In this document: piece after piece, positions 1-55,818 of the stretch | Position numbering within the stretch: position 1 is the stretch's first letter | How the letters are laid out: every line of letters starts with the position of its first letter | Assembly: GCA_026991135.1 (NCBI GenBank) | Contig: JALXCD010000095.1 | Location: forward strand, 1-55,818 | From: Deltaproteobacteria bacterium | GTDB lineage: Bacteria > Desulfobacterota > Dissulfuribacteria > Dissulfuribacterales > QOAL01 | Direction: 5' to 3' | Length of the DNA stretch: 55,818 bases | Translations under genes and position numbers: made by a program | Notes under the pieces: model-generated | What the model saw: only the letters and a program-made list of their open reading frames with translations | What the model was told of the DNA's origin: nothing | The model's database searches: none

Positions 1-89
1 CCTTTAAAGAAGACGGAAGGCCAGATTTTAACCATATCCCCTTTGCATTTTAACAGTTTGATTTTTGGCGGAATTTTTATAGAAGAATT

Positions 90-773
90 TTATAATAAAT
101 TAAATGACCTTAAAATTTCAGCAAATTCTTGATTTTTTCTGGCAAAGGCACGAAGAGCCCTAATAAAATCCTGAAGTCGTCCTTCCTTTTCTATGCGCTC
201 GATGGCCTCTTCTCTTGCCTGGCGGATAATTGTGCGCCTGTCCCAATAAGCAAAACCTATGACTGTAGCTGTAATAGTGGTGAAGATACCAGCTAATATC
301 CATAAAAAAGTTGTCAGCTGGTTAAATCGTTGGCCAACGTCATCGAAACGGTTATCTACTTGATCAAATCGCTCATTCACCTGATCAAACCTTTTATCTA
401 CCTGTTCAAATCGCTTATCCACTTGTTCAAACCTTTTATCTACTTGATCAAATCGTTTATCCACCTGCTCAAAATGTTTATCCACCTGTTCAAATCTTTT
501 ATCTACCTGCTCAAATCTCTTGTCAACCAATTCGAATCGTTTATCTATTTCTCTTTGTATTAGGGAAAGCCTTTTATCCATTTCAGAAAATCTTTTATCA
601 ATATAATAAATAACAAATTGCGTATCCTTAGAAAGTCCTGTTGGCAAAGGTATTTTATTCTCTTTTTGATTATCCAATGCAAAAAGGGAAGCTGGCGATA
701 GAAAGAGCGTTATAACAATAGCCAAAGAGAAGACAACTTTGATCGCTTTTTTAACAAGGGATTTCAAAGCCAT
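90..773 (-). CDS. Secreted/membrane-anchored coiled-coil protein with RFEQVDK heptad repeats
   Basis: 227-aa ORF. Signal-peptide-like N-terminus (...SPASLFA), about 10 heptads, then a hydrophobic helix (FLWILAGIFTTITATVIGFAYW) and a short charged tail. Confidence 0.8.
   Translation of the reverse strand: MALKSLVKKAIKVVFSLAIVITLFLSPASLFALDNQKENKIPLPTGLSKDTQFVIYYIDKRFSEMDKRLSLIQREIDKRFELVDKRFEQVDKRFEQVDKHFEQVDKRFDQVDKRFEQVDKRFEQVDKRFDQVNERFDQVDNRFDDVGQRFNQLTTFLWILAGIFTTITATVIGFAYWDRRTIIRQAREEAIERIEKEGRLQDFIRALRAFARKNQEFAEILRSFNLL
330..539 (-). repeat. Imperfect 21-bp in-frame tandem repeat, 10 units
   Basis: Units encode RFELVDK, RFEQVDK x2, HFEQVDK, RFDQVDK, RFEQVDK x2, RFDQVNE, RFDQVDN, RFDDVGQ; no spacers between units. 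Confidence 0.9.
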
Positions 774-897
774 TTTTCATGCCTCAATGGAATTTTAGCA
801 AGTCAACTAAAGTTTAGGCTTGTGAAGTATCTATGTCAATAAAATCTGATTTTTTGGTTGAAATTTTTAAACTAAAGACTATTGTCTTGACCTGTTT

Positions 898-914
898 TTG
901 AGAATCTTTTTCAA
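898..914. promoter_or_regulatory. Putative Fur box
   Basis: TTGAGAATCTTTTTCAA has 2 mismatches to the deltaproteobacterial Fur consensus WTGAAAATNATTTTCAW and lies about 30 nt upstream of an operon ending in feoB. Confidence 0.6.
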
Positions 915-943
915 TAAGATTTTTTAAAAAGGCCAGGAAGGAA

Positions 944-1819
944 ATGGAATCAATATCCAAGGTTAAAAAATTTGTGGTGTTTTTGGCACCTTTTTTTGTT
1001 TTCTTTTCAGCCGCTTCCCTTACCCAGGCATCCACAGGAAAAATCAAGGTCTGTGCCAGTATCCTTCCTCAAAGGTTTTTCATAGAAAAGATTGGCGGGG
1101 AAATGGTAGAGGCAGTGATCATGGTGCCCCCATGGGCAAGCCCTGCCACCTACGAGCCAAGGCCAAGGGAATTAAGGGCTCTTTTAAATTCAAGGCTCTA
1201 TTTTGCAATAGGTGTCCCATTTGAAAGGCAATGGCTTAAGAGGTTTCTTGGCATAAATCCCAAGATAAAGATTGTTCATACTGAAAAAGACATAAGGCTT
1301 TTTCCCATATCAAATGAATCTTCATCAAAAAAGGGCATACTTGACCCCCATGTCTGGCTTGCGCCTAACCTTGTAATGCTTCAGGCAAGAAGGATATTTA
1401 TGGCCCTAAAGGAAAATTACCCTGAATATTCAAAGGAATTTGAGAAAAACTACGCCTCCTTTATATCAGAGCTTGTAGGGCTTGATCTAAAGATTTCAAG
1501 GATCCTTTCGCCCCTAAAGGGTAAATATGTCCTAGTTTTTCACCCTTCATGGGGCTATTTTCTAAGGGCCTATGGCCTTAGGCAGATAGCCATAGAAAGG
1601 GAAGGTAAGACCCCAAAGGGCTCTGAACTTGTAAGGCTTTCAAGGTTTATAAAGGAAAAAGGGATAAAGGCCGTCTTTTTCCAGCCCCAGTTTTCAAAAA
1701 GATATGCCCTTTCCATTGGAGAGTCCCTTAACTTAAAGGTGATAGAGCTTGATCCTTTGGCCCCTAACTGGGAGGACAATCTTTTAAAGGCAGCCAAAAT
1801 GATAAGGGATGCAAACTGA
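944..1819 (+). CDS. znuA: Cluster A-I (Zn/Mn/Fe) ABC transporter substrate-binding protein
   Basis: Signal peptide, SPATYEP, DPHVWL and FHPSWGYF motifs; followed by ATPase and permease. Confidence 0.85.
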   Translation: MESISKVKKFVVFLAPFFVFFSAASLTQASTGKIKVCASILPQRFFIEKIGGEMVEAVIMVPPWASPATYEPRPRELRALLNSRLYFAIGVPFERQWLKRFLGINPKIKIVHTEKDIRLFPISNESSSKKGILDPHVWLAPNLVMLQARRIFMALKENYPEYSKEFEKNYASFISELVGLDLKISRILSPLKGKYVLVFHPSWGYFLRAYGLRQIAIEREGKTPKGSELVRLSRFIKEKGIKAVFFQPQFSKRYALSIGESLNLKVIELDPLAPNWEDNLLKAAKMIRDAN

Positions 1820-2585
1820 TACTATGGATAAAAGGACGGTTATTGAGCTTAATCATGTGGAGTTTTCCTTTAATAAGGCCCCTGTCCTAATGGATGTGAA
1901 CGTAAAGATCCTTGAGGGAGATTTTGTGGCCATAATTGGCCCAAATGGAGGTGGAAAGACAACCCTTGTTAAATTGATATTGGGGCTTTTAAAGCCTACA
2001 AGGGGCCATGTGTTTCTTCTTGGGGAGAGGCCGGAAAAGACCTCCTTTCGTACTGGCTACATGCCCCAGTATGCCACGGGCGAAAAGGGCTTTCCAATAA
2101 CTGTCCTTGAAGTGGTCCTTTTGGGAAGGCTTGGGCTTACCAAAAAGGGTCCCTTTTTTTCAAATGCCGATATCAAAAAGGCAAAAGAGGTCCTTGGGCT
2201 CGTGGGCATGGACGGCCTTTTTAAGAAAAAGGTTGGGGACCTTTCAGGCGGCCAGCTTCAAAGGGTTCTTCTTGCAAGGGCCCTTGTCAGTGACCCTGAG
2301 ATACTTTTTTTGGATGAACCCATGGCAAGTATAGATGTTGGAGGCCAGGAAAGGCTCTTTGACCTTTTGGGAAGGCTTAATGAAAGGATGACCATAGTAT
2401 TTGTAACCCATGATGTGGGGCTCTTATCAAAATATGTAAAGTCTGTAATTTGCGTAAATCAAAGGGTGTATTTTCATAATGCCCCAGAAATAACCAAGGA
2501 CATGTCAAGGCTTCTAATGGCAGAAAGCTGCCCAATGGAACTTGTGGCCCACGGATTTCCACATAGGGTCCTAGGAAAGCATTAA
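1809..2585 (+). CDS. znuC: Metal ABC transporter ATPase (start may be 1824)
   Basis: Walker A GPNGGGKT, LSGGQ signature, LDEP, C-terminal CPMELVAHGFPH. Confidence 0.88.
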   Translation: MQTDTMDKRTVIELNHVEFSFNKAPVLMDVNVKILEGDFVAIIGPNGGGKTTLVKLILGLLKPTRGHVFLLGERPEKTSFRTGYMPQYATGEKGFPITVLEVVLLGRLGLTKKGPFFSNADIKKAKEVLGLVGMDGLFKKKVGDLSGGQLQRVLLARALVSDPEILFLDEPMASIDVGGQERLFDLLGRLNERMTIVFVTHDVGLLSKYVKSVICVNQRVYFHNAPEITKDMSRLLMAESCPMELVAHGFPHRVLGKH

Positions 2586-2605
2586 ATAGGAAGGCACTAA
2601 ACAAA

Positions 2606-3448
2606 ATGGAAATACTTAACCTTCCATTTATGCAGCATGCCATCATTGCAGGGATCCTTTCAAGTATTGCCTGCGGGATAATGGGGTCTCTTGTGGTTGT
2701 GAACCGGTCTGTCTTTTTGGCAGGAGGCATTGCACATGCAGCCTATGGAGGAGTGGGCCTGGCATTTTTTCTGGCCCTTCCGCCCCTTCCATGCATAATC
2801 GGTTTTAGCACCTTTATGGCCTTTCTAATAGGGGCCCTGACCCTTAGAAAGAGACAAAGGCTTGACGCCATGATAGGGGTCCTTTGGGCACTGGGGATGG
2901 CCATTGGGATAATCCTTACTGATCTAACCCCTGGCTACAATGTTGATCTAATGAGCTTTCTTTTTGGAAGCATCCTCACTGTTCCAAGGTCAGACCTCAT
3001 TGTAATGTTTTTGGTAGATGCATTTGTGATAGTCACGGTTATCTATTTTTACAAGGAATTTTTGGCCATAAGCCATGATTTTGAATTTTCAAAGGTCCGT
3101 GGTGTAAAGGTTGCGCCCTTGCATCTTTTGTTTCTTGTCCTGGTTGCCCTTTGTGTAGTCATAACCATAAGGGTGGTGGGGCTTATTCTAATAATGGCAC
3201 TTTTTTCCATTGCCCCCTATATCTCGGAACGATATTCATGCTCCCTTTTTGATATGATGATAAAATCCATCATCCTAAACCTTTTTTTTGTCTTTTTGGG
3301 TCTGTATCTGTCCTACAGATTTGATCTAACAAGTGGTGCCACAATAATACTTGTGGCAAGCATCTTTTTCTTTTTAGTATTTGGTTTTGAAGCATGCCTT
3401 TCATTTTTTAAAGGTTCACGATTTTATGGGGGGTTATCAGATGGATAG
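2606..3448 (+). CDS. znuB: Metal ABC transporter permease
   Basis: Hydrophobic protein with GGIAHAAYGG and SFLFGSIL ABC-3 motifs. Confidence 0.88.
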   Translation: MEILNLPFMQHAIIAGILSSIACGIMGSLVVVNRSVFLAGGIAHAAYGGVGLAFFLALPPLPCIIGFSTFMAFLIGALTLRKRQRLDAMIGVLWALGMAIGIILTDLTPGYNVDLMSFLFGSILTVPRSDLIVMFLVDAFVIVTVIYFYKEFLAISHDFEFSKVRGVKVAPLHLLFLVLVALCVVITIRVVGLILIMALFSIAPYISERYSCSLFDMMIKSIILNLFFVFLGLYLSYRFDLTSGATIILVASIFFFLVFGFEACLSFFKGSRFYGGLSDG

Positions 3449-3878
3449 GGATATGGATAAGACAGTCAGATATGTAACAGAGCACATAAAAAAACACGAC
3501 CGACTCGTTGATCTATTTGATATGGAGATAATTGAAACTGGTCCGGGTTTTTCCAGACTCAGCATGAAGGTAGGGGATAATCACCTTAATGCCGCAAATC
3601 TATGTCATGGAGCAGTGCTCTTTGCCCTGGCAGATGTGGCCTTTGCCCTTGCTGTAAACTGTCATGGAAAGATGGCTCTGGCAATTGAGGCGGCCATGAA
3701 CTATTTCAGACCTGTAAGACCTGGGCAGAAGGTAATTTGTGAGTGCAGGGAGCTTTTTCAAGGAAGAAGGACAGGGACCTATCAGGCAGAACTTTTCAAC
3801 GAAGATAACAAAAAGGTGGCTTTTTTTAAGGCCACGGCCTTTCGAGTAGATGAAGAGCCTGTAAAGAGACAAGGGTAA
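3441..3878 (+). CDS. PaaI-family hotdog-fold thioesterase
   Basis: HLNAANLCHGAVLFALAD hotdog motif. Start chosen at ATG 3441, overlapping the znuB stop (3453 is an alternative). Confidence 0.85.
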   Translation: MDRDMDKTVRYVTEHIKKHDRLVDLFDMEIIETGPGFSRLSMKVGDNHLNAANLCHGAVLFALADVAFALAVNCHGKMALAIEAAMNYFRPVRPGQKVICECRELFQGRRTGTYQAELFNEDNKKVAFFKATAFRVDEEPVKRQG

Positions 3879-3880
3879 AA

Positions 3881-6040
3881 ATGGAAGGGAAAAGGGAACT
3901 GGTCATAGCCCTTTCCGGAAATCCAAATGCCGGAAAGACCACCATATTTAACCAACTTACCGGTGCAAGGCAAAAGGTGGGCAACTGGTCCGGGGTTACT
4001 GTTGAAAAAAAGGAGGGAAAGCTTACCCATAAGGGCTATGAGATTACTGTGGTAGACCTTCCTGGCATCTATTCCCTTACAGCCTATTCCATAGAAGAGG
4101 TGGTGGCGAGAAATTTCATCCTTGAGGAACACCCTGATGTTGTGGTCGATATCCTTGATGCCTCCAACCTTGAACGAAACCTCTACCTTGCCGTCCAGTT
4201 AATTGAGCTAAATATACCCCTTGTCTTTGCCATGAACATGGTGGATGTGGCAAAGGCAAGGGGCATTGTCATTGATTATGACCAGCTTTCAAGGCTTTTG
4301 GGGGTTCCCATTGTAAAGACTGTTGGCACAAGGGGTGAAGGGATAGAAGAGCTCCTTGATATGGTCATCAAGATCTCAAAGGGCGAGGCAAAGGCCTCAA
4401 GGCACATCCATATCAACTACGGAAAAGAGATTGAAGAAGAGATCAAAAAGATTAGACAGATCCTCAAAAAGGACCCTAAACTCAACAAAAGCTATTATCC
4501 AAGGTGGTTTGCCCTAAAGCTCCTTGAAGGGGATAGGGTGGTAGAGGAAAGGGCAAAAAGGTCCCCAATAGGTGAAGAGCTTTTAAGGGCAGTAGAAGAG
4601 AGCAAAAAGCGGGTCTTTGATCTATTTGAAGAAGAACCTGAAACAATTATTGCAGAGGCCCGTTATGGCTTTATTTCAGGGGCCCTTAAGGAGACCATGC
4701 GCCTTTCGGCCGCTGCCAAAAAGACCATCTCTGACAAGATCGACCAGGTCCTTACCAACAGGCTCCTAGGGTTCCCTGTATTTATCTTTTTCATGTACAT
4801 GTTATTTCAGGCCACCTTTACCCTTGGGGCCTATCCGGTTGAATGGATAGAAAAGGGGGTTGAGCTTCTTTCCCAGGTTGTGACAAATGTCATGCCGCCG
4901 GGCCTTTTAAGGGACATGGTTGTTGATGGAATAATAAGCGGGGTTGGCGGTGTCATTGTCTTTTTGCCAAATATCCTACTCCTTTTTTTGGGAATAAGCC
5001 TTTTTGAGGATACGGGTTACATGGCAAGGGCGGCCTTTATTATGGATAGGATCATGCACACTCTTGGCCTTCACGGAAAGTCCTTTATCCCACTTCTTAT
5101 GGGGTTTGGCTGTAATGTCCCTGCCATAATGGCAACAAGGACCCTTGAAAGCAGAAAGGACAGGATTCTTACAATCCTCATTAACCCCCTTATGAGCTGT
5201 TCCGCCAGGCTTCCTGTATATGTCCTTATTGCAGGCGCATTTTTCTCAAAATATGCCGGAGACGTGATCTTTGGTATTTACCTTTTGGGCATCATCCTTG
5301 CCATAATCATGGGCCAGATATTTAGAAAGACACTTTTTAAGGGTGAAACCGCCCCCTTTGTCCTTGAGCTTCCGCCCTATAGACTTCCAACCATAAAAAG
5401 TGTTGTCATACACATGTGGGACAATGCAAAGGTCTATCTCCAGAAGATGGGAGGAGTTGTCCTTGCCTTTTCCATTGTAATCTGGTTCCTAGGGGCCTTT
5501 CCCAAAGATATCAAATACAGCATTGATTATGATTTAAAGATAAAGGCACTTGAAACAAAGATATCCCAAAAGGGCCTTCAGAATAAAGAACTTCAATCCA
5601 TTCAAGAAGAAATCACTAGACTTGAAAAGGCAAAGGAGGAGGAAAGGCTTTCAAAAAGCTATATTGGAAGGCTTGGAAGGGCCATTGAGCCAGTTATTCG
5701 GCCCTTGGGCTTTGACTGGAAGCTAGGGGTAAGCCTTATAACCGGCTTTGTTGCAAAGGAGGTTGTGGTTAGCACAATGGGGGTCCTTTACCAGACAGGG
5801 GAGGATGAAAACGGGCTTAAGGATGCCATAAGAAATAGCGGGATAGATAAATGCTCTGCCCTTGCCTTTATGGTCTTTGTCCTTGTTTATGTTCCATGCA
5901 TGGTTTCCCTGGTAACAATATGGAAAGAGACAGGCTCCTTGGCATGGACATTTTTCTCAATAGGATATCTCATGTCCCTTGCCTGGATCATGGCCTATCT
6001 GGTAAGGTTTGTGTCACACCTTTTCTTTACATGTCCTTGA
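3881..6040 (+). CDS. feoB: Ferrous iron transporter FeoB
   Basis: G1 GNPNAGKT, DLPG, NMVD; membrane motifs GFGCNVPA, MSCSARLPVY, YVPC. Confidence 0.97.
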   Translation: MEGKRELVIALSGNPNAGKTTIFNQLTGARQKVGNWSGVTVEKKEGKLTHKGYEITVVDLPGIYSLTAYSIEEVVARNFILEEHPDVVVDILDASNLERNLYLAVQLIELNIPLVFAMNMVDVAKARGIVIDYDQLSRLLGVPIVKTVGTRGEGIEELLDMVIKISKGEAKASRHIHINYGKEIEEEIKKIRQILKKDPKLNKSYYPRWFALKLLEGDRVVEERAKRSPIGEELLRAVEESKKRVFDLFEEEPETIIAEARYGFISGALKETMRLSAAAKKTISDKIDQVLTNRLLGFPVFIFFMYMLFQATFTLGAYPVEWIEKGVELLSQVVTNVMPPGLLRDMVVDGIISGVGGVIVFLPNILLLFLGISLFEDTGYMARAAFIMDRIMHTLGLHGKSFIPLLMGFGCNVPAIMATRTLESRKDRILTILINPLMSCSARLPVYVLIAGAFFSKYAGDVIFGIYLLGIILAIIMGQIFRKTLFKGETAPFVLELPPYRLPTIKSVVIHMWDNAKVYLQKMGGVVLAFSIVIWFLGAFPKDIKYSIDYDLKIKALETKISQKGLQNKELQSIQEEITRLEKAKEEERLSKSYIGRLGRAIEPVIRPLGFDWKLGVSLITGFVAKEVVVSTMGVLYQTGEDENGLKDAIRNSGIDKCSALAFMVFVLVYVPCMVSLVTIWKETGSLAWTFFSIGYLMSLAWIMAYLVRFVSHLFFTCP

Positions 6041-9000
6041 TTTTGGAATATTTCCGAATTTTAAGCTTTTCTGTTCCAAATATTCCTTGAGCGCCCTTCC
6101 TGTCTTTGTCCCCTTTTCCAAAAGGCCTTCCAGGGGACCCTGGTAAAGGAGTTTTCCGCCAAACCTTCCACCCCCTGGGCCAAGGTCAATTATCCATTGG
6201 GCCCTGCTGATTAGTGCAAGATTATGTTCCACTACCACAACTGTATTTCCTAAATCCACAAGCCTTTTAAGACAATCCGATAGCCTTTTTACATCCTCAA
6301 AATGAAGCCCAACACTTGGCTCATCAAGTAGATAGAGCTTTTTTGCCCCTTCTCCCTTTGAAAGCTCCTTTGCAATCTTTATCCTTTGGGCCTCTCCGCC
6401 TGAAAGGGTTGGGCTCTGCTGCCCCAAGGTAAGATACCCTAGGCCAAGGTCCCTTAGGGCCTCAAGCCTTTTCCTAATACCTGGTATTGCCCTAAAATGT
6501 TCAAGGGCCTCATTCACAGTAAGACTCAGGACATCACTTATATTTAGCCCCTTCCAAGTGCAGCCAAGACTCTTTTCATTGAACCTCTTGCCCAGGCAGA
6601 CTTCGCAGGTTGTAAGGACATCTGGTAAAAGCCCAAGTTTCTGCCTTATAACCCCCTGTCCCTTGCAACCAGGGCACATCCCTTCCTTTGTATTAAAGGA
6701 AAAATGGGATGCATTAAGTCCATTCATCCTTGCAAGGGGTGTTCTTGAAAAAAGGTGTCTTATCTCTGAAAAAAGCCCAACAAAGGTTGCCGGGCAGGAA
6801 CGAGGTGTCCTTCCGATTGGGCTGTGATCTATCTCATAGATGGTCTTAATCTCATCTGCCCCTAAAATCCTTCCTACCTTTATATCTTCCTTCCCTTTTA
6901 TCCTGGCAAGGACCCTTTCAAGGAGGGTGGTCTTTCCTGAGCCAGATACCCCGGTGATAAATGTTAGGGAATTTAAGGGAATTTTTATGTCTATATCCTT
7001 GAGATTATTTTCTGAAATGGATTTAACTTCAAGCCACTTGATCTCCTTTCCAAAGGTTACGCCTTTTTCCCTCTTAATTGGTGCCAAAAAGGCCCTTGCA
7101 GTCTTTGACTCCTTACACCTTAAAAGCCCTTTAAAATCTCCTGAAAAGATAACCTCGCCCCCCTCTTTTCCTCCGCCAGGTCCAAGATCAACAATAAAAT
7201 CCCCTTCCCTTATGGTATCTTCATCGTGTTCCACCACAATTACACTATTTCCAAGAGTTGAAAGCCTCTTTAGGCTATTTATCAGGCGCCTGTTGTCAGC
7301 GGGATGAAGGCCAATTGTTGGTTCATCAAGGACGATCGTAAGGCCAGTAAGGGATGAGGCCATCTGGCTTGAAAGCCTTATCCTTTGGGCCTCTCCCCCT
7401 GAAAGGCTTTCCCCTGACCTATCTAGGCTTAGATATCCAAGGCCAAGTTCATTCATAGTCTTTAGACGAAAGATGATCTCTTCAAATAAAAGCCTTGAAA
7501 GCTCCCTTTTTTCAGAAAAATCCCCTTTTAAAAGCCTTTTAAAAAAGGTAAGGGCCTCATTTATCTCCATGGAAAAGATATCTGAGATGTTTTTCCCATC
7601 TATCTTCCAAAAAAGGGCCTCTTTACTGAGTCTTGAGCCGTTACAAAGATCACAGGGACTTCCATCATCCTGGGTGCCAAGCCCAAGGCATTGGGGGCAG
7701 CGGCCTGACTTTGTATGAAATGAAAAAAGAAGCGGGTCTGGTGATGGCAGAGATATAAGACAGGTCTTGCAAAAATACCTGGTGCTAAGGGGAATTTCCT
7801 CCCCGTCCTTTTCAATAAAAAACTCCCCTGAACCCAGGGTCAGAAATCGGGAAATATCTTCCCCAGAAAGACCCTTATGATCCCTTTTAAATGGGCCAAA
7901 TACCCAGTCAATGGTATGTTCTCTATATCTTGAAAGGGGCACACTTTCCCCCTTTTTAAAAAACCTTCCATCCACCCTCACCTCCTCTGCACCAATGCCA
8001 AAGCCCCTTTTTATCTCTTCCTGGTGCCATCCCTTTCTGTTTTTTATCCTGGGGACAATTATCCTTGCATCCCCCTTTGACAAAAGCATCCTTGCAGTTT
8101 CAATGATCTTTTCTTTTGGCACCCTTTTCATCTCCTTTTTGCACTTTGGGCAAAAGGGGCTTGAGAGATTTGAAAAGCAAAGCCTCATGTAATGAGCAAC
8201 TTCACTTAGGGTTGCCACTGTGGACATGGGGCTTCCACGGCTGTTTTTCTGCTCAATGGCAACGGAAGGGCTAAGGCCCTCTATTTCATCCACATCAAAC
8301 CTTTCAAATAGCCTTACAAACTGCTTCATATAGGAAGGAAGGCTTTCAAGGTATCTTCTTTGGGCCTCTTTAAATATCAGGTCAAAGGCAAGGGATGATT
8401 TCCCTGAGCCAGAGACCCCTGTTATCACCACAAACCTTCCCTTTGGGATGTCTATATTTATGGATTTAAGATTATGGTGCCTTGCCCCCCTTATCTTTAT
8501 AACATCCCTTTTAATTTCCTTTTGAATAGACCTATTTGGTGAGACAGGGCCCTTTACGGGTTCCTCTTTTTTCCTTTTAAAAAAGCGGCTTGTTGGCGTA
8601 TCAATCCTCAAAAGATTATAGGGCGGGCCTTCATAAAGAACCCTTCCACCCCTTTCACCACCTTCTGGACCTAGCTCAATGACCCAATCGCTTCTTGCTA
8701 TTACAGAAAGATCATGTTCTACAACTACTATGGTATTTCCAAGCCCCCTTAGCCTTTCAAGCTCCTTTAAAAGTCCCCTTATCTCCCTTGGGTGAAGTCC
8801 CTTTGTGGGTTCATCTATGATGAAAAGGGTCCTTTCTCCGCCTTTTCCCATTAAAAGTCCCTTTGAGATCTTTAGCCTTTGGGCCTCTCCGCCTGAAAGG
8901 GTGTTAAGGGGTTGACCTAAAAGAAGATGAGAAAGTCCAAGGCCTAGTGCAGGAGAAATGGCCCTTTGGATGGATTTTTCATCCTTAAAGAATTCCCCAA

Positions 9001-11257
9001 CCTCCCTAAGGGTCATGTTCAAAAAATCATGTATGTTTTTCCCCTTATGCTCTATCAAAAGGGCCTTTTCCCCAAATCTTTTCCCCTTGCATGCCGGGCA
9101 GGTAAGCATCATGTCAGGCAAAAACTGCATCTCCACCAATTCGTAACCCTGGCCCTTGCATTCAGGGCATCTTCCTCCATCCACATTCAATGAAAAAAAG
9201 CCAGGGGTTAAGGAAAGGGCCCTTGCGGCCTCCTCCTTAGAAAGGATTTTTCTTATTGGGTCAAGTATCTTTAAATACGTGCCAGGGCAGGCCCTTGGTG
9301 TCTTTGTTATGGGCTCTTGGTTAATAAAAACTATTTTCTCAAAGTAATTTTCCCCTACAATCTCATCAAATTTTCCAACTTGCTGGGCCGGAAGCCCCTT
9401 TTTTCTTAAAAGGCCCCCGTAGAGACAGGTTTCGATAAGGGTGGATTTGCCAGAGCCAGATACGCCGCAAACACAGGTTATTGCGCCAACAGGAAACCTG
9501 CAGTCAACTGACTTTAGGTTATTCTCCCTTGCACCCTTAATTACTAAAAAGTCCTTAAAATCCCCTTTTGTCTTCCTTAAGAAGGTATTTGGTAAATGGT
9601 CATCCTTTTTATCCTCTTCATCCTTTACCAAATAACCCCCTTCCTTGCCTGAGCCTGGACCAAGGCCAATTATCATATCAGCCCCCCTTTTTAAAAAGGG
9701 GTCGTTTTCAACCATAAGGACCGTATTTTTTGCCTCTTTTAGCCCTGAAATGACTCCAGAGAGTCCCTCTATGTCCCTTGGATGAAGGCCACTTGAGGGT
9801 TCATCAAGGCAGTAAAGGGTCTCTGAAAGCCTTGTGGACACACCCTTTGAAAGGCAAAGCCTAGAAAGCTCACCTCCTGAAAGCGTCCTTGAGGCCCTTT
9901 CAAGTGTAAGATAGGTTAAGCCTGCACCCTTTATGGTCTTTAACCTTGTCTTAAGGTCAAAAAGGAGATTTTCTGATGCCTTGTTAAGCTTTATCTCCCT
10001 TTCAAGCCCTTCACACCAGGATATGGCTTCATGGATGTTGAATCTGTAAAATTCCCCAATATGAATCCCATATAATCTAAAGGAGCGAGCCATTTCATTA
10101 AATCTGGTCCCGTCACATGAAGGGCACCTTTTATAGGCCCTATATCTTGAAAGGAGTATGCGGATGTGGGCCTTGTACCTTTTGGTCTCAAGCCAGTCAA
10201 AAATCTCCTTTATTCCATACCAGTCACCTCTTCCAAAGATAATGGCATCCCTTTGCTCCTCGGTCAGTCCCTTCCAAGGTCGATCAAGGGGAATGCCCTC
10301 TTCAATGCAAAAATCAAATAAAATCTCCTTTTCTTCCGGCCAGTTTTCTAAGGGCCTTATTGCACCGTCTTCAAGGCTTAGGGCCTTATTGGGGATAACA
10401 AGGTCCCAGTCGATTTCAATGACCCTTCCAAAACCACTGCAGGTGGGGCATGCCCCTTTAGGGCTGTTAAAAGAAAAAAGAAGTGGACTAGTCCTTTTGG
10501 GCTGGTATTTGCATTTTGGACAGGTCCAGTTGCTGAAAAATTCAATGTTTTTTCCATCAATTAAAAGAGAGATCTTTCCATTTCCCAGATTAAAACCTGT
10601 TTCAACAGCCTCCCTTACCCTTTCTAACCTTATCTCCTTTAAAGAAAATCTTTCAATTACAAGAAAAAGTTCCTTTTCTTGGGAAAGCTCGTGCCAGAAT
10701 CCATCAATAAATGAAAGGTCAATGGTTTTTCCCTTGTAAATTGCCCTTTGAAAGCCCTGTTCCCTAAAGGCCGGAAGTCTATCTGAGGAGGTATTAATGG
10801 CAATAATTGCCCTTTTTACCCCTGATTTTTGGGCATCGAGCATCCTTTTAAAACAGTCTTCAGCACTGTCTTTTCTAAGAGAGATTTTGCACTTGGGACA
10901 AAAGGGAATGGCATTTTTAAAAAAGAGCATCCTTACTGGATATGTGATCTCAGAAAGGGTGGCAACGGTTGATCTTGAGTTTTTTACAGGGTTTGCCTGA
11001 GAGATGGCAATTGCCGCTGGCAGGTTTTTAATCTCCCTTATTTTGGGCCGCGGAAGCCTTTCAAGAAACTGCCTAGCATAGGGAGAAAAGGTCTCTATGT
11101 ATCTTCTTTGGGATTCTGCATAGATGGTATCAAAGACAAGGGTCGATTTTCCTGCACCAGAAGGCCCGCTAACACATATTATGCTATTTAATGGAATCTC
11201 AAGGTCTAGGTCCTTAAGATTGTGTTCCTTTGCACCTTTTATAACCAGATTTTTCAT
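6014..11257 (-). CDS. uvrA: Double-length excinuclease ABC subunit A (two fused UvrA units)
   Basis: 1747 aa; four Walker A motifs ([16 protein letters not shown] x2, GVSGSGKT), four LSGGE signatures, multiple CxxC zinc-finger pairs. Confidence 0.93.
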
Positions 11258-11399
11258 TTTAAAAACAATGTAAATGGGCTAACAAAAAATATAATAATAA
11301 ACCTTATTCCCTCAAATAGGCCTTGATTCTTTTTAGAACAGCTTGCCCATATTTTTATCATGCGGTAGATTTTTGAAAAATCCTATTGGAGAGAAATAG

Positions 11400-12230
11400 A
11401 TGTCAGCAAAGGTAAGGGCAATTGTCACAACCGGATATGGGACAAACTGCGAGATGGAAATGGCCCATGCCTGCAAGGTTGCAGGGGCAGATGTGGTGGA
11501 TATAGTCCATCTAAGCGATATATTGGACGGGACCTTTAAGATAACCGACTATCATTTTTTGAATCTACCAGGAGGCTTTCTGGATGGAGATAACCTGGGG
11601 GCTGCCCAGGCCGGGGCCCATAGGCTTAAATATGCCAGGATAAAGGGAACGGGCCAAAGGCTCTTGGACCAGATACTTGAGTTTGTGGAAAATGGAGGGA
11701 TCATACTTGGAGTATGTAATGGCTTTCAGCTTATGGTAAAGACAGGTCTTTTGCCAGGCCTTGAAAAGGATTATGAAAACAGAGTGGTTAGCCTCACTTA
11801 TAACGATTCAGGAAGATTTGAAGACAGGTGGGTTACACTTAAGGCAAACCCCTCTTCTCCTTGCATATTTACAAAGGGGATAGATACCATTGAACTTCCA
11901 ATAAGGCATGGTGAAGGTAAGTTTGTTGGCCTAAATAATGAAGTGATTGATACCATCAGGGTTTCAAATCTCATAGCCCTTCAGTATGTTCATCCAGAGA
12001 CAAAGGAGCCAACAGAGGAGTATCCCTATAATCCCAACGGCTCTGTCCTTTCCATAGCAGGCATTTGTGACCCAACAGGAAGATTGATGGGCCTTATGCC
12101 ACATCCTGAGGGTTTTCATCATTTCACAAATCATCCCCAGTGGACCAGGAGATTTTGGGATCAGGAAGAAGGTGCAGGCATAGGCCTTTTTAGAAACGGT
12201 ATAGAATATATAAGGCGAAATTGCCTGTAG
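11400..12230 (+). CDS. purQ: Phosphoribosylformylglycinamidine synthase glutaminase subunit
   Basis: GTNCE, PGGF, GVCNGFQ, PNGS and MPHPE motifs. Confidence 0.95.
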   Translation: MSAKVRAIVTTGYGTNCEMEMAHACKVAGADVVDIVHLSDILDGTFKITDYHFLNLPGGFLDGDNLGAAQAGAHRLKYARIKGTGQRLLDQILEFVENGGIILGVCNGFQLMVKTGLLPGLEKDYENRVVSLTYNDSGRFEDRWVTLKANPSSPCIFTKGIDTIELPIRHGEGKFVGLNNEVIDTIRVSNLIALQYVHPETKEPTEEYPYNPNGSVLSIAGICDPTGRLMGLMPHPEGFHHFTNHPQWTRRFWDQEEGAGIGLFRNGIEYIRRNCL

Positions 12231-12241
12231 GCCCTAAAAAT

Positions 12242-12985
12242 ATGGTTCAAGAGGCCGCCTTTAATAATGAGGCTGGTGAGACATCCAGAGAGGATACACC
12301 AGCAAGAAAGATTGCCCTTTTTCTCTATAGATTTAGGCGATTTCTCTTTGAAATAGTTACACTTTTCCTTGTCCTAACCTTTTTTTTCTATTGGTATGCC
12401 CCTGATATCTTGATTTTTCTTCAATTGGAGCTTGATCAAAAGCTTGCCTTTTTTGGGGTCATGGAGCCCATAATTGCCCTTATAAAGATCGCAAGCACCT
12501 GTAGTATTGCCATACTTATGCCCCTTATCCTTTGGAGAATAGCACAGGTCCTGGTGGAGGCCTTTGGATTAAAAAAAAGGGCAGGGGTATTAATGGTCCT
12601 AACCGCCTTGGTACTTTTTTATTCAGGTGTATTGTTCTGTTTTTTTATTACCCTTCCCTTTGGGATAAATTTTCTTTTAAGCTATCAGTCCCAGGCCGTA
12701 AAACCTGTAATAAGCGTAGGGAAGTTTGTAAATTTTGTTGGCCTTTTTTTATTAGGTTTCGGTATTATCTTTGAACTTCCCCTTATAATGACATTGACAT
12801 GCAAGTTGGGCCTATGCAGTTATAAAATGTTTCAAGGGGGAAGAAGATATGCCATCTTGATAATTGCAATTCTTGCAGCCATTTTGACTCCAACCCCTGA
12901 TGTAATAAATATGTCCCTTATGGGCATTCCCCTTTATCTCCTCTATGAACTGGGGATATTGGTAGCGCGTTTAAGCTCAAAATAG
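12242..12985 (+). CDS. tatC: Twin-arginine translocase TatC (copy 1)
   Basis: Six hydrophobic segments; FELP, RRYA, AAILTPTPD, PLYLLYE motifs. ATG 12242 preferred. Confidence 0.85.
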   Translation: MVQEAAFNNEAGETSREDTPARKIALFLYRFRRFLFEIVTLFLVLTFFFYWYAPDILIFLQLELDQKLAFFGVMEPIIALIKIASTCSIAILMPLILWRIAQVLVEAFGLKKRAGVLMVLTALVLFYSGVLFCFFITLPFGINFLLSYQSQAVKPVISVGKFVNFVGLFLLGFGIIFELPLIMTLTCKLGLCSYKMFQGGRRYAILIIAILAAILTPTPDVINMSLMGIPLYLLYELGILVARLSSK

Positions 12986-13065
12986 ACCTTTCTTTTAATG
13001 CCCTTACCTTTTTATATTTAGGGAAAATATAAATTTTATTTGCTCAAAAAGTGAAGAACCCTTAC

Positions 13066-13093
13066 TTGACAATAGTATTTTAAAACATATATT
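13066..13093 (+). promoter_or_regulatory. Putative sigma70 promoter of the yceD-rpmF-fab operon
   Basis: TTGACA-16 nt-TATATT in an AT-rich intergenic region. Confidence 0.55.
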
Positions 13094-13154
13094 GTGACAT
13101 TTCTAAAAAAATTTTTTGAGTTATACTACTGCCAAAGGGCGAAATAAGAAGTTT

Positions 13155-13691
13155 ATGCAGACGCAAACTCATATTCAGGTATCAGATATCCCTGAAGAGG
13201 GGCTTTTTCTAAATTTTTTGGAGCTTTCTTCTCTCCTTCCAGGGGTAGATGAATATACCAAAATAACAAGTGCTAAAGGCAGGCTAGAGATACATAAAAA
13301 GGCCCAGGATGTTGAGATAATCGGTCATGTGGAGGCCAAGGTTAATCTCACCTGTGATAGATGCCTAAATCACTTTGAAAGGAAATTTGAGGCAGATTTT
13401 TTCTATCTCCTTCAGCCCAGGGAAGAATTTGGAAGAGGGCTAAAGGAAGAACATCAACTTACCAGCGACGATATAGACGTCTATTGGTATGAAGAGGGGC
13501 TCATAAAGGGGGAGGAGCTTTTTAGGGAGCAAATACTCCTTCAGTTACCCATGAGGATAATTTGTAGAAAGGATTGCAAAGGGCTTTGCCCTACTTGTGG
13601 AAAGGACTTGAATAAAGGAAAATGCAATTGTCAAGATGACCACAGTGACAGTCCCTTTGCAGTTCTTTCAAAATTAAAGGTTGCAAGCTGA
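13155..13691 (+). CDS. yceD: DUF177/YceD family protein
   Basis: CDRCL and CRKDCKGLCPTCG motifs; conserved position before rpmF. ATG 13155 chosen. Confidence 0.9.
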   Translation: MQTQTHIQVSDIPEEGLFLNFLELSSLLPGVDEYTKITSAKGRLEIHKKAQDVEIIGHVEAKVNLTCDRCLNHFERKFEADFFYLLQPREEFGRGLKEEHQLTSDDIDVYWYEEGLIKGEELFREQILLQLPMRIICRKDCKGLCPTCGKDLNKGKCNCQDDHSDSPFAVLSKLKVAS

Positions 13692-13718
13692 AAATAATTA
13701 ATTTGGAGGCAAATAAAA

Positions 13719-13901
13719 ATGGCTGTACCAAAGAGAAAGGTATCTAGGGCAAGGCGTGGTAATCGTCGTTCACATGATGCCCTCAGAAAACCAGCAGTAT
13801 CAATGTGTCCTAACTGTGCATCTCCCAAGGCGCCACACAGGATCTGTCCAAGTTGCGGCACATACAAAGGGAAATCCTTTAATAAAGAGGACGAAGAATA
13901 G
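13719..13901 (+). CDS. rpmF: 50S ribosomal protein L32
   Basis: MAVPKRKVSRARRGNRRSH with two CxxC pairs. Confidence 0.98.
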   Translation: MAVPKRKVSRARRGNRRSHDALRKPAVSMCPNCASPKAPHRICPSCGTYKGKSFNKEDEE

Positions 13902-13907
13902 AAAGAG

Positions 13908-14915
13908 ATGGCTGTAGCCCTTGATGCAATGGGCGGAGATAGGGGGCCTGGCCCCCTTGTAGAAGGGGCTGTAGAGGCTGCACGGGATTTTGGTATTGAA
14001 GTAATCCTTGTAGGGGATAAACTCATCCTTGAAAGGGAACTTGAACGGTTTAAGGCGCATGATCTTCCTATCCATATTCAACATGCTTCCCAGGTTGTGG
14101 ATATGGCCGAAGCCCCGTCTGAAGCTCTCAGGAGGAAAAAGGATTCCTCCATTCGTGTTGCCTTTAATCTAGTCAAGGAAGGTAAGGCCCAGGGGGTGGT
14201 TAGCGCTGGAAATTCTGGTGCCACCCTGGCAACGGCCATGTTTGTCCTTGGAAGAGTAAAAGGCATTAGGCCGGCCATTGCTACCCTGATTCCGACCTTA
14301 AAAGAGCCCGGTCTTATGATAGATGTAGGGGCCAATGTGGATTGTAAGCCCCACCACCTGCTTCAGTTTGGAATAATGGGCTCTCTTTTTGTAAAGGAGT
14401 TTTTGAAAAAGTCTTCTCCCCGAATTGGCCTTTTAAGCATCGGTGAAGAGGACAGTAAAGGAAATCAGCAAGTAAAAAAGGCCTATGACTTTCTAGCAGC
14501 GGCAGATTTGAATTTTGTTGGAAATGTAGAAGGCAGGGATGTATTTAAGGGTGATGTTGACGTAATTGTCTGTGACGGATTTGTTGGAAACATTTGTCTA
14601 AAGCTCAGTGAAGGCCTGGCAGAGACGGTTCTTACCATGCTAAAGAATGAGATCGAGGGGAATCTATTAGCTGTAATGGGATACGGCCTTGCAAAAAAGG
14701 CCTTTAGGCGTTTTAAACAAAGGGTGGATTATTCAGAATATGGAGGGGCTCCACTTCTGGGTGTAAAGGGGACGGTGATTATTTGTCATGGGAGGTCAGG
14801 TCCAAGGGCCCTTAAAAATGCCTTAAGGGTTGCAGATAACCTGGCAACCTTAAATCTCTCTGAAAAACTTCAGATCTCCATCTCAGAGCGAAAGGATTTT
14901 CTGAGGATTGTTTAA
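13908..14915 (+). CDS. plsX: Phosphate acyltransferase PlsX
   Basis: ALDAMGGD, SAGNSGA, DVGANVD, DGFVGN, HGRS motifs. Confidence 0.97.
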   Translation: MAVALDAMGGDRGPGPLVEGAVEAARDFGIEVILVGDKLILERELERFKAHDLPIHIQHASQVVDMAEAPSEALRRKKDSSIRVAFNLVKEGKAQGVVSAGNSGATLATAMFVLGRVKGIRPAIATLIPTLKEPGLMIDVGANVDCKPHHLLQFGIMGSLFVKEFLKKSSPRIGLLSIGEEDSKGNQQVKKAYDFLAAADLNFVGNVEGRDVFKGDVDVIVCDGFVGNICLKLSEGLAETVLTMLKNEIEGNLLAVMGYGLAKKAFRRFKQRVDYSEYGGAPLLGVKGTVIICHGRSGPRALKNALRVADNLATLNLSEKLQISISERKDFLRIV

Positions 14916-14925
14916 TTCCAAGCAA

Positions 14926-15909
14926 ATGTGTCCAAGATCCAGGATAATCGGCACTGGCTCTTTTGTGCCAGAAAAGGTCCTTACAAATAAGGACCTTGAA
15001 TCCATGATAGATACCAGTGATGAATGGATTACAACAAGAACAGGCATAAAGGAAAGACACATTGCAGCAGAAGGCGAAAACAATTCAGACCTTGCCATTT
15101 TGGCCTCAAAAAGGGCCCTTGAAATGGCAGGAATAGATGGCAAGGACCTTGATCTTATAATTGTAGGTACTCTGACACCTGATATGCCAATGCCGTCTGT
15201 GGCATGTCTCGTCCAGTTTGCCCTTGGTGCCAAAAAAGCAGGTGCAATGGATGTTTCAGCCACCTGTTCCGGGTTTCTCTACAGCCTTTCCATTGCAGAT
15301 AAGTTTGTAAGAGTAAATCCTCAAATGAAGATCCTTGTTATTGGAAGCGAGGTCCTTTCAAGACGGGTTAACTGGCAGGACAGGACAACCTGTGTCCTTT
15401 TTGGTGATGGGGCAGGGGCGGCAGTTGTCACAGGTGGAGATGGAAACGGGGGTATAATATCCACACATCTTCATGCAGACGGCTCTGTTTGGGAACTATT
15501 GACAATAAGAGGGCTTGGAACCAAGTATCCAATTGACCAGGAGATACTTTCAAAGGGCTGGCAGTATATTGAGATGCAAGGAAGGGATGTTTTTAAACAT
15601 GCAGTCCGCGCCCTTGAGTCAGTGACAAACGAAGCCTTAAAGGCAGCTGGCTGGGAAAGGCCAGACCTTGACCTTTTGATTGCCCATCAGGCAAATATCA
15701 GGATACTGGAATATTTAAGGGAAAGGCTTGAACTTCCAAGGGACAAGGTCTTTATCAATATCCACAAGTATGGTAATACCTCAGCGGCAAGTGTTCCCAT
15801 AGCACTTGATGAGGCCAATAGATCCGGGAGACTCAAAAGGGGAGACAAGGTCTTGATGATCTCCTTTGGAGGAGGGTTTACCTGGGCAGGTGTTACCATG
15901 GAGTGGTAG
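14926..15909 (+). CDS. fabH: 3-oxoacyl-ACP synthase III
   Basis: Catalytic ATCSGF, HQAN and GNTSAAS motifs. Confidence 0.96.
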   Translation: MCPRSRIIGTGSFVPEKVLTNKDLESMIDTSDEWITTRTGIKERHIAAEGENNSDLAILASKRALEMAGIDGKDLDLIIVGTLTPDMPMPSVACLVQFALGAKKAGAMDVSATCSGFLYSLSIADKFVRVNPQMKILVIGSEVLSRRVNWQDRTTCVLFGDGAGAAVVTGGDGNGGIISTHLHADGSVWELLTIRGLGTKYPIDQEILSKGWQYIEMQGRDVFKHAVRALESVTNEALKAAGWERPDLDLLIAHQANIRILEYLRERLELPRDKVFINIHKYGNTSAASVPIALDEANRSGRLKRGDKVLMISFGGGFTWAGVTMEW

Positions 15910-15945
15910 CAGCCAAAAGTTTAGAGGGGAAAGAGAGGGCATCTC

Positions 15946-17109
15946 ATGGCAAAGGTTAACTATTTTTTGACAGAAGAGCAGCAAATGATTGTGGATCTTG
16001 CCCACCAGATCGCTGTTGAAAAGATTATACCGGTCAGGGCAAGGCTGGATGAGATAGAGGAATTCCCATGGGACATCATGAAGGATCTTGCCCAGGCAGA
16101 CCTTTTTGGTCTTTATATTCCTGAGGAATACGGAGGACTAGGCGGAGGGTGTTTTGAAAACTGCCTTGCTGTGGAACAACTTGCCTATGGATGTATTGCA
16201 GTAACCACAACCTTTGCAGCAAGTGCCCTTGGGGCCTATCCTATCGTCCTATTTGGAAATGAGGAGCAAAAGGAAAGGTATCTTTCAGATATTGCTTCTG
16301 GAAGACGTCTTGCCGCCTTTGGTCTTACAGAGGCTGGAGCGGGAAGTGATGCAGCAGGGATTAAAACCACTGCAGTAGAGGACGGAGACTATTGGGTTTT
16401 AAATGGCACTAAGCAGTGGATAACAAATGGTGGAGAGGCAGAGGTCTATACCATAATCGCCCTTACTGATAAAAATAAAGGTGCTAGAGGTGCTTCGGCC
16501 TTCATAGTGGAAAAGGGGGACGAGGGCTTCAGCTTCGGAAAGAAGGAGAAAAAGATGGGGCTTAGGGCCTCTGCCACAAGGGAGCTTATTTTCAGTGACT
16601 GTCGCATTCCAAAGGATAGACTCCTTGGGCGAAGGGGGGCAGGTTTTATAATAGCCATGAAGACCCTGGATCTTGCCCGCCCTGGGATCGGCGCCATTGC
16701 CGTTGGCCTTTCCCAGGCTGCCCTTGATGAGTCAGTAAATTATGCAAGACAGAGGGTCCAATTTGGCCAGCCCATCATATCTTTTCAGGCAATTCAGCAC
16801 ATGCTGGCAGATATGGCCACCCAAATTGAGGCATCTAGGGCCCTGGTCTATGCCATCGCAAGGACAATAGATGCAGGGGAAAAGGACATTTCAAAGCTTT
16901 CTGCAATGGCAAAGCTCTTTCCAACCGATGTGGCCATGAAGGTCACAACAGATGCCGTTCAGATACTTGGAGGCTATGGATATATGAAAGAATATCCGGT
17001 AGAAAAGATGATGAGAGACGCCAAGATACTTCAAATTTATGAGGGCACCAATCAGATCCAGAGAAATGTGATTGGCCAGGCCCTAAACAAGGAATATGCC
17101 AGAAGATAA
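15946..17109 (+). CDS. Short-chain (butyryl-CoA dehydrogenase-like) acyl-CoA dehydrogenase
   Basis: FGLTEAGAGSD, GTKQWITNG, KMGLRAS, IYEGTNQIQR (catalytic Glu). Confidence 0.93.
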   Translation: MAKVNYFLTEEQQMIVDLAHQIAVEKIIPVRARLDEIEEFPWDIMKDLAQADLFGLYIPEEYGGLGGGCFENCLAVEQLAYGCIAVTTTFAASALGAYPIVLFGNEEQKERYLSDIASGRRLAAFGLTEAGAGSDAAGIKTTAVEDGDYWVLNGTKQWITNGGEAEVYTIIALTDKNKGARGASAFIVEKGDEGFSFGKKEKKMGLRASATRELIFSDCRIPKDRLLGRRGAGFIIAMKTLDLARPGIGAIAVGLSQAALDESVNYARQRVQFGQPIISFQAIQHMLADMATQIEASRALVYAIARTIDAGEKDISKLSAMAKLFPTDVAMKVTTDAVQILGGYGYMKEYPVEKMMRDAKILQIYEGTNQIQRNVIGQALNKEYARR

Positions 17110-17113
17110 GGTC

Positions 17114-17902
17114 ATGAATATTGTAGTTTGCATCAAACAGGTGCCAGACGCAGAGAGCGTCAAATGGGATCATAAGACAGGAACTCTCATAAGAGACGGG
17201 GTAAAAAGCGTAATAAATCCCTTTGACTATCATGCCATAGAGGCGGCCTTGACCCTGAAGGATGAACTTGGAGCAAAGGTCACTGCCGTAACCATGGGGC
17301 CTCCACAGGCCGAAGAGGCCATAAGAGAGGCCATGTCCATGGGGGTAGATGAAGGGGTAGTGGTATCAGACAGGGCCTTTGCAGGCTCTGACACCCTGGC
17401 CACCACCTATACCCTTTCAAGGGCCATTAAAAGGCTTGGGGATGTGCATGCGGTCTTTTGCGGAAAACAGGCCATTGACGGCGATACTGCCCAGGTTGGG
17501 CCAGGGCTTGCAGTTCGTCTTGGAATCCCCTGTGTTACCTATGTATCGGAAATGGAAGTTATTAATGGCGGTAAAGGCCTTAGATTAAAAAGGCTGAAGG
17601 AAGACGGCTTTGATATGGTGGAGGTGGACTTTCCGGTCCTTGTGACCACCTTGTCAACTCTAAATACCCCCAGGGTTCCTTCTTTAAAGGCAAAGATGAA
17701 GGCAAAAAGGGCAAAGATTCCTGTTTGGACCGCCGGCGATATAGGGGCAGATAAAAAAAGGATAGGGCTTAACGGCTCTCCCACTAAGGTCCATTCCACC
17801 TACATACCAAAGTTTGAGGCCAAAAGGGAGTTTTTGGAGGGAAGCCCAGAAGAGCAGGTGGATGCCCTAATTAAGAGACTTAAAGAGGCAGGTGTCATTT
17901 GA
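17114..17902 (+). CDS. etfB: Electron transfer flavoprotein beta subunit (bifurcating-type motifs)
   Basis: VCIKQVPD, SDRAFAGSDT, GKQAIDGDTAQVGP. Confidence 0.93.
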   Translation: MNIVVCIKQVPDAESVKWDHKTGTLIRDGVKSVINPFDYHAIEAALTLKDELGAKVTAVTMGPPQAEEAIREAMSMGVDEGVVVSDRAFAGSDTLATTYTLSRAIKRLGDVHAVFCGKQAIDGDTAQVGPGLAVRLGIPCVTYVSEMEVINGGKGLRLKRLKEDGFDMVEVDFPVLVTTLSTLNTPRVPSLKAKMKAKRAKIPVWTAGDIGADKKRIGLNGSPTKVHSTYIPKFEAKREFLEGSPEEQVDALIKRLKEAGVI

Positions 17903-19098
17903 TGCTTAGGATAGATATTGAAAAATGTATAGGCTGCGGGGAATGTGAAGAGGTCTGTAGCTTTGGCGCCATAACTATAGTTGATGACAAGGCAAGGGTG
18001 GATGAAGAATCCTGCACCCTTTGTGGCACCTGTGTGGATACCTGCCCTGAAGGGGCCCTTTCAATAGAAAAGGAAGGCGCTGAAGAGCTTGATCTTTCTT
18101 CCTGGAAGGGTGTCTGGGTGGTCTCTGAGATCAAAAACGGCCTTTTTTCCCCTGTAACCTTTGAGCTTCTTGGAAAGGCAAGGGAACTGGCAGACGCCAG
18201 AAATGTGCCATTAACGGCAATACTAATGGGATATGGCTTAAGGGATAAGGCAGATGAACTGATATCAAGAGGTGCTGACAGGGTAATAGTTGTCGATTCC
18301 AAAAGGCTTTCAGACTTTATTGATGACGCCTATGCCAGGGTTCTGGCACATCTTGCAAAAAAGGAGATGCCTGAAATAATCATTGCAGGGGCAACTGCCA
18401 CAGGAAGGGCCTTTATTCCCCAGGTTGCCACAATCCTTGAAACAGGTCTTACTGCAGACTGCACTGGCCTAGAAATTGATAAAGAGTCCGGTCAGCTTCT
18501 TCAAACACGTCCTGCCTTTGGCGGAAATTTAATGGCCACAATAATATGCGATACAAGGCGCCCCCAAATGGCAACGGTTCGGCCCCATGTCCTTAAGGCC
18601 CTTGAACCGGATACCTCAAGAAAGGGCGAGATAGTGGATTTTGAACCTCCTTCTGAGCTTCTGGATTCAAGGATAAAGGTCGTAGAGTCAGTAACCGAAG
18701 AGCAGAAAGGGCCAGGTCTTACTGAGACAGAGATAGTGGTTACTGCAGGAAGGGGCCTTGAAAAGAAGGAGAATCTAAAACTTGTAGAAGAGCTTGCCCG
18801 GTGTCTTGACGGGGCAGTGGGGGCCACCCGTGCCATTACCGATGCAGGCTGGATATCTCATTCACACCAGGTTGGCCAGACCGGGGTTACAGTTTCCCCA
18901 AGGCTTTATGTTGCATGTGGGGTTAGCGGGGCAATCCAGCACCTTGTGGGTATGCAGGGCTCTGAAATAATTGTGGCAATCAATAAGGATAAGGATGCCC
19001 CCATCTTTGATATTGCCACCTATGGAATAGTTGGGGATGTAAAGGAGATTTTACCAATATTATCCAAAAAGATATGTAAAGAGAGAGGACTTGATTGA
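17902..19098 (+). CDS. etfA: Electron transfer flavoprotein alpha subunit with N-terminal 2x[4Fe-4S] ferredoxin domain
   Basis: [11 protein letters not shown] and [12 protein letters not shown], then [33 protein letters not shown] overlap with etfB. Confidence 0.93.
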
Positions 19099-19853
19099 TG
19101 TGTGAAAAGGCCTTGGCAGGTAAAAATGCCCTTGTAACAGGTGGGTCTCGCGGAATAGGAAGGGCCATTTGTCTAAAGCTTTCTGAGATGGGAGCCCATG
19201 TGGCAATAAATTTTACATCAAACAAGGAGGCGGCAGAGTCTGTAAAAAAAGAGATAGAAATAAATGGTGGCACAGCCACCCTTTTGCCCTTTGATGTCTC
19301 CGAAAAGGAAAAGGTCAAGGGGGCCATATCCCAATTTATCAAGGAAAAGGGGCCAATAGAGATTCTTGTAAATAATGCTGGTATCACCAGAGACGGGCTC
19401 CTTTTAAGGATGAAAGAAGAGGACTGGGACAGGGTCATTTCCATAAATCTTAAAGGGGCCTTTAACTGTATTCAGGCCTGTGCCATGAATATGATGAAGT
19501 GCAAGTGGGGGCGGATTATTAACATAGGTTCTGTGGTAGGGACCATTGGTAATGTGGGCCAGGCCAATTATGCCGCCTCTAAGGCCGGACTTGAGGGCCT
19601 TACAAAAACTGTGGCAAGGGAGATGGCATCTCGCGGCATCACAGTAAATCTTGTGGCTCCTGGCTTTATTGAAACAGATATGACAGCAGTCCTTCCCGAC
19701 GAAATAAAGGAAAGGCTTTTAGGAGAAATTCCCCTTGGACGAATGGGAAGTCCAAGGGAGGTGGCAGAGGCAGTCGCCTTTTTGGTATCACCTGCTGCAT
19801 CCTATATCACAGGTCATACATTGCATGTTAATGGCGGGTTAATCTGCCAATAA
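19098..19853 (+). CDS. fabG: 3-oxoacyl-ACP reductase
   Basis: [26 protein letters not shown] overlap with etfA. Confidence 0.96.
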
Positions 19854-19875
19854 TGATATTTTAGGAGGATGAGAA

Positions 19876-20112
19876 ATGGATGTTCAAGAAAAAATCATAG
19901 ACATAATTTCAAGTCAGCTCAGTGTGCCAAAGGAAAAGGTTGTTCCCCAGGCATCCTTTACAGATGATTTGGGAGCAGATTCTTTGGATCTAGTGGAGCT
20001 TGTTATGGCAATGGAAGAGGAATTCGGTATGGAAATAGCAGATGAGGACGCTGAAAAGCTTCAGACAGTTCAGGATACTATTGATTATGTAAAGCAACAC
20101 CTTAACAAGTAA
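19876..20112 (+). CDS. acpP: Acyl carrier protein
   Basis: LGADSLD phosphopantetheine site; acidic 78 aa; AGGAGG RBS. Confidence 0.98.
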
Positions 20113-20145
20113 TCTTTTTTAAAAGACATTTCAAAAGGGGCGCTC

Positions 20146-21402
20146 ATGACCACTAAAGACTGTAGCCGCAGGGTTGTGGTAACTGGTTTGGGAATTGTAT
20201 GTCCTGTTGGAATCGGGGTCAAGGAGAGCTGGGATAATATAGTTTCTGGCAGATCTGGGATAGACAGGGTTTCAAAATTTGACCCTGAAGGTTATGCATG
20301 TCAGATAGCAGGGGAACTTAAGGGATTTGACCCAGAAAAGTATATGTCCAAAAAGCTAATTAAAAGGCTTGATCCCTTTGTCCAGTATGCCATTGCAGCA
20401 GCAAAGGAGGCATGGGAGGATTCGGGCCTAGACATAGAAAAAGAAGATCCTATGAGAATAGGGGTAATAACAGGCTGCGGTCTTGGTGGCCTCGGAACTA
20501 TAGAGCACTATAGAGACACCTTGGTAAACAGAGGACCAAGGCGTGTAAGCCCCTTTTTTATCCCTATGGCCATACCGAACATGGGTTCCGGCCAGATTTC
20601 AATACTTTTTAATGCAAAGGGTCCAAATACTGTTGTATGTACTGCCTGTGCAGCAGGAACCCATGCCATTGGCTGGGCATTTAAGGAGATACAAAGGGGT
20701 GCTGCCGATATCATGTTTTGCGGAGGTTCTGAAGCAGTTATTACCGAGCTTGCCCTTGCAGGCTTTGGGTCTTTAAAGGCCTTGTCCACGAGAAATGATG
20801 AGCCCCAAAGGGCTTCCCGCCCCTTTGACAGAGACAGGGACGGGTTTGTTATTGGTGAAGGAGCAGGTATGTTGATCCTAGAGACTTTAGAGCATGCCAA
20901 GAAAAGGGGTGCAGATATCAAGGCCGAGATATGTGGATTTGGTCTTACAGGGGATGCATTTCACATGACAGCACCTCCTGATGATGGCGAAGGAGGGGCT
21001 AGAGCAATGAAGGAGGCCCTTGAAGACGCAAAGCTTTCACCAGAAGATATTGACTACATAAATGCACATGGTACAAGCACTCCCTTAAATGACTCTTGTG
21101 AGACAAAGGCCATAAAAAGCGTTTTAGGTGAACATGCCTATAAAATACCAGTCAGTTCCACAAAATCCATGACAGGACATCTCCTTGGTGGCGCAGGAGG
21201 GATTGAGGCGGTTTTTTCCGTAAACGCAATTTGTCATGGGGTTGTTCCTCCCACCATCAACTACGAAACCCCTGATCCAGAATGTGACCTGGACTACGTA
21301 CCAAATGAGGCCAGGGAGAAGGAGCTTAATGTTGTTTTGAGCAATTCCTTTGGCTTTGGAGGCACAAACGGGGTTTTGATTTTTAAGAAATTTTTGGGGT
21401 AA
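20146..21402 (+). CDS. fabF: 3-oxoacyl-ACP synthase II
   Basis: [34 protein letters not shown]. Confidence 0.97.
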
Positions 21403-21408
21403 TGCAGA

Positions 21409-21858
21409 ATGAAGGTTGCAATCGGCGCAGATCACGGTGGTTTTGAACTCAAGGAAGAGGTGGTAGCCTTTCTTAAAGGGCTTGGGTATCAGGTGGAAGA
21501 CCTGGGCTGTTACAGTAAGGATTCTGTTGATTATCCCCTTTATGCAAAAAAGGTAATAGAACTTGTAAAGGATGGAGGGTTTGAACGGGGGATTCTTATT
21601 TGCGGGACTGGGATTGGCATGTCCATTGTGGCCAATAGAATTCCAGGAATAAGGGCAGCCCTTTGTCATGAGCTTTTTACTGCCGAGATGAGTAGAAGGC
21701 ACAACAATGCAAATATCCTTTGCATGGGTGGACGGGTGATAGGTCCATCCCTTGCACTTGCGATGGTAAAGGTTTGGCTAGAGACCCCTTTTGATGGCGG
21801 ACGCCATGAAAGAAGGCTTTGTCAGATAGACCCTGATGATTCAATGTGTAAGGATTAA
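21409..21858 (+). CDS. rpiB: Ribose-5-phosphate isomerase B
   Basis: GADHGG, CGTGIG, HNNAN, GGRH motifs. Confidence 0.96.
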
Positions 21859-21867
21859 AAATAGGGT

Positions 21868-23169
21868 GTGGCTATGAGAGAGCTATGTGAGACAGATTTT
21901 GAGGTCTTTCAGGCATTAAAGGCAGAAATTGATAGACAGACAGGGCAGCTCGAGATGATTGCCTCTGAAAATTTTGCAAGTGAGGCAGTCATGCAGGCAG
22001 AAGGAAGTGTATTTATGAATAAATATGCAGAGGGCTACCCTGGAAAAAGATACTATGGCGGCTGTGAAAACATGGATGTGGTTGAAGAGCTTGCCATAAA
22101 CAGGCTCAATATGCTCTTTGGCTCAGAATATGCCAATGTTCAGCCCCATTCTGGAAGTCAGGCAAATATGGCCGTCTATTTTGCAGTTCTCTCCCCCGGG
22201 GATACTATCCTTTCCATGGACCTTGCCCACGGAGGACATCTCTCTCATGGCGCATCAGTGAGTTTTTCAGGGCGTATTTTTAATGTGGCCCATTATGGAG
22301 TTGACAGAGAAACTGAAACCATTGACTTTGATCAGGTATTTGAACTTGCAAGGAAACACAGGCCCAAACTCATTGTTGCCGGTGCAAGCGCTTATCCTCG
22401 AACCATAGATTTTGCAACCTTTAAAATGGCTGCAGACGAAGTTGGGGCCTATTTAATGGTAGATATGGCCCATATTGCAGGGCTTGTTGCAGCAGGAATT
22501 CATCCTTCTCCTGTTCCCTTTGCAGATTTCATAACTTCCACTACCCATAAGACCCTTAGAGGGCCACGAGGTGGCTTTATCCTTTCAACAGAAAAGTTTT
22601 CAAGGCTTTTGAACAGTCAGATATTTCCTGGGATTCAAGGCGGTCCACTTATGCACGTAATTGCTGCAAAGGCAGTTGCCTTTAAGGAGGCCCTGGGGGA
22701 TGAATTCAAGTTCTACTGCCAGCAGGTGGTGGCAAACGCAGCCACCATTGCAAGGGTTTTAAAGGAAAGGGGTTTTCGCCTGGTATCAGGAGGCACTGAC
22801 AATCATCTCATCCTGGTGGATCTATCAGACAAGGGTCTTACTGGAAGGGATGCAGAAGATTTACTTGAAAGGGCAGGAATCACGGTAAATAAAAATGCCA
22901 TCCCCTTTGATAAAAAGCCTCCGAGGGTAACCAGTGGAATCAGGATAGGAACACCGGCCATAACCACAAGGGGCCTTAAGGAAAAGGATGTGGAAGAAGT
23001 TGCAAACTACATTTCAGACCTACTTTTAAAGCCAGATGATGATAATCTTGTCAGGGAGATAAGGAAGAAGATAAAGGCCATCTGCGAGGCACATCCCCTT
23101 TACACCTCCCGCCTTGAGCGATATAAAAAAAGTCTTGAAGAATGTGAAAAGCAAAGAATCCACAAATGA
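21868..23169 (+). CDS. glyA: Serine hydroxymethyltransferase
   Basis: [31 protein letters not shown]. Confidence 0.98.
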
Positions 23170-23641
23170 AAATCTTGAGCCCTTGAATGAAGGAGATGGA
23201 AGGCCAAGCTGGCACGAGTATTTCATGTCCATTGCACGGCTTGTGGCCACCCGCTCCACCTGTCTAAGGAGAAAAGTGGGTGCAATCCTTGTAAAGGACA
23301 AACGCATCCTTTGCACAGGTTATAATGGTGCGCCAGCAGGATTGAAGCACTGCCTTGAAATTGGCTGTCTAAGGGAAAAACTTGGCATAAAAAGCGGACA
23401 GAGGCATGAGCTTTGTCGTGCTCTCCATGCAGAGCAAAATGTCCTGATACAGGCAGCCTATCATGGTATTGCAGTTTCTGGCTCGGTTCTTTATTGCACT
23501 AATCTTCCGTGCTCCATCTGTACCAAAATGATAATAAATGCAGGTATTAAAAGGATATATTATGAAGAAGGGTATCCCGATGATCTTTCCAGAAAGATGT
23601 TGGAAGAAGCTCAAATTGAACTTGTGAAACTTTCTCTATGA
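23114..23641 (+). CDS. dCMP deaminase family protein (ComEB-like); true start probably downstream of 23114
   Basis: [24 protein letters not shown] and PCxxC zinc motif. Confidence 0.9.
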
Positions 23642-23703
23642 CCCTTTTTACTTTTTCAAAGACAAATAAGGCCCTTCAAAATTAAAGTCTCAAAAGGTAG
23701 GAA

Positions 23704-24825
23704 GTGTCCTTTTTTGAAAGCAGAAAGAGCTGGGTTACCATTGATCTTTCAGCAATCACGAAGAACCTTTCCTTAATAAAAAAAAGGGTAAATAGGGCAA
23801 GGGTCATGCCCGTGGTCAAGTCAGATGCCTACGGGCATGGCCTCATAGAGGTTTCAAGAGCCTTGTTGAAGGAAGGCATCTGGGGCCTTGGGATTTACGA
23901 AATTGAAGAGGCAGCCCTTTTGAGGGAAAATGGGATTGACTGTCCCATCTTTCTTCTTTCTGGCCTTCTAGGTGATGATCCAAGGCGCGCCCTTGAGCTT
24001 GATTTAACTGTGGGCGTAGTAAAACAAGTCGAGCTTTATGAAATCAACGAGGCATCTAAAGCAATTGGTAAGATTTCAAAGGTGCACTTAAAGGTTGATA
24101 CGGGTATGTCCCGGTTTGGCCTTGATCCTCGAGAACTTTTAAAGATAGTTTCAGAAAGAGAAAAATTCAAAAGTATTGAAATAGAAGGGATATATTCCCA
24201 TCTTTCTTCTTCTGATGATCCAAACGATACTGAAAATCTGTCCCAAATTGTACTTTTTGAGGAAATACTGAAGGAAATAAAGGGACTTGGCCTTTCCCCG
24301 CAGTACATTCATCTGGCAAATTCGGGTGGAATTTTTAATTTCACTCAGTCAATCTTTAACCTTGTTCGACCTGGGATCTCCCTTTACGGAGCCTATTCCC
24401 GGAAGGGTAAATTGCTTCCTGAAAAGGGTCTCTTGCCTGCTCTTAGGTTTTGGAGCAAGGTGGTTGAAGTAAAGGAAATCGGGCCGGGAAGAGGTCTTAG
24501 TTATGGACACAGCTTCATAACTAAGGGTAGTATGCGGATTGCAATAATACCTGTTGGGTATGACAATGGGTATCCACGGGCACTTTCAAACAGGGCACAC
24601 GTGGTTATAAACGGGAAGAGGTGTCCGATAGTAGGAACCATTTGCATGAAGACCATGCTCGTGGACGTGACAGAATTAAAAAAGTGTCAACCAGGAGATG
24701 ATGTGTTATTGATAGGAAGTCCTGAAGAAGGTATTACAGTTACTGAGCTTTCAAAGGCCGCATCAACTATAAGCTATGAACTCCTCTGTCTCATAGGAAA
24801 GCTTAACAGGAGAAATTTTATTTAA
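23704..24825 (+). CDS. alr: Alanine racemase
   Basis: VVKSDAYGHG (PLP Lys), KVDTGMSRFG, HLANSG, RPGI, SYG. Confidence 0.95.
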   Translation: MSFFESRKSWVTIDLSAITKNLSLIKKRVNRARVMPVVKSDAYGHGLIEVSRALLKEGIWGLGIYEIEEAALLRENGIDCPIFLLSGLLGDDPRRALELDLTVGVVKQVELYEINEASKAIGKISKVHLKVDTGMSRFGLDPRELLKIVSEREKFKSIEIEGIYSHLSSSDDPNDTENLSQIVLFEEILKEIKGLGLSPQYIHLANSGGIFNFTQSIFNLVRPGISLYGAYSRKGKLLPEKGLLPALRFWSKVVEVKEIGPGRGLSYGHSFITKGSMRIAIIPVGYDNGYPRALSNRAHVVINGKRCPIVGTICMKTMLVDVTELKKCQPGDDVLLIGSPEEGITVTELSKAASTISYELLCLIGKLNRRNFI

Positions 24826-24828
24826 AAC

Positions 24829-25191
24829 ATGTTTGGCATCGGGCTTCCAGAATTAATAGTCATATTGGTTCTTGCACTTATAGTCCTTGGGCCTGAAAAA
24901 TTGCCTCAAGTGGCAAAACAGGTCGCTCGCTTTATAAATGACCTTAAAAGGGCAACAGATGAATTTAAAAAAGAGCTTGATCTAGATAAGCTGGACGATA
25001 TCAAAAATCCAGTTAAGCTTGAAAATCTTTTGGGTGAAGAGCTCAAAGACTTAAAGGATATCAAGAAAGACCTTTCCCCACCTGACTTTTTAAAGGATTC
25101 CACTTCATCCCAGGGAGAACTTTTAGGAGGCCTGGGCTCTGAATGGAAAGAGGCCAAGGGACCTTCCAAAAAAGAGGGAAATGGAAACTAG
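24829..25191 (+). CDS. tatB: Twin-arginine translocase TatB/TatA family subunit
   Basis: MFGIGLPEL, then a TM helix, then GPEKLP. Confidence 0.88.
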   Translation: MFGIGLPELIVILVLALIVLGPEKLPQVAKQVARFINDLKRATDEFKKELDLDKLDDIKNPVKLENLLGEELKDLKDIKKDLSPPDFLKDSTSSQGELLGGLGSEWKEAKGPSKKEGNGN

Positions 25192-25879
25192 GCCCTATAC
25201 CCTGAACGACCATTTAAGCGAACTTAGGCAGAGGATCATAAGGTGCGTAATATTCTTTGTTATTTCCTTTGCATTGAGCTACGCCCTTTCAGATTACCTG
25301 ATATCCCTTTTATTTTTCCCAGTAAAAGAAAGCCTTCCCTCAGGAAGCACTATGGTTTTTACGGCCCTGACAGAGGGTTTTATGGCCTATTTGAAGGTGG
25401 CCTTTTGGAGTGCAGTGGTCATCACCGCCCCCTTTTTTATCTATCAGGCATGGCGTTTTTTGCTCCCTGCCCTCTATGATAAAGAGATAAGGGCACTTAG
25501 AAAGATAATCTTTTTAAGCGGTCTCTTATTTATTTTTGGCGCTGTATTTGGCTACTGGATAATACTTCCAACAATCCTTTCAATAAGCCTAGGATATTCC
25601 TCAGAAACCCTTAAGGCACTTCCCCGTCTTCAAAACTACCTTGTCTTCACTCTTAAAAGTATATTTCTTTTTGGGATAATATTTGAGATTCCTTTTCTCA
25701 TGGCGGGGATTTCAAGGCTAGGCCTTATTTCAGAGGGCTATTTCAAAAAAAATAGAAAGTATGCCTATATCCTTATCTTTTTAACCTCTGCCGTTCTTGT
25801 CCCTTCTGACATATTTTCCCAGATCCTTCTATTTGTCCCCATGGTGGTAGTCTATGAGATAGGGAGTCTTCTTTCCTAG
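25181..25879 (+). CDS. tatC: Twin-arginine translocase TatC (copy 2)
   Basis: HLSELRQR, YQAWRFLLPALY, FEIP, RKYA, PSD; overlaps tatB. Confidence 0.9.
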   Translation: METRPYTLNDHLSELRQRIIRCVIFFVISFALSYALSDYLISLLFFPVKESLPSGSTMVFTALTEGFMAYLKVAFWSAVVITAPFFIYQAWRFLLPALYDKEIRALRKIIFLSGLLFIFGAVFGYWIILPTILSISLGYSSETLKALPRLQNYLVFTLKSIFLFGIIFEIPFLMAGISRLGLISEGYFKKNRKYAYILIFLTSAVLVPSDIFSQILLFVPMVVVYEIGSLLS

Positions 25880-26036
25880 GTCTTTCTGAGAAAACTTAAT
25901 TTTCCCAATAAAAAATAGGAAATTTTTGTCCTTTTATTTTGGGTCGGTCGTTCAAGGGTTTCTGATTATTACATTCAAAATTTGTCGTACCAATTCCTAT
26001 TTCAAAAGAAATAATTTTAGTGTTTTCTAAAAATCG

Positions 26037-26089
26037 TGTGAAAAAACTCATTTTCACAAAATAACTGAATTTAATGATAAATATCACAA
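26037..26089. promoter_or_regulatory. Inverted repeat and CRP/Rex-like site upstream of the respiratory operon
   Basis: TGTGAAAA-N6-TTTTCACA (26037-26058, perfect 8-bp arms) and AATGA-N6-TCACA (26073-26088). Confidence 0.4.
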
Positions 26090-26245
26090 AATACTTAGTG
26101 AATTCTTTATTTTATTGCATTTTTTGCATTTTTTTATTACATAACAAACTAATAAAAAATTAGAATAATAAATGTTTTCACATAAGCAACATGAATATGT
26201 TTTTGGATCTAAAATGGCCAAAATAGTCAAAAAGGAGATTTAGGC

Positions 26246-28330
26246 ATGACTAGTTCCACTTACAGCATTTGTGGCATGTGTGCAGTTCGCTGCCCCATCC
26301 GGGTCGAGGTAAGGGACGGCGAAGTAACCTGGATCGAGGGGAATTCAAATGATCCAGGTATGGGGACAAGCCTTTGTGCAAAGGGGATAGCGGGAAGGGC
26401 CCTTCTTTACGACCATGAAAGGCTCCAGTATCCCATGATAAGGGATGGTGAAAGGGGATCGGGTAAATGGAAGCAGGTCTCCTGGGATGAAGCCTATGAT
26501 TATATAACGTCTAAGTTAAAAGATATTATGGCCAAACATGGTGGCAAGGCAATAATGTTGAGTGACAGGGGTGGCCCCTTTGCCGATATGAGGAAGGCAT
26601 TTTTAAAGGCCCTAGGATCTCCAAACTACTGTAACCATGACTGCACTTGCGGCAGAAATACCCACCATGCTTCAAAATCTGTCTATGGACTGGGAAGGAC
26701 CGGCCTTGGCTATGATTTTAAAAATGCCAAACATATTGTCCTTTTTGGAAGGAATATGGTTGAGTCTTTTAAGGTCAAGGAAGTAAAGGCCTTCATGCAG
26801 GCAGTCAAAAATGGGGCCAAGGTCACATACATTGATCCAAGGGCTGCCCTTACCGCATCAAAATCCACAAGATACTGGCAGATAAGACCGGGAACGGACT
26901 ATGCCCTTCTTCTTTCCATGGTAAATGTCATCCTCAAAAGAGGCCTTTATGATAAGCAGTTCGTTAAAAAGTACGTAACAGGTCTTTCCGAGCTTAACAA
27001 GTTCATATCCGGTTACACGCCAAAATGGGCCGAGAAAGAAACTGGTATCCCAGCAGACGAAATCGTTCAGTTCTGTAAGGAAGTATCTGCCGATAAGCCC
27101 CATGTTATCTTTCATCCAGGCTGGCATCTTTCAAGATATACGGACTCCTTTTACGCAAGCAGGATGATTCATATCCTTAACTGCCTTATGGGTAATATAG
27201 AGGTCCCGGGGGGCCAATTTTTCCCAAAGACACCAAAGGATGCCGGCTATAAAGGGCTTAAAAGCCTTGGAGCAGATATTCCAAAGGTTGATGAAAAAAG
27301 GGCTGATGGCTGCGGATGGAAATACAAGAGATTTGACGGGGGGCCGGGCCTTTTGCAACTTATGTATGAAGTAATAGATACGGGTGAACCCTATCCGGTC
27401 AAGGCCTATTTCATTGTAAGGCATGATCCCCTTTTGGCCATGCCTGATCCAGAAGAGCAAAAGCGCATTTTGAACAAACTAGATCTTATTGTGGTGGTGG
27501 ATGTCAATTACAGCGAAAGCTTTGGCTTTGCCGATGTGGTTCTGCCTGAAAGCACCTATCTTGAACGGGACACCATAATGAGGACGGACAAGGGCTTAAA
27601 GCCAGGTTTCAGCCGCAGGAAAAAGGCAATAGAGCCAATTTATGACACAAAAGCAGGCTGGCAGATATGGACCGAACTGGCTCAGCGGCTTGGAAAGGGA
27701 GAGTATTTTCCCTATAAATCCATTGAGGATATCTGGAATTATCAGCTTCAAGATACCGGACTAAAAATTGAGGACTTTGAGGAAAAGGGCTTTGTTCAGC
27801 TTTCATCAAAACCCATCTGGTATGACCGGGATAAGTTAAAATTTCCTACAGAATCAGGGAAAATAGAATTTGTTTCCAAGAAGTTTGAAGAAGAAGGCAT
27901 CCCTTCCTTTAAGCCATACGAACCCCCAAAAAAGCCTTCTGAAGGCGAATTCAGGCTTCTTTTTGGAAGAACCGGGTACCAGACACACGGCCAGACCACC
28001 AACAATCCAATAATTTCTGAACTGATGGGCACAAACTGTCTCTGGATAAACAAAGAGGCAGCAGAAAGGCTCGGAATCAGTGACGGCCAGGAGGTCGAAT
28101 TGGTCAATAATGGAATATCCGGAAAGATTACGGCGAGACTTACCGATTTTATCCACCCAGAAGCAGTTTTCATGCTCCATGGGTATGGACGAACCATCCC
28201 ATTTCAAACAAGGGCATACAAGAAAGGCCTGGCCGATCAGGCCTTTATGAAGGGCCTTTTAAAGGTGTGGGACAAGGCAGGCGGCAGCATTGCCCTTTGT
28301 GAATCCTTTGTGAAAGTGATGCCTGCATAA
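26246..28330 (+). CDS. Cytoplasmic Mo/W-bisPGD oxidoreductase catalytic subunit (PsrA/PhsA-like)
   Basis: N-terminal CGMCAVRC...LCAKG Fe-S motif beginning at residue 9; no twin-arginine leader; NHDCTC ligand region; ADVVLPESTYLER; AAGGAG RBS. Confidence 0.88.
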   Translation: MTSSTYSICGMCAVRCPIRVEVRDGEVTWIEGNSNDPGMGTSLCAKGIAGRALLYDHERLQYPMIRDGERGSGKWKQVSWDEAYDYITSKLKDIMAKHGGKAIMLSDRGGPFADMRKAFLKALGSPNYCNHDCTCGRNTHHASKSVYGLGRTGLGYDFKNAKHIVLFGRNMVESFKVKEVKAFMQAVKNGAKVTYIDPRAALTASKSTRYWQIRPGTDYALLLSMVNVILKRGLYDKQFVKKYVTGLSELNKFISGYTPKWAEKETGIPADEIVQFCKEVSADKPHVIFHPGWHLSRYTDSFYASRMIHILNCLMGNIEVPGGQFFPKTPKDAGYKGLKSLGADIPKVDEKRADGCGWKYKRFDGGPGLLQLMYEVIDTGEPYPVKAYFIVRHDPLLAMPDPEEQKRILNKLDLIVVVDVNYSESFGFADVVLPESTYLERDTIMRTDKGLKPGFSRRKKAIEPIYDTKAGWQIWTELAQRLGKGEYFPYKSIEDIWNYQLQDTGLKIEDFEEKGFVQLSSKPIWYDRDKLKFPTESGKIEFVSKKFEEEGIPSFKPYEPPKKPSEGEFRLLFGRTGYQTHGQTTNNPIISELMGTNCLWINKEAAERLGISDGQEVELVNNGISGKITARLTDFIHPEAVFMLHGYGRTIPFQTRAYKKGLADQAFMKGLLKVWDKAGGSIALCESFVKVMPA

Positions 28331-28344
28331 GGGAGGAATGAACA

Positions 28345-28848
28345 ATGAGTAACTATTTTGTAGAACAAGATTTGACCCTTTGCATAGGCTGCCTGGCATG
28401 TGAAGCAGCCTGTAAGGATAAAAACTCCGTTCCTGAAGGGGCCTTTTACTGCAAAATGATCCCCGTTGGCCCCAGAATGATCGGGAACATACCGGTGGTC
28501 CAGCACGTCTATATGGCCTGTTTTCACTGCGAAAGGCCCTGGTGCGTGGATGCCTGCCCGACCGGGGCCATGCAAAGGCGCCCAGAAGACGGAATAGTCT
28601 TTGTTGAGGAAGACCTTTGTGTCGGCTGCAAGGCCTGCATGAAGGCATGTCCCTGGGGAGTTCCTCAGTGGAACGCGGACACAGGAAAGGTAGGCAAGTG
28701 CGACCTTTGCAAGGACCGCGTTGACCAAGGACTTTCTCCGGCCTGTGTCACCAAATGCACAACCGGGGCCCTCAAGTTCGTGACTCCCGGGGAAGCATCT
28801 CTAAAACGGCGCAAGGAGTTTGCAGAAGAAATGGTCAAGGGGGCATAG
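28345..28848 (+). CDS. 4x[4Fe-4S] electron-transfer subunit (PsrB/DmsB/NrfC-like)
   Basis: CIGCLACEAAC, CFHCERPWCVDAC, CVGCKACMKAC, CDLC...PACVTKC. Confidence 0.92.
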   Translation: MSNYFVEQDLTLCIGCLACEAACKDKNSVPEGAFYCKMIPVGPRMIGNIPVVQHVYMACFHCERPWCVDACPTGAMQRRPEDGIVFVEEDLCVGCKACMKACPWGVPQWNADTGKVGKCDLCKDRVDQGLSPACVTKCTTGALKFVTPGEASLKRRKEFAEEMVKGA

Positions 28849-28856
28849 GAAGCATC

Positions 28857-29234
28857 ATGAGGCCAGGAACCTACATCCCCACAGACTATTTACCCGTGCT
28901 AATAATGCTGATTTTTGCCACTGGCTTTGGGGCTGTGACCCTGTGGATCGGGCGATTCTTCAGGCTTTCAAGGCCCTATAGGGAAAAACTTGTTGCTTAT
29001 GAATCCGGCAACCCCCCAACCAAGGCCCCCAGGTTCAGGTTTTCAATCAAGTTCTATCTCATAGCCATATTGTTCGTGGTCTTTGATGTTGAGGCCATAT
29101 TTCTCTATCCGTGGGCCTTGGTCTATGACAGGATAGGACTTTTTGCCGTCATCGAGATGTTTCTTTTCATTTTCCTGTTGCTGGTTGGTTACCTTTATGC
29201 ATGGAGAAAGGAGGCCCTGGAGTGGGAAGACTAA
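28857..29234 (+). CDS. nuoA: Complex I subunit A
   Basis: YESG loop, FYLIAILFVVFDVEAIFLYPW, ALEW. ATG 28857 is 8 nt after the Fe-S subunit stop. Confidence 0.95.
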   Translation: MRPGTYIPTDYLPVLIMLIFATGFGAVTLWIGRFFRLSRPYREKLVAYESGNPPTKAPRFRFSIKFYLIAILFVVFDVEAIFLYPWALVYDRIGLFAVIEMFLFIFLLLVGYLYAWRKEALEWED

Positions 29235-29743
29235 CTACTTCTGACCTTGTAAAGGTCGGCCCCGGGCTCAAGGTAATTCCTGGGGCAAATACGCTGCTGG
29301 TCAGTCTTAACAGGATTGTAAACTGGTCAAGGGCAGGCTCTATCTGGCCTGTAACCTTTGGCCTTGCCTGATGTGCCATAGAGATGATGGCTGCTGGAAG
29401 CAGCCACCACGACCTAGACCGTTTCGGAATAATCTTCAGGGCCAGTCCGAGACAGGCAGATGCCATGATAGTTGCCGGAACGGTCACTCAGAAAATGGCC
29501 CCTGTTGTAAGGCGGGTCTATGATCAGATGCCTGAGCCAAGATATGTGATAGCAATGGGCAGTTGCGCATGTTCTGGCGGGGTGTTCAGGACCTATCATA
29601 CAGTTCAGGGGGCCGATGACTTTATCCCTGTGGATATCTATGTGCCGGGTTGCCCGCCAAGGCCAGAGGCGCTTCTTGAAGGGTTTATCCGGCTTCAGGA
29701 AAAGATAAACAAGGAGGAGTTGCGGTGGAGCCGTTGGAGATAG
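29222..29743 (+). CDS. nuoB: Complex I subunit B with in-frame TGA (codon 50), probable selenocysteine
   Basis: AAGGAGG (29208-29214) then GTG 29222. Frame reads ...[19 protein letters not shown](29369-29371)-CAIEMM..., canonical GLACCAIE. GSCA and VPGCPPRPE are intact downstream. Confidence 0.88.
29388..29406 (+). promoter_or_regulatory. Putative bacterial SECIS hairpin in nuoB
   Basis: TGGCTGCT-GGA-AGCAGCCA: perfect 8-bp stem starting after a 16-nt spacer from the UGA, with a G-first apical loop 25 nt from the UGA. Confidence 0.75.
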
Positions 29744-30315
29744 CAGAGCTTTTAAAACAAAGGTTTCCAGGTCAGGTTATTGAAATAAAAGAATTTCGAG
29801 ATCAGGTGGGAGTCCTGCTGAAAAAGGGTCAGATACTGGATATTTGCAGATGGCTGCATGATGATTCAAGGCTCCAGTTCAATCACCTGGCTGATCTTTG
29901 TGGCGTGGATTACCTGGGGAAAAGGGACTGCCGATTTGAGGTAGTCTATAACCTCTATTCCATCCCCTTGAGACATTGGATTCGCCTTAGGGCCCAGGTT
30001 CCAGAAGAAGACTGCAAGATTGATTCGGTCACCTCCATCTGGATGGGTGCAAACTGGCATGAAAGGGAGTGCTACGACCTTTTTGGTATAGAGTTTATTG
30101 GCCATCCAGACCTTAAAAGGATATTGCTGCCCGAAGGCTGGGAAGGCCATCCCCTTAGAAAGGACTATCCGCTGGATGGAGGTGGAAAGAACTGGTCAGG
30201 GTACGAAGAAATTCGTAACAAGACCAAAGACCTTAGACAGTATGATTTTTACGGGAATTATCCTGACCCAACCAAGGTAAACGAGTTGAAAGATGTTGAA
30301 GGAAAAGATGGATAG
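29725..30315 (+). CDS. nuoC: Complex I subunit C
   Basis: [38 protein letters not shown]. Confidence 0.95.
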
Positions 30316-31507
30316 TAACGAGAGTGCTGCCAGGGCCTTTGAGCCCTACGAAATCCAGATGGGTCCACAGCACCCTGCAACCCACGGAGTGCTCAAGCTG
30401 GACCTCGAACTTGATGGAGAGACCGTGATCGGTTGCAAGCCCACGGTTGGTTTTTTGCACAGGGGAGTGGAAAAGCTTTCTGAAAACCTGACCTATGCCC
30501 AGACACTGCCCCTGACCGACAGGCTCGACTACATCGCTTCCATGGCCAACAATGTAGTTTACAGCAATGCCGTTGAAACGCTTCTCGGGATAGAAGTGCC
30601 TGAGCGGGCAAAATTCATTCGCACCATGGTCATGGAAATGGCAAGGATCACAGGACATCTCCTGTGGCTTGCAACACACGCACTGGACATCGGCGCCATG
30701 ACTGTTTTCCTCTATTGCTTCAGGGAAAGGGAACAGCTTCTGGACCTTTTTGAAGAGGTATGCGGGGCACGTCTTACCACGTCATATACCTGCATCGGAG
30801 GGGTGCGCCAGGATGTTACGGGCCACTTTCTGGAAACCCTCCATAAATTTACGGAAGAGTTTCCATCAAGGGTCAGGGAGTATGAAACCCTGATTGACCA
30901 GAATCGAATATGGCTTAAAAGGACCCAGGGGGTTGGGATTGTATCTGCGGAGGATGCTGTAAGCCTTGGACTTACAGGTCCGTCTTTAAGGGCATCTGGA
31001 GTTGATTATGACGTAAGAAAACACCTTCCCTTTGATGCCTATTCGGAAGTGGAATTTGAGGTCCCAATAGGGAAACGGGGCGATGTTTATGACAGATACC
31101 GGTGCAGGATGGAGGAACTGCTCCAGTCAAACGGCATAATCAGGCAGTGCATTGAGAAACTTCCTCCTGGACCCATAAAGGCCGACGACGCACCAGATCT
31201 GGTTATGCCCCTTAGCAAAAAATGTGTTTTGGCAGACGCAACCTTGACAAGCGGAGTCATAAAATTGGTCGAAGACCGTAAACACTATATGGAAGGGGAT
31301 GTCTATGTCTCCGGGGAATGTCCAAAGGGAGAACTGGGCTTTTATTTTGTGAGTGACGGGAAGGGAAGGCCCTACAGGATGCATATCAGATCGCCCTCCT
31401 ATATCCATATCGGGGCCTTGCCTTTTCTTTGTAAGGGTCAGATGGTGGCAGACGTTATTGCCATCATAGGAAGCCTAGACGTGGTTCTCGGAGAATGTGA
31501 CAGGTAA
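30308..31507 (+). CDS. nuoD: Complex I subunit D (start 30293 or 30308)
   Basis: [24 protein letters not shown]-terminal [11 protein letters not shown]; no NiFe CxxC motifs. Confidence 0.96.
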
Positions 31508-31520
31508 TGGTGAGGGATAG

Positions 31521-32489
31521 ATGGAAATTTTGTGGATAATTCTGAAAATTGTAATTGTCTTTGCCGTATTGATGGTCCATGTGATGTATGCGACCTATTT
31601 TGAACGAAAGGTCATAGGTCACATGCAGGTCAGGATGGGACCGATGCGCGTGGGGCCCCACGGTATCCTTCAGCCCATTGCTGATGGTCTTAAGCTCTTT
31701 TTCAAGGAGGATGTCGTCCCTGAACAGGTGGACAAAAGGGTCTTTTATATAGCCCCGCTGATTTGCCTGATATCGGCCCTCAGTGCAGTTGCAGTTGTCC
31801 CTTTCTTTAAGGGTTTTGCAATAGCCAACATCAATATTGGCCTTTTGTATATCTTTGCCATGAGTTCTCTTGCCGCCTACGGAGTAGTCCTTGCAGGCTG
31901 GTCATCCAATTCGAAGTATCCGTTCCTTGGGGGGCTCAGGGCCTCTGCACAGGTAATCAGCTACGAGATAGCCATGGGGCTAAGTCTTGTGGGAGTAATG
32001 ATGATGGCAGGCTCCCTGAACCTAACAGATATAGTCATGGCACAGTCCAGGAGCCCCTTCAAAATCTATCTAATCCCGCAATTCATCGGCTTTTTTGTCT
32101 TTTTGATCGCCATGTTTGCAGAGACCAACAGGACACCCTTTGACCTTCCAGAGGCAGAGCCTGAGCTTGTGGCTGGCTACTGCACCGAATATAGCGGAAT
32201 GAGATTTGCGCTATTTTTCATGGCCGAATACATCGGCATGATAGTGATGTCCTGTGTGGGGGTGGTCTGTTTTCTTGGAGGCTGGAATGGCCCATTTGAT
32301 GTCCCAGGCATTCCCTTTTTCTGGTTTATACTCAAGGTCTATCTTTTCATCTTTCTCTATTACTGGGTAAGGGCCACTCTTCCCAGATACAGATACGATC
32401 AACTCATGGCCCTTGGCTGGAAGGTTCTTATTCCACTGGCCCTTTTCAACATTTTGCTTACAGGCACCATGAAATCCATTTTGGGGTAA
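31521..32489 (+). CDS. nuoH: Complex I subunit H
   Basis: ERKVIG, QPIADGLKL, AQVISYE, RTPFDLPEAE, RYRYDQL. Confidence 0.97.
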   Translation: MEILWIILKIVIVFAVLMVHVMYATYFERKVIGHMQVRMGPMRVGPHGILQPIADGLKLFFKEDVVPEQVDKRVFYIAPLICLISALSAVAVVPFFKGFAIANINIGLLYIFAMSSLAAYGVVLAGWSSNSKYPFLGGLRASAQVISYEIAMGLSLVGVMMMAGSLNLTDIVMAQSRSPFKIYLIPQFIGFFVFLIAMFAETNRTPFDLPEAEPELVAGYCTEYSGMRFALFFMAEYIGMIVMSCVGVVCFLGGWNGPFDVPGIPFFWFILKVYLFIFLYYWVRATLPRYRYDQLMALGWKVLIPLALFNILLTGTMKSILG

Positions 32490-32501
32490 AAGGCAGGGAT
32501 T

Positions 32502-33152
32502 ATGGAAATACGTTACAAGACAAAAAAAGGATTACTGGAAAACATTCTTTTGCTCGAGATATTAAAGGGTCTGGGTCTTACCCTAAAAAGGCTTTTTTCA
32601 AGGTCTGTTACTATCCAGTATCCAAATGAGCGAAAGCCGCTTTTCCCGGGGTTTAGGGGAAAACATGCCCTCATAAGGGACCCTGTAACAGGCGATGCAA
32701 AGTGTGTTGCCTGCATGAGATGTGCATCAGTATGTCCAGCAAGGTGTATAACCATACGATTTGAAAGGGATGAAGAGACAAATGCAAGAAGGCTTACCAA
32801 GTACGAGATAGATTCATTGCGGTGCATTTTTTGCGGGTATTGTGAAGAGGTCTGCCCAGTAAATGCCCTGGTCCTGACAGAAGAATATGAATACTCGGGC
32901 TACACCAGGACTCCGTTTCTTTTTGACAAAGAAGGGCTTCTCAGGAACTGGGACGAATTTTTGGAGAAAAACCGTCTGGATGAAAAAAGATATCTCAATC
33001 CCTTTATGCGCCCTAGAGGGATTTCCGTTAAAGAGCTTCCTTCAGGAAAGAGGATTGATGTTCCAAAAGAGTGGACTCTTGAAGGCCAGGTGATCTGGAG
33101 AAACGGAAAGGCTGAAAGCGTTTCTGCCAGGGAGATATCCAGGGAGGAATAA
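32502..33152 (+). CDS. nuoI: Complex I subunit I with long C-terminal extension
   Basis: TIQYP, FRG, CVACMRCASVCP and CIFCGYCEEVCP. Confidence 0.95.
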   Translation: MEIRYKTKKGLLENILLLEILKGLGLTLKRLFSRSVTIQYPNERKPLFPGFRGKHALIRDPVTGDAKCVACMRCASVCPARCITIRFERDEETNARRLTKYEIDSLRCIFCGYCEEVCPVNALVLTEEYEYSGYTRTPFLFDKEGLLRNWDEFLEKNRLDEKRYLNPFMRPRGISVKELPSGKRIDVPKEWTLEGQVIWRNGKAESVSAREISREE

Positions 33153-33674
33153 ATGGTCTATCTTTTATTTTTTTACTTTTCCATTGTGGTTATAGGCCTT
33201 GCCTATAAGGTAATTTCGGCAAAAAACCCGGTTCATGGCGTGCTTACCATGCTTGCCCTCTTTTTCCACATGGCAGGCTTCTATCTTCTTTTAAATGCCG
33301 AGTTTTTGGCCGCCGTCCAGGTAATTGTCTATTGCGGTGCCATACTGGTTCTCTATCTCTTCGTGCTCTTTCTGGTTGACATAAAGAGCGAGGTTAAAAC
33401 AGGTCCTTTTATAAAAAATGGCGCAAAACTCGCCATACTTAGCTCCATTCTGTTGCTTTTGACCTTTCTAAGGGGTGTCAAGAACTTCAGCCTTGGCCCC
33501 CACGGCCATTTTACAATTGAAAGGGTGCAGGAAATTACCCATACCAAGGCCATTGGGCAGGAGGTCTTCACCACCTACATACTGCCCTTTGAGATTGCGG
33601 GCCTGATACTTCTTGTGGCTGTTATTGGGGGTCTTGCCCTGGCCAAAAGGGAAGCTGAAGGAAAGGAGGGCTGA
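33153..33674 (+). CDS. nuoJ: Complex I subunit J
   Basis: NPVHG, AEFLAAVQVIVYCGAI, YILPFE. Confidence 0.94.
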   Translation: MVYLLFFYFSIVVIGLAYKVISAKNPVHGVLTMLALFFHMAGFYLLLNAEFLAAVQVIVYCGAILVLYLFVLFLVDIKSEVKTGPFIKNGAKLAILSSILLLLTFLRGVKNFSLGPHGHFTIERVQEITHTKAIGQEVFTTYILPFEIAGLILLVAVIGGLALAKREAEGKEG

Positions 33675-33677
33675 AAA

Positions 33678-33980
33678 ATGGTGCATCTAAGCTGGTACAT
33701 GACGGTTTCTGCCATCCTTTTTTCCATGGGCGTCTTTGGTTTTTTGACAAGGCGAAACCTCATAATGATGCTTCTTTGCATTGAGCTCATGCTAAATGCC
33801 ATAAATCTCAATCTCGTGGCCATTAGCCACTACATGGAAGATATGAGGGGACAGGTCCTTGTATTTTTCATTATTGCCGTCGCAGCAGCAGAGGCAGCTA
33901 TAGGCCTTGGTCTTATAGTTACCCTTTTCCGAAACGTAAAAAGCGTTTACACAGAAGACCTCACTACCCTGAAAGGATAG
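33678..33980 (+). CDS. nuoK: Complex I subunit K
   Basis: RRNL, IELMLNA, AAAEAAIGL. Confidence 0.96.
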   Translation: MVHLSWYMTVSAILFSMGVFGFLTRRNLIMMLLCIELMLNAINLNLVAISHYMEDMRGQVLVFFIIAVAAAEAAIGLGLIVTLFRNVKSVYTEDLTTLKG

Positions 33981-33984
33981 AGCC

Positions 33985-35904
33985 ATGAGTATCCCTGTTT
34001 TCATTCTCTTGATACCTTTCCTTCCCCTGGTATCCTTCGTATTTACAATCCTTTTTGGTAAAAGGTTCGGAGAAAAGGCTCACTGGCCTCCAATAATAGC
34101 GGTTTTTGCCTCCCTTTTTTGTGCACTTATTGCCTTTAACAAGGTGCTTCACGGGTTTCATCTAAACGAGGACCTTTACGTATGGTTTTCGTCTGGGCAC
34201 TTCAAGGCATCTGTAGGGTTTTTAGTGGACGAGCTAACCGCTGTTATGCTCATAGTTGTTACAAGTGTCAGTGCCCTGGTTCATGTGTATTCTGTGGGCT
34301 ACATGCACGGAGATACAGGTTACTACAGGTTTTTTTCCTATCTGAGCCTTTTCACCTTCTCCATGCTCATGCTGGTACTTGGCAACAATTTTTTACAACT
34401 GTATTTCGGCTGGGAGGCCGTGGGCCTTTCTTCATACCTTTTGATTGGTTTCTGGTTTGAGAAAAAGTCCGCCTCTGATGCGGGCAAGAAAGCATTTATC
34501 GTTAACAGGTTCGGGGATTTTGGATTTGGCCTTGGGATTTTCGTGGTTTTCCTGACCTTTGGATCCGTCCATTATGCCGATGTCTTTTCCCAGGTGAGTC
34601 AGGCAGTTGGAAAGGGCTTTGATTTCTTAGGGTTTCGTGTTGACGTTATAACCCTGATGGCAGTACTTCTTTTTTGCGGTGCTGTTGGAAAATCTGCCCA
34701 GATCCCGCTTCACGTCTGGCTTCCTGATGCAATGGAGGGCCCCACTCCTGTCAGTGCCCTTATACACGCGGCAACCATGGTCACTGCCGGTGTCTTTCTG
34801 GTTGCAAGGTGTCACCCAATTTACGATTTGTCACCCTTTGCCCTAAATTTGATAACCATAATAGGGGCTCTTACATGCCTTTTTGCCGCAACAATAGCCC
34901 TTGTCCAGGTGGATATAAAAAGGGTTATTGCATACTCCACAATCAGCCAGCTTGCCTACATGTTCATCGGTTGCGGCGTAAAGGCATATGGAGCAGGGAT
35001 TTTTCACCTCTTTACCCATGCCTATTTTAAGGCCCTCCTATTTTTGGGGGCTGGAAGCGTGATACATGCCATGAGTGACGAGCAGGATATTAGAAAGATG
35101 GGAGGGCTTAAAAGCTATCTTCCCATTACCTATTTCACCTTCCTCCTGGCATCCCTGTCAATCTCTGGGATTCCTGGCTTTGCCGGCTTTTTCAGCAAGG
35201 ATGAAATCCTTGCCATGGCCTTTGCTTCACCGGTTGGCGCAGGAAAAGTTGCCTGGTTTATAGGAACTGTTGTGGCAGGAATGACCGCCTTTTATTCATT
35301 CAGGCTCTTTTTTCTCACCTTTCATGGTGAATTCAGGGGGACAGATGAGCAAAGGCGCAAGCTTCATGAATCTCCCTTTTCAATGGCAATACCCCTGTCC
35401 CTCCTGGCCATTGGCTCTGTGGTTGCCGGCTGGGTAGGAGTGCCAGAGGTCCTTGGAGGTGAAAATGGCTGGGCCGAGTTTATCGGAAGGTGCCTTGGTC
35501 ATCCACATGCCCACCTTTCTCATTCAGTTGAGTGGACCTTGATGATCATATCGGTTGCCGCTGGCGTAACCGGGATTTACCTGGCCTATCTCATGTACCT
35601 GAAGAGGCCAGAACTGCCTGTTTCCCTTTATGAAAAATTTCCGCGTGTCTATGAATGGCTATTTAACAAATACTATGTGGATGAATTTTATGGCTGGCTG
35701 ATAGTCCAGCCCACCATAAGATGCGGCCGCTATGTCTTGAGAGGCTTTACAGACGGAAAGATAATCGAGGGCATTGTAAACGGTATCCCAAGGTTGATTG
35801 GAAAGTGCAGCAGCGGTCTTTCCGGGTTTCAGACCGGAAGGGTCCAGCAATATGCGGGAGTTATGGCCATTGGCGCATTTATTTTGCTTCTTTTTTTCAT
35901 GTAA
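33985..35904 (+). CDS. nuoL: Complex I antiporter-like subunit L
   Basis: WEAVG, GKSAQIPLHVWLPDAMEGPTPVSALIHAATMV, GFFSKD; full length (639 aa). Confidence 0.97.
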   Translation: MSIPVFILLIPFLPLVSFVFTILFGKRFGEKAHWPPIIAVFASLFCALIAFNKVLHGFHLNEDLYVWFSSGHFKASVGFLVDELTAVMLIVVTSVSALVHVYSVGYMHGDTGYYRFFSYLSLFTFSMLMLVLGNNFLQLYFGWEAVGLSSYLLIGFWFEKKSASDAGKKAFIVNRFGDFGFGLGIFVVFLTFGSVHYADVFSQVSQAVGKGFDFLGFRVDVITLMAVLLFCGAVGKSAQIPLHVWLPDAMEGPTPVSALIHAATMVTAGVFLVARCHPIYDLSPFALNLITIIGALTCLFAATIALVQVDIKRVIAYSTISQLAYMFIGCGVKAYGAGIFHLFTHAYFKALLFLGAGSVIHAMSDEQDIRKMGGLKSYLPITYFTFLLASLSISGIPGFAGFFSKDEILAMAFASPVGAGKVAWFIGTVVAGMTAFYSFRLFFLTFHGEFRGTDEQRRKLHESPFSMAIPLSLLAIGSVVAGWVGVPEVLGGENGWAEFIGRCLGHPHAHLSHSVEWTLMIISVAAGVTGIYLAYLMYLKRPELPVSLYEKFPRVYEWLFNKYYVDEFYGWLIVQPTIRCGRYVLRGFTDGKIIEGIVNGIPRLIGKCSSGLSGFQTGRVQQYAGVMAIGAFILLLFFM

Positions 35905-35928
35905 TTAAGAGGGGAGGAATTGTTTCAA

Positions 35929-37464
35929 ATGGAATATGGATTTCCAATACTTAGTTCCCTGATTTTTCTGCCAATTATTGGCGCAATAGGCATCCTGTTC
36001 ATACCCAGGAAGGAAGAGCTGGAGGTAAAAAGGTTTGCCCTACTGGTTGCAGTGCTGGAATTTTTCCTTTCCCTTCCACTCTGGTTTGGATTTGACAAGG
36101 CAACCCACTTGATGCAGTTCGTGGAAAAGAGGGAATGGATTTCCTCTTGGAATGTCCAATATTACCTGGGAATCGATGGAATAAGCGTTCTTTTTATTCT
36201 TCTTTCCACCCTTATCACCATCTTGTGCATCCTGGTTTCCTGGACTGCAATCACAGATAAAATAAAGGAGTTTTTTGCAGCCCTCCTCTTCTTGGAAGGG
36301 GTGATGATAGGGGTTTTTTGCGCCCTTGACTTTTTCCTCTTTTACATATTCTGGGAGGCCATGCTGATCCCCATGTACCTGATTATTGGCGTATGGGGCG
36401 GCCCTGGAAGGCTTTACGCCACAATAAAATTCTTTCTCTATACACTTATTGGAAGTCTTTTGATGCTGGTAGGGATAATAATGCTCTATCTCAAGGGCGG
36501 GCACACCTTTGATATTTTGAAACTGGCATCAAACAATTATGACTTTAAATTCCAGATGATTCTTTTCTGGACCTTTTTTGCCGCCTTTGCAGTCAAGGTT
36601 CCCATGTGGCCGGTCCACACCTGGCTTCCGGATGCACACACAGAGGCTCCGGCAGCAGGCTCGGTCATTCTTGCCGGCATTTTGATCAAGATGGGGGCAT
36701 ACGGATTCTTGCGGTTTTCCATGCCAATTTGCCCGCAGGCAACCCAGGCAATGATGGTCCCAATGCTTGTCCTTTCAGTCATTGCCATAATCTACGGGGC
36801 TGTAATCTGCCTGGGCCAGGATGATATGAAAAGGCTCATTGCCTATAGCTCTGTAAGCCACATGGGCTTTGTCACCCTAGGCATCTTTGCCCTAAATTAC
36901 CAGGGCCTTGAAGGCGCAATTCTCCAGATGATAAATCACGGGGTGGTTACGGGGGCATTATTTCTTTCCGTGGGTATCATATATGAACAAACCCATACCA
37001 GGGAGATCTCAGATTACGGCGGACTTGCAACCGTAACCCCGATATTTGCCGGCTTTTTCCTGGTCTTTACCCTGGCATCAATAGGCTTTCCAAGCCTCAA
37101 CGGGTTTGTTGGTGAATTTCTGATACTCCTGGGCGGTTTTGCGGCAAAGACATGGGCAGGTTTTTTGGGAGCCACAGGAATAATAATTGGAGCAGGATAC
37201 ATGTTATGGCTCTATCAAAGGGTATTTTTCATGAAGGTGAATGAAAAGGTGGCAGGTGTGCGTGATATAAATTTACGGGAGATCATTACCCTTCTTCCAA
37301 TGCTCATCTTGATCTTCTGGATAGGTATATTTCCAAATAACTTTTTAAGCTACATGCATGTGTCTGTTACCCACCTGCTGGATCAGGTAAATCAAAATTC
37401 CGGCCTTGTGCAGACAGGCCCCCAGGCATTTTTGGAAACTGCTATAAGGCTCATAGGAGGTTAG
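35929..37464 (+). CDS. nuoM: Complex I antiporter-like subunit M
   Basis: FYIFWE, KVPMWPVHTWLPDAHTEAP, AYSSVSHMG, FVGEF. ATG 35929 follows GGAGG. Confidence 0.97.
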   Translation: MEYGFPILSSLIFLPIIGAIGILFIPRKEELEVKRFALLVAVLEFFLSLPLWFGFDKATHLMQFVEKREWISSWNVQYYLGIDGISVLFILLSTLITILCILVSWTAITDKIKEFFAALLFLEGVMIGVFCALDFFLFYIFWEAMLIPMYLIIGVWGGPGRLYATIKFFLYTLIGSLLMLVGIIMLYLKGGHTFDILKLASNNYDFKFQMILFWTFFAAFAVKVPMWPVHTWLPDAHTEAPAAGSVILAGILIKMGAYGFLRFSMPICPQATQAMMVPMLVLSVIAIIYGAVICLGQDDMKRLIAYSSVSHMGFVTLGIFALNYQGLEGAILQMINHGVVTGALFLSVGIIYEQTHTREISDYGGLATVTPIFAGFFLVFTLASIGFPSLNGFVGEFLILLGGFAAKTWAGFLGATGIIIGAGYMLWLYQRVFFMKVNEKVAGVRDINLREIITLLPMLILIFWIGIFPNNFLSYMHVSVTHLLDQVNQNSGLVQTGPQAFLETAIRLIGG

Positions 37465-37471
37465 AACCAAG

Positions 37472-38908
37472 ATGTCAAATACCTTCCTTTTCCCGGTTGT
37501 TTCACCCTTAGGCCCTGAGATTTTCCTGGCAGCCGTTGCCTGCTGCCTGGTAATATTTGACTCCCTTTTCAAGGAGCAAAGAAACATTTTTCCGGTAATT
37601 TCCATTACAGGCGCAACTGTTACCACCTTAATGGTTGCAAGCTCCAAGGGGCTTGGTTTTTCCGGAATGTATAACGTGGATGGCTTCAGTGTCTTTTTTA
37701 AGATTATATGTCTTCTTGCCCTGATCTTTACCGTCCTGATGTCCCACAATCATTTGAAGGTTCTCGGTGTTAAAAGGGAAGGAGAATATTACAGCCTCAT
37801 GCTTTTTGCCTGTATAGGCATGATGGTAATGGCCTCTGCCCTTGATCTTATTGTTCTCTATCTTGGCCTGGAACTTATGGCCCTTAGCGTATATTGCCTG
37901 GTTGGAATTCAGAAAAAGGACAAAAGGGCAAGCGAGGCTGCCATAAAATATTTTTTACTTGGGGCCTTTGCATCATGCCTTTTTTTATTCGGGCTTTCCT
38001 ATATCTATGGTGCTACAGGCACAACATCGTTACCGGTGGTAACCAGTTTTTTGACAGGTGAAGGCATTAAATCAAATCCGGCCTTTTTGCTAGGTCTTGG
38101 CCTTGTACTGATTGCCTTTTCCTTTAAGGTGGCTGCCGCGCCATTTCACATGTGGACCCCGGATGCATACGAGGGCGCAATGACGCCGGTAACCGGCTTC
38201 ATGTCAGTTGCTCCAAAGGCAGCCGGGTTTGCAGCCCTTTCAAGGCTTCTGTTCGAGGCCTTTCCCGCACTTCATGGCAACTGGGTATTGCCTTTTGAGA
38301 TAATGATCTTTTTGACCATGGCCATTGGGAATATTACTGCCATTAGCCAGGTTTCCATAAAAAGGATGCTTGCCTATTCGTCCATTGCACATGCAGGCTA
38401 TGCCCTTTTGGGCCTTCTGCCCGGGACTGCCCAGGGTGTTTCCGCCACCATGAACTACCTTTTCATTTATCTTTTCATGAATATGGGCGCCTTTGCGGTA
38501 ATAGTTCTTTTGCAGCAGAAGGGACTGGCAGGTGAAAGGCTTGAAGATTACAAGGGGCTTGCAAAAAGCCATCCTGTTGCAGCAGGGCTCATGCTTGTCT
38601 TCATGTTTTCCCTAACTGGCATTCCGCCAACAGCAGGCTTTATTGGCAAGTTCAACTTGTTCGTGGCCGCCTTAAATGCCGGTTATACAGGCATGGTGAT
38701 CTGGGCAGTGATCTTTAGCGCAATCTCGGCATATTTTTACCTGAGGGTTGTGATGCTCATGTACATGCACGAGCCTCAAAAAGAGGTGGCCATTGTACGC
38801 TCAGGTGCGCTCTCGGCTGTTCTTGTCATGACCCTTGCAGGCGTTTTGATCATTGGGATTTATCCCAATGATCTTTTGCACCTTGCAGGCATGATCTTTG
38901 GCAAGTAA
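37472..38908 (+). CDS. nuoN: Complex I antiporter-like subunit N
   Basis: EAAIKYF, FKVAAAPFHMWTPDAYEGA, KRMLAYSSIAHAG, GIPPTAGF. Confidence 0.97.
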   Translation: MSNTFLFPVVSPLGPEIFLAAVACCLVIFDSLFKEQRNIFPVISITGATVTTLMVASSKGLGFSGMYNVDGFSVFFKIICLLALIFTVLMSHNHLKVLGVKREGEYYSLMLFACIGMMVMASALDLIVLYLGLELMALSVYCLVGIQKKDKRASEAAIKYFLLGAFASCLFLFGLSYIYGATGTTSLPVVTSFLTGEGIKSNPAFLLGLGLVLIAFSFKVAAAPFHMWTPDAYEGAMTPVTGFMSVAPKAAGFAALSRLLFEAFPALHGNWVLPFEIMIFLTMAIGNITAISQVSIKRMLAYSSIAHAGYALLGLLPGTAQGVSATMNYLFIYLFMNMGAFAVIVLLQQKGLAGERLEDYKGLAKSHPVAAGLMLVFMFSLTGIPPTAGFIGKFNLFVAALNAGYTGMVIWAVIFSAISAYFYLRVVMLMYMHEPQKEVAIVRSGALSAVLVMTLAGVLIIGIYPNDLLHLAGMIFGK

Positions 38909-38918
38909 AAAAGCGTTT

Positions 38919-40505
38919 TTATCCTTCTAGAACCCTTCTACATGCCCTGGCAAAGTCTTCAGGGAAGTGACCGGTTATCCACCTTCCCTGCTGCTCGCTG
39001 AAGGCCCCAGGGGATTGGGGATGTTTTGGCAAAAAGGAGTACATGAGCCTTTGGTCAGAGCTTGAAAAGAACCTTTTTGAAATTTCAAAGGAGGTTATCA
39101 TCCTTGCTCCAAGTCCTGCCAGTGCCCTTACTGCCTTTAATATGGCCAGATCAATGCTCCTTCTTGTATCAAGGTCTGCTTCAAGTATGTTTCCTACAGG
39201 TTTAAGGCACAAAAGCTGTAATTCCCCTTGAGAACGCTGGGCCTTTGGCGCAAAAAGTATCACATTTTCATCCCTAAAGACTGTCAATTCACCGCTGATG
39301 TCACTTCTTTCATCAATCCTTTTGTTGGATTCTATTGCCCTTATAAGACAGGTAAAAAAGGAACGGCCAAATTCTTTTTTGTATTGGGTGGTAAACGCCT
39401 CTACACTATCTCCTATCGCATAGGTGGGGAACTCATTTCTTGATGAAATCTCAAGGGATGTATCCGGTATGAGGGCAAATTGCTGATGTATCTGCTGGTG
39501 GGATGCATTGAGTCTAAATCCCGAGGGGCTGAAATCATAGCCAAAGTTCCAGCCCCAAAGGGTTGCACTGAATCTAAGATCCTTTTTTGCTTTTCCTCCC
39601 TTTATTTCTTCCAGAATCTTTAATCTAATCTCTTCAAGCTCCTTTTCCGAAAAAAGCCCCCTTTTTTTCAGATTATTCCCAAGCTCCACAAGAAGGGTAG
39701 TGAATATCCTCTGGTAATAAAGGTGCCTAAGCCCCCTTATATCCTTTTCATCAAGCGTATCTACAGAATATCTTACAGCATCCTGGGCCATATTGGCAGC
39801 AAAATGCCCCCAGGGTATATAGCTATTGGCCCTTAGATATTCCCAGATGTGACCCCTTTTCTTGTCAATGAATTCTCCTACAATTGGGCTTAATCCTTGG
39901 ATGCCAGGGTTTAAAAGGAGAAGTCTTTTAAGATAATCGGGCAGAAAGGGATTGTTGCCCAGTGTTTCATAAAGGTCGTGGTCAAGTATCCTTGGCCTGA
40001 CCCTTCCATTTTCATCACTTTCATATTTTAGACCTGTGATTTTCCCTTTTCTGTCCCGCATAAATTCAGCACAGAGGGGCAAAAGTTTTTTCAGTATCCT
40101 CGGGTCCTTACAGGTTTGTGCAATTGCTAGGATAACTGGGCGTGGGATGTCTTTTATATCAAGTTTAAAAAACTCATCCCAATTTTCAAAATTGCACTCC
40201 CCTTTTGGTTCAAAACTTATTGGAATATCCCTTTTTGAATTTTCCCTGGCAATATCTCCAAGAATAAATGTGGCCCCCAAGAATGGAAAGGCATTTGGTA
40301 TTTCAAAGATGGGCTGTGCCTTGTCAACATGGATATCTCCCTTTGGGAAATTGGCAAGGTTTTGAACCATACTTCCATCTTCCAACTGTCCAAGGTCTAA
40401 AACTGTTTCGTTCAGCCTGTGGTTTAGAACGTGATAGCTTGGAAGGTGGCATGAGACCAAAAAGTATCCGTCAGGGTGTACGCAGGTTTTGACCAGTCGG
40501 TTCAA
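38919..40505 (-). CDS. Hypothetical protein, possibly GalT/HIT-superfamily nucleotidyl transferase/hydrolase
   Basis: 528-aa ORF; TTG start with AAGGAGG RBS; WNFG...NASHQQIHQQ resembles GalT-type GAS..HxHxQ; FAPKAQR..GE resembles the second GalT half. Confidence 0.55.
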   Translation of the reverse strand: MNRLVKTCVHPDGYFLVSCHLPSYHVLNHRLNETVLDLGQLEDGSMVQNLANFPKGDIHVDKAQPIFEIPNAFPFLGATFILGDIARENSKRDIPISFEPKGECNFENWDEFFKLDIKDIPRPVILAIAQTCKDPRILKKLLPLCAEFMRDRKGKITGLKYESDENGRVRPRILDHDLYETLGNNPFLPDYLKRLLLLNPGIQGLSPIVGEFIDKKRGHIWEYLRANSYIPWGHFAANMAQDAVRYSVDTLDEKDIRGLRHLYYQRIFTTLLVELGNNLKKRGLFSEKELEEIRLKILEEIKGGKAKKDLRFSATLWGWNFGYDFSPSGFRLNASHQQIHQQFALIPDTSLEISSRNEFPTYAIGDSVEAFTTQYKKEFGRSFFTCLIRAIESNKRIDERSDISGELTVFRDENVILFAPKAQRSQGELQLLCLKPVGNILEADLDTRRSIDLAILKAVRALAGLGARMITSFEISKRFFSSSDQRLMYSFLPKHPQSPGAFSEQQGRWITGHFPEDFARACRRVLEG

Positions 40506-40768
40506 GTTGTTACCTCCTTAGAAATTCAAGGGAATAATAAACTGTTTTTTAAAAAATGAAATAACAAGAGTCGGAGAATGGACTGGAAAACTTGCCGGCA
40601 ATAGGAATGAAAGGGTAAAGGTTATTTTTAACGGTAAATTGATGAGAAATTTTCTTAAAGGCCAAAGAGAAATGGCAAACTGGCCCAATTTATGCTAAAA
40701 TTTTTAAAATATGAATCTTTCAGGCTCTTTTTTATAAAGAGTGCTTTTGTCTAAAAAGGGGTCTTTTT

Positions 40769-41422
40769 ATGGAAAATGCTGCATTGGAGACCAGGGTCAA
40801 AAATCTAGAAAACGATATCACCGATCTCAAGTTGGTTTTGCGGGATTTTATACTCCACACCGAAAGTGCATTTCTCAGATTGGAAACCGAGATGCGGGAG
40901 TTCAAAGATGAGATGCGAGATTTCAAGGACGAGATGTTGGTTTGGCGACAGGAGGTTGATAAAGAACGGAAAGAGATGAATCGAAAGTGGGGAGATATAG
41001 CCAATAAAATGGGGACCCTGGTTGAAGATATATTTGCTCCTGGTGTGCTAGATATTGCCAAAAAGTATTTTGGTTGCCAAGAACTAGAAGATTATATGGT
41101 CAGGCGTATCAGGAAGAAGCCTGGCTCCAAGGGTGAAAGAAGGGAATTTGATATTATAGCCGTTTGCCAGGACAAAGTTATCCTGGTTGATGTCAAATCC
41201 ACTGTAAGGCCTGTTTATATTGACAATTTTGAAGAGTTGGTAAAATCGGGCCTTTTTTTTGAGTTTTTCCCAGAGTACAAGGATAAAAAATTGATTCCCA
41301 TTTTTGCCTCTCTTTACCTTTCTGATGAGGAGATAAAGGACCTTACAAAAAGGGGCCTTTATGCCATGGCAATGAGTTCCGATGCAGTGGATATTTTGAA
41401 TTTTGATGAAGTAAAAAATTAA
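40769..41422 (+). CDS. Coiled-coil + PD-(D/E)XK nuclease-fold protein
   Basis: EMREFKD/EMRDFKD heptads, GTLVED, EFDIIA, LVDVKS. Confidence 0.7.
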   Translation: MENAALETRVKNLENDITDLKLVLRDFILHTESAFLRLETEMREFKDEMRDFKDEMLVWRQEVDKERKEMNRKWGDIANKMGTLVEDIFAPGVLDIAKKYFGCQELEDYMVRRIRKKPGSKGERREFDIIAVCQDKVILVDVKSTVRPVYIDNFEELVKSGLFFEFFPEYKDKKLIPIFASLYLSDEEIKDLTKRGLYAMAMSSDAVDILNFDEVKN

Positions 41423-41434
41423 CTGTGATATTTC

Positions 41435-41474
41435 AAAAAAGGTGTTCAAGGAGCTTTGAGGGTCCTTGAACTCC
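41435..41474 (-). terminator. Intrinsic terminator between convergent genes
   Basis: GTTCAAGGA (41444-41452) pairs with TCCTTGAAC (41463-41471); A6 at 41435-41440 gives a U-tract on the minus strand. Confidence 0.65.
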
Positions 41475-41490
41475 CTCGCTTTAGAATTTT

Positions 41491-42318
41491 TTATGCTTTT
41501 TTCTTCTTTTTTAGCCTAAAGAGAGAAACTAATCCAGTTCCTAAAAGAAAAATGGAGGCAGGTTCAGGGACTGGAGTAGCCGGATGGGCTTCGAATTTGT
41601 GGTTATCTATACTAGCCCAATTAACGATATATGTTCCTTCTTTTGTTATACCTGCCGTATAGGAATCAATTCCTAGAAGATATGTCCTCATTGGGTCAAG
41701 TGTAAGAGTTGATGAATAGTTACCACTTAGATTATAGCCTCCAGACCAATTATCTATACTTATATTATAATCCCAAATACCTGGCTGAGGTGGACCTATA
41801 TGCCGAGTATTACTTGAGCCATCATTATTTTGGGATAATTCATCATAATAAAAAATTGTTGGATTATTTGGGTCTGTACAGTCAATTAGGCTAAAGGCAA
41901 CCTTTGATGTATTAGGTACATTGTTTTTTCTGTAAAAAGAAAGATTTTAAAAGAAATATCCAACTGATTTACATTTGTAAATGGATCTGAAACAGCGTTA
42001 ATAAAAGCCACATCCATTCCGTAATCTAATAAATTTGGATTTTGGTCATCGATGGAACGTCCGAAAACAGAAAAAAGGGTTTGAGTGTCACCACGTAACC
42101 AAATAAGTTGATTACTTGTATCTAATTTAAAATTAATTGGTAACGTCTGCTGGTATGGATATTGAGGAATAAGGTCAGGAGCAGGTGGAAAAGGTGGAAG
42201 GCTTGTCCCAAATCCTGTGGAAGAATTAAAAGAAAAGCTCCCTCCCACTAAATTTATTGGGTAGGCAAAAGCAAAATTATTTGCTACTACTAAGCAAGCA
42301 AGTCCTTTTTGTCTTCAT
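41491..42318 (-). pseudogene. PEP-CTERM sorting-domain protein interrupted by two compensating frameshifts
   Basis: AAGGAGG then ATG at 42318; C-terminal VPEPASIFLLGTGLVSLFRLKKKKKA; frame changes near T5 (42306-42310) and T6 (41924-41929); span 828 nt = 276 codons. Confidence 0.75.
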
Positions 42319-42618
42319 AATACGAATTACCCTCCTTCAATTAAAATTTGGCTATTATAGTTAACTTAACCCAATACACCCAGAAAAAATTTTCTTCAAG
42401 AAAGCAATAAAAATACCAAAATTTATCAGGGATCACCTAAAAAATAGGAATATTTCAGGCTTAAAAAGAAGATTTTTCGTTAGTAGGAGAAAAATTTTTC
42501 TCAAAAAAGGAAAAATTTTTCCTTCTCCCCCAACGGAAATTTATTTCAAATCTTAACCTTTTGCTTTTAGTCCCTTTATGGATTATTGTCATGACAAAAA
42601 GGCCTGGAGGCTTTTTAG

Positions 42619-44256
42619 TTGGACTTTCACAAAAAGGCTTTAATTTCTTTTTTTGTCCCATTTTTTATCGTCTTTTTTGCAGTTCTTTCCTTTAGTAGTA
42701 GCAGTCTATCTAGGTTCATAACGGATCTTTCGCCAATTTATGCCGGTGCCACAAAGGCAGAAGACGGTAATTTTATCCTAAATGTTGGTTCATCTAATGG
42801 GCTTAAAGCTGGAGATATATTTTCTATTATTTCAAAAGGAGAGCCCTTTTATGCACAAAACACAAAAAAGATAATTGGCTACAGGGAAAAGGTTGTATCC
42901 AAATGCCAGGTTATTAATCTTTCATATAAAAGTGCCATTTGCAAACCATATCTAGACCTTTTTGAAGTAAAAGGCCAGTTAAGAGCCATTCGTTTTTCAA
43001 ACATAAAGGCGGCCTTTTTCGTAAATGGCCGTCTCTCCTATCCAGAGCTTATAAATGGAGCCCTGAGCGAGCTTTTACCAAATATTGAGTGGCTTGAACC
43101 GGCAAGTGGCCCCGTGCCTGTGGCTTCGTCCTCATCCATGTCTGCATTTGGCCTTGATATGATTGTGGAACTTGGGTATGGAAAGTTAAAGGTCTTTGGA
43201 CCAGGTTATCAGCTTATAAGAGAATATGAAATCGATTTAACCCGGCCTTTTGTATCAGGTAAACAACCTAAAGAATTACAGGGACATGTGGAGGGGGCCA
43301 GTGAATTTCCCTTTGAGCCCCTGGTTGATTTTTCGAGGGCAAAGGTAAAGGGCACCCTAAATGAAAAGGTTCTTCAGCTAGAAGTGATTGATTTAGATGG
43401 GGATGGAAATTATGAAGTCGTATATCTTTTAAAGGATCGTATCCTTATCTCCCCCTATATGCATTCAGGCAGCCTTTTAGGCTTTAAGGTGGATGATTTT
43501 GAGGCCGCTTGTAATTTTTCCCTTTTTCCAGGAAAGGGCTGGTTAAGTCTAAATGTAAGCCTTGATGATGCAGGTCTTGATTCAAGGCTATTTAATTATG
43601 ACAATGACAAGCTGCAATTGATCCAAGAGGGTATAAACCTGTGGCTTCAGTTTATAAGTCAAGGGTGCAAGTTTAAAGAGGTTCGGTTCGTTGGACAGTC
43701 CTTTGAACGTATGAGGATGAGGGGGCAGAATTTTTTTCAACTGTTTCCAACTGAAAAAGGGATCGAATATGGAGACAACCTGTATTACCCAAGTGACTTC
43801 AGTATCCAGTCGGCCACTACCATTCCCTTTAAAGACAATTGTGCCCTCTTTTATGTGAGCTTTGATGGTTTTTTAAAGGTCTATTTAAGAGGCTCTCACA
43901 TTTGGACGTCACTTTGGCCTATTGTTGAAGAGGTTAAAGGATGCGGACCTCAAAGGGTATCATTTGTCAAGTTAGGGGATTATATTCTATTTTCAGGACT
44001 TATTAAAAAGGGGGCAACTGGTTCAAATAACGGCTATGGACTTTTTGTGCTAAATCCCAAAAATGGGCTTGATTTTAAAAGGATTGATGTCAATCTTTCG
44101 GGACGAATAAATGGAATGAGCCTTTTAGGGCAAAATAGGTTACTTATTGGGGTAAGCCAGAACATAAAAAACAAGCCAAAGACCATTCTTTATGAATTTG
44201 ATGCCAAAAAGATACTTGAAAAGATAAAAGGAACTTATGAAGAGTCTAGTAACTGA
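42619..44256 (+). CDS. Exported hypothetical protein with one FG-GAP/VCBS-like motif
   Basis: 545-aa ORF; hydrophobic N-terminus; DLDGDGNYE Ca-binding-like loop; overlaps the miaB start. Confidence 0.65.
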   Translation: MDFHKKALISFFVPFFIVFFAVLSFSSSSLSRFITDLSPIYAGATKAEDGNFILNVGSSNGLKAGDIFSIISKGEPFYAQNTKKIIGYREKVVSKCQVINLSYKSAICKPYLDLFEVKGQLRAIRFSNIKAAFFVNGRLSYPELINGALSELLPNIEWLEPASGPVPVASSSSMSAFGLDMIVELGYGKLKVFGPGYQLIREYEIDLTRPFVSGKQPKELQGHVEGASEFPFEPLVDFSRAKVKGTLNEKVLQLEVIDLDGDGNYEVVYLLKDRILISPYMHSGSLLGFKVDDFEAACNFSLFPGKGWLSLNVSLDDAGLDSRLFNYDNDKLQLIQEGINLWLQFISQGCKFKEVRFVGQSFERMRMRGQNFFQLFPTEKGIEYGDNLYYPSDFSIQSATTIPFKDNCALFYVSFDGFLKVYLRGSHIWTSLWPIVEEVKGCGPQRVSFVKLGDYILFSGLIKKGATGSNNGYGLFVLNPKNGLDFKRIDVNLSGRINGMSLLGQNRLLIGVSQNIKNKPKTILYEFDAKKILEKIKGTYEESSN

Positions 44257-45595
44257 AAACCATCAGGTATTTGCTACCAAAGGGCCTAAGAAGTGCCATA
44301 TAATCACATTTGGCTGCCAGATGAATGAATATGATTCTAAAACCATGGCCCAGCTTCTTATGGATGATTATCAGCAGACGCCCTTTTTAGAAGAAGCAGA
44401 CCTTATTCTTATAAATACCTGTTCCATAAGAGAAAAGGCAGAGCACAAGCTTTATAGCCTTCTTGGAAGGCTTAAAAGGCTAAAAAAGAGAAATCCAACT
44501 CTAAAAATTGGCGTTTGCGGTTGTGTTGCTCAACAGCTTGGAGAAAGGCTATTCGAAAGAATGCCCCATGTGGATTTGGTCATCGGGCCTCAGGGCCTTT
44601 ATAGGCTTCCTGTTCTTTTAAAAACCTTAGAGGAAGGGGAAAAACATATAAGTGATACCACCTTAAGGGATGATTTTGACATCCCCTTCATTGACGCACC
44701 ACTTCCAAGGGTGGGTGATGTCAGGGCCTATGTGACCATAATGCAAGGGTGCAATAACTTTTGCACCTATTGCATTGTTCCATATGTCCGTGGAAGGGAG
44801 GTGAGCAGGCCCTCTGAACATATCATGAGGGAAATTGAGGGGCTTATTGAACAGGGGGTTAAAGATATAACCCTTCTGGGACAAAATGTTAATTCCTATG
44901 GAAGAGGGCTTAATGAAGATATAGATTTCCCAGGGCTTTTAAAGAAAATAGAAAAGGCCTTTGGGAAGGATATTAGGCTTCGATTTACCACAAGCCATCC
45001 AAAGGATCTCTCTGATGAACTGATTGACTGTTTTAAGGAGCTTCAAAGCCTTTGTGAGCATTTGCATCTTCCGGTTCAATCAGGCTCAAACGCAGTCCTT
45101 AAGCGTATGAATAGACACTACACCATTGAAGCATACCTTGAAAAGCTTGAGAAGCTTAGGTCTTTATGCCCCGTAATTACCATTACTACCGATTTAATTG
45201 TTGGTTTTCCTGGTGAAAGCAAAAAAGATTTTGAAAAAACCATGGAGCTTCTTAAAAAGGTGCGCTACGATCAGGCCTTTGCATTTAAATATTCTGAAAG
45301 GCCGGGGACACCTGCGGTTAATTTTGGCCAAAAGGTGCCTGAAGAAGAAAAATCAAAGAGGTTAAACGAGCTCCTTGAGCTTCAAAACCAGATTGGTCTT
45401 GAGCAATACAAGAAATTAGAGGGAAAAGTTGTGGAGGTTCTTGTTGAAGGAGTTAAGGGAGATCAGCTAGTTGGAAGAACCCGGGGCAATCATATAGTAA
45501 ATATTGAAGGTGAACAAGAACTTGTGGGAAGAAGAATGAATGTTTACATTGAAAGGGCATGCCATCATTCCTTAAATGGTAAGGTCATGCATTAG
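44237..45595 (+). CDS. miaB: tRNA ms2i6A37 methylthiotransferase MiaB
   Basis: TFGCQMN, NTCSIREKA, GCVAQ, CNNFCTYC radical SAM motif, C-terminal TRAM domain. Confidence 0.96.
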   Translation: MKSLVTENHQVFATKGPKKCHIITFGCQMNEYDSKTMAQLLMDDYQQTPFLEEADLILINTCSIREKAEHKLYSLLGRLKRLKKRNPTLKIGVCGCVAQQLGERLFERMPHVDLVIGPQGLYRLPVLLKTLEEGEKHISDTTLRDDFDIPFIDAPLPRVGDVRAYVTIMQGCNNFCTYCIVPYVRGREVSRPSEHIMREIEGLIEQGVKDITLLGQNVNSYGRGLNEDIDFPGLLKKIEKAFGKDIRLRFTTSHPKDLSDELIDCFKELQSLCEHLHLPVQSGSNAVLKRMNRHYTIEAYLEKLEKLRSLCPVITITTDLIVGFPGESKKDFEKTMELLKKVRYDQAFAFKYSERPGTPAVNFGQKVPEEEKSKRLNELLELQNQIGLEQYKKLEGKVVEVLVEGVKGDQLVGRTRGNHIVNIEGEQELVGRRMNVYIERACHHSLNGKVMH

Positions 45596-45611
45596 ACGAG
45601 GTAGGAATAAC

Positions 45612-46118
45612 ATGAATGCTGTAAAAATGATAATACATGCCATCACCTTGGACCCCCAGTCCAATTCTCCCATATTGATTTTAAAGGAGGAAAATGGAGA
45701 AAGGACCCTTCCAATTTGGATTGGCCTTCTTGAGGCTACTGCTATAGCCACTGAGATGGAAAAACTTGAGTTTGCAAGGCCTATGACACACGATCTCGCA
45801 GTAAATCTTTTAAAGGCAGCAGGCATAAGGCTTGTAAGGGTGGATGTTACAGAGCTAAAGGACAATACCTATTACGCAGAAATAACCCTTGATACAGGGG
45901 AAAAAGTCGTTCGTGTTGATTCACGACCAAGTGATGCCATTGCCCTGGCACTTAGGGCCGATGCGGACATCTTTGTAAATGAAGAGGTCCTTAACAGTGC
46001 AACAAAGATGGAAAAAGAACCTACAATAATGACAGGGCAAGACAAGGAAAAGGATAAGGACAAGTGGAGCAAGATACTGGAAGATCTTGACCCAAGTGCA
46101 TTTAAGTACAAGATGTGA
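45612..46118 (+). CDS. Bifunctional nuclease family protein (DUF151)
   Basis: LPIWIG..EA, RPMTHDL, DSRPSDAIALA. Confidence 0.92.
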   Translation: MNAVKMIIHAITLDPQSNSPILILKEENGERTLPIWIGLLEATAIATEMEKLEFARPMTHDLAVNLLKAAGIRLVRVDVTELKDNTYYAEITLDTGEKVVRVDSRPSDAIALALRADADIFVNEEVLNSATKMEKEPTIMTGQDKEKDKDKWSKILEDLDPSAFKYKM

Positions 46119-46144
46119 TTAATTAAACGGCCTTTCCCCTTGGA

Positions 46145-47638
46145 TTAATGGACTTCAAAAACAAGGTTTGACCAGAAACCTCCGCATGTCTCTCTACTGT
46201 TTCCGCTGCATCTCATAATACAGTTATTTGCCCTTCCGTATTTTCCATAGGAGTTTCCGCAAAAGCACTGGCTTCCATACTGTACCCCTGCATATTTAAA
46301 GCCTTTATTTCCACAAATAGTAATGCACTTTCTCTGGGTCATGTTGGGAGCGGAAACAAAGTAACCATTTAGATCCCTGTTAGGGTTGTCCTTGAAACAG
46401 CCAAGGTTTTTTCCAGTGTGAATGCGTGTTTTTGGCCTCAATTTAGATGAATTTCCGGGAGATGTTGAACTCCTAAGCTCATAAATATCGTTTGCCCAGA
46501 ATCCACCGCATATCTCATTGGGATTTCCATTGCATTTCATATTGCAGTTATTTGCCCTTCCATATTTTCCATAGGAATTTCCGCAAAAGCACTGACTTCC
46601 ATATTGCACCCCGGCGTATCTGAATCCCCTTGAATTACAAAAAGAAATGCATTTTTCAATAGTCACTGGAGCTCCCTTGTTGGCACCCCAGCCTGGAAAG
46701 GCAGCTCCATTTAAGTCTCGTCCCCTAAGTCCGAAGGGATCACCTTGATCCTTAAAACAACCAAGTCTTCTGGCGTTGGGAGATGGGCGTGGTGGATTTT
46801 GACCTGTGCCAAAAATTAAATTTGCCCAGAACCCACCACAGATTTCATTGGCGTTGCCACTACATTTCATATTACAACTGTTTGATTTACCGTATTTTCC
46901 ATATGAATTTCCGCAAAAGCACTGACTTCCATATTGCACCCCTGCGTATTTAAAGCCCTTATTTCTGCAAATGGAAATACACTTTTCATGAGTCATGTCT
47001 GCCGATGATATAAAGAATCCGTCAAGGTCCCTTGCCCGGTCATCCCTAAAACAACCAAAGTTATTTTTCCCCGGGCGGACTGGGAACTTTGTTTTTACGC
47101 CTGAAACACAATTGGGATTTTTGGATGGAGGTGGAACTGTATCCTTAAGCCAGCATTTAGGAAGAGGTCCCTGAAAGGTATTCGGTTTTACAAAGGTCCA
47201 GGCCTTACATTTTGGTTCGGAGAGGCAAATTTGCATACATCTTTTTGGATCATTTACCTTAAGGTCCACATTTCTATAGTCATGTCCCATCCTATCTATT
47301 CCATATTCTATTGAGCTGAAACTACCTTTATTTGAATAGGCTGGCCTTAACCGATTTAAAACCTTATTTAAGGCACTTATTTCATCCATTAATACCTTAA
47401 CTCTAGCCTCTCCACAAAAACACTGATCAATATTTTGATTACCTGTGATTACTTTTGGAGGGCATTTGTATCCATAAATGGCATAGCCATTTACCCCGCG
47501 TTCTCCTTTTTTGACTCGTGAAAGTTCTGCCTTTTTGGCCCTTATAAGTTGCTGAATATCTTGACATTTGGGATTTATGGCAAAAGAAAGATTTGGGAAA
47601 AGAAAAAGTATAAGAAGTGCAAAAAGAATCTTTTTCAT
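46145..47638 (-). CDS. Secreted Cys-rich protein: PAN/apple domain plus three WSC domains
   Basis: Signal peptide MKKILF...SFA after an AGGAG RBS; PAN-like DRMGHDY...C..C...CKAWTF...CWLK; three GCF.D...C...C...YAGVQYGSQCFCGN...C...C.G...E.CGG repeats. Confidence 0.85.
   Translation of the reverse strand: MKKILFALLILFLFPNLSFAINPKCQDIQQLIRAKKAELSRVKKGERGVNGYAIYGYKCPPKVITGNQNIDQCFCGEARVKVLMDEISALNKVLNRLRPAYSNKGSFSSIEYGIDRMGHDYRNVDLKVNDPKRCMQICLSEPKCKAWTFVKPNTFQGPLPKCWLKDTVPPPSKNPNCVSGVKTKFPVRPGKNNFGCFRDDRARDLDGFFISSADMTHEKCISICRNKGFKYAGVQYGSQCFCGNSYGKYGKSNSCNMKCSGNANEICGGFWANLIFGTGQNPPRPSPNARRLGCFKDQGDPFGLRGRDLNGAAFPGWGANKGAPVTIEKCISFCNSRGFRYAGVQYGSQCFCGNSYGKYGRANNCNMKCNGNPNEICGGFWANDIYELRSSTSPGNSSKLRPKTRIHTGKNLGCFKDNPNRDLNGYFVSAPNMTQRKCITICGNKGFKYAGVQYGSQCFCGNSYGKYGRANNCIMRCSGNSRETCGGFWSNLVFEVH
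46150..47065 (-). repeat. Three intragenic WSC-domain repeats
   Basis: The shared core TTCCGCAAAAGCACTG recurs near 46255, 46579 and 46909 (spacings 324 and 330 nt). Confidence 0.88.
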
Positions 47639-47751
47639 TATCTTTCTCCTCAAGTACCTTTGGCTGAGATATTATAATTCATAAATCGTCTATTTAAAGT
47701 GTCCTGTATCTATCAACTTTAATAATCCGGATATTAAAGATCCCATACCAA

Positions 47752-47780
47752 TTGACTAAGGCCCCCTTGGCTTTTATCTT
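47752..47780 (+). promoter_or_regulatory. Putative sigma70 promoter for the PHP gene
   Basis: TTGACT-17 nt-TATCTT. Confidence 0.5.
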
Positions 47781-47806
47781 GGCTGCCAAAAAAGGGGGGC
47801 CTTTTT

Positions 47807-48463
47807 ATGCCAATGTTTGATCTCCACTGCCACAGTCTATTTAGTGATGGCGAGCTTCTTCCCTCTGAACTTGTAAGAAGGCTTGAGGTCAAGGGTTATG
47901 ATGCAGTATGCATAACCGATCATGCAGATGAATCCAATATGGCCTTTATCATTGGTGAGATGCAAAGGGTCATTGAAAAGATAAATAGGTATTCAAAAAC
48001 AAAACTCATATGTGGCATAGAGCTTACCCATGTCCATCCCAAAAGGATAAAAGAACTTACAGTAGAGGCAAGGGCCCTAGGAGCAAAGATAGTTGTCTGT
48101 CACGGAGAGACCATTGTTGAGCCTGTAATCCCAGGGACAAACAGGGCGGCCATTGAGGCAGGCGTGGATATCCTTGCACACCCTGGCATGATTTCAGAAG
48201 AAGATGTGGAACTTGCAGTCAAAAATGGCGTAAGGCTTGAGCTTTCTGGAAGAAAGGGACATAGCCTTGCAAATGGCCATGTTGCAAGGCTTTCCAGGAA
48301 AAAAGGCGCAAACCTTGTCATAAATTCAGACGGACATGCCCCGGAAGATTTCATGGAAAAGGAGCGTGGAAGGCTTGTTGGCATGGGGGCAGGCCTTTCA
48401 AGGGACGAGGTCGAAAAGATTTACAGGGATAACTTTGAGTGGGTAAAGGGGCTCATGAGCTAG
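47807..48463 (+). CDS. PHP-family phosphoesterase (histidinol-phosphatase-like)
   Basis: DLHCHS, ITDHAD, GIELTH, LAHPG, NSDGH. Confidence 0.9.
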   Translation: MPMFDLHCHSLFSDGELLPSELVRRLEVKGYDAVCITDHADESNMAFIIGEMQRVIEKINRYSKTKLICGIELTHVHPKRIKELTVEARALGAKIVVCHGETIVEPVIPGTNRAAIEAGVDILAHPGMISEEDVELAVKNGVRLELSGRKGHSLANGHVARLSRKKGANLVINSDGHAPEDFMEKERGRLVGMGAGLSRDEVEKIYRDNFEWVKGLMS

Positions 48464-49856
48464 TTAGGGCATGTTCTTCAATGTAGCCCTTTACCCTTTC
48501 AATTGAAGGCGGAAGGACCTCGAATCTTCTTGGAAGCCCTTCAAGGGCCTTCATGGAATCTGGCATATCTGGTTTTCTGTTAATTGCCCTTTCAACTGCC
48601 TCTGGAAACTTGCATGGATGGGCTGTTGCAAGGCAAATTATCTGCGCATTCCCCCTTTCTTTAAGAAATTTTTTAGCTGCCCCAACCCCCACGGCAGTAT
48701 GGGGGTCAAGGATGTATCCTGTTTCTTTATAAAAGCCTGAGATTAAATCCATTGTCTCCTTCTGGGTTATTGAATAGGAAGAAAAATCCCTTTGGGCCTC
48801 CCTGACCTCATCATTAGAAAAGGTGATCTCTCCACTTTTTTCAAATTCCTCCATTGCCTCTTTCACCCTTTGGTGGTCCTTTCCATAAAGATAAAAGAGA
48901 TATCTTTCGAAATTGCTGGCTATCTGTATATCCATTGACGGGCTGATGGTCTGAACCACGGTTCCACGCCTATAAATCCCCTCATTTACAAATCGAGTCA
49001 GGATATCATTTTCATTTGTGGCAAGGATGAGCCCCCTTATCAAATCCCCCAATAGCCTTTTTGCCACATAACCTGCAAAGATATCACCAAAGTTTCCGGT
49101 AGGGACAGAAAAGATCACCTCCATGATACCCTCTTTCTTTAACTTCACGGCTGCATAGACATAATATACTACCTGTGCCAGGACCCTTGCCCAGTTTATG
49201 GAGTTTATGGCGCCAAGTCTATAGCGTTCCTTAAAGGAAAGGTCATTAAATATGGTCTTTACAATGGCCTGACAATCATCAAAGGTTCCTTCAATGGCAA
49301 GGTTAAAGCAGTTTTTGTCTTGAACTGTTGTCATTTGTAGGGCCTGCATCCGGCTTACCCTTCCAAGGGGGTGAAGGATAAAGATATTTATGTTTTTCTT
49401 GCCCTTAACCCCGTATATTGCCGCACTTCCAGTATCACCAGAGGTAGCCCCAAGGATGTTCATAAAGGAGTTGTCCTTTGATAAAAGATATGAAAAGAGA
49501 TTTCCCAAAAATTGCAAGGCCACATCCTTGAATGCAAGGGTAGGGCCATGAAAAAGCTCCAGGATATAAATTCCATCCTTTTTTATAAGTGGGGTTACTT
49601 CTTTGGTGTCAAAGGTTTTGTAAGAAATTTCGATGAGCCTTTTTAAGTCTTCGGGCTCAATATCATCTATAAATAGGGACATTATCCTGAAAGCAACCTC
49701 ATTGTAAGAAAGGTCTTCAAGGTTTTTTATTTCATCTCTTGAAAGGACGGGAAGCCTTTCTGGAAGGATTAGCCCCCCGTCTGATGAAAGGCCCATCATC
49801 ACTGCTTGGCTGAATGGAATTGGCGAAATTCCGCCTCTTGTGCTGATATATTTCAT
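48453..49856 (-). CDS. thrC: Threonine synthase
   Basis: YISTRG, ELFHGPTLAFKD (PLP Lys), ATSGDTG, NSINWAR, PTGNFG. Confidence 0.97.
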   Translation of the reverse strand: MKYISTRGGISPIPFSQAVMMGLSSDGGLILPERLPVLSRDEIKNLEDLSYNEVAFRIMSLFIDDIEPEDLKRLIEISYKTFDTKEVTPLIKKDGIYILELFHGPTLAFKDVALQFLGNLFSYLLSKDNSFMNILGATSGDTGSAAIYGVKGKKNINIFILHPLGRVSRMQALQMTTVQDKNCFNLAIEGTFDDCQAIVKTIFNDLSFKERYRLGAINSINWARVLAQVVYYVYAAVKLKKEGIMEVIFSVPTGNFGDIFAGYVAKRLLGDLIRGLILATNENDILTRFVNEGIYRRGTVVQTISPSMDIQIASNFERYLFYLYGKDHQRVKEAMEEFEKSGEITFSNDEVREAQRDFSSYSITQKETMDLISGFYKETGYILDPHTAVGVGAAKKFLKERGNAQIICLATAHPCKFPEAVERAINRKPDMPDSMKALEGLPRRFEVLPPSIERVKGYIEEHALTSS

Positions 49857-49868
49857 GCTGGTTTCCTT

Positions 49869-50060
49869 TTATTTTATTGGTTCAAGGATTATCCTGTGTT
49901 TTAAAAGGTCAATGGTCTTTATCCTTGCTGGAATTGTTTCAGGAGATTCAAAGAACCCCTGTATTTTTACTCCCTTTTTTACAGGTTCAACAAGGATAAC
50001 ATCCCTTTTTATCTCCTTTTCTTCTCCGTTTTCAATGAGAAATACCGAGGATTGACACAT
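49869..50060 (-). CDS. CooT-family small nickel-binding protein
   Basis: 63 aa; N-terminal MC and C-terminal IDLLKHRIIL pattern; AGAGG RBS. Confidence 0.7.
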   Translation of the reverse strand: MCQSSVFLIENGEEKEIKRDVILVEPVKKGVKIQGFFESPETIPARIKTIDLLKHRIILEPIK

Positions 50061-50083
50061 TTTCTTTACCTCTAATTTTCGCC

Positions 50084-50112
50084 TTGACTTAGTTAATGGC
50101 CAAAAATATAAC
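50084..50112 (+). promoter_or_regulatory. Putative sigma70 promoter for eno
   Basis: TTGACT-17 nt-TATAAC. Confidence 0.45.
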
Positions 50113-50166
50113 TAACTATAAATAAAACCTTTTCAAATTTTTGTTTTTATTTTTCCACCAATTTAA

Positions 50167-51483
<1,317 letters not shown>

Positions 51484-51509
51484 AAAGAGTTGCCTATAAA
51501 GCTACTAGT

Positions 51510-51540
51510 GCAGGTGGTAGATTTTGCCACCTGTTTTTTT
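51510..51540 (+). terminator. Rho-independent terminator after eno
   Basis: CAGGTGGTA/TGCCACCTG stem followed by T7. Confidence 0.85.
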
Positions 51541-51619
51541 GTCTTTTTAATGTAAGAACCCGGTCGAGTGCCATTCAATTTATTGACAATAAACCGTTTG
51601 GTATTTATAGAAATTGTGT

Positions 51620-51696
51620 CGGGACGTGGCTCAGTCTGGTAGAGCACAGCGTTCGGGACGCTGGGGTCGGAGGTTCAAATCCTCTCGTCCCGACCA
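51620..51696 (+). tRNA. tRNA-Pro (anticodon CGG)
   Basis: Acceptor stem CGGGACG/CGTCCCG, anticodon arm CAGCG-TTCGGGA-CGCTG, T-arm GGTTCAAATCC, encoded CCA; TTGACA at 51583. Confidence 0.97.
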
Positions 51697-51833
51697 AAAT
51701 TGTTTTTCCCTCCATTTGGTAGCTATTTAGCTAAAGAAAATTCTTTTAGTCCCAAAACCAAATTTTTATTTGCCTCAAATCCCATACCTTTTTAGAATCC
51801 CGTGATTAACTATTCTTTCAAGAAGGCGTAGAA

Positions 51834-53420
51834 ATGGGTGATCTTAATACCTCCTCAAAGGCACGGTCTGTAATCTTCCCAGCCCTTGTCCTCATAGCCG
51901 GATTTGTCCTGATCCTAATGGCCATGAGCCTTTTCAAATACTACAAAATGAAGGGCTCTTTTTTAAGGGATCAGCTTTCTTCCCTGGCAGAAAAGGAATT
52001 TCAAAAGGTTGACTCCCTTTTTAAGGAGATAAATGGAAAGCTTTTGGTCATTAGAGACATGGGCAAGAATCAGGCAATAGAACTTTCCGATGTGAAGGGC
52101 CTTAATAGGAAGTTTGTGGCCTTTATGAAAAACCAGGACATCTTTTCAGGCGTGGTTCTGGCAGATGAAAAGGGAGATGAATACTACCTTTATAAAAAAG
52201 ACGGGAGATGGATTTCACGGATTGGAAGGCCGTCAAAAAAAGGATTTGAATTTACATATTTTGAGTGGAACCCACCAAATGAACTAAAAAAGATAGAAGT
52301 TAAAAGGTCAGATCATGATCCCAGAAAACGCCCCTGGTTTCAAAATGCCCGTAAAAACCCAGGTATCCCTTGCTGGTCAACTGTTTACAGGTTCTTTGAA
52401 AAAAAGGCCATGGGTATTACCGTATCAATCGGCTGGAATTCAAAGGAAAAGGGCCTTATGGTCTGCGGGCTGGATATATCTTTAAAAAGGTTTCAGAAAT
52501 TGCTTAAACTTGATGAAAAAAAGACTAAAAACGGCCTGTTGCTGCTTATAAATACCAGGGCAGGTTTTTATTTATCAAGCAAAAGGGCAGGAAGGATATC
52601 TGACATATCAAGTGAAGAATCTTCGATAATTAAGATCTTGTTGTCAAAAATCCAGAAAAATCAAAGAAAAATAGATGCCATTCAAATAGGAGATGACAGG
52701 TGGCTTTGTTCCTTAAGGGCCTTTTCCAGTAAAAATTCAGGTTTTTTTATGGCCCTTGCTGTCCCTGAATCCGAGCTTGCCAGCGGATTAAAAAGGGGCC
52801 TATTTCATCCAGATGCCACTGAGATACTTGTTGCTGTCATAGGTGCGGTTTTGCTCTTTGGGCTTTTGTGGAAACTTGGTCTTTTGGATCGGTTCGGGAA
52901 GGGGATAAGAGAGCCTGCCATATTGAGGGTTAAAAGGTATCTAGACCAAGGCGAAGGTCCAAGGGTGGAATTTAAATCCACTGTTAGAAAAAATTTAAAG
53001 ACAGGAAAGCCGGGTAAGGAGATAGAGCTTTCCTGGCTTAAGGCAGTAGTTGCCTTTTTGAATTCAAATGGCGGTGCCCTTTTAATCGGGGTGGATGATT
53101 CTGGAAGGATAGTCGGCATTAAAGAGGACGGCTTTGAAAATGAGGATAAGTGCCTTTTACATATAAAAAATTTGATAAATCAGCATATTGGCCCTGAATT
53201 TTCAAGCTTTATCCATGTAAAGGCTGTGGATATAGATCCGGAAACTGTGATTCTTATTGAGTGCGATATGGCAAGGTTTCCTGTTTTTCTTAAAATCGGG
53301 AAAAATGAGGAGTTTTATGTGCGATCCGGCCCTTCTTCCATGAAGCTTTCCCCGAGTCAGATGATAAGCTATATCTTTCAGAATAAGAAAAGATATAAGG
53401 ACCTTAAGGGAAGGGGATAA
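51834..53420 (+). CDS. Membrane protein: periplasmic dCache-like sensor fused to a cytoplasmic Schlafen/AlbA_2 domain
   Basis: TM1, then HDPRKRPWF...WSTVY...GLDI Cache motif, then TM2, then GEGPRVEFKS...AFLNSNGGALLIGVDD...FYVRSG. Confidence 0.8.
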   Translation: MGDLNTSSKARSVIFPALVLIAGFVLILMAMSLFKYYKMKGSFLRDQLSSLAEKEFQKVDSLFKEINGKLLVIRDMGKNQAIELSDVKGLNRKFVAFMKNQDIFSGVVLADEKGDEYYLYKKDGRWISRIGRPSKKGFEFTYFEWNPPNELKKIEVKRSDHDPRKRPWFQNARKNPGIPCWSTVYRFFEKKAMGITVSIGWNSKEKGLMVCGLDISLKRFQKLLKLDEKKTKNGLLLLINTRAGFYLSSKRAGRISDISSEESSIIKILLSKIQKNQRKIDAIQIGDDRWLCSLRAFSSKNSGFFMALAVPESELASGLKRGLFHPDATEILVAVIGAVLLFGLLWKLGLLDRFGKGIREPAILRVKRYLDQGEGPRVEFKSTVRKNLKTGKPGKEIELSWLKAVVAFLNSNGGALLIGVDDSGRIVGIKEDGFENEDKCLLHIKNLINQHIGPEFSSFIHVKAVDIDPETVILIECDMARFPVFLKIGKNEEFYVRSGPSSMKLSPSQMISYIFQNKKRYKDLKGRG

Positions 53421-53421
53421 C

Positions 53422-54351
53422 ATGTCAAAAAAGGCAGACAATCTTTTGGAAAACAATGAAAAGGGTCTTCCCTGGCAAAGGCCAAAGCCAAGGGAAGAGG
53501 ACCCTGGCGCCTATCAACTTGTAAAAAGGATAATGGAGGACCCTGGTTATCGTCTTGCCGAGGAAGATATTGATTTTATACGGTCTTCAAAGACAAGGGG
53601 GATAAGGCTTCAGCTTGACTATCTAAAGGCGGAGCTTGCCCTTCAGGAATTAGGCGTTGAGCACACAATCGTGGTCTTTGGAAGCGCCAGAATATGTGAA
53701 AAAAAGACTGCCCTAAAAAGGCTTAAAAGGATACAAAAAAGGATAGATGAGGAAGGAAGCACCCCTGATCTTTTAAAAAAGCTCATCAAGGCAGAAAGGC
53801 TTTTGGAAAAAAGCGTCTATTATGATGACGCAAGGGAGTTTGGAAGGCTTGTTGGAAAAAGCGGACGCGGGCCCAAGGATTGCAGGGTGATTTTGGTAAC
53901 AGGTGGCGGGCCTGGCATAATGGAGGCTGCAAATAGAGGTGCCCATGACGTTGGTGCAAAATCCATTGGCCTTAATATAAAGCTTCCCCATGAGCAGTAT
54001 CCGAATCCGTATATAACTCCAGGGCTTTGTTTCCAGTTCCATTACTTTGCCATGAGAAAGTTGCACTTTCTCTATAGGGCAAGGGCCCTTGTGGTATATC
54101 CCGGGGGCTTTGGGACCCTGGATGAGCTTTTTGAGACCTTGACCCTTATCCAGACCGAGAAACAGGATCCTATGCCAGTTGTCATGGTTGGAAGAAGGTA
54201 TTGGGAAAGGCTTATAGATTTTGACTTTCTTGTGGAAGAAGGAAGCATTGCAGAAAGGGACCTAGAGATCTTTAGCTATGCCGACAGTGCAGTTGAGGCC
54301 TGGCAGACCATCCTCACATGGCATGAGAGGAAAAAAAGGCCCCTTTTCTAA
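53422..54351 (+). CDS. LOG-family (SLOG) nucleotide phosphoribohydrolase
   Basis: VFGSAR, TGGGPGIMEAANRGA, PGGFGTLDE. Confidence 0.92.
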   Translation: MSKKADNLLENNEKGLPWQRPKPREEDPGAYQLVKRIMEDPGYRLAEEDIDFIRSSKTRGIRLQLDYLKAELALQELGVEHTIVVFGSARICEKKTALKRLKRIQKRIDEEGSTPDLLKKLIKAERLLEKSVYYDDAREFGRLVGKSGRGPKDCRVILVTGGGPGIMEAANRGAHDVGAKSIGLNIKLPHEQYPNPYITPGLCFQFHYFAMRKLHFLYRARALVVYPGGFGTLDELFETLTLIQTEKQDPMPVVMVGRRYWERLIDFDFLVEEGSIAERDLEIFSYADSAVEAWQTILTWHERKKRPLF

Positions 54352-55472
54352 GAAAATTTTTGGTAAGAAAGCTCAAGGTAAGGCCTTTTTTGAGGCCTGA
54401 TTTTGGCTGTTTTAGGAAATCTTTCATGGACGGATTTGGCTATTAGATAGTCAAGATGCCCAATGGACTTTGGTGTCCTTCCAAAGACCTCTTTCCAGAC
54501 ATTCCATCTTTCCATGCAAAGATAGGTGAAGCATTCACTTGCACCTGCCTCCCTTAAGGCGGCCAAAAGGTGTCTGAACATCTCTACCCTTATGGGTCTC
54601 GGATATCTGAATTTGTTGTCATCCCCAAGGACAAGCTCCTGGGCGGTTATCCTTGAAAAGGGGTAGTTTATCTCTATCTTTTTTTTCATCTCAGGGTTAA
54701 ATCTTAAGGCCCCAATGGATATCCAGATTACATTTTTAGGGCTTATGGCAGAAAAGATTTCCTTTATAAGCCCTTCATAGGCCCTTTCCCAGCCCCTAAA
54801 AAGGATCATGGGGTCAAAGTGAAGGCCAACAGGATAGCCTGCCCTTGAAACCTTCTCCATGGCCTTAAGCCTTTCTTCAAGGGTGGCTGTTCCGATCTCT
54901 TCACTTTTTATCACCTGGGGAGGATTGACTGTCCAGGAAATAACGGTCTTTCCGCCGTGGTCAACATCAAGAAGAGGCTCCACTGCCTTTCCCTTTGTCC
55001 TAAGCTTTAATACACAGTTTGGAAGCTCTTTAAATGCCTCAACAAGGCCAATAGAAGCCCTATTTAACGGTGAGGTGGCAAGGCTGTCACCAAGCTCCCA
55101 GGTTCCTATTCGAAAAAGCCTCCAGGGCATCCTACCCGTCTTTTCCCTGATTTCCTCAATGATTTTTTCTGTCTCTGCAATAACCGTCAGGGTGGTGTCT
55201 GTAAGATAGTTTTGCAAAAAACAATAGGTGCATTCAAAGGGGCAGTTACTTATATGGGAAATGACATGGGTGCTACAGCAGATATATCTTGGGTCAAGGG
55301 ATGCGCAGATGTGAAAGATCTCTCCCCTTTTGGGGCCTATAAAAAGATATCTCTTTCCCTGCCTGTAGTCTGATATCTTTGGGGAAGGGGATATCTCTGC
55401 CTCTTTTTTAAAAGGACTTAAAAAACCTTGCGTCTTAATTTCTGGATCTATGAATACCTTTTTAAATTTCAT
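54348..55472 (-). CDS. Spore-photoproduct-lyase (SplB)-like radical SAM protein
   Basis: CPFECTYC motif followed by FLQ; ELGDS, RTK, HFDP, YLCME. Confidence 0.8.
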   Translation of the reverse strand: MKFKKVFIDPEIKTQGFLSPFKKEAEISPSPKISDYRQGKRYLFIGPKRGEIFHICASLDPRYICCSTHVISHISNCPFECTYCFLQNYLTDTTLTVIAETEKIIEEIREKTGRMPWRLFRIGTWELGDSLATSPLNRASIGLVEAFKELPNCVLKLRTKGKAVEPLLDVDHGGKTVISWTVNPPQVIKSEEIGTATLEERLKAMEKVSRAGYPVGLHFDPMILFRGWERAYEGLIKEIFSAISPKNVIWISIGALRFNPEMKKKIEINYPFSRITAQELVLGDDNKFRYPRPIRVEMFRHLLAALREAGASECFTYLCMERWNVWKEVFGRTPKSIGHLDYLIAKSVHERFPKTAKIRPQKRPYLELSYQKFS

Positions 55473-55475
55473 GCC

Positions 55476-55754
55476 TTAAAGATAGGAAAAAAGCCTTTTA
55501 ATGGCATCCCTTGTGGTATCCTTTTTAAGAAAATCCGCTATCCCCTCAATGTCCTGGGGTTCAATAAGGTTTGCCTTAATGGTTATTTTACGGTTTTCAA
55601 GGGATCTATCCCAGTCGATCTCAAGGGGTGAATCCTTAAAATGTCCATTTTTTATGGAATCCATCTTGTCTAATATTTCTGAAAGGGTGGGGTAGCGCAA
55701 ATTCTTGATGGCCCTTCTTAAAAGGGCTGTTTTTTGGTGGGGATTAAAAAATAA
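55476..55754 (-). other. Short ORF or C-terminal gene fragment immediately upstream of the splB-like gene
   Basis: Frame is open from a TAA at 55755-55757 down to 55476; the first possible start is a TTG at 55700 with no clear RBS; ends 3 nt before the splB-like start. Confidence 0.35.
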
Positions 55755-55818
55755 TTATTGGTGAAGAACCAAATTAACAACCAAAATTTGTTAAAGTATT
55801 TCCTCAAACGGCAACAAA

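Follow-up and report, generated by a model that had tools for sequence, protein, structure and literature searches.

No other step of bacterial fatty-acid synthesis shows as much enzyme diversity as the reduction of enoyl-ACP, which is also a drug target. Many anaerobes are annotated without an enoyl-ACP reductase. The window analysed here, a 55,818-nt stretch from the 97%-complete genome of a vent bacterium, contains an operon in which genes for an ACAD-family protein and two Etf subunits stand among fab genes, and it contains neither fabD nor a known enoyl reductase gene. What do these three proteins do in the operon, and which enzyme reduces enoyl-ACP? Comparison of sequences makes it reasonably likely that ACAD, EtfB and the ferredoxin-fused EtfA form an Etf-dependent, probably electron-bifurcating, enoyl-ACP reductase of type II FAS. 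The triad would then probably be an undescribed, energy-recovering enzyme for this step.

Layout and subunits of the module

Gene identities were assigned by Pfam and NCBIfam profile searches, and gene junctions were read from the sequence (Table 1). The plus strand encodes, in order, yceD-rpmF-plsX-fabH-ACAD-etfB-(ferredoxin)etfA-fabG-acpP-fabF-rpiB. Between the stop codon of fabH (TAG, 15907-15909) and the ATG of the ACAD gene at 15946 lie 36 nt that include a purine-rich ribosome-binding site; the ACAD gene ends in TAA at 17107-17109. The etfB ORF has its first ATG at 17096, but alignment with CarD residue 1 makes the ATG at 17114 the likely start. Translational coupling is evident further downstream: stop and start codons overlap by 1 nt in a TGATG at both etfB/etfA (17900-17904) and etfA/fabG (19096-19100). 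In acpP, D35-S36-L37 is invariant in 23/23 orthologs. The first-pass annotation had placed ACAD-etfB-etfA between fabH and fabG with TGATG couplings at these two junctions, had quoted DGDTAQVGP in EtfB and TRPAFGG and a fused 2x[4Fe-4S] domain in EtfA, and had seen no fabD, fabI, fabK, fabL or fabV in the window; the profiles and the sequence bear it out on all of these points. A search for sequencing runs gave 9 DNA runs from 3 studies and no RNA run.

Table 1. Features of the operon and their positions in the window
Feature	Position	Strand	Assignment
yceD	13116..13691	+	first gene of conserved cluster; PF02620 104.9 bits
rpmF, ribosomal protein L32	13719..13901	+	PF01783 81.4 bits and sequence reading
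plsX, phosphate acyltransferase	13908..14915	+	TIGR00182 364 bits > cut-off 243
fabH, ketoacyl-ACP synthase III	14908..15909	+	NF006829 433.5 bits > cut-off 249
ACAD-family acyl-thioester dehydrogenase, 387 aa	15946..17109	+	candidate enoyl-ACP reductase catalytic subunit; Acyl-CoA_dh_N/M/1 domains
etfB, small Etf subunit, bifurcating type	17114..17902	+	PF01012 164 bits; CarD 6FAH_B 232.9 bits
etfA, large Etf subunit with fused N-terminal ferredoxin domain	17902..19098	+	ETF, ETF_alpha and Fer4 domains; CarE 6FAH_A
2x[4Fe-4S] ferredoxin domain of EtfA, about residues 2-59	17902..18075	+	Fer4_7, Fer4; aligned to CarE N-terminus
fabG, 3-oxoacyl-ACP reductase	19098..19853	+	TIGR01830 342.4 bits > cut-off 297.75
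acpP, acyl carrier protein, DSL phosphopantetheine site	19876..20112	+	TIGR00517 104.9 bits
fabF, ketoacyl-ACP synthase II	20146..21402	+	TIGR03150 659.6 bits > cut-off 493.75
rpiB	21409..21858	+	conserved last gene of cluster; TIGR01120 193.2 bits

The AIDGDTAQVGP-type motif of EtfB is presumably the FAD/NADH site that replaces the AMP site of non-bifurcating Etf. CarD is the nearest solved relative of EtfB, with an identical QAIDGDTAQVG stretch, and each of the 5 solved relatives found at E ≤ 1e-30 is a bifurcating Etf. EtfA contains PF01012 (169 bits) and PF00766 (121 bits) domains, Fer4 matches in two stretches and a Fer4_7 match at residues 9-53. Its N-terminus carries two CxxCxxCxxxC motifs, both aligned to CarE residues 2-55, and the match to CarE covers the full length (residues 2-392, 380.6 bits), ahead of the T. 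maritima Etf (313.5 bits), LctC (299.2 bits) and human Etf (151.4 bits). The best solved relatives of the two subunits (CarDE, T. maritima, LctBC, C. difficile and A. fermentans) are all bifurcating. Judged by these sequence features, the Etf pair is of the bifurcating, CarE-like type, in keeping with the first-pass annotation, which had likened it to bifurcating Bcd-EtfAB and ferredoxin-fused CarE.

The module resembles CarCDE, the caffeyl-CoA reductase-Etf of Acetobacterium woodii (PDB 6FAH), in having three co-encoded subunits and an N-terminal 2x[4Fe-4S] ferredoxin domain, present in CarE as in EtfA. However, CarC has caffeyl-CoA as its substrate and serves a respiratory pathway, whereas the module described here lies in an rpmF-plsX-fab operon of a genome without a CoA-ester pathway, and its ACAD is nearer to Bcd than to CarC (322.4 bits). 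Specifically, the nearest solved structure of the ACAD is C. difficile Bcd (5OL2_C, 407.6 bits, residues 10-379), a CoA-specific butyryl-CoA dehydrogenase, and this relationship speaks against the proposed reductase. The catalytic glutamate E366, in a YEGT motif aligned to YEGT of Bcd, is invariant in 23/23 orthologs together with G367 and T368, and the co-encoded ACAD thus keeps an intact catalytic base. All NCBIfam AcrABC equivalog cut-offs are missed (AcrC 443.4 < 640, AcrB 241.9 < 475, AcrA 333.2 < 600). The ACAD fold places the protein outside the SDR and FMN-TIM-barrel reductase families; if it is a reductase, it would therefore belong to a new structural class.

Basic positions specific to the ACAD clade (R31, R/K121, K200 and R/K306) are candidate ACP contacts only; an ACP patch and an Etf interface are both possible at these positions. 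The median pI values are alike (5.57 vs 5.55). Prediction of a complex of the ACAD dimer with ACP, with ortholog alignments as input, gave a score of 0.01 (mark 0.32), which speaks neither for nor against binding of ACP. Among 61 longer ACAD homologs (E ≤ 1e-100), which are tandem ACADs and ACAD-Etf fusions, all at ≤50% identity, we found no fusion to an ACP or Fab domain, a blank outcome that is weak evidence.

Enoyl reductases and CoA-ester pathways in the source genome

The ACAD is the only acyl-CoA dehydrogenase and EtfAB the only Etf pair in the genome, and no other beta-oxidation enzyme or known enoyl reductase is observed there. The first-pass annotation had suggested a genome search for fabI, fabK, fabL and fabV, and none of them was found. 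Specifically, PF13561 matches FabG and one atypical SDR and nothing else, and E. coli FabI, used in a tblastn search of the genome, matches FabG alone (26%). No FabV was found with model NF010177, which found one true positive elsewhere (G183) and was used instead of PF12242, a model that matched in no control genome and is uninformative. Two candidates for FabK were rejected: the sole NMO protein of the genome, encoded away from the operon, is FabX-like (298 bits to FabX 7E1Q-S vs 90 bits to FabK 7L00), and a second, weak NMO match is PyrD. FabD, which the window does not encode, is present in the genome on a different contig (TIGR00128, 282.8 bits vs cut-off 260.9). The module is thus encoded with fab genes in a genome in which no FabI, FabL, FabV or FabK was found, with the presence of the atypical SDR as a caveat.

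Could the triad be an ordinary CoA-specific enoyl-CoA reductase of the Bcd/Etf type that happens to lie in a fab operon, supplying acyl-CoA primers for FabH or serving an unrelated CoA-ester pathway? The nearest solved and curated relatives of the ACAD, Bcd and the AcrC model (443 bits), act on CoA esters, and FabH, a user of acyl-CoA primers, is its upstream neighbour. However, no 3-hydroxyacyl-CoA dehydrogenase and no thiolase was found in the genome, the latter search giving only a sub-threshold match on FabH, which leaves crotonyl-CoA with no apparent route of formation; the genome has one weak match to the crotonase fold. In addition, the AcrABC cut-offs are missed, the ACAD is retained in fab operons without fabH (L023, L030, L048, L079, G041 and G094), and a CoA-specific enzyme would leave 39/73 carrier genomes of the phylum without an enoyl-ACP reductase. 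We regard this explanation as quite unlikely, and the missing enzymes together with the operons without fabH disfavour the supply of acyl-CoA primers, which the first-pass annotation had offered as its second alternative.

The Bcd-EtfAB genes of butyrate fermenters lie alongside those for thiolase, Hbd and Crt. The proposed enoyl-ACP reductase has an Etf of the same bifurcating group as Bcd-EtfAB (Clostridioides difficile 5OL2; Acidaminococcus fermentans Etf 4KPU) and keeps the catalytic Glu, but its genome yielded neither thiolase nor 3-hydroxyacyl-CoA dehydrogenase, its Etf is ferredoxin-fused, and it is proposed to act on enoyl-ACP whatever the chain length rather than on crotonyl-CoA.

The ACAD fold can act on carrier-protein thioesters, as it does in the RedW/PigA prolyl-PCP dehydrogenases and in MbtN, which are oxidising enzymes of secondary metabolism and are not known to be coupled to Etf. 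ACADs normally oxidise, and an oxidative acyl-ACP dehydrogenase, passing electrons to Etf and making for example trans-2-enoyl-ACP from which unsaturated fatty acids or cofactors are built, has a precedent in these relatives. The ACAD matches their models, with scores far under the cut-offs (264.3 < 650 for a prolyl-PCP dehydrogenase model, 243.5 < 500, and 63.2 < 700 for the acyl-ACP dehydrogenase MbtN). Unsaturated fatty acids are probably made in the source genome by a dehydrogenating route, since a FabX-like gene is present; but this gene, found in 40/41 relatives, already supplies the dehydrogenation. Furthermore, a bifurcating, ferredoxin-fused Etf is the form tied to NADH-driven reduction, and the oxidative direction would leave the essential reductive step without an enzyme, which makes such a role very improbable. 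The available text on H. pylori FabX (PDB 7E1Q-7E1S) describes a dehydrogenase-isomerase of the NMO fold, with FMN and [4Fe-4S], that serves the synthesis of unsaturated fatty acids and is not a reductase (PMC8626469). Like the enzyme proposed here, FabX is a type II FAS flavoenzyme with redox chemistry at C2-C3 of acyl-ACP, but it is unrelated to the ACAD/Etf module. Its preference for the ACP substrate over the CoA form spans orders of magnitude.

Conservation of the module and its distribution across the phylum

The ACAD is present in each of the 41 relatives searched, among which is the cluster's closed single-contig genome G028; not one of the 41 has a FabI/FabL-like match (FabI model, E ≤ 1e-25). 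ACAD, etf and at least one fab gene lie on one strand in 58 of the best 80 related loci, so the arrangement is not due to chance; the synteny, whose loss the first-pass annotation had listed among the outcomes that would count against it, is kept. Carriers include the cultured Desulfogranum marinum DSM 2058 (locus L043). Among the same best 80 loci, rpiB follows fabF in 40, the ACAD ortholog stands alone in 18 (6 of these loci being truncated), and fab genes occur without an adjacent etf in 3. In G041, G094 and G145, the fab-operon ACAD has no adjacent etf, and Etfs are encoded elsewhere in all three. The ACADs of the best 80 loci group together in a single clade (support 0.71), with non-fab paralogs falling outside it. 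Median identity is 72% for the ACAD and 70% for ACP, compared with 61% for FabF, 58% for FabG, 54% for FabH, 54% for EtfB and 53% for EtfA.

We sampled 151 genomes from 76 families of the phylum (Desulfobacterota). The ACAD ortholog is present in 73/151 genomes and in 31/76 families, and FabI (≥237 bits) in 22/151 genomes, only one of which (G041, the genome with a fab-operon ACAD and no adjacent etf) also has the ortholog. The anti-correlation, which the first-pass annotation had put forward as a test, is significant by Fisher's test both by genome (p=3e-6) and by family (p=0.0055; 1/30/13/32, hand-tallied). It is not strict: 5 genomes combine the full cassette with a FabL that scores above cut-off, and 1 combines it with FabV. 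Among the 73 genomes with the ortholog, 28 have no FabI, FabL, FabV or NMO match, and in another 11 the sole match is of the weak NMO class, to which the FabX-like protein of the source genome belongs, leaving 39/73 without a recognisable enoyl reductase by the thresholds used. An NMO/FabK-model match (E ≤ 1e-45) is present in 26/73.

Known reductases are also lacking in 18/78 genomes without the ACAD ortholog, which indicates that a missing enoyl-ACP reductase is not specific to carriers and that unrecognised ones probably exist in the phylum. Such an enzyme might catalyse the step here as well, with ACAD/Etf acting otherwise on acyl-ACP or in lipid metabolism, and in the source organism and its order the candidate is the atypical SDR (G000:C55:153-1016). 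This protein has an adh_short_C2 fold and is conserved in 39/41 relatives, and one of the 18 genomes, G116, carries its ortholog. Across the phylum, however, SDR orthologs are found in only 13/151 genomes, in 9/73 ACAD-ortholog genomes and in 0/28 of those lacking all known reductases. The protein reaches no FabI or FabL model (best model pteridine reductase, 129 bits vs cut-off 288), its best solved relative is FabG (84 bits), it has Y-x3-N, read by eye, in place of the usual Y-x3-K, and its neighbours are non-fab genes. As this explanation also offers no other role for an ACAD/Etf translationally coupled to fabG, we consider it unlikely.

Proposed reaction and its significance

The first alternative of the first-pass annotation, a bifurcating enoyl-ACP reductase replacing FabI, thus finds support in comparative genomics: a vacant step, synteny, FabI exclusion and a CarE-like Etf all point to it. 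By analogy with Bcd-EtfAB and CarCDE, we infer an ACP thioester as the substrate, a reductive direction and electron bifurcation. Specifically, NADH would reduce the bifurcating FAD in EtfB; one electron would pass through the EtfA FAD to the ACAD FAD, which, after two rounds, would convert trans-2-enoyl-ACP into acyl-ACP; and the second, low-potential electron would reach ferredoxin by way of the two [4Fe-4S] clusters in the fused domain of EtfA. The net reaction would be 2 NADH + enoyl-ACP + oxidised ferredoxin -> 2 NAD+ + acyl-ACP + reduced ferredoxin, and each elongation cycle would return one low-potential electron pair to an energy-limited anaerobe.

Such an enzyme would share the reaction and the place in fab operons with the SDR enzymes FabI, FabL and FabV and the FMN TIM barrel FabK, and its ACAD has a near-exclusive distribution with FabI. 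Those reductases are single polypeptides, whereas the module has an ACAD fold, three subunits and putatively three FAD and two Fe-S clusters, and its electrons would come via Etf with co-reduction of ferredoxin. In the main text of openly accessible articles, we found no description of an Etf-dependent or bifurcating enoyl-ACP reductase. The available text of a Caldithrix genome paper (among PMC4916218, PMC5317091 and PMC13126070) reports no close fabI homolog.

We tentatively extend the proposal to many strict anaerobes, in 31/76 families of one phylum and in Nitrospirota, in which type II FAS may be coupled to energy conservation through a bifurcating ACAD-Etf at each elongation cycle; no bifurcating enzyme would have been described before in core biosynthesis, and enoyl-ACP reductases would gain a structurally new class. 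If the proposal is correct, the reductase would account for the enoyl reduction that seems to be missing from many Desulfobacterota and Nitrospirota. Lipid synthesis near the thermodynamic limit would then return low-potential electrons, with one reduced ferredoxin per C2 unit. Furthermore, the interpretation of lipid hydrogen-isotope ratios in sulfate reducers would be affected, since hydride would enter the acyl chain by a route other than that of FabI.

Architecture and type of the complex

The fab operon was delineated on the plus strand by ORF listing together with Pfam and NCBIfam scans. The acyl-CoA dehydrogenase-family protein (ACAD) and the two Etf subunits are encoded inside it, and its flanks are unrelated housekeeping genes: those for a UvrA-like ATPase and a GATase_5 amidotransferase, together with tatC, on the upstream side, and glyA, alr and tatA/tatC on the downstream side. 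Specifically, fabH ends at 15909, and the 36 nt between it and the ACAD ATG contain a purine-rich ribosome-binding site; the ACAD stop codon (17107–17109) is separated by 4 nt from ATG 17114. TGATG overlaps join etfB to etfA (17900–17904) and etfA to fabG (19096–19100), and the Etf motifs quoted in the first-pass annotation are found in alignments of EtfA and EtfB; the junctions, gene order and motifs thus confirm its observation of an ACAD/Etf cassette embedded in this operon. Two tatC genes bracket the operon, with a molybdopterin oxidoreductase gene after the second. The UvrA-like protein (1747 aa) has additional ABC ATPase modules besides its UvrA interaction and DNA-binding domains; UvrA is usually about half this length.

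Features of the window (contig C95), of other contigs (C) of the source genome G000, and of loci (L) discussed in the text
Feature	Position	Strand	Remark
UvrA-like	6014–11257	−	
tatC (first)	12221–12985	+	
yceD	13116–13691	+	
rpmF	13719–13901	+	
plsX	13908–14915	+	
fabH	14908–15909	+	
ACAD	15946–17109	+	
etfB	from 17114 (likely start)	+	3′ of ACAD; ATG aligned to CarD Met1
etfA	3′ of etfB	+	N-terminal double [4Fe-4S] ferredoxin domain
fabG, acpP, fabF, rpiB	in that order 3′ of etfA	+	
tatC (second)	24829–25879	+	tatA before it
Molybdopterin oxidoreductase	26246–28330		
fabD	G000:C103:27798–28655; L001:1486–2433		directly after gcvH and moaA
FabX-like gene	G000:C10:18741–19871; L002:1441–2574		
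AsrA-like/AsrB-like pair	L002:27–1404		same strand as FabX-like gene
Atypical SDR	G000:C55:153–1016 (L005)		287 aa; C-terminal extension
Stand-alone ACAD	L039:6001–7155		

Among solved structures, the ACAD is closest to the butyryl-CoA dehydrogenase subunit of Bcd-EtfAB from C. difficile (5OL2_C, 407.6 bits), ahead of CarC of the A. woodii caffeyl-CoA reductase CarCDE (322.4 bits). EtfA matches CarE (6FAH_A, 380.6 bits) over its whole length, including the fused ferredoxin domain, and EtfB is closest to CarD. The next-ranked solved relatives of EtfA are the T. maritima, LctC, C. difficile and A. fermentans bifurcating Etfs, with human Etf at 151 bits, and all five solved relatives of EtfB are bifurcating Etfs. 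In addition, 23 of 23 ACAD orthologs retain the catalytic Glu of the YEGT motif, and the ACAD reaches no curated NCBIfam equivalog cut-off, acryloyl-CoA reductase and every other named ACAD included. On this basis we assign the triad to the bifurcating-type ACAD/Etf complexes of the CarCDE/Bcd kind; homology names no substrate. Many proteins of 682–687 aa from Clostridiales and gut MAGs (P0024–P0061) fuse an ACAD, 46–49% identical to that of the window, to an ETF-family domain.

Fatty-acid and CoA enzymes of the source genome

The source genome (2.32 Mb, 164 contigs, rated 97% complete) encodes a single ACAD (PF00441) and two Etf subunits (PF01012), all inside the fab operon. Thiolase was not found in the genome, the sole match being sub-threshold and on FabH, and neither was 3-hydroxyacyl-CoA dehydrogenase (Hbd), for which the control was positive in 14 of 14 genomes. 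There is one crotonase-fold protein, a weak match, and one FabZ. The absence of fabD noted in the first-pass annotation holds for the window but not for the genome, in which fabD is displaced to another contig, beside gcvH.

The absence of FabI, FabK, FabL and FabV extends from the window to the genome. PF13561 matches comprise FabG and one atypical SDR that reaches neither the FabI nor the FabL model, tblastn with E. coli FabI (NC_000913) matches FabG only (26%), and the FabV model, which recovers a true FabV in another genome (G183), has no match. The sole substantial NMO-family protein scores 141.8 bits against the FabK model (cut-off 453.1); FabK identity was rejected in favour of a FabX-like one, given 298 bits to H. 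pylori FabX (PDB 7E1Q–7E1S) versus 90 bits to FabK (7L00). The second NMO match, a weak one, is dihydroorotate dehydrogenase. These searches therefore indicate that type II fatty-acid synthesis (FASII) is complete in this genome save for a recognisable enoyl reductase, and that there is no CoA-ester pathway for a Bcd to serve.

H. pylori FabX is the acyl-ACP dehydrogenase/isomerase of unsaturated fatty-acid synthesis (PMC8626469). The FabX-like gene is kept in 40 of 41 relatives. It begins 36 nt after an AsrA-like/AsrB-like pair (Fe-S and FAD/NAD proteins), and the order asrA-asrB-fabX is found in 17 of 19 relatives' loci (the exceptions being one locus cut short and one without the order). 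Because the FabX paper gives O2 as the sole known acceptor (PMC8626469), the pair may be an anaerobic electron acceptor for FabX.

Conservation, phylogeny and distribution

The ACAD is present in 41 of 41 relatives, a few copies being cut by contig ends, and none of the 41 has a FabI-model match at E ≤ 1e-25, where FabL would register as well. A species-genome pattern scan gave at least 591 confirmed relatives, of which the best 80 (69–97% identity) are labelled as Desulfobacterota MAGs, Desulfobulbaceae (cable bacteria among them), Desulfogranum marinum DSM 2058 and Thermodesulfovibrionia/Nitrospirota. Classing by tblastn, with the window's proteins and FabD as probes, upheld the synteny: among these 80 loci, 58 carry ACAD, etf and one or more fab genes on a single strand (51 of them flanked by 2.5 kb or more on either side), three ACAD and fab genes without etf (two truncated), one ACAD and etf only, and 18 ACAD alone (six truncated); fabD adjoins the cassette in nine. 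Median identities to the window are 72% for ACAD, 70% for ACP, 61% for FabF, 58% for FabG, 55% for PlsX, 54% for FabH and EtfB, and 53% for EtfA, making the ACAD the operon's most constrained protein, ACP aside.

In a FastTree phylogeny of the best 80 ACADs and paralogs, the 80 form one clade (support 0.71) with no non-fab paralogs within, and the stand-alone copies all fall in one Nitrospirota subclade (26 tips, support 0.92), where linked copies are interspersed among them. Unlinked ACAD-etfBA triads of three genomes (G070, G142 and G174; 59–61% identity) are sister to the clade of 80 (support 0.98), and paralogs at ≤56% identity are never fab-linked. The three genomes, of one family and 1.5–1.8 Mb (two of them closed in a single contig, the third in 60 contigs), carry their triads (L108, L109, L110) outside any fab operon, with Etf identities of 33–42%, and have no match to the FabI, FabL, FabV or FabK/NMO models. 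Stand-alone orthologs (70–74% identity) occur at L039 and 17 other loci (L038, L046, L047, L052 and others); at L039, the sole one examined, the gene is surrounded by housekeeping genes (phosphoribosyltransferase, PTPS, LuxR-type regulator, PilZ, SurA-like, Dus), and neither etf nor fab genes lie inside ~6 kb. A further subclade (L120 in G041, L123 in G094, L125 in G145, and L048) has the order yceD-plsX/fabH-ACAD-fabG-acpP-fabF without adjacent etf, and its genomes encode Etfs elsewhere (37–48% identity).

One set of 151 phylum genomes was used for every probe. ACAD orthologs (E ≤ 1e-148, ≥59% identity; paralogs ≤56%) occur in 73 and FabI (≥237 bits) in 22, and only G041, whose fab-operon ACAD lacks adjacent etf, has both. 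Fisher's exact test gives p = 3e-6 by genome and, hand-tallied, p = 0.0055 by family (31 ortholog, 14 FabI, 1 both, 76 total), values that are indicative only as kin are non-independent. The proposed anti-correlation with known reductases is seen for FabI but not for FabL or FabV: all five genomes with FabL above cut-off carry the full cassette, and the single FabV genome is also a cassette carrier. FabK exceeds its cut-off in five genomes, none a carrier, and NMO matches at E ≤ 1e-45 occur in 26 of 73 carriers and 44 of 78 non-carriers. By the thresholds used, 28 of 73 carriers (G177 borderline) lack any FabI, FabL, FabV or NMO match, and a further 11 have only the weak NMO class, FabX-like in the source genome and also present in eight FabI-positive genomes. 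Eighteen of 78 non-carriers have no recognised reductase, which counts against the enoyl-ACP reductase reading; three of these (G061, G169, G106) have unlinked ACAD-etfBA triads at 49–52% identity.

The main rival is that the atypical SDR, which reaches no curated family, may be the enoyl reductase of this order, in keeping with its conservation in 39 of 41 relatives. However, it occurs in only 13 of 151 phylum genomes (9 of 73 carriers) and in none of the 28 carriers without a known reductase, its best solved relative is FabG (84 bits), and the catalytic Tyr-Lys position, read by eye, is Y-x3-N instead of the normal Y-x3-K. It is flanked by genes on the opposite strand for an HD phosphohydrolase, a CDP-alcohol phosphatidyltransferase and a CxxCxxCC protein. 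The SDR cannot explain the general pattern, though it may still supply the step in this order.

Proposed role of the triad

Alongside the anatomy, type, position, conservation and distribution that we document for the module, we favour, with some reserve, a role for the triad as the enzyme of enoyl-ACP reduction in this FASII system; were it the reductase, bifurcation would be fairly likely. The ACP substrate, reductive direction and bifurcation are proposed by analogy with CarCDE and Bcd-EtfAB. NADH would reduce the bifurcating FAD of EtfB, from which one electron would pass through the EtfA FAD and the ACAD FAD to trans-2-enoyl-ACP, and the other would reach ferredoxin by way of the fused [4Fe-4S] clusters.

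Full-text searches of the main texts of articles outside subscription journals turned up no account of an Etf-dependent enoyl-ACP reductase. The present analysis adds counter-evidence, in the co-occurrence with FabL, FabV and FabI and the reductase-less non-carriers. It also weighs a conserved SDR as rival, identifies the NMO protein of the source genome as FabX-like rather than FabK, finds neither thiolase nor Hbd in that genome, places the ACADs in a single clade, and quantifies the near-exclusion of the ACAD ortholog and FabI.

Follow-up and report, generated by a model that had tools for sequence, protein, structure and literature searches.

The DNA analysed here (hereafter the window) comprises 55,818 nucleotides of a Deltaproteobacteria bacterium, namely positions 1-55,818 of the forward strand of contig JALXCD010000095.1 (assembly GCA_026991135.1). 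Its positions 26246-38908 carry, on the forward strand, an operon of 13 co-directional genes, MoA, FeSB and nuoABCDHIJKLMN, and family profile searches bore out the positions of all 13 in the original prediction. The operon contains the following features:

26246..28330, forward strand: MoA, cytoplasmic PsrA/PhsA-like Mo/W-bisPGD catalytic subunit, 694 aa (Pfam PF04879, PF00384 and PF01568)
28345..28848, forward strand: FeSB, PsrB/DmsB/HycB-like four-[4Fe-4S] electron-transfer subunit, 167 aa (Fer4_11)
28857..29234, forward strand: nuoA (PF00507, NCBIfam NuoA; start 28857 agrees with the model alignment and with relatives)
29201..29743, forward strand: nuoB, read through an in-frame TGA (start at ATG 29201, or at a GTG in frame close by)
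29369..29371, forward strand: TGA codon, read as probable selenocysteine U57, at the first Cys of the tandem-Cys motif GLA-C-C-AIEMM of cluster N2
29388..29406, forward strand: hairpin, candidate bacterial SECIS, 8 bp with a GGA loop, beginning 17 nt past the TGA
29725..30315, forward strand: nuoC (PF00329, TIGR01961)
30293..31507, forward strand: nuoD (PF00346; NF004739, 517 bits)
31521..32489, forward strand: nuoH (PF00146)
32502..33152, forward strand: nuoI, 216 aa, with a C-terminal extension at about residues 141-205 (NuoI models)
33153..33674, forward strand: nuoJ (PF00499)
33678..33980, forward strand: nuoK (PF00420)
33985..35904, forward strand: nuoL (PF00361 and PF00662)
35920..37464, forward strand: nuoM (PF00361)
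37472..38908, forward strand: nuoN (PF00361)

MoA and FeSB are separated by 14 nt and FeSB and nuoA by 8 nt, the same values as reported before, while distances between the nuo genes range from -34 to +15 nt. A terminator scan, the matches of which were overall at chance level, listed no site in the FeSB-nuoA gap. NuoD contains the predicted HPATHG (residues 27-32) and RLDY (residues 77-80) motifs, and NuoL, NuoM and NuoN all match PF00361, in agreement with the three antiporter subunits claimed. There is no NrfD gene in the window and the operon encodes no NrfD/PsrC membrane anchor, as had been stated; the five NrfD genes of this genome all lie outside the window.

MoA scores best with the NCBIfam model PhsA, and since its 573 bits do not reach the model cut-off of 694 bits the substrate is uncertain. 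Among solved structures it matches T. thermophilus PsrA best (2VPW_A, 405 bits; residues 3-690 against chain residues 38-740), with acetylene hydratase next (199 bits), and one of its Cys residues aligns with the Cys at chain residue 173 of 2VPW_A, numbered by our own count. MoA falls in the Psr/Phs clade. Its FS0 Cys motif begins at residue 9, the first Cys of the protein, and 26246 is the first start codon downstream of the preceding stop, hence a Tat leader is impossible, as expected from the original description of a Tat-less protein. FeSB has 17 Cys, all invariant across 33 orthologues, and PsrB (2VPW_B, 100 bits) as its top solved structure.

A search for NuoF found nothing in the genome to which the window belongs (97% complete) or in any of five relatives, and no NuoG match exceeds the model cut-off, which supports the absence of NuoEFG from the lineage. 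The genome further holds a second nuoA-N operon without any partner gene (contig C67), a second Tat-less MoA-FeSB pair that stands alone (contig C120) and a Tat-bearing PsrA-like gene (contig C145).

The nuoB gene is not one continuous ORF but contains the in-frame TGA at 29369-29371. This codon escaped the first reading of the sequence. Past it, the reading frame continues intact and the further Cys ligands are preserved; the NCBIfam NuoB model matches the portion 3' of the TGA, and at full length the protein aligns with PSST/Nqo6 chains. At this site TGA is found in 33 of the 82 genes examined and Cys in the remaining 49, with the TGA type occurring in independent assemblies and on at least four branches of the NuoB tree. 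Every TGA-type nuoB has a hairpin at the equivalent site, with four different stem sequences and, in one other group, compensatory stem changes. The genome encodes tRNA-Sec, SelA and SelB. Judged from sequence, the TGA probably specifies selenocysteine in place of the leading Cys in the tandem pair that ligates cluster N2, and selenium may have a role in NuoB. We consider it very improbable that the TGA stems from a nonsense mutation or from faulty assembly and that Nuo is defunct: TGA differs from TGC or TGT by one base, an Rfam search yields no SECIS match and eight database homologues, seven of them in the best 11 of the 120 matches listed, are all Cys forms, but the recurrence of the identical codon, the intact frame and ligands, the hairpins and the encoded Sec machinery argue against it. 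Literature searches gave no report of a selenocysteine NuoB, and neither did the tables of two reviews (PMC13188914, PMC9312934), in which a term search did not find NuoB or PF01058 and the sole NADH:quinone entry is NqrE. Similar to known Fe-S-associated selenoproteins (HdrA, FrhD/VhuD, GlpC-like and others; PMC13188914, PMC9312934), NuoB would have Sec for Cys in a redox metalloprotein and has Cys-form homologues and a downstream hairpin, whereas its Sec would coordinate cluster N2 of complex I.

Among 80 loci with a MoA relative, FeSB lies immediately 3' of MoA in 73. Nuo genes directly follow MoA-FeSB in 43 loci and another redox partner is present in 21, while 12 loci end too soon to judge and four have space but nothing recognised. 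Of the 40 rows that make up the Desulfobulbia-type clade, 38 show the link to Nuo and two stop at contig ends (38/38 resolvable). One Nitrospirota locus has the order MoA-FeSB-nuoB-D-I-A-C-H-J-K-L (L068), another has MoA-FeSB-nuoD-nuoI alone, followed by unrelated genes (L074), and a Thermodesulfovibrio MAG (L078) is also included. The arrangement, shared by 43 of the 80 related loci, is far beyond chance. Lack of the linkage in relatives had been named beforehand as a refutation; instead, the tie to an 11-subunit Nuo recurs in two phyla and with differing gene orders. In sister clades NuoEF-like or GltD-like genes replace nuo beside MoA-FeSB, so the Mo/Fe-S pair acts as a pluggable cytoplasmic module and, given also the lone pair on C120, can clearly work without Nuo. 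Some genomes have an FeSB-like gene immediately 5' of nuoA even without an accompanying MoA.

The C-terminal tail of NuoI is kept in 33 orthologues. It is present in 35 FeSB-linked loci as well as in the window, is seen only in FeSB-linked Nuo operons and is absent from the second Nuo of the same genome (C67). The structure prediction proposed for the B subunit was run with NuoI and FeSB and scored 0.56 in three of three runs against 0.00 for the best control, with 100% contact agreement between runs and a partner pLDDT of at least 85. Of 80 solved complexes 58 attain the mark applied, as do 2 of 110 mismatched pairs, with just 7 of those 80 and both passing mismatches scoring at the mark but not above 0.60. 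Since a solved look-alike exists (HycB with the FHL core, 7Z0S), the pass may reflect that structure, and it lends weak support to a model in which FeSB may dock physically on NuoI. Synteny, the co-occurrence of the NuoI tail with FeSB and this weak prediction suggest that the Mo/Fe-S module may physically replace NuoEFG.

Canonical PsrABC and PhsABC are Tat-exported and face the periplasm on a quinol-binding PsrC/NrfD anchor. By structure and HMM matches, MoA and FeSB come closest to T. thermophilus PsrABC (2VPW) and Salmonella PhsABC, and they keep the FS0 motif, the Cys at chain position 173 (own count) and the four clusters in B; MoA, however, is Tat-less, and the operon has no NrfD gene and continues with 11 Nuo genes. 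E. coli formate hydrogenlyase (FdhF-HycB-HycCDEFG, 7Z0S/7Z0T) shares the succession of a cytoplasmic Mo-bisPGD enzyme, a multi-cluster ferredoxin-like connector and a complex-I-related membrane core, with matches of FeSB to HycB (7Z0S_B, 62 bits), MoA to FdhH (170 bits) and NuoB to HycG (91 bits). Its core is a quinone-free, proton-reducing [NiFe] hydrogenase, whereas here NuoD has complex-I-type HPATHG and RLDY, three antiporter-like subunits are present and the catalytic subunit is Psr/Phs-like, not Fdh. The linkage of PsrAB to Nuo and the idea of their coupling are not new, as the linkage was described and the coupling proposed earlier, untested by comparison or experiment, for Thermodesulfovibrio sp. 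N1, in which PsrAB (THER_0567/0568) is linked to a nuo cluster (THER_0569-0582; PMC5165239, 2016). There too, Psr/Psh-family A and Fe-S B subunits adjoin a NuoEFG-less nuo; the present operon belongs to another phylum and has another gene order, and PMC5165239 offers a genomic remark only, its text on strain N1 making no mention of Sec in NuoB. The original interpretation was hence right on the Psr/Phs clade, the lack of a Tat leader, of NuoEFG and of NrfD/PsrC in the operon, and the conserved linkage, but overstated the novelty. Complex I-like enzymes of 11 subunits with alternative donors are a concept of Moparthi and Hagerhall (summarised in PMC11238625); for most of them no partner is established or ferredoxin is assumed, whereas the present operon itself codes for a specific one.

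We propose that the operon products would form one membrane complex, in which the place of the NADH module on an 11-subunit quinone-reactive, proton-pumping Nuo core without NuoEFG is taken by a cytoplasmic two-subunit module of MoA and the four-cluster ferredoxin-like FeSB. FeSB would dock on NuoI, aided by the tail particular to that Nuo type, and would wire the Mo site via clusters N6a/b and N2 to the menaquinone site, as modelled on HycB, which joins FdhF to the complex-I-like core of formate hydrogenlyase; the first tandem Cys ligand of N2 would be selenocysteine in this lineage. The likeliest substrates would be thiosulfate or polysulfide, and in the favoured direction pmf would drive electrons from menaquinol to the low-potential sulfur acceptor. 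Complex I has a stoichiometry of 4 H+/2 e-. With quoted potentials of -402 mV for thiosulfate and -74 mV for menaquinone (PMC13490349), the gap of ~330 mV for 2 e- would, at a pmf of 150-180 mV, roughly correspond to 4 H+. Desulfolithobacter dissulfuricans has PhsA-1/PhsB-1 (GF1_30490/30500) ahead of Nuo subunits GF1_30510/30520, and these Nuo subunits were detected solely under thiosulfate disproportionation (PMC9751629). Sulfur disproportionation raises Nuo in Desulfurivibrio dismutans, for which an unknown oxidoreductase partner was invoked (PMC12142623), and for 'Ca. Desulfobulbus rimicarensis' the genome figure lists PhsAB and NuoABCDHIJKLM among the annotated transcripts (PMC7117923).

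The same complex might run oppositely, as an energy-conserving sulfur-compound dehydrogenase whose Mo module oxidises reduced sulfur (sulfide to polysulfide, or sulfide and sulfite to thiosulfate) and supplies menaquinone with electrons, with Nuo pumping protons; we find this possible though doubtful. Characterised Psr/Phs enzymes work as reductases, which argues against it. So does the appearance of the D. dissulfuricans Nuo subunits when thiosulfate needs cleaving (PMC9751629), but complex I normally runs from donor to quinone with, at the quoted potentials, the same ~330 mV as driving force (PMC13490349), a study of D. hafniense concluded that the main task of an 11-subunit Nuo is to make menaquinol from cytoplasmic donors (PMC11238625) and PMC5165239 allows either 'oxidation or reduction'. 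Against our favoured direction, a reverse Nuo would consume pmf and poorly fit a disproportionation that yields little energy, unless the concentrations in vivo lift the acceptor potential; sequence content decides neither way. A non-sulfur substrate (e.g. an organic compound or an oxyanion of arsenic or selenium), with the Psr/Phs likeness reflecting ancestry only, appears improbable. MoA stays below the PhsA equivalog cut-off, which also weighs against our proposal, its second-best solved relative is acetylene hydratase, and an Arr-clade enzyme seemingly serves nitrate respiration (PMC12142623), so clade names can mislead; still, PsrA/PhsA are by far the best matches (405 vs 199 bits in the PDB, 573 vs 277 bits in NCBIfam), the named carriers belong to groups that cycle sulfur, among them Desulfocapsa, Desulfobulbus, Thermodesulfovibrio and Dissulfurispiraceae, and a PhsAB-like homologue goes up in thiosulfate disproportionation (PMC13490349).

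Alternatively, MoA-FeSB could reduce thiosulfate or polysulfide as a soluble enzyme of the cytoplasm and exchange electrons with ferredoxin or a different soluble carrier. Nuo would then be fed by reduced ferredoxin, in line with proposals for other complexes that lack NuoEFG, and would be co-transcribed with MoA-FeSB only for the sake of a common pathway. We regard this as unlikely, even if the orphan pair on C120, the soluble partners in sister clades, the partnerless Nuo on C67 and the weak structure prediction speak for it, and all but the third of these also count against a single complex. The orphan pair resembles DITHS69_2027/2028 of Dissulfuribacter thermophilus, a Tat-less PhsAB-like pair with PhsC absent, which its authors model as soluble and propose as a cytoplasmic thiosulfate-cleaving enzyme of disproportionation, urging membrane-association tests (PMC13490349, 2026). 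That pair is distant from nuo (2265-2274) and the abundances of the two move in opposite ways (PMC13490349), which again weighs against one complex; the window's MoA-FeSB, in contrast, adjoins nuo. The minimal Nitrospirota operon ties the module to two peripheral-arm subunits and not to a general pathway, and against separate enzymes there are furthermore the 38/38 resolvable loci of one clade with a linkage that outlasts changes in gene order, the co-occurrence of the NuoI tail with FeSB and the FeSB-like gene that some genomes have 5' of nuoA even without MoA. The best explanation of the whole, to which we give somewhat better than even chances, would be one complex with a Mo/Fe-S module on Nuo and selenocysteine in NuoB, acting as a reversible, pmf-coupled sulfur-compound:menaquinone oxidoreductase.

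The operon on the forward strand of the window consists of 13 co-directional genes, and its open reading frames, together with Pfam and NCBIfam matches, confirmed the original prediction of a MoA-FeSB-nuoA..N layout. Its parts are:

26246-38908 (+): the whole operon
26246-28330 (+): MoA, a PsrA/PhsA-like Mo/W-bisPGD subunit
28345-28848 (+): FeSB, a four-[4Fe-4S] PsrB/HycB-like subunit
28857-38908 (+): the Nuo core, nuoABCDHIJKLMN
29369-29371 (+): in-frame TGA of nuoB
29388-29406 (+): hairpin within nuoB

MoA (694 aa) carries the three Pfam domains of Mo/W-bisPGD enzymes, PF04879 (residues 4-55), PF00384 and PF01568, and has the Mo-bisPGD fold with Cys 9, 12 and 16 as its N-terminal FS0 [4Fe-4S] motif. 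The top NCBIfam model was thiosulfate reductase PhsA (573.4 bits; runner-up Fdh-alpha, 277 bits), at a score below the cut-off of the PhsA equivalog NF012032 (573.4 vs 694 bits), so that MoA is not assigned to that equivalog. The nearest solved chain was Thermus thermophilus PsrA (2VPW_A, 405 bits, query 3-690 on chain 38-740) and the second was acetylene hydratase (199 bits). In the 2VPW_A alignment the Cys of the MoA stretch CT-CGRN pairs with the chain Cys counted as residue 173, which we take to be the Mo ligand of this PsrA. By HMM and PDB scores, as distinct from a phylogeny with outside PsrA, PhsA, SreA, ArrA and Fdh references, MoA is placed in the Psr/Phs clade rather than with Fdh, Arr, Dms, Nar or Nap.

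A Tat leader on MoA was excluded because the reading frame cannot be extended upstream and has its first Cys already at residue 9, with FS0 starting at residue 4; the alignment to the PhsA model begins at model position 41, its leader part missing. FeSB (167 aa, 17 Cys, Fer4_11) is nearest to PsrB (100 bits), with HycB of formate hydrogenlyase at 62 bits. No NrfD/PsrC anchor is encoded with the pair in the operon, where nuoA-N follow FeSB instead, and all five NrfD-family matches of the genome lie on contigs other than the window. Canonical periplasmic PsrABC/PhsABC have a Tat signal on A and an NrfD/PsrC anchor, whereas the MoA-FeSB operon has neither. Directly upstream of the Tat-less MoA, across a 366-nt intergenic gap, lie tatA/B-like and tatC genes (24829-25879). 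Downstream, a 528-aa ORF at 38919-40505 (-), without a Pfam match at E <= 0.001, is convergent with nuoN. A promoter/terminator scan of 25700-39400 gave counts at shuffle level (21 vs 17.4 and 21 vs 19.0 shuffled), which are silent on transcription units. The sequencing runs with the locus comprise 10 DNA rows from 4 studies, hydrothermal-vent metagenomes where labelled and perhaps including the source, and list no RNA run.

The Nuo core begins 8 nt after FeSB, with gaps between the nuo genes of -34 to +15 nt, and all 11 subunits were matched by Pfam and NCBIfam. NuoD scored 517 bits on NF004739 (cut-off 360) and has both HPATHG and RLDY, the quinone-site motifs; it is complex-I-type and not a [NiFe] hydrogenase large subunit. 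NuoL, NuoM and NuoN each match PF00361. No NuoF match was found in the genome of the window (97% complete) or in any of five relatives of the same family, no NuoG match in this genome was above cut-off, and a NuoE-like query from locus L075 had no tblastn match in it. From this subunit content the Nuo is not predicted to be a 14-subunit NDH-1 with an N-module of NuoE, NuoF and NuoG. NuoG, too, is a Mo-bisPGD protein, in degenerate form, and the arrangement of MoA and Nuo is reminiscent of the ancestry presumed for complex I.

Relatives of MoA were collected from one genome per species, yielding 162 stretches of which the best 80 were classified by what follows MoA.

Genes following MoA at the best 80 of 162 loci
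FeSB-like gene directly after MoA: 73/80
nuo genes directly after MoA-FeSB: 43/80
GltD/SudA-like flavoprotein after MoA, often with a CBS protein and a 2Fe-2S/4Fe-4S protein: 16/80
NuoE-like, NuoF-like and NuoG-N-terminal-like genes after MoA: 5/80
locus too short to tell: 12/80
downstream room, nothing recognised: 4/80

A MoA tree was built with 80 rows, the window and 79 loci, leaving out L083 for its short match. It contains a starred clade of 40 rows, 38 of them Nuo-linked and the remaining two contig ends, with members from Desulfobulbia, Desulfocapsa including D. sulfexigens, and a Thermodesulfobacteriaceae MAG. In the Desulfobacterales clade the partners are GltD-like or NuoEF-like, and in the Nitrospirota clade all three partner types are mixed. 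One Nitrospirota locus (L068) has the order MoA-FeSB-nuoB-D-I-A-C-H-J-K-L, and another (L074) only MoA-FeSB-nuoD-nuoI followed by unrelated genes. Since the linkage outlasts rearrangement and narrows to nuoD and nuoI, it argues for a physical association with the peripheral arm, beyond the inheritance of one operon. The swapping of partners, read from gene order, shows MoA-FeSB to be a cytoplasmic catalytic cassette that is coupled, time and again, to an electron-transfer partner from a downstream gene.

At a set of loci from Desulfobacterales and some Nitrospirota (L044-L063, L064, L075, L079, L081) soluble partners take the place of nuo after the MoA-FeSB pair (54-59% identity). These partners are GltD/SudA-like, CBS and 2Fe-2S/4Fe-4S proteins, or NuoE-, NuoF- and NuoG-N-terminal-like ones, a composition suggestive of soluble enzyme forms linked to NAD(P)H. 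Two further loci (L151 and L152, from the related complete genomes G335 and G383) combine MoA at 58-60% identity with two tandem FeSB-like matches, nuoA and a nuoB of the Sec type, having TGA at the first tandem Cys codon of cluster N2. G383 is a single-contig genome and may come from a cultured strain.

The proposed point of contact is NuoI. This subunit has 216 aa, and its C-terminal tail (~141-205) is conserved in 33 orthologues, Nitrospirota included. By tblastn the tail was found in 35 FeSB-linked loci and the window and was not found in the second Nuo of the same genome, on contig C67. For complex prediction NuoI and FeSB were each entered as a 33-row alignment, in three runs with three controls. 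The score was 0.56 in 3/3 runs with 0.00 for the best control, which lends weak support, scores <= 0.60 having been obtained by 7/80 solved complexes and by both passing mismatches. The mark as such was reached by 58/80 solved complexes and 2/110 mismatched pairs. Contacts agreed 100% between runs, with partner pLDDT >= 85; the pass may reflect the formate hydrogenlyase complex containing HycB, whose structure is solved. We infer from tail and prediction that FeSB would dock on NuoI. A group of small genomes (1.5-1.8 Mb; L153, L098, L100, L102-L105, L108, L110, L112, L113) has a FeSB-like gene immediately ahead of nuoA and lacks a neighbouring Mo-enzyme gene, which fits FeSB as a connector subunit. 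In L153 this gene (5980-6396 (-), 138 aa, 32-41% identity) is preceded by a 233-aa ORF without Pfam match and then by TIM and PGK genes.

The path from a cytoplasmic Mo enzyme through a multi-cluster connector to a complex-I-like core is like that of formate hydrogenlyase, from which the present core differs in having complex-I-type NuoD motifs and three antiporter-like subunits. Complex I translocates 4 H+ per 2 e-. Thiosulfate and menaquinone have potentials of -402 mV and -74 mV (values quoted in PMC13490349), and menaquinol is the reductant of thiosulfate for Salmonella PhsABC (PMC13490349). By our own arithmetic the gap of ~330 mV for 2 e- is close to 4 H+ at 150-180 mV, so that Nuo might be usable in either direction. 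Either pmf could be spent on driving menaquinol electrons to thiosulfate or polysulfide, or, with the couple running the other way, protons could be pumped. Sequence favours neither way of electron flow.

Cultured relatives bear on whether the two modules form one complex or are merely co-regulated. In Desulfolithobacter dissulfuricans PhsA-1/PhsB-1 (GF1_30490/30500) are right before Nuo GF1_30510/30520, and the latter were reported as detected only under thiosulfate disproportionation (PMC9751629); Nuo of Desulfurivibrio dismutans is upregulated in sulfur disproportionation (PMC12142623). In Dissulfuribacter thermophilus, according to the available text of PMC13490349, the genes of the PhsAB-like pair lie apart from nuo, and the two sets of proteins shift oppositely, which speaks against an obligate complex. 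Mere co-regulation of MoA-FeSB and Nuo would place the genes together with no contact between the proteins; against it stands the linkage that persists through rearrangement and narrows to nuoD and nuoI, and we consider it a good deal less probable. We lean, by a modest measure, towards a physical complex of the PsrAB-like pair with Nuo that acts on a sulfur compound.

The idea of PsrAB-Nuo coupling stands in so far as the linkage is conserved across loci; its novelty does not, since it is in print as a genomic remark (PMC5165239). There, in 2016, one of the two NuoEFG-less clusters of Thermodesulfovibrio sp. N1 was described as linked to A and B subunits of the Psr/Psh family (PMC5165239). 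PhsAB and Nuo gene sets are also given side by side, uncommented in the available text, in PMC9751629 and PMC7117923. The general idea of the 11-subunit enzyme as docking platform for various donors is summarised in PMC11238625, the Nuo partner appears in the D. dismutans paper as 'some unknown electron-donating oxidoreductase' (PMC12142623), and membrane association of a cytoplasmic PhsAB-like enzyme was raised as a question (PMC13490349). What the present analysis adds is how widely the linkage occurs and how well it withstands rearrangement, together with the alternative partners, the NuoI tail specific to FeSB and the selenocysteine. The finding is real and biologically coherent; its headline hypothesis has been anticipated and is a proposal.

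The in-frame TGA of nuoB aligns to the first Cys of GLACCA(V/I)EMM in PSST and Nqo6 chains, a tandem pair that we take to be ligands of cluster N2. If the codon is read as Sec, the four-Cys N2 ligand set of NuoB would be complete, tandem pair included. Among the NuoB of MoA-linked loci (n=40) 15 have TGA at that codon and 25 TGC/TGT. In a phylum sample of 401 genomes NuoB was present in 316 with 489 matches, of which 150 were listed; among these 150, 20 have one TGA, in 19/20 cases at the N2 codon, where genome G228 has CC. Taken together, 33 of 82 NuoB rows are Sec-type and 49 Cys-type at the same codon, with three duplicate places dropped and some genomes possibly recurring via two routes. 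The in-frame UGA is conserved with Cys in other orthologues, as the criterion for bacterial selenoproteins has it, and the NuoB tree has at least four changes of state, three of them forced by starred branches.

A hairpin lies ~17-20 nt past the UGA in every Sec-type gene, with four different stem sequences and energies of -9.3 to -16.2 kcal/mol in a first set and -7.2 to -14.4 in the others. At L138-L150, loci with a Sec-type nuoB, it has compensatory changes in 2/7 pairs, and 89% of cells pair vs 14-51% in slid controls. The hairpin is SECIS-like, although 3/25 Cys forms also fold strongly. A Mann-Whitney p value from the hairpin comparison is no true probability, the sequences being related. 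These three (L035, L040, L085) have hairpins of -16 to -20 kcal/mol, 12-48 nt past the Cys codon, equal to or stronger than the Sec-type ones; they may be remnants from genes in which Cys recently replaced Sec, or a side effect of the coding sequence. An Rfam scan of 29200-29600 found no SECIS family and two matches, both chance-level. The genome encodes Sec machinery, with tRNA-Sec, SelB (378 bits) and SelA (624 bits), the proteins both above cut-offs. Some Sec-type genes (L138-L150; GLA-TGA-CALEMM) are found in another kind of nuo cluster with no close MoA. In L145 (1060-8659 (-)) nuoA is preceded by genes for an Fdh-like Mo enzyme, interrupted by a stop codon that lies 12 nt ahead of the next ORF, and for an Fe-S protein, and a protein with NADH_4Fe-4S, Fer4_20 and Pyr_redox_2 comes after nuoD.

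Eight database homologues of NuoB, seven from the top 11 of 120 listed plus P0014, all have CC, which points to truncation of the Sec forms in gene calling. The literature searched, whose coverage stopped short of subscription journals and supplements, yielded no account of a Sec NuoB, and term look-up in the available text of two selenoproteome reviews (PMC13188914, PMC9312934) gave none, NqrE being the sole NADH:quinone entry. Judging from codon and hairpin patterns, nuoB is very probably a true selenoprotein gene. To the joint reading we give even weight: an uncatalogued NuoB selenoprotein family would have Sec for the first N2 tandem Cys in several Desulfobacterota and Nitrospirota lineages, a Se-ligated N2 would lie beside a Psr/Phs-like replacement of the NADH module, and Se would tune N2. 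Cluster N2 is the electron donor to quinone in complex I, and Se at this position may adjust N2 so that electrons pass reversibly, and near equilibrium, between menaquinone and sulfur couples of very low potential. If true, a Sec ligand on N2 would be a natural variant of a key complex I cluster, accessible to EPR and structure determination, and gene callers would split NuoB in many genomes.

The genome assembly, of which the window is contig C95, comprises 2.32 Mb in 164 contigs (97% complete). It encodes a second nuoA-N operon (C67:23651-34088), whose NuoB is of the normal CC form and which lacks an upstream partner gene, a further, isolated Tat-less MoA+FeSB pair (C120:4013-6576; 55% and 53% identity), and, at a contig end (C145:586-3632), a Tat-bearing PsrA-like gene (MKRRNFLK...) with PsrB. 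AprA is present; neither DsrA nor DsrB was found above cut-offs in this 97% complete genome, which is probably an assembly gap, as 5/5 family relatives have DsrA. Description as a Dsr-free thiosulfate disproportionator was dropped for the same reason, and with AprA here and DsrA in the relatives the lineage is a Dsr/Apr-type sulfur metaboliser. Among the matches listed, two NuoB matches occur only in the genus of the window (4 genomes), one of them the Sec type with E ~1e-107; elsewhere in the family and order, each genus has a single match at E ~1e-57 to 1e-60. This comparison covered the genome of the window, G313, G361 and eight same-order genomes. G+C is 0.49-0.50 in the operon core (28-32 kb) vs 0.38-0.45 in the flanks. 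Horizontal transfer may be the origin of the operon.

Recent proteomics of sulfur disproportionators raises the question of the partner from which a complex I without NuoEFG receives electrons in anaerobes, or to which it passes them, and the comparative data point to one specific candidate answer, a PsrAB-like enzyme docked on NuoI. If true, such docking would explain how electrons at menaquinone potential reach cytoplasmic thiosulfate or polysulfide, or how those couples drive proton pumping, and would supply a missing energetic link in sulfur disproportionation.

Follow-up and report, generated by a model that had tools for sequence, protein, structure and literature searches.

The window analysed here, a stretch of 55,818 nucleotides, carries a nuoB gene whose reading frame is interrupted by one TGA, and the question raised by this locus is whether that codon ends the protein or directs the insertion of selenocysteine (Sec) at a ligand of cluster N2, the last Fe-S cluster before quinone and the one that hands electrons to it. 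The original prediction was of a probable selenocysteine NuoB. Given the presence of the Sec machinery, the alternation of Sec and Cys codons in many genomes, and a conserved hairpin, all of which are features read from sequence, we consider it highly probable that nuoB (29222-29743) is a genuine selenoprotein gene.

The nuoB frame and the ligands of cluster N2

The gene lies on the forward strand at 29222-29743 and comprises 173 codons and a TAG stop (29741-29743). Its GTG start codon (29222-29224) overlaps the 3' end of nuoA and stands seven bases downstream of a ribosome-binding site, AAAGGAGG, at 29207-29214. An in-frame ATG at 29201 provides an alternative start; annotated Cys homologues begin at the equivalent MGK.../VG... 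position, matching the GTG. Under translation table 11 the gene appears in the open reading frame list as two pieces, 29201-29371 (56 amino acids) and 29384-29743 (119 amino acids). When TGA is translated as U, the frame yields a protein of 173 residues (about 19 kDa) in which only one codon is read in a non-standard way, placing U50 in the sequence GLA-U-CAIEMM. The claims that the frame extends to a GTG with a ribosome-binding site, that it is interrupted by the TGA at 29369-29371 alone, and that this TGA occupies the first Cys codon of the GLACCAIE motif are thus borne out at every coordinate.

The protein containing U50 matches the NCBIfam NuoB model NF005012 (248.9 bits; cut-off 116), TIGR01957 (238.1 bits; cut-off 142.7), and Pfam family PF01058 (111.4 bits; cut-off 27), and it aligns with NDUFS7, Nqo6, and NuoB chains from solved complex I structures of mitochondria, Thermus, E. 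coli, and mycobacteria with E values of 1e-55 to 1e-63. Models for hydrogenase small subunits score only 19-30 bits against the NuoB of the window, their cut-offs being 180-660, and the partner gene of nuoB matches Complex1_49kDa with 354.6 bits. Judged by these matches, the frame at 29222-29743 is unambiguously that of a NuoB.

Residues 24-167 of the protein align with residues 59-203 of Yarrowia NUKM, a single-residue insertion following query position 123. Using this offset, U50, C51, C115, and C144 map to NUKM residues C85, C86, C150, and C180, which are the N2 ligands named in PMC8042128, and the description of the TGA (29369-29371, forward strand) as encoding the first N2 ligand is therefore correct. 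The same source text describes the tandem Cys pair as strained, with C85 as its more mobile member, located near the quinone-ligating tyrosine of NDUFS2. All four ligand positions, the tandem pair and two single Cys, are found in the window protein, the first being predicted to be Sec rather than Cys. NuoB of the window therefore resembles NuoB/Nqo6/PSST/NDUFS7 in its full-length match, its four ligand positions, and its neighbors (nuoA, C, D, and H-N), and differs from the usual NuoB in having UGA instead of a Cys codon at the first tandem ligand. There is also an extra Cys two residues beyond the third ligand (GSCACSGG).

Conservation of the TGA and its alternation with Cys codons

Assembled contigs, as distinct from raw reads, were compared from four other public sequencing runs belonging to three studies, with one further run, the probable source of the window DNA, being excluded. 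TGA 29369-29371 and the hairpin are unchanged in these contigs even though they differ from the window at the synonymous sites 29362, 29374, and 29380. The authenticity of the TGA, which the original prediction proposed to confirm in raw reads, is thereby supported at the level of contigs. We found nothing in support of a sequencing or assembly error, or of a genome-wide reassignment of TGA, and the chance that either accounts for the interruption is negligible. Error is ruled out by these contigs together with the presence of the TGA in at least 28 other genomes, and reassignment by the normal use of TGA as a stop codon in the window genome, where it closes 222 of the 1037 open frames of at least 300 codons and also closes nuoJ.

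Among 69 species genomes of the window's order, 16 hold an orthologue of this nuoB (E ≤ 1e-60), and the same codon is TGC or TGT in two of these and TGA in 14, among which are all the other 10 genomes from the genus. An even sample of 401 genomes from the phylum yielded at least 19 matches with a single in-frame TGA among the 150 matches listed, a further 304 matches lying beyond that list, and in 19 of 19 the TGA falls at the position of codon 50. Homologous nuoB genes thus show the TGA/TGY alternation whose presence was to be checked, with TGA at 29 and TGT or TGC at 126 of 155 NuoB loci, and codon-50 TGA occurs in at least 29 species-level genomes representing at least two separate NuoB lineages. 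One of these carriers, G439, is assembled as a single contig of 2.32 Mb and may derive from an isolate. Flags for TGA in genomes G012 and G016, and for TAG in G033 and G039, were rejected as stops that lie upstream of the start of a Cys paralogue and hence outside NuoB. Scanning metagenomes with the degenerate motif F-G-L-A-TGA-C-A-x-E-M gave at least 120 contigs with a TGA-containing nuoB; all 80 of those examined are in frame and free of further stops between codons -25 and +117 (76 span this interval entirely), and they encode 28 different downstream peptides.

At codons 41-49 the 14 TGA orthologues specify one amino acid each while using three to four synonymous codons at degenerate positions, so that the 49 codons upstream of the TGA appear to be translated and not to form an untranslated leader before the ATG at 29384. 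This observation bears directly on the reading of TGA as a true stop, by which nuoB would be either a pseudogene or split into a 49-residue peptide and a 119-residue protein starting at ATG 29384. Such an arrangement follows from table 11 and is the output of gene callers, a public 128-residue call (P0184) exists on a relative's contig, and an intact second nuo operon in the genome could supply the function. A decaying or divided gene, however, would have to show its stop at this one cluster-ligand codon, and no further lesion, across at least 80 metagenome contigs and at least 29 genomes, keep protein-level constraint on the 49 upstream codons and constraint on the synonymous sites of the hairpin, and produce a C-terminal piece lacking two of the four N2 ligands. 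We regard the conservation of the TGA and the pattern of synonymous change as ruling out a pseudogene or split gene, which leaves this explanation very improbable.

Close Cys orthologues are 73-83% identical in the window lineage, and Cys relatives in the second lineage are 93-95% identical, with the TGA being maintained across at least 16% protein divergence. The full-length database proteins near either lineage all have Cys, and Sec forms are represented in the database by shortened pieces such as P0184, the 128-residue call on a contig of genome G189. The best 80 loci in a search for relatives on genome contigs are likewise Cys forms only, which is not evidence on distribution. As a side observation, Cys relatives among these 80 loci are labelled Nitrospirae or Nitrospiraceae, while the NuoB-tree neighbors of same-phylum genomes include contigs labelled Geobacteraceae, the two sets of labels being in conflict.

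In a tree of 154 NuoB sequences, built from 141 columns after removal of the Sec column, the second lineage is a clade of 13 sequences, all with Sec (SH-aLRT 99), that is remote from the window clade and lies among Cys NuoBs of many phyla. The window clade itself is placed among Cys sequences of its own phylum, and a minimum of three Sec/Cys changes is needed on the tree. Sec-NuoB would thus seem to have arisen or been lost at least twice, a figure that we hold to "at least two" because the tree is short and poorly resolved.

Selenocysteine machinery and the hairpin downstream of the UGA

The window genome (2.32 Mb in 164 contigs, 97% complete) contains the Sec machinery that the original prediction said should be sought, namely SelA (542.6 bits), SelB (a 665-residue frame that includes the wing domain for SECIS binding), SelD (363.3 bits; the gene itself is interrupted by a single in-frame TGA), and one tRNA-Sec. 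Six other genes carry a single TGA at the known Sec position, these being two for FdhA, two for HdrA, and one each for MvhD and SelD, and a hairpin follows each TGA. The hairpin of selD has a 6-bp stem and a GGG triloop 15 nt after the UGA and closely resembles the SelD SECIS that PMC13326102 shows as canonical; the nuoB hairpin thus fits the local style. Of the 29 genomes carrying a TGA-containing nuoB, 28 have SelA, the exception being G006, which is 90% complete. SelA also occurs in both Cys-orthologue genomes of the window's order, so that loss of the machinery does not explain the Cys codon in these two.

The SECIS-like hairpin was located by fold prediction at 29385-29409 on the forward strand. 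Its core, UGGCUGCU-GGA-AGCAGCCA (29388-29406, apical loop 29396-29398), is a perfect 8-bp stem that starts 16 nt past the TGA, as originally described; the loop begins 24 nt downstream of the UGA, and the predicted fold adds two pairs (29385-86 with 29408-09). Criteria of the bSECISearch type call for a stem-loop shortly 3' of the UGA with a G early in the apical loop, and the 8-bp stem and GGA loop agree with them. The 33-nt stretch 29381-29413 has a predicted folding energy of -13.6 kcal/mol (z = -4.15), and none of 200 dinucleotide shuffles is as stable. Over a wider stretch of 71 nt, stability is ordinary (z = -0.57; 59 of 200 shuffles equal it).

All 14 TGA orthologues of the window lineage retain the stem, which measures 8 bp in every one but G060, where it has 7 bp; the other variants are one G-U wobble in two sequences and a GGC loop in one. 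The stem is destroyed in both Cys orthologues, which encode nearly the same or the same amino acids with other codons. Moreover, synonymous diversity at codons 56-62 is the lowest of 166 seven-codon windows in nuoB (0.114 versus 0.516 elsewhere). The second-lowest value coincides with the overlap with nuoC. Within the window lineage no pair has changed on both sides and the covariation score falls below that of all shuffles, so that support for the putative SECIS element here is conservation and not covariation.

The second lineage (13 genomes, ...CALEM[MI]V...) has a different hairpin that starts one base later. In this element pair 21-39 changes from GC to CG in four rows and pair 24-36 from CG to UA in two rows, and one further pair shows a wobble change. 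The fraction of paired cells is 81%, compared with 25-45% in controls with slid partner columns, and none of 500 shuffles attains the covariation score of the alignment. The proposal that stem covariation be sought among homologues is therefore answered positively for the second lineage, whereas the window lineage offers conservation alone.

A hairpin rule requiring at least 6 pairs, a stem start 15-25 nt after the U codon, and G in the first two loop bases is passed by 66 of 73 distinct Sec sequences versus 26 of 122 distinct Cys sequences, and in the seven Sec sequences that fail it the script chose another stem. When hairpins were compared with synonymous recodings of the same genes, the median p was 0.07-0.09 in Sec genes and 0.41 in Cys genes, although the compared genomes are mutual relatives and rank tests thus overstate significance. 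For nuoB of the window p = 0.076, and the peptide AAGSS partly predisposes this sequence to form a hairpin; taken by itself, the hairpin of this gene is no more than suggestive. Median minimum free energies are -12.6 kcal/mol for Sec genes and -6.85 kcal/mol for Cys genes, a contrast of little weight as support, since GC content and relatedness confound it. RNAalifold found no consensus structure for 38 distinct codon-locked sequences because the stem registers differ between lineages. An Rfam scan of 29300-29480 matched no SECIS family, its hits being to the opposite strand, to unrelated families, and at the level of chance (E values of 0.31 and 4); this negative result weighs little because bacterial SECIS elements are short and diverse.

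These data also bear on the identity of the inserted residue. Read-through of the UGA might yield a residue other than Sec, or Sec alongside another, with Cys or Trp being delivered by a mischarged or near-cognate tRNA, as might happen when selenium is limiting. When selenium is in short supply Cys can be inserted via tRNA-Sec, close relatives clearly have a functional Cys at this site, and the sequence data are compatible with any of these residues. If Cys were the intended residue, however, TGY would be the simpler codon, yet TGA is kept across the protein divergence given above, a SelB-type hairpin is kept at the right distance, and SelA accompanies the gene in nearly all carriers. We consider such read-through improbable. 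Returning to Sec insertion, the proposed decoding scheme is modelled on the standard bacterial pathway: as the ribosome reaches the UGA at 29369-29371, the hairpin at 29388-29406, with its G-rich apical loop, would tether SelB and its Sec-tRNA(Sec) to the message, and Sec would be inserted at residue 50, the first of the adjacent pair. In the mature subunit N2 would then be bound by U50 and C51 together with C115 and C144, giving one selenium and three sulfur ligands.

Operon, relation to known selenoproteins, and significance

All genes of the operon are on the forward strand, in the order nuoA-B-C-D-H-I-J-K-L-M-N. The gene nuoA (PF00507; 28857-29234) has a start that is not fixed, its frame being open from 28755, and nuoB is followed by nuoC (29725-30315), nuoD (30293-31507), and nuoH, I, J, K, L, M, and N (31521-38908), each recognized by profile matches. 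NuoD and NuoB together form the N2/quinone pocket. Genes nuoE, nuoF, and nuoG are absent from the operon, and no NuoF (TIGR01959) was found in the 97%-complete genome, indicating an 11-subunit complex-I-like enzyme lacking the NADH module and not the canonical 14-subunit form. Directly upstream lie genes for a PhsA/PsrA-like molybdopterin oxidoreductase (26246-28330), assigned from profiles, and, from profiles and gene order, for its partner, a DmsB-like protein with four 4Fe-4S clusters (28345-28848). The oxidoreductase starts directly at its 4Fe-4S domain, so that it has no Tat leader and is taken to be cytoplasmic, and it is a candidate electron input or output module. This pair ahead of nuoA, the missing nuoEFG, and the extra Cys distinguish the system from the usual complex I.

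A five-gene order with the Mo oxidoreductase and DmsB-like protein in front is seen at all 14 Sec loci, at the Cys locus of G043, and at several remoter Cys loci. On the basis of this conserved neighborhood, it is plausible that the Mo oxidoreductase feeds or drains the Nuo complex as its electron partner. The second 11-gene nuo operon of the genome lies on another contig, and its Cys NuoB is 56% identical to Sec-NuoB. The operon of G081, the sole second-lineage locus scanned with Pfam, encodes a NuoCD fusion, a NuoG-like protein, and a protein joining the C-terminal Fe-S region of NuoF to a GltD-like flavoprotein; since this operon differs from that of the window, Sec-NuoB does not seem to be tied to one input module.

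In FdhA, HdrA, MvhD/VhuD, and SelD, as in NuoB, UGA occurs at a Cys of a metal or redox site with a hairpin downstream in the coding region, Cys orthologues exist in close relatives, and there is dependence on selA, selB, selC, and selD. Sec replacing Cys in an Fe-S motif is also predicted for entries in Table 1 of PMC13188914, giving a selenium-ligated cluster precedent as a prediction; these carriers are small or uncharacterized, whereas N2 of NuoB belongs to an intensively studied energy-converting complex. [NiFeSe] hydrogenases are Sec-using relatives of the complex I Q-module from the same kinds of anaerobes, and group 4 [NiFeSe] Sec variants have recently been predicted (PMC13582414). 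Their Sec is in the large subunit, where it binds Ni, whereas the predicted Sec of NuoB is in the small-subunit homologue, at a proximal-type cluster.

In the text of PMC13582414, NuoB, Nuo, and complex I go unmentioned, and two passages on the "small subunit" concern architecture alone. The May 2026 review PMC13188914 presents its Table 1 as the most comprehensive inventory, GenBank-annotated families included, and no entry for NuoB or the complex I 20-kDa subunit occurs among the 119 families and subfamilies listed there. A term search likewise did not find NuoB in the 2022 table of PMC9312934, where the only complex-I-sounding entry is the NqrE/RnfE-type PF02508. The GOS and 2006 comparative studies, deep-Sep, BSepDB, and the Haft preprint (10.1101/2022.07.06.499078) gave nothing on NuoB when searched by term, and the texts searched in this way include PMC2398784, PMC5109826, PMC5736913, PMC12013277, PMC13326102, and PMC1794560. 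Full-text searches of open-access papers yielded none that connects selenocysteine and NuoB, and no Sec-specific NuoB model is among the matches in NCBIfam release 20. A Sec-encoding nuoB is thus apparently undescribed, and the predicted Sec-NuoB is widespread in anaerobic bacteria.

We infer from the gene that Sec is actually inserted and that selenium would ligate iron, which may affect the potential of N2, proton coupling, or robustness; as the original prediction proposed, the redox behaviour of N2 could shift and assembly of the complex might depend on selenium. Replacement of sulfur by selenium may be adaptive or functional and not neutral, a selenolate ligand tuning N2, although we hold this reading only tentatively and think it rather unlikely. 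Under it, the potential of N2 might be shifted, or the reversible opening of the ligand and its protonation on reduction might be eased, which would be of use with quinones of low potential, in reverse electron flow, or in sulfidic habitats. That the U-C pair instead, or in addition to ligating the cluster, acts as a selenenylsulfide redox switch seems a very slim possibility.

For the carriers of this gene, a core nuoB is systematically shortened in public gene calls, which distorts metabolic reconstructions that may read "nuoB truncated or missing". The debate over the coupling of redox chemistry to proton pumping has long turned largely on the unusual tandem-Cys ligation of N2 and its pH-dependent potential. 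If Sec is indeed present, pairs of Sec and Cys sister enzymes and a natural 77Se handle would be available for probing the tandem pair of N2. NuoB would then be the first selenoprotein subunit of any complex I-type enzyme, and selenium supply would be tied to respiratory energy conservation in many anaerobes.

Conserved features of nuoB

The third ligand of the N2 cluster, C115, lies within the GSCACSGG motif of NuoB (residues 115-117, window 29564-29572), which carries an additional cysteine two residues beyond this ligand. This extra cysteine is common to the selenocysteine (Sec) and cysteine (Cys) members of the window's lineage; it is missing, as GSCASSGG, from some members of the second Sec lineage, a separate clade of NuoB proteins that are all of the Sec form.

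At the nucleotide level, the stretch holding the TGA codon and the hairpin (window 29342-29412) reaches a summed depth of 190-420 in contig sets from other runs, as opposed to 14-50 in the flanking sequence, and it is probably common, in nearly unchanged form, to many co-occurring relatives. The 19-base overlap of nuoB with nuoC (window 29725-29743) ranks second in nuoB for synonymous frozenness.

Selenoproteins and nuo genes elsewhere in the genome and in the second Sec lineage

The window's own genome is rich in selenoproteins, with two FdhA genes, two HdrA genes, one MvhD gene and SelD, each having one in-frame TGA, located on contigs C29, C62, C152 and C12; three TGA-bearing genes are grouped on C29. 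Another nuo operon, of 11 genes, is present on contig C67 (23747-34052, part of which is locus L007), and its NuoB is an ordinary Cys form that is 56% identical to the window protein. No match to the NuoF family was obtained across this genome, which is 97% complete. Separately, the window's Mo-oxidoreductase and its Fe-S partner have a pair of paralogues on contig C120 (4013-6570), 55% and 53% identical respectively, that lies apart from any nuo genes.

In the second Sec lineage, the locus of genome G081 (L185, 9735-14475) encodes a protein in which the NuoF C-terminal 4Fe-4S region is joined to a GltD-like flavoprotein, beside a NuoG-like protein, with a NuoCD fusion on one side of these two genes and nuoH on the other. 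A similar NuoG-like match is seen in L186 (genome G189).

The Mo-oxidoreductase pair and the nuo operon

Directly past nuoN, on the opposite strand, is a 528-residue ORF (38919-40505, minus strand) for which a Pfam scan gave no match at E <= 0.001. Two genes immediately precede the 11-gene nuo operon itself, which lacks nuoEFG: one for a PhsA/PsrA-like Mo-oxidoreductase that is cytoplasmic, and one for a DmsB-like Fe-S protein (window 26246-38908 for pair and operon together). This gene order is conserved in all 14 Sec orthologue loci, together with several Cys loci. The arrangement suggests a complex-I-like machine coupled to a Mo enzyme.
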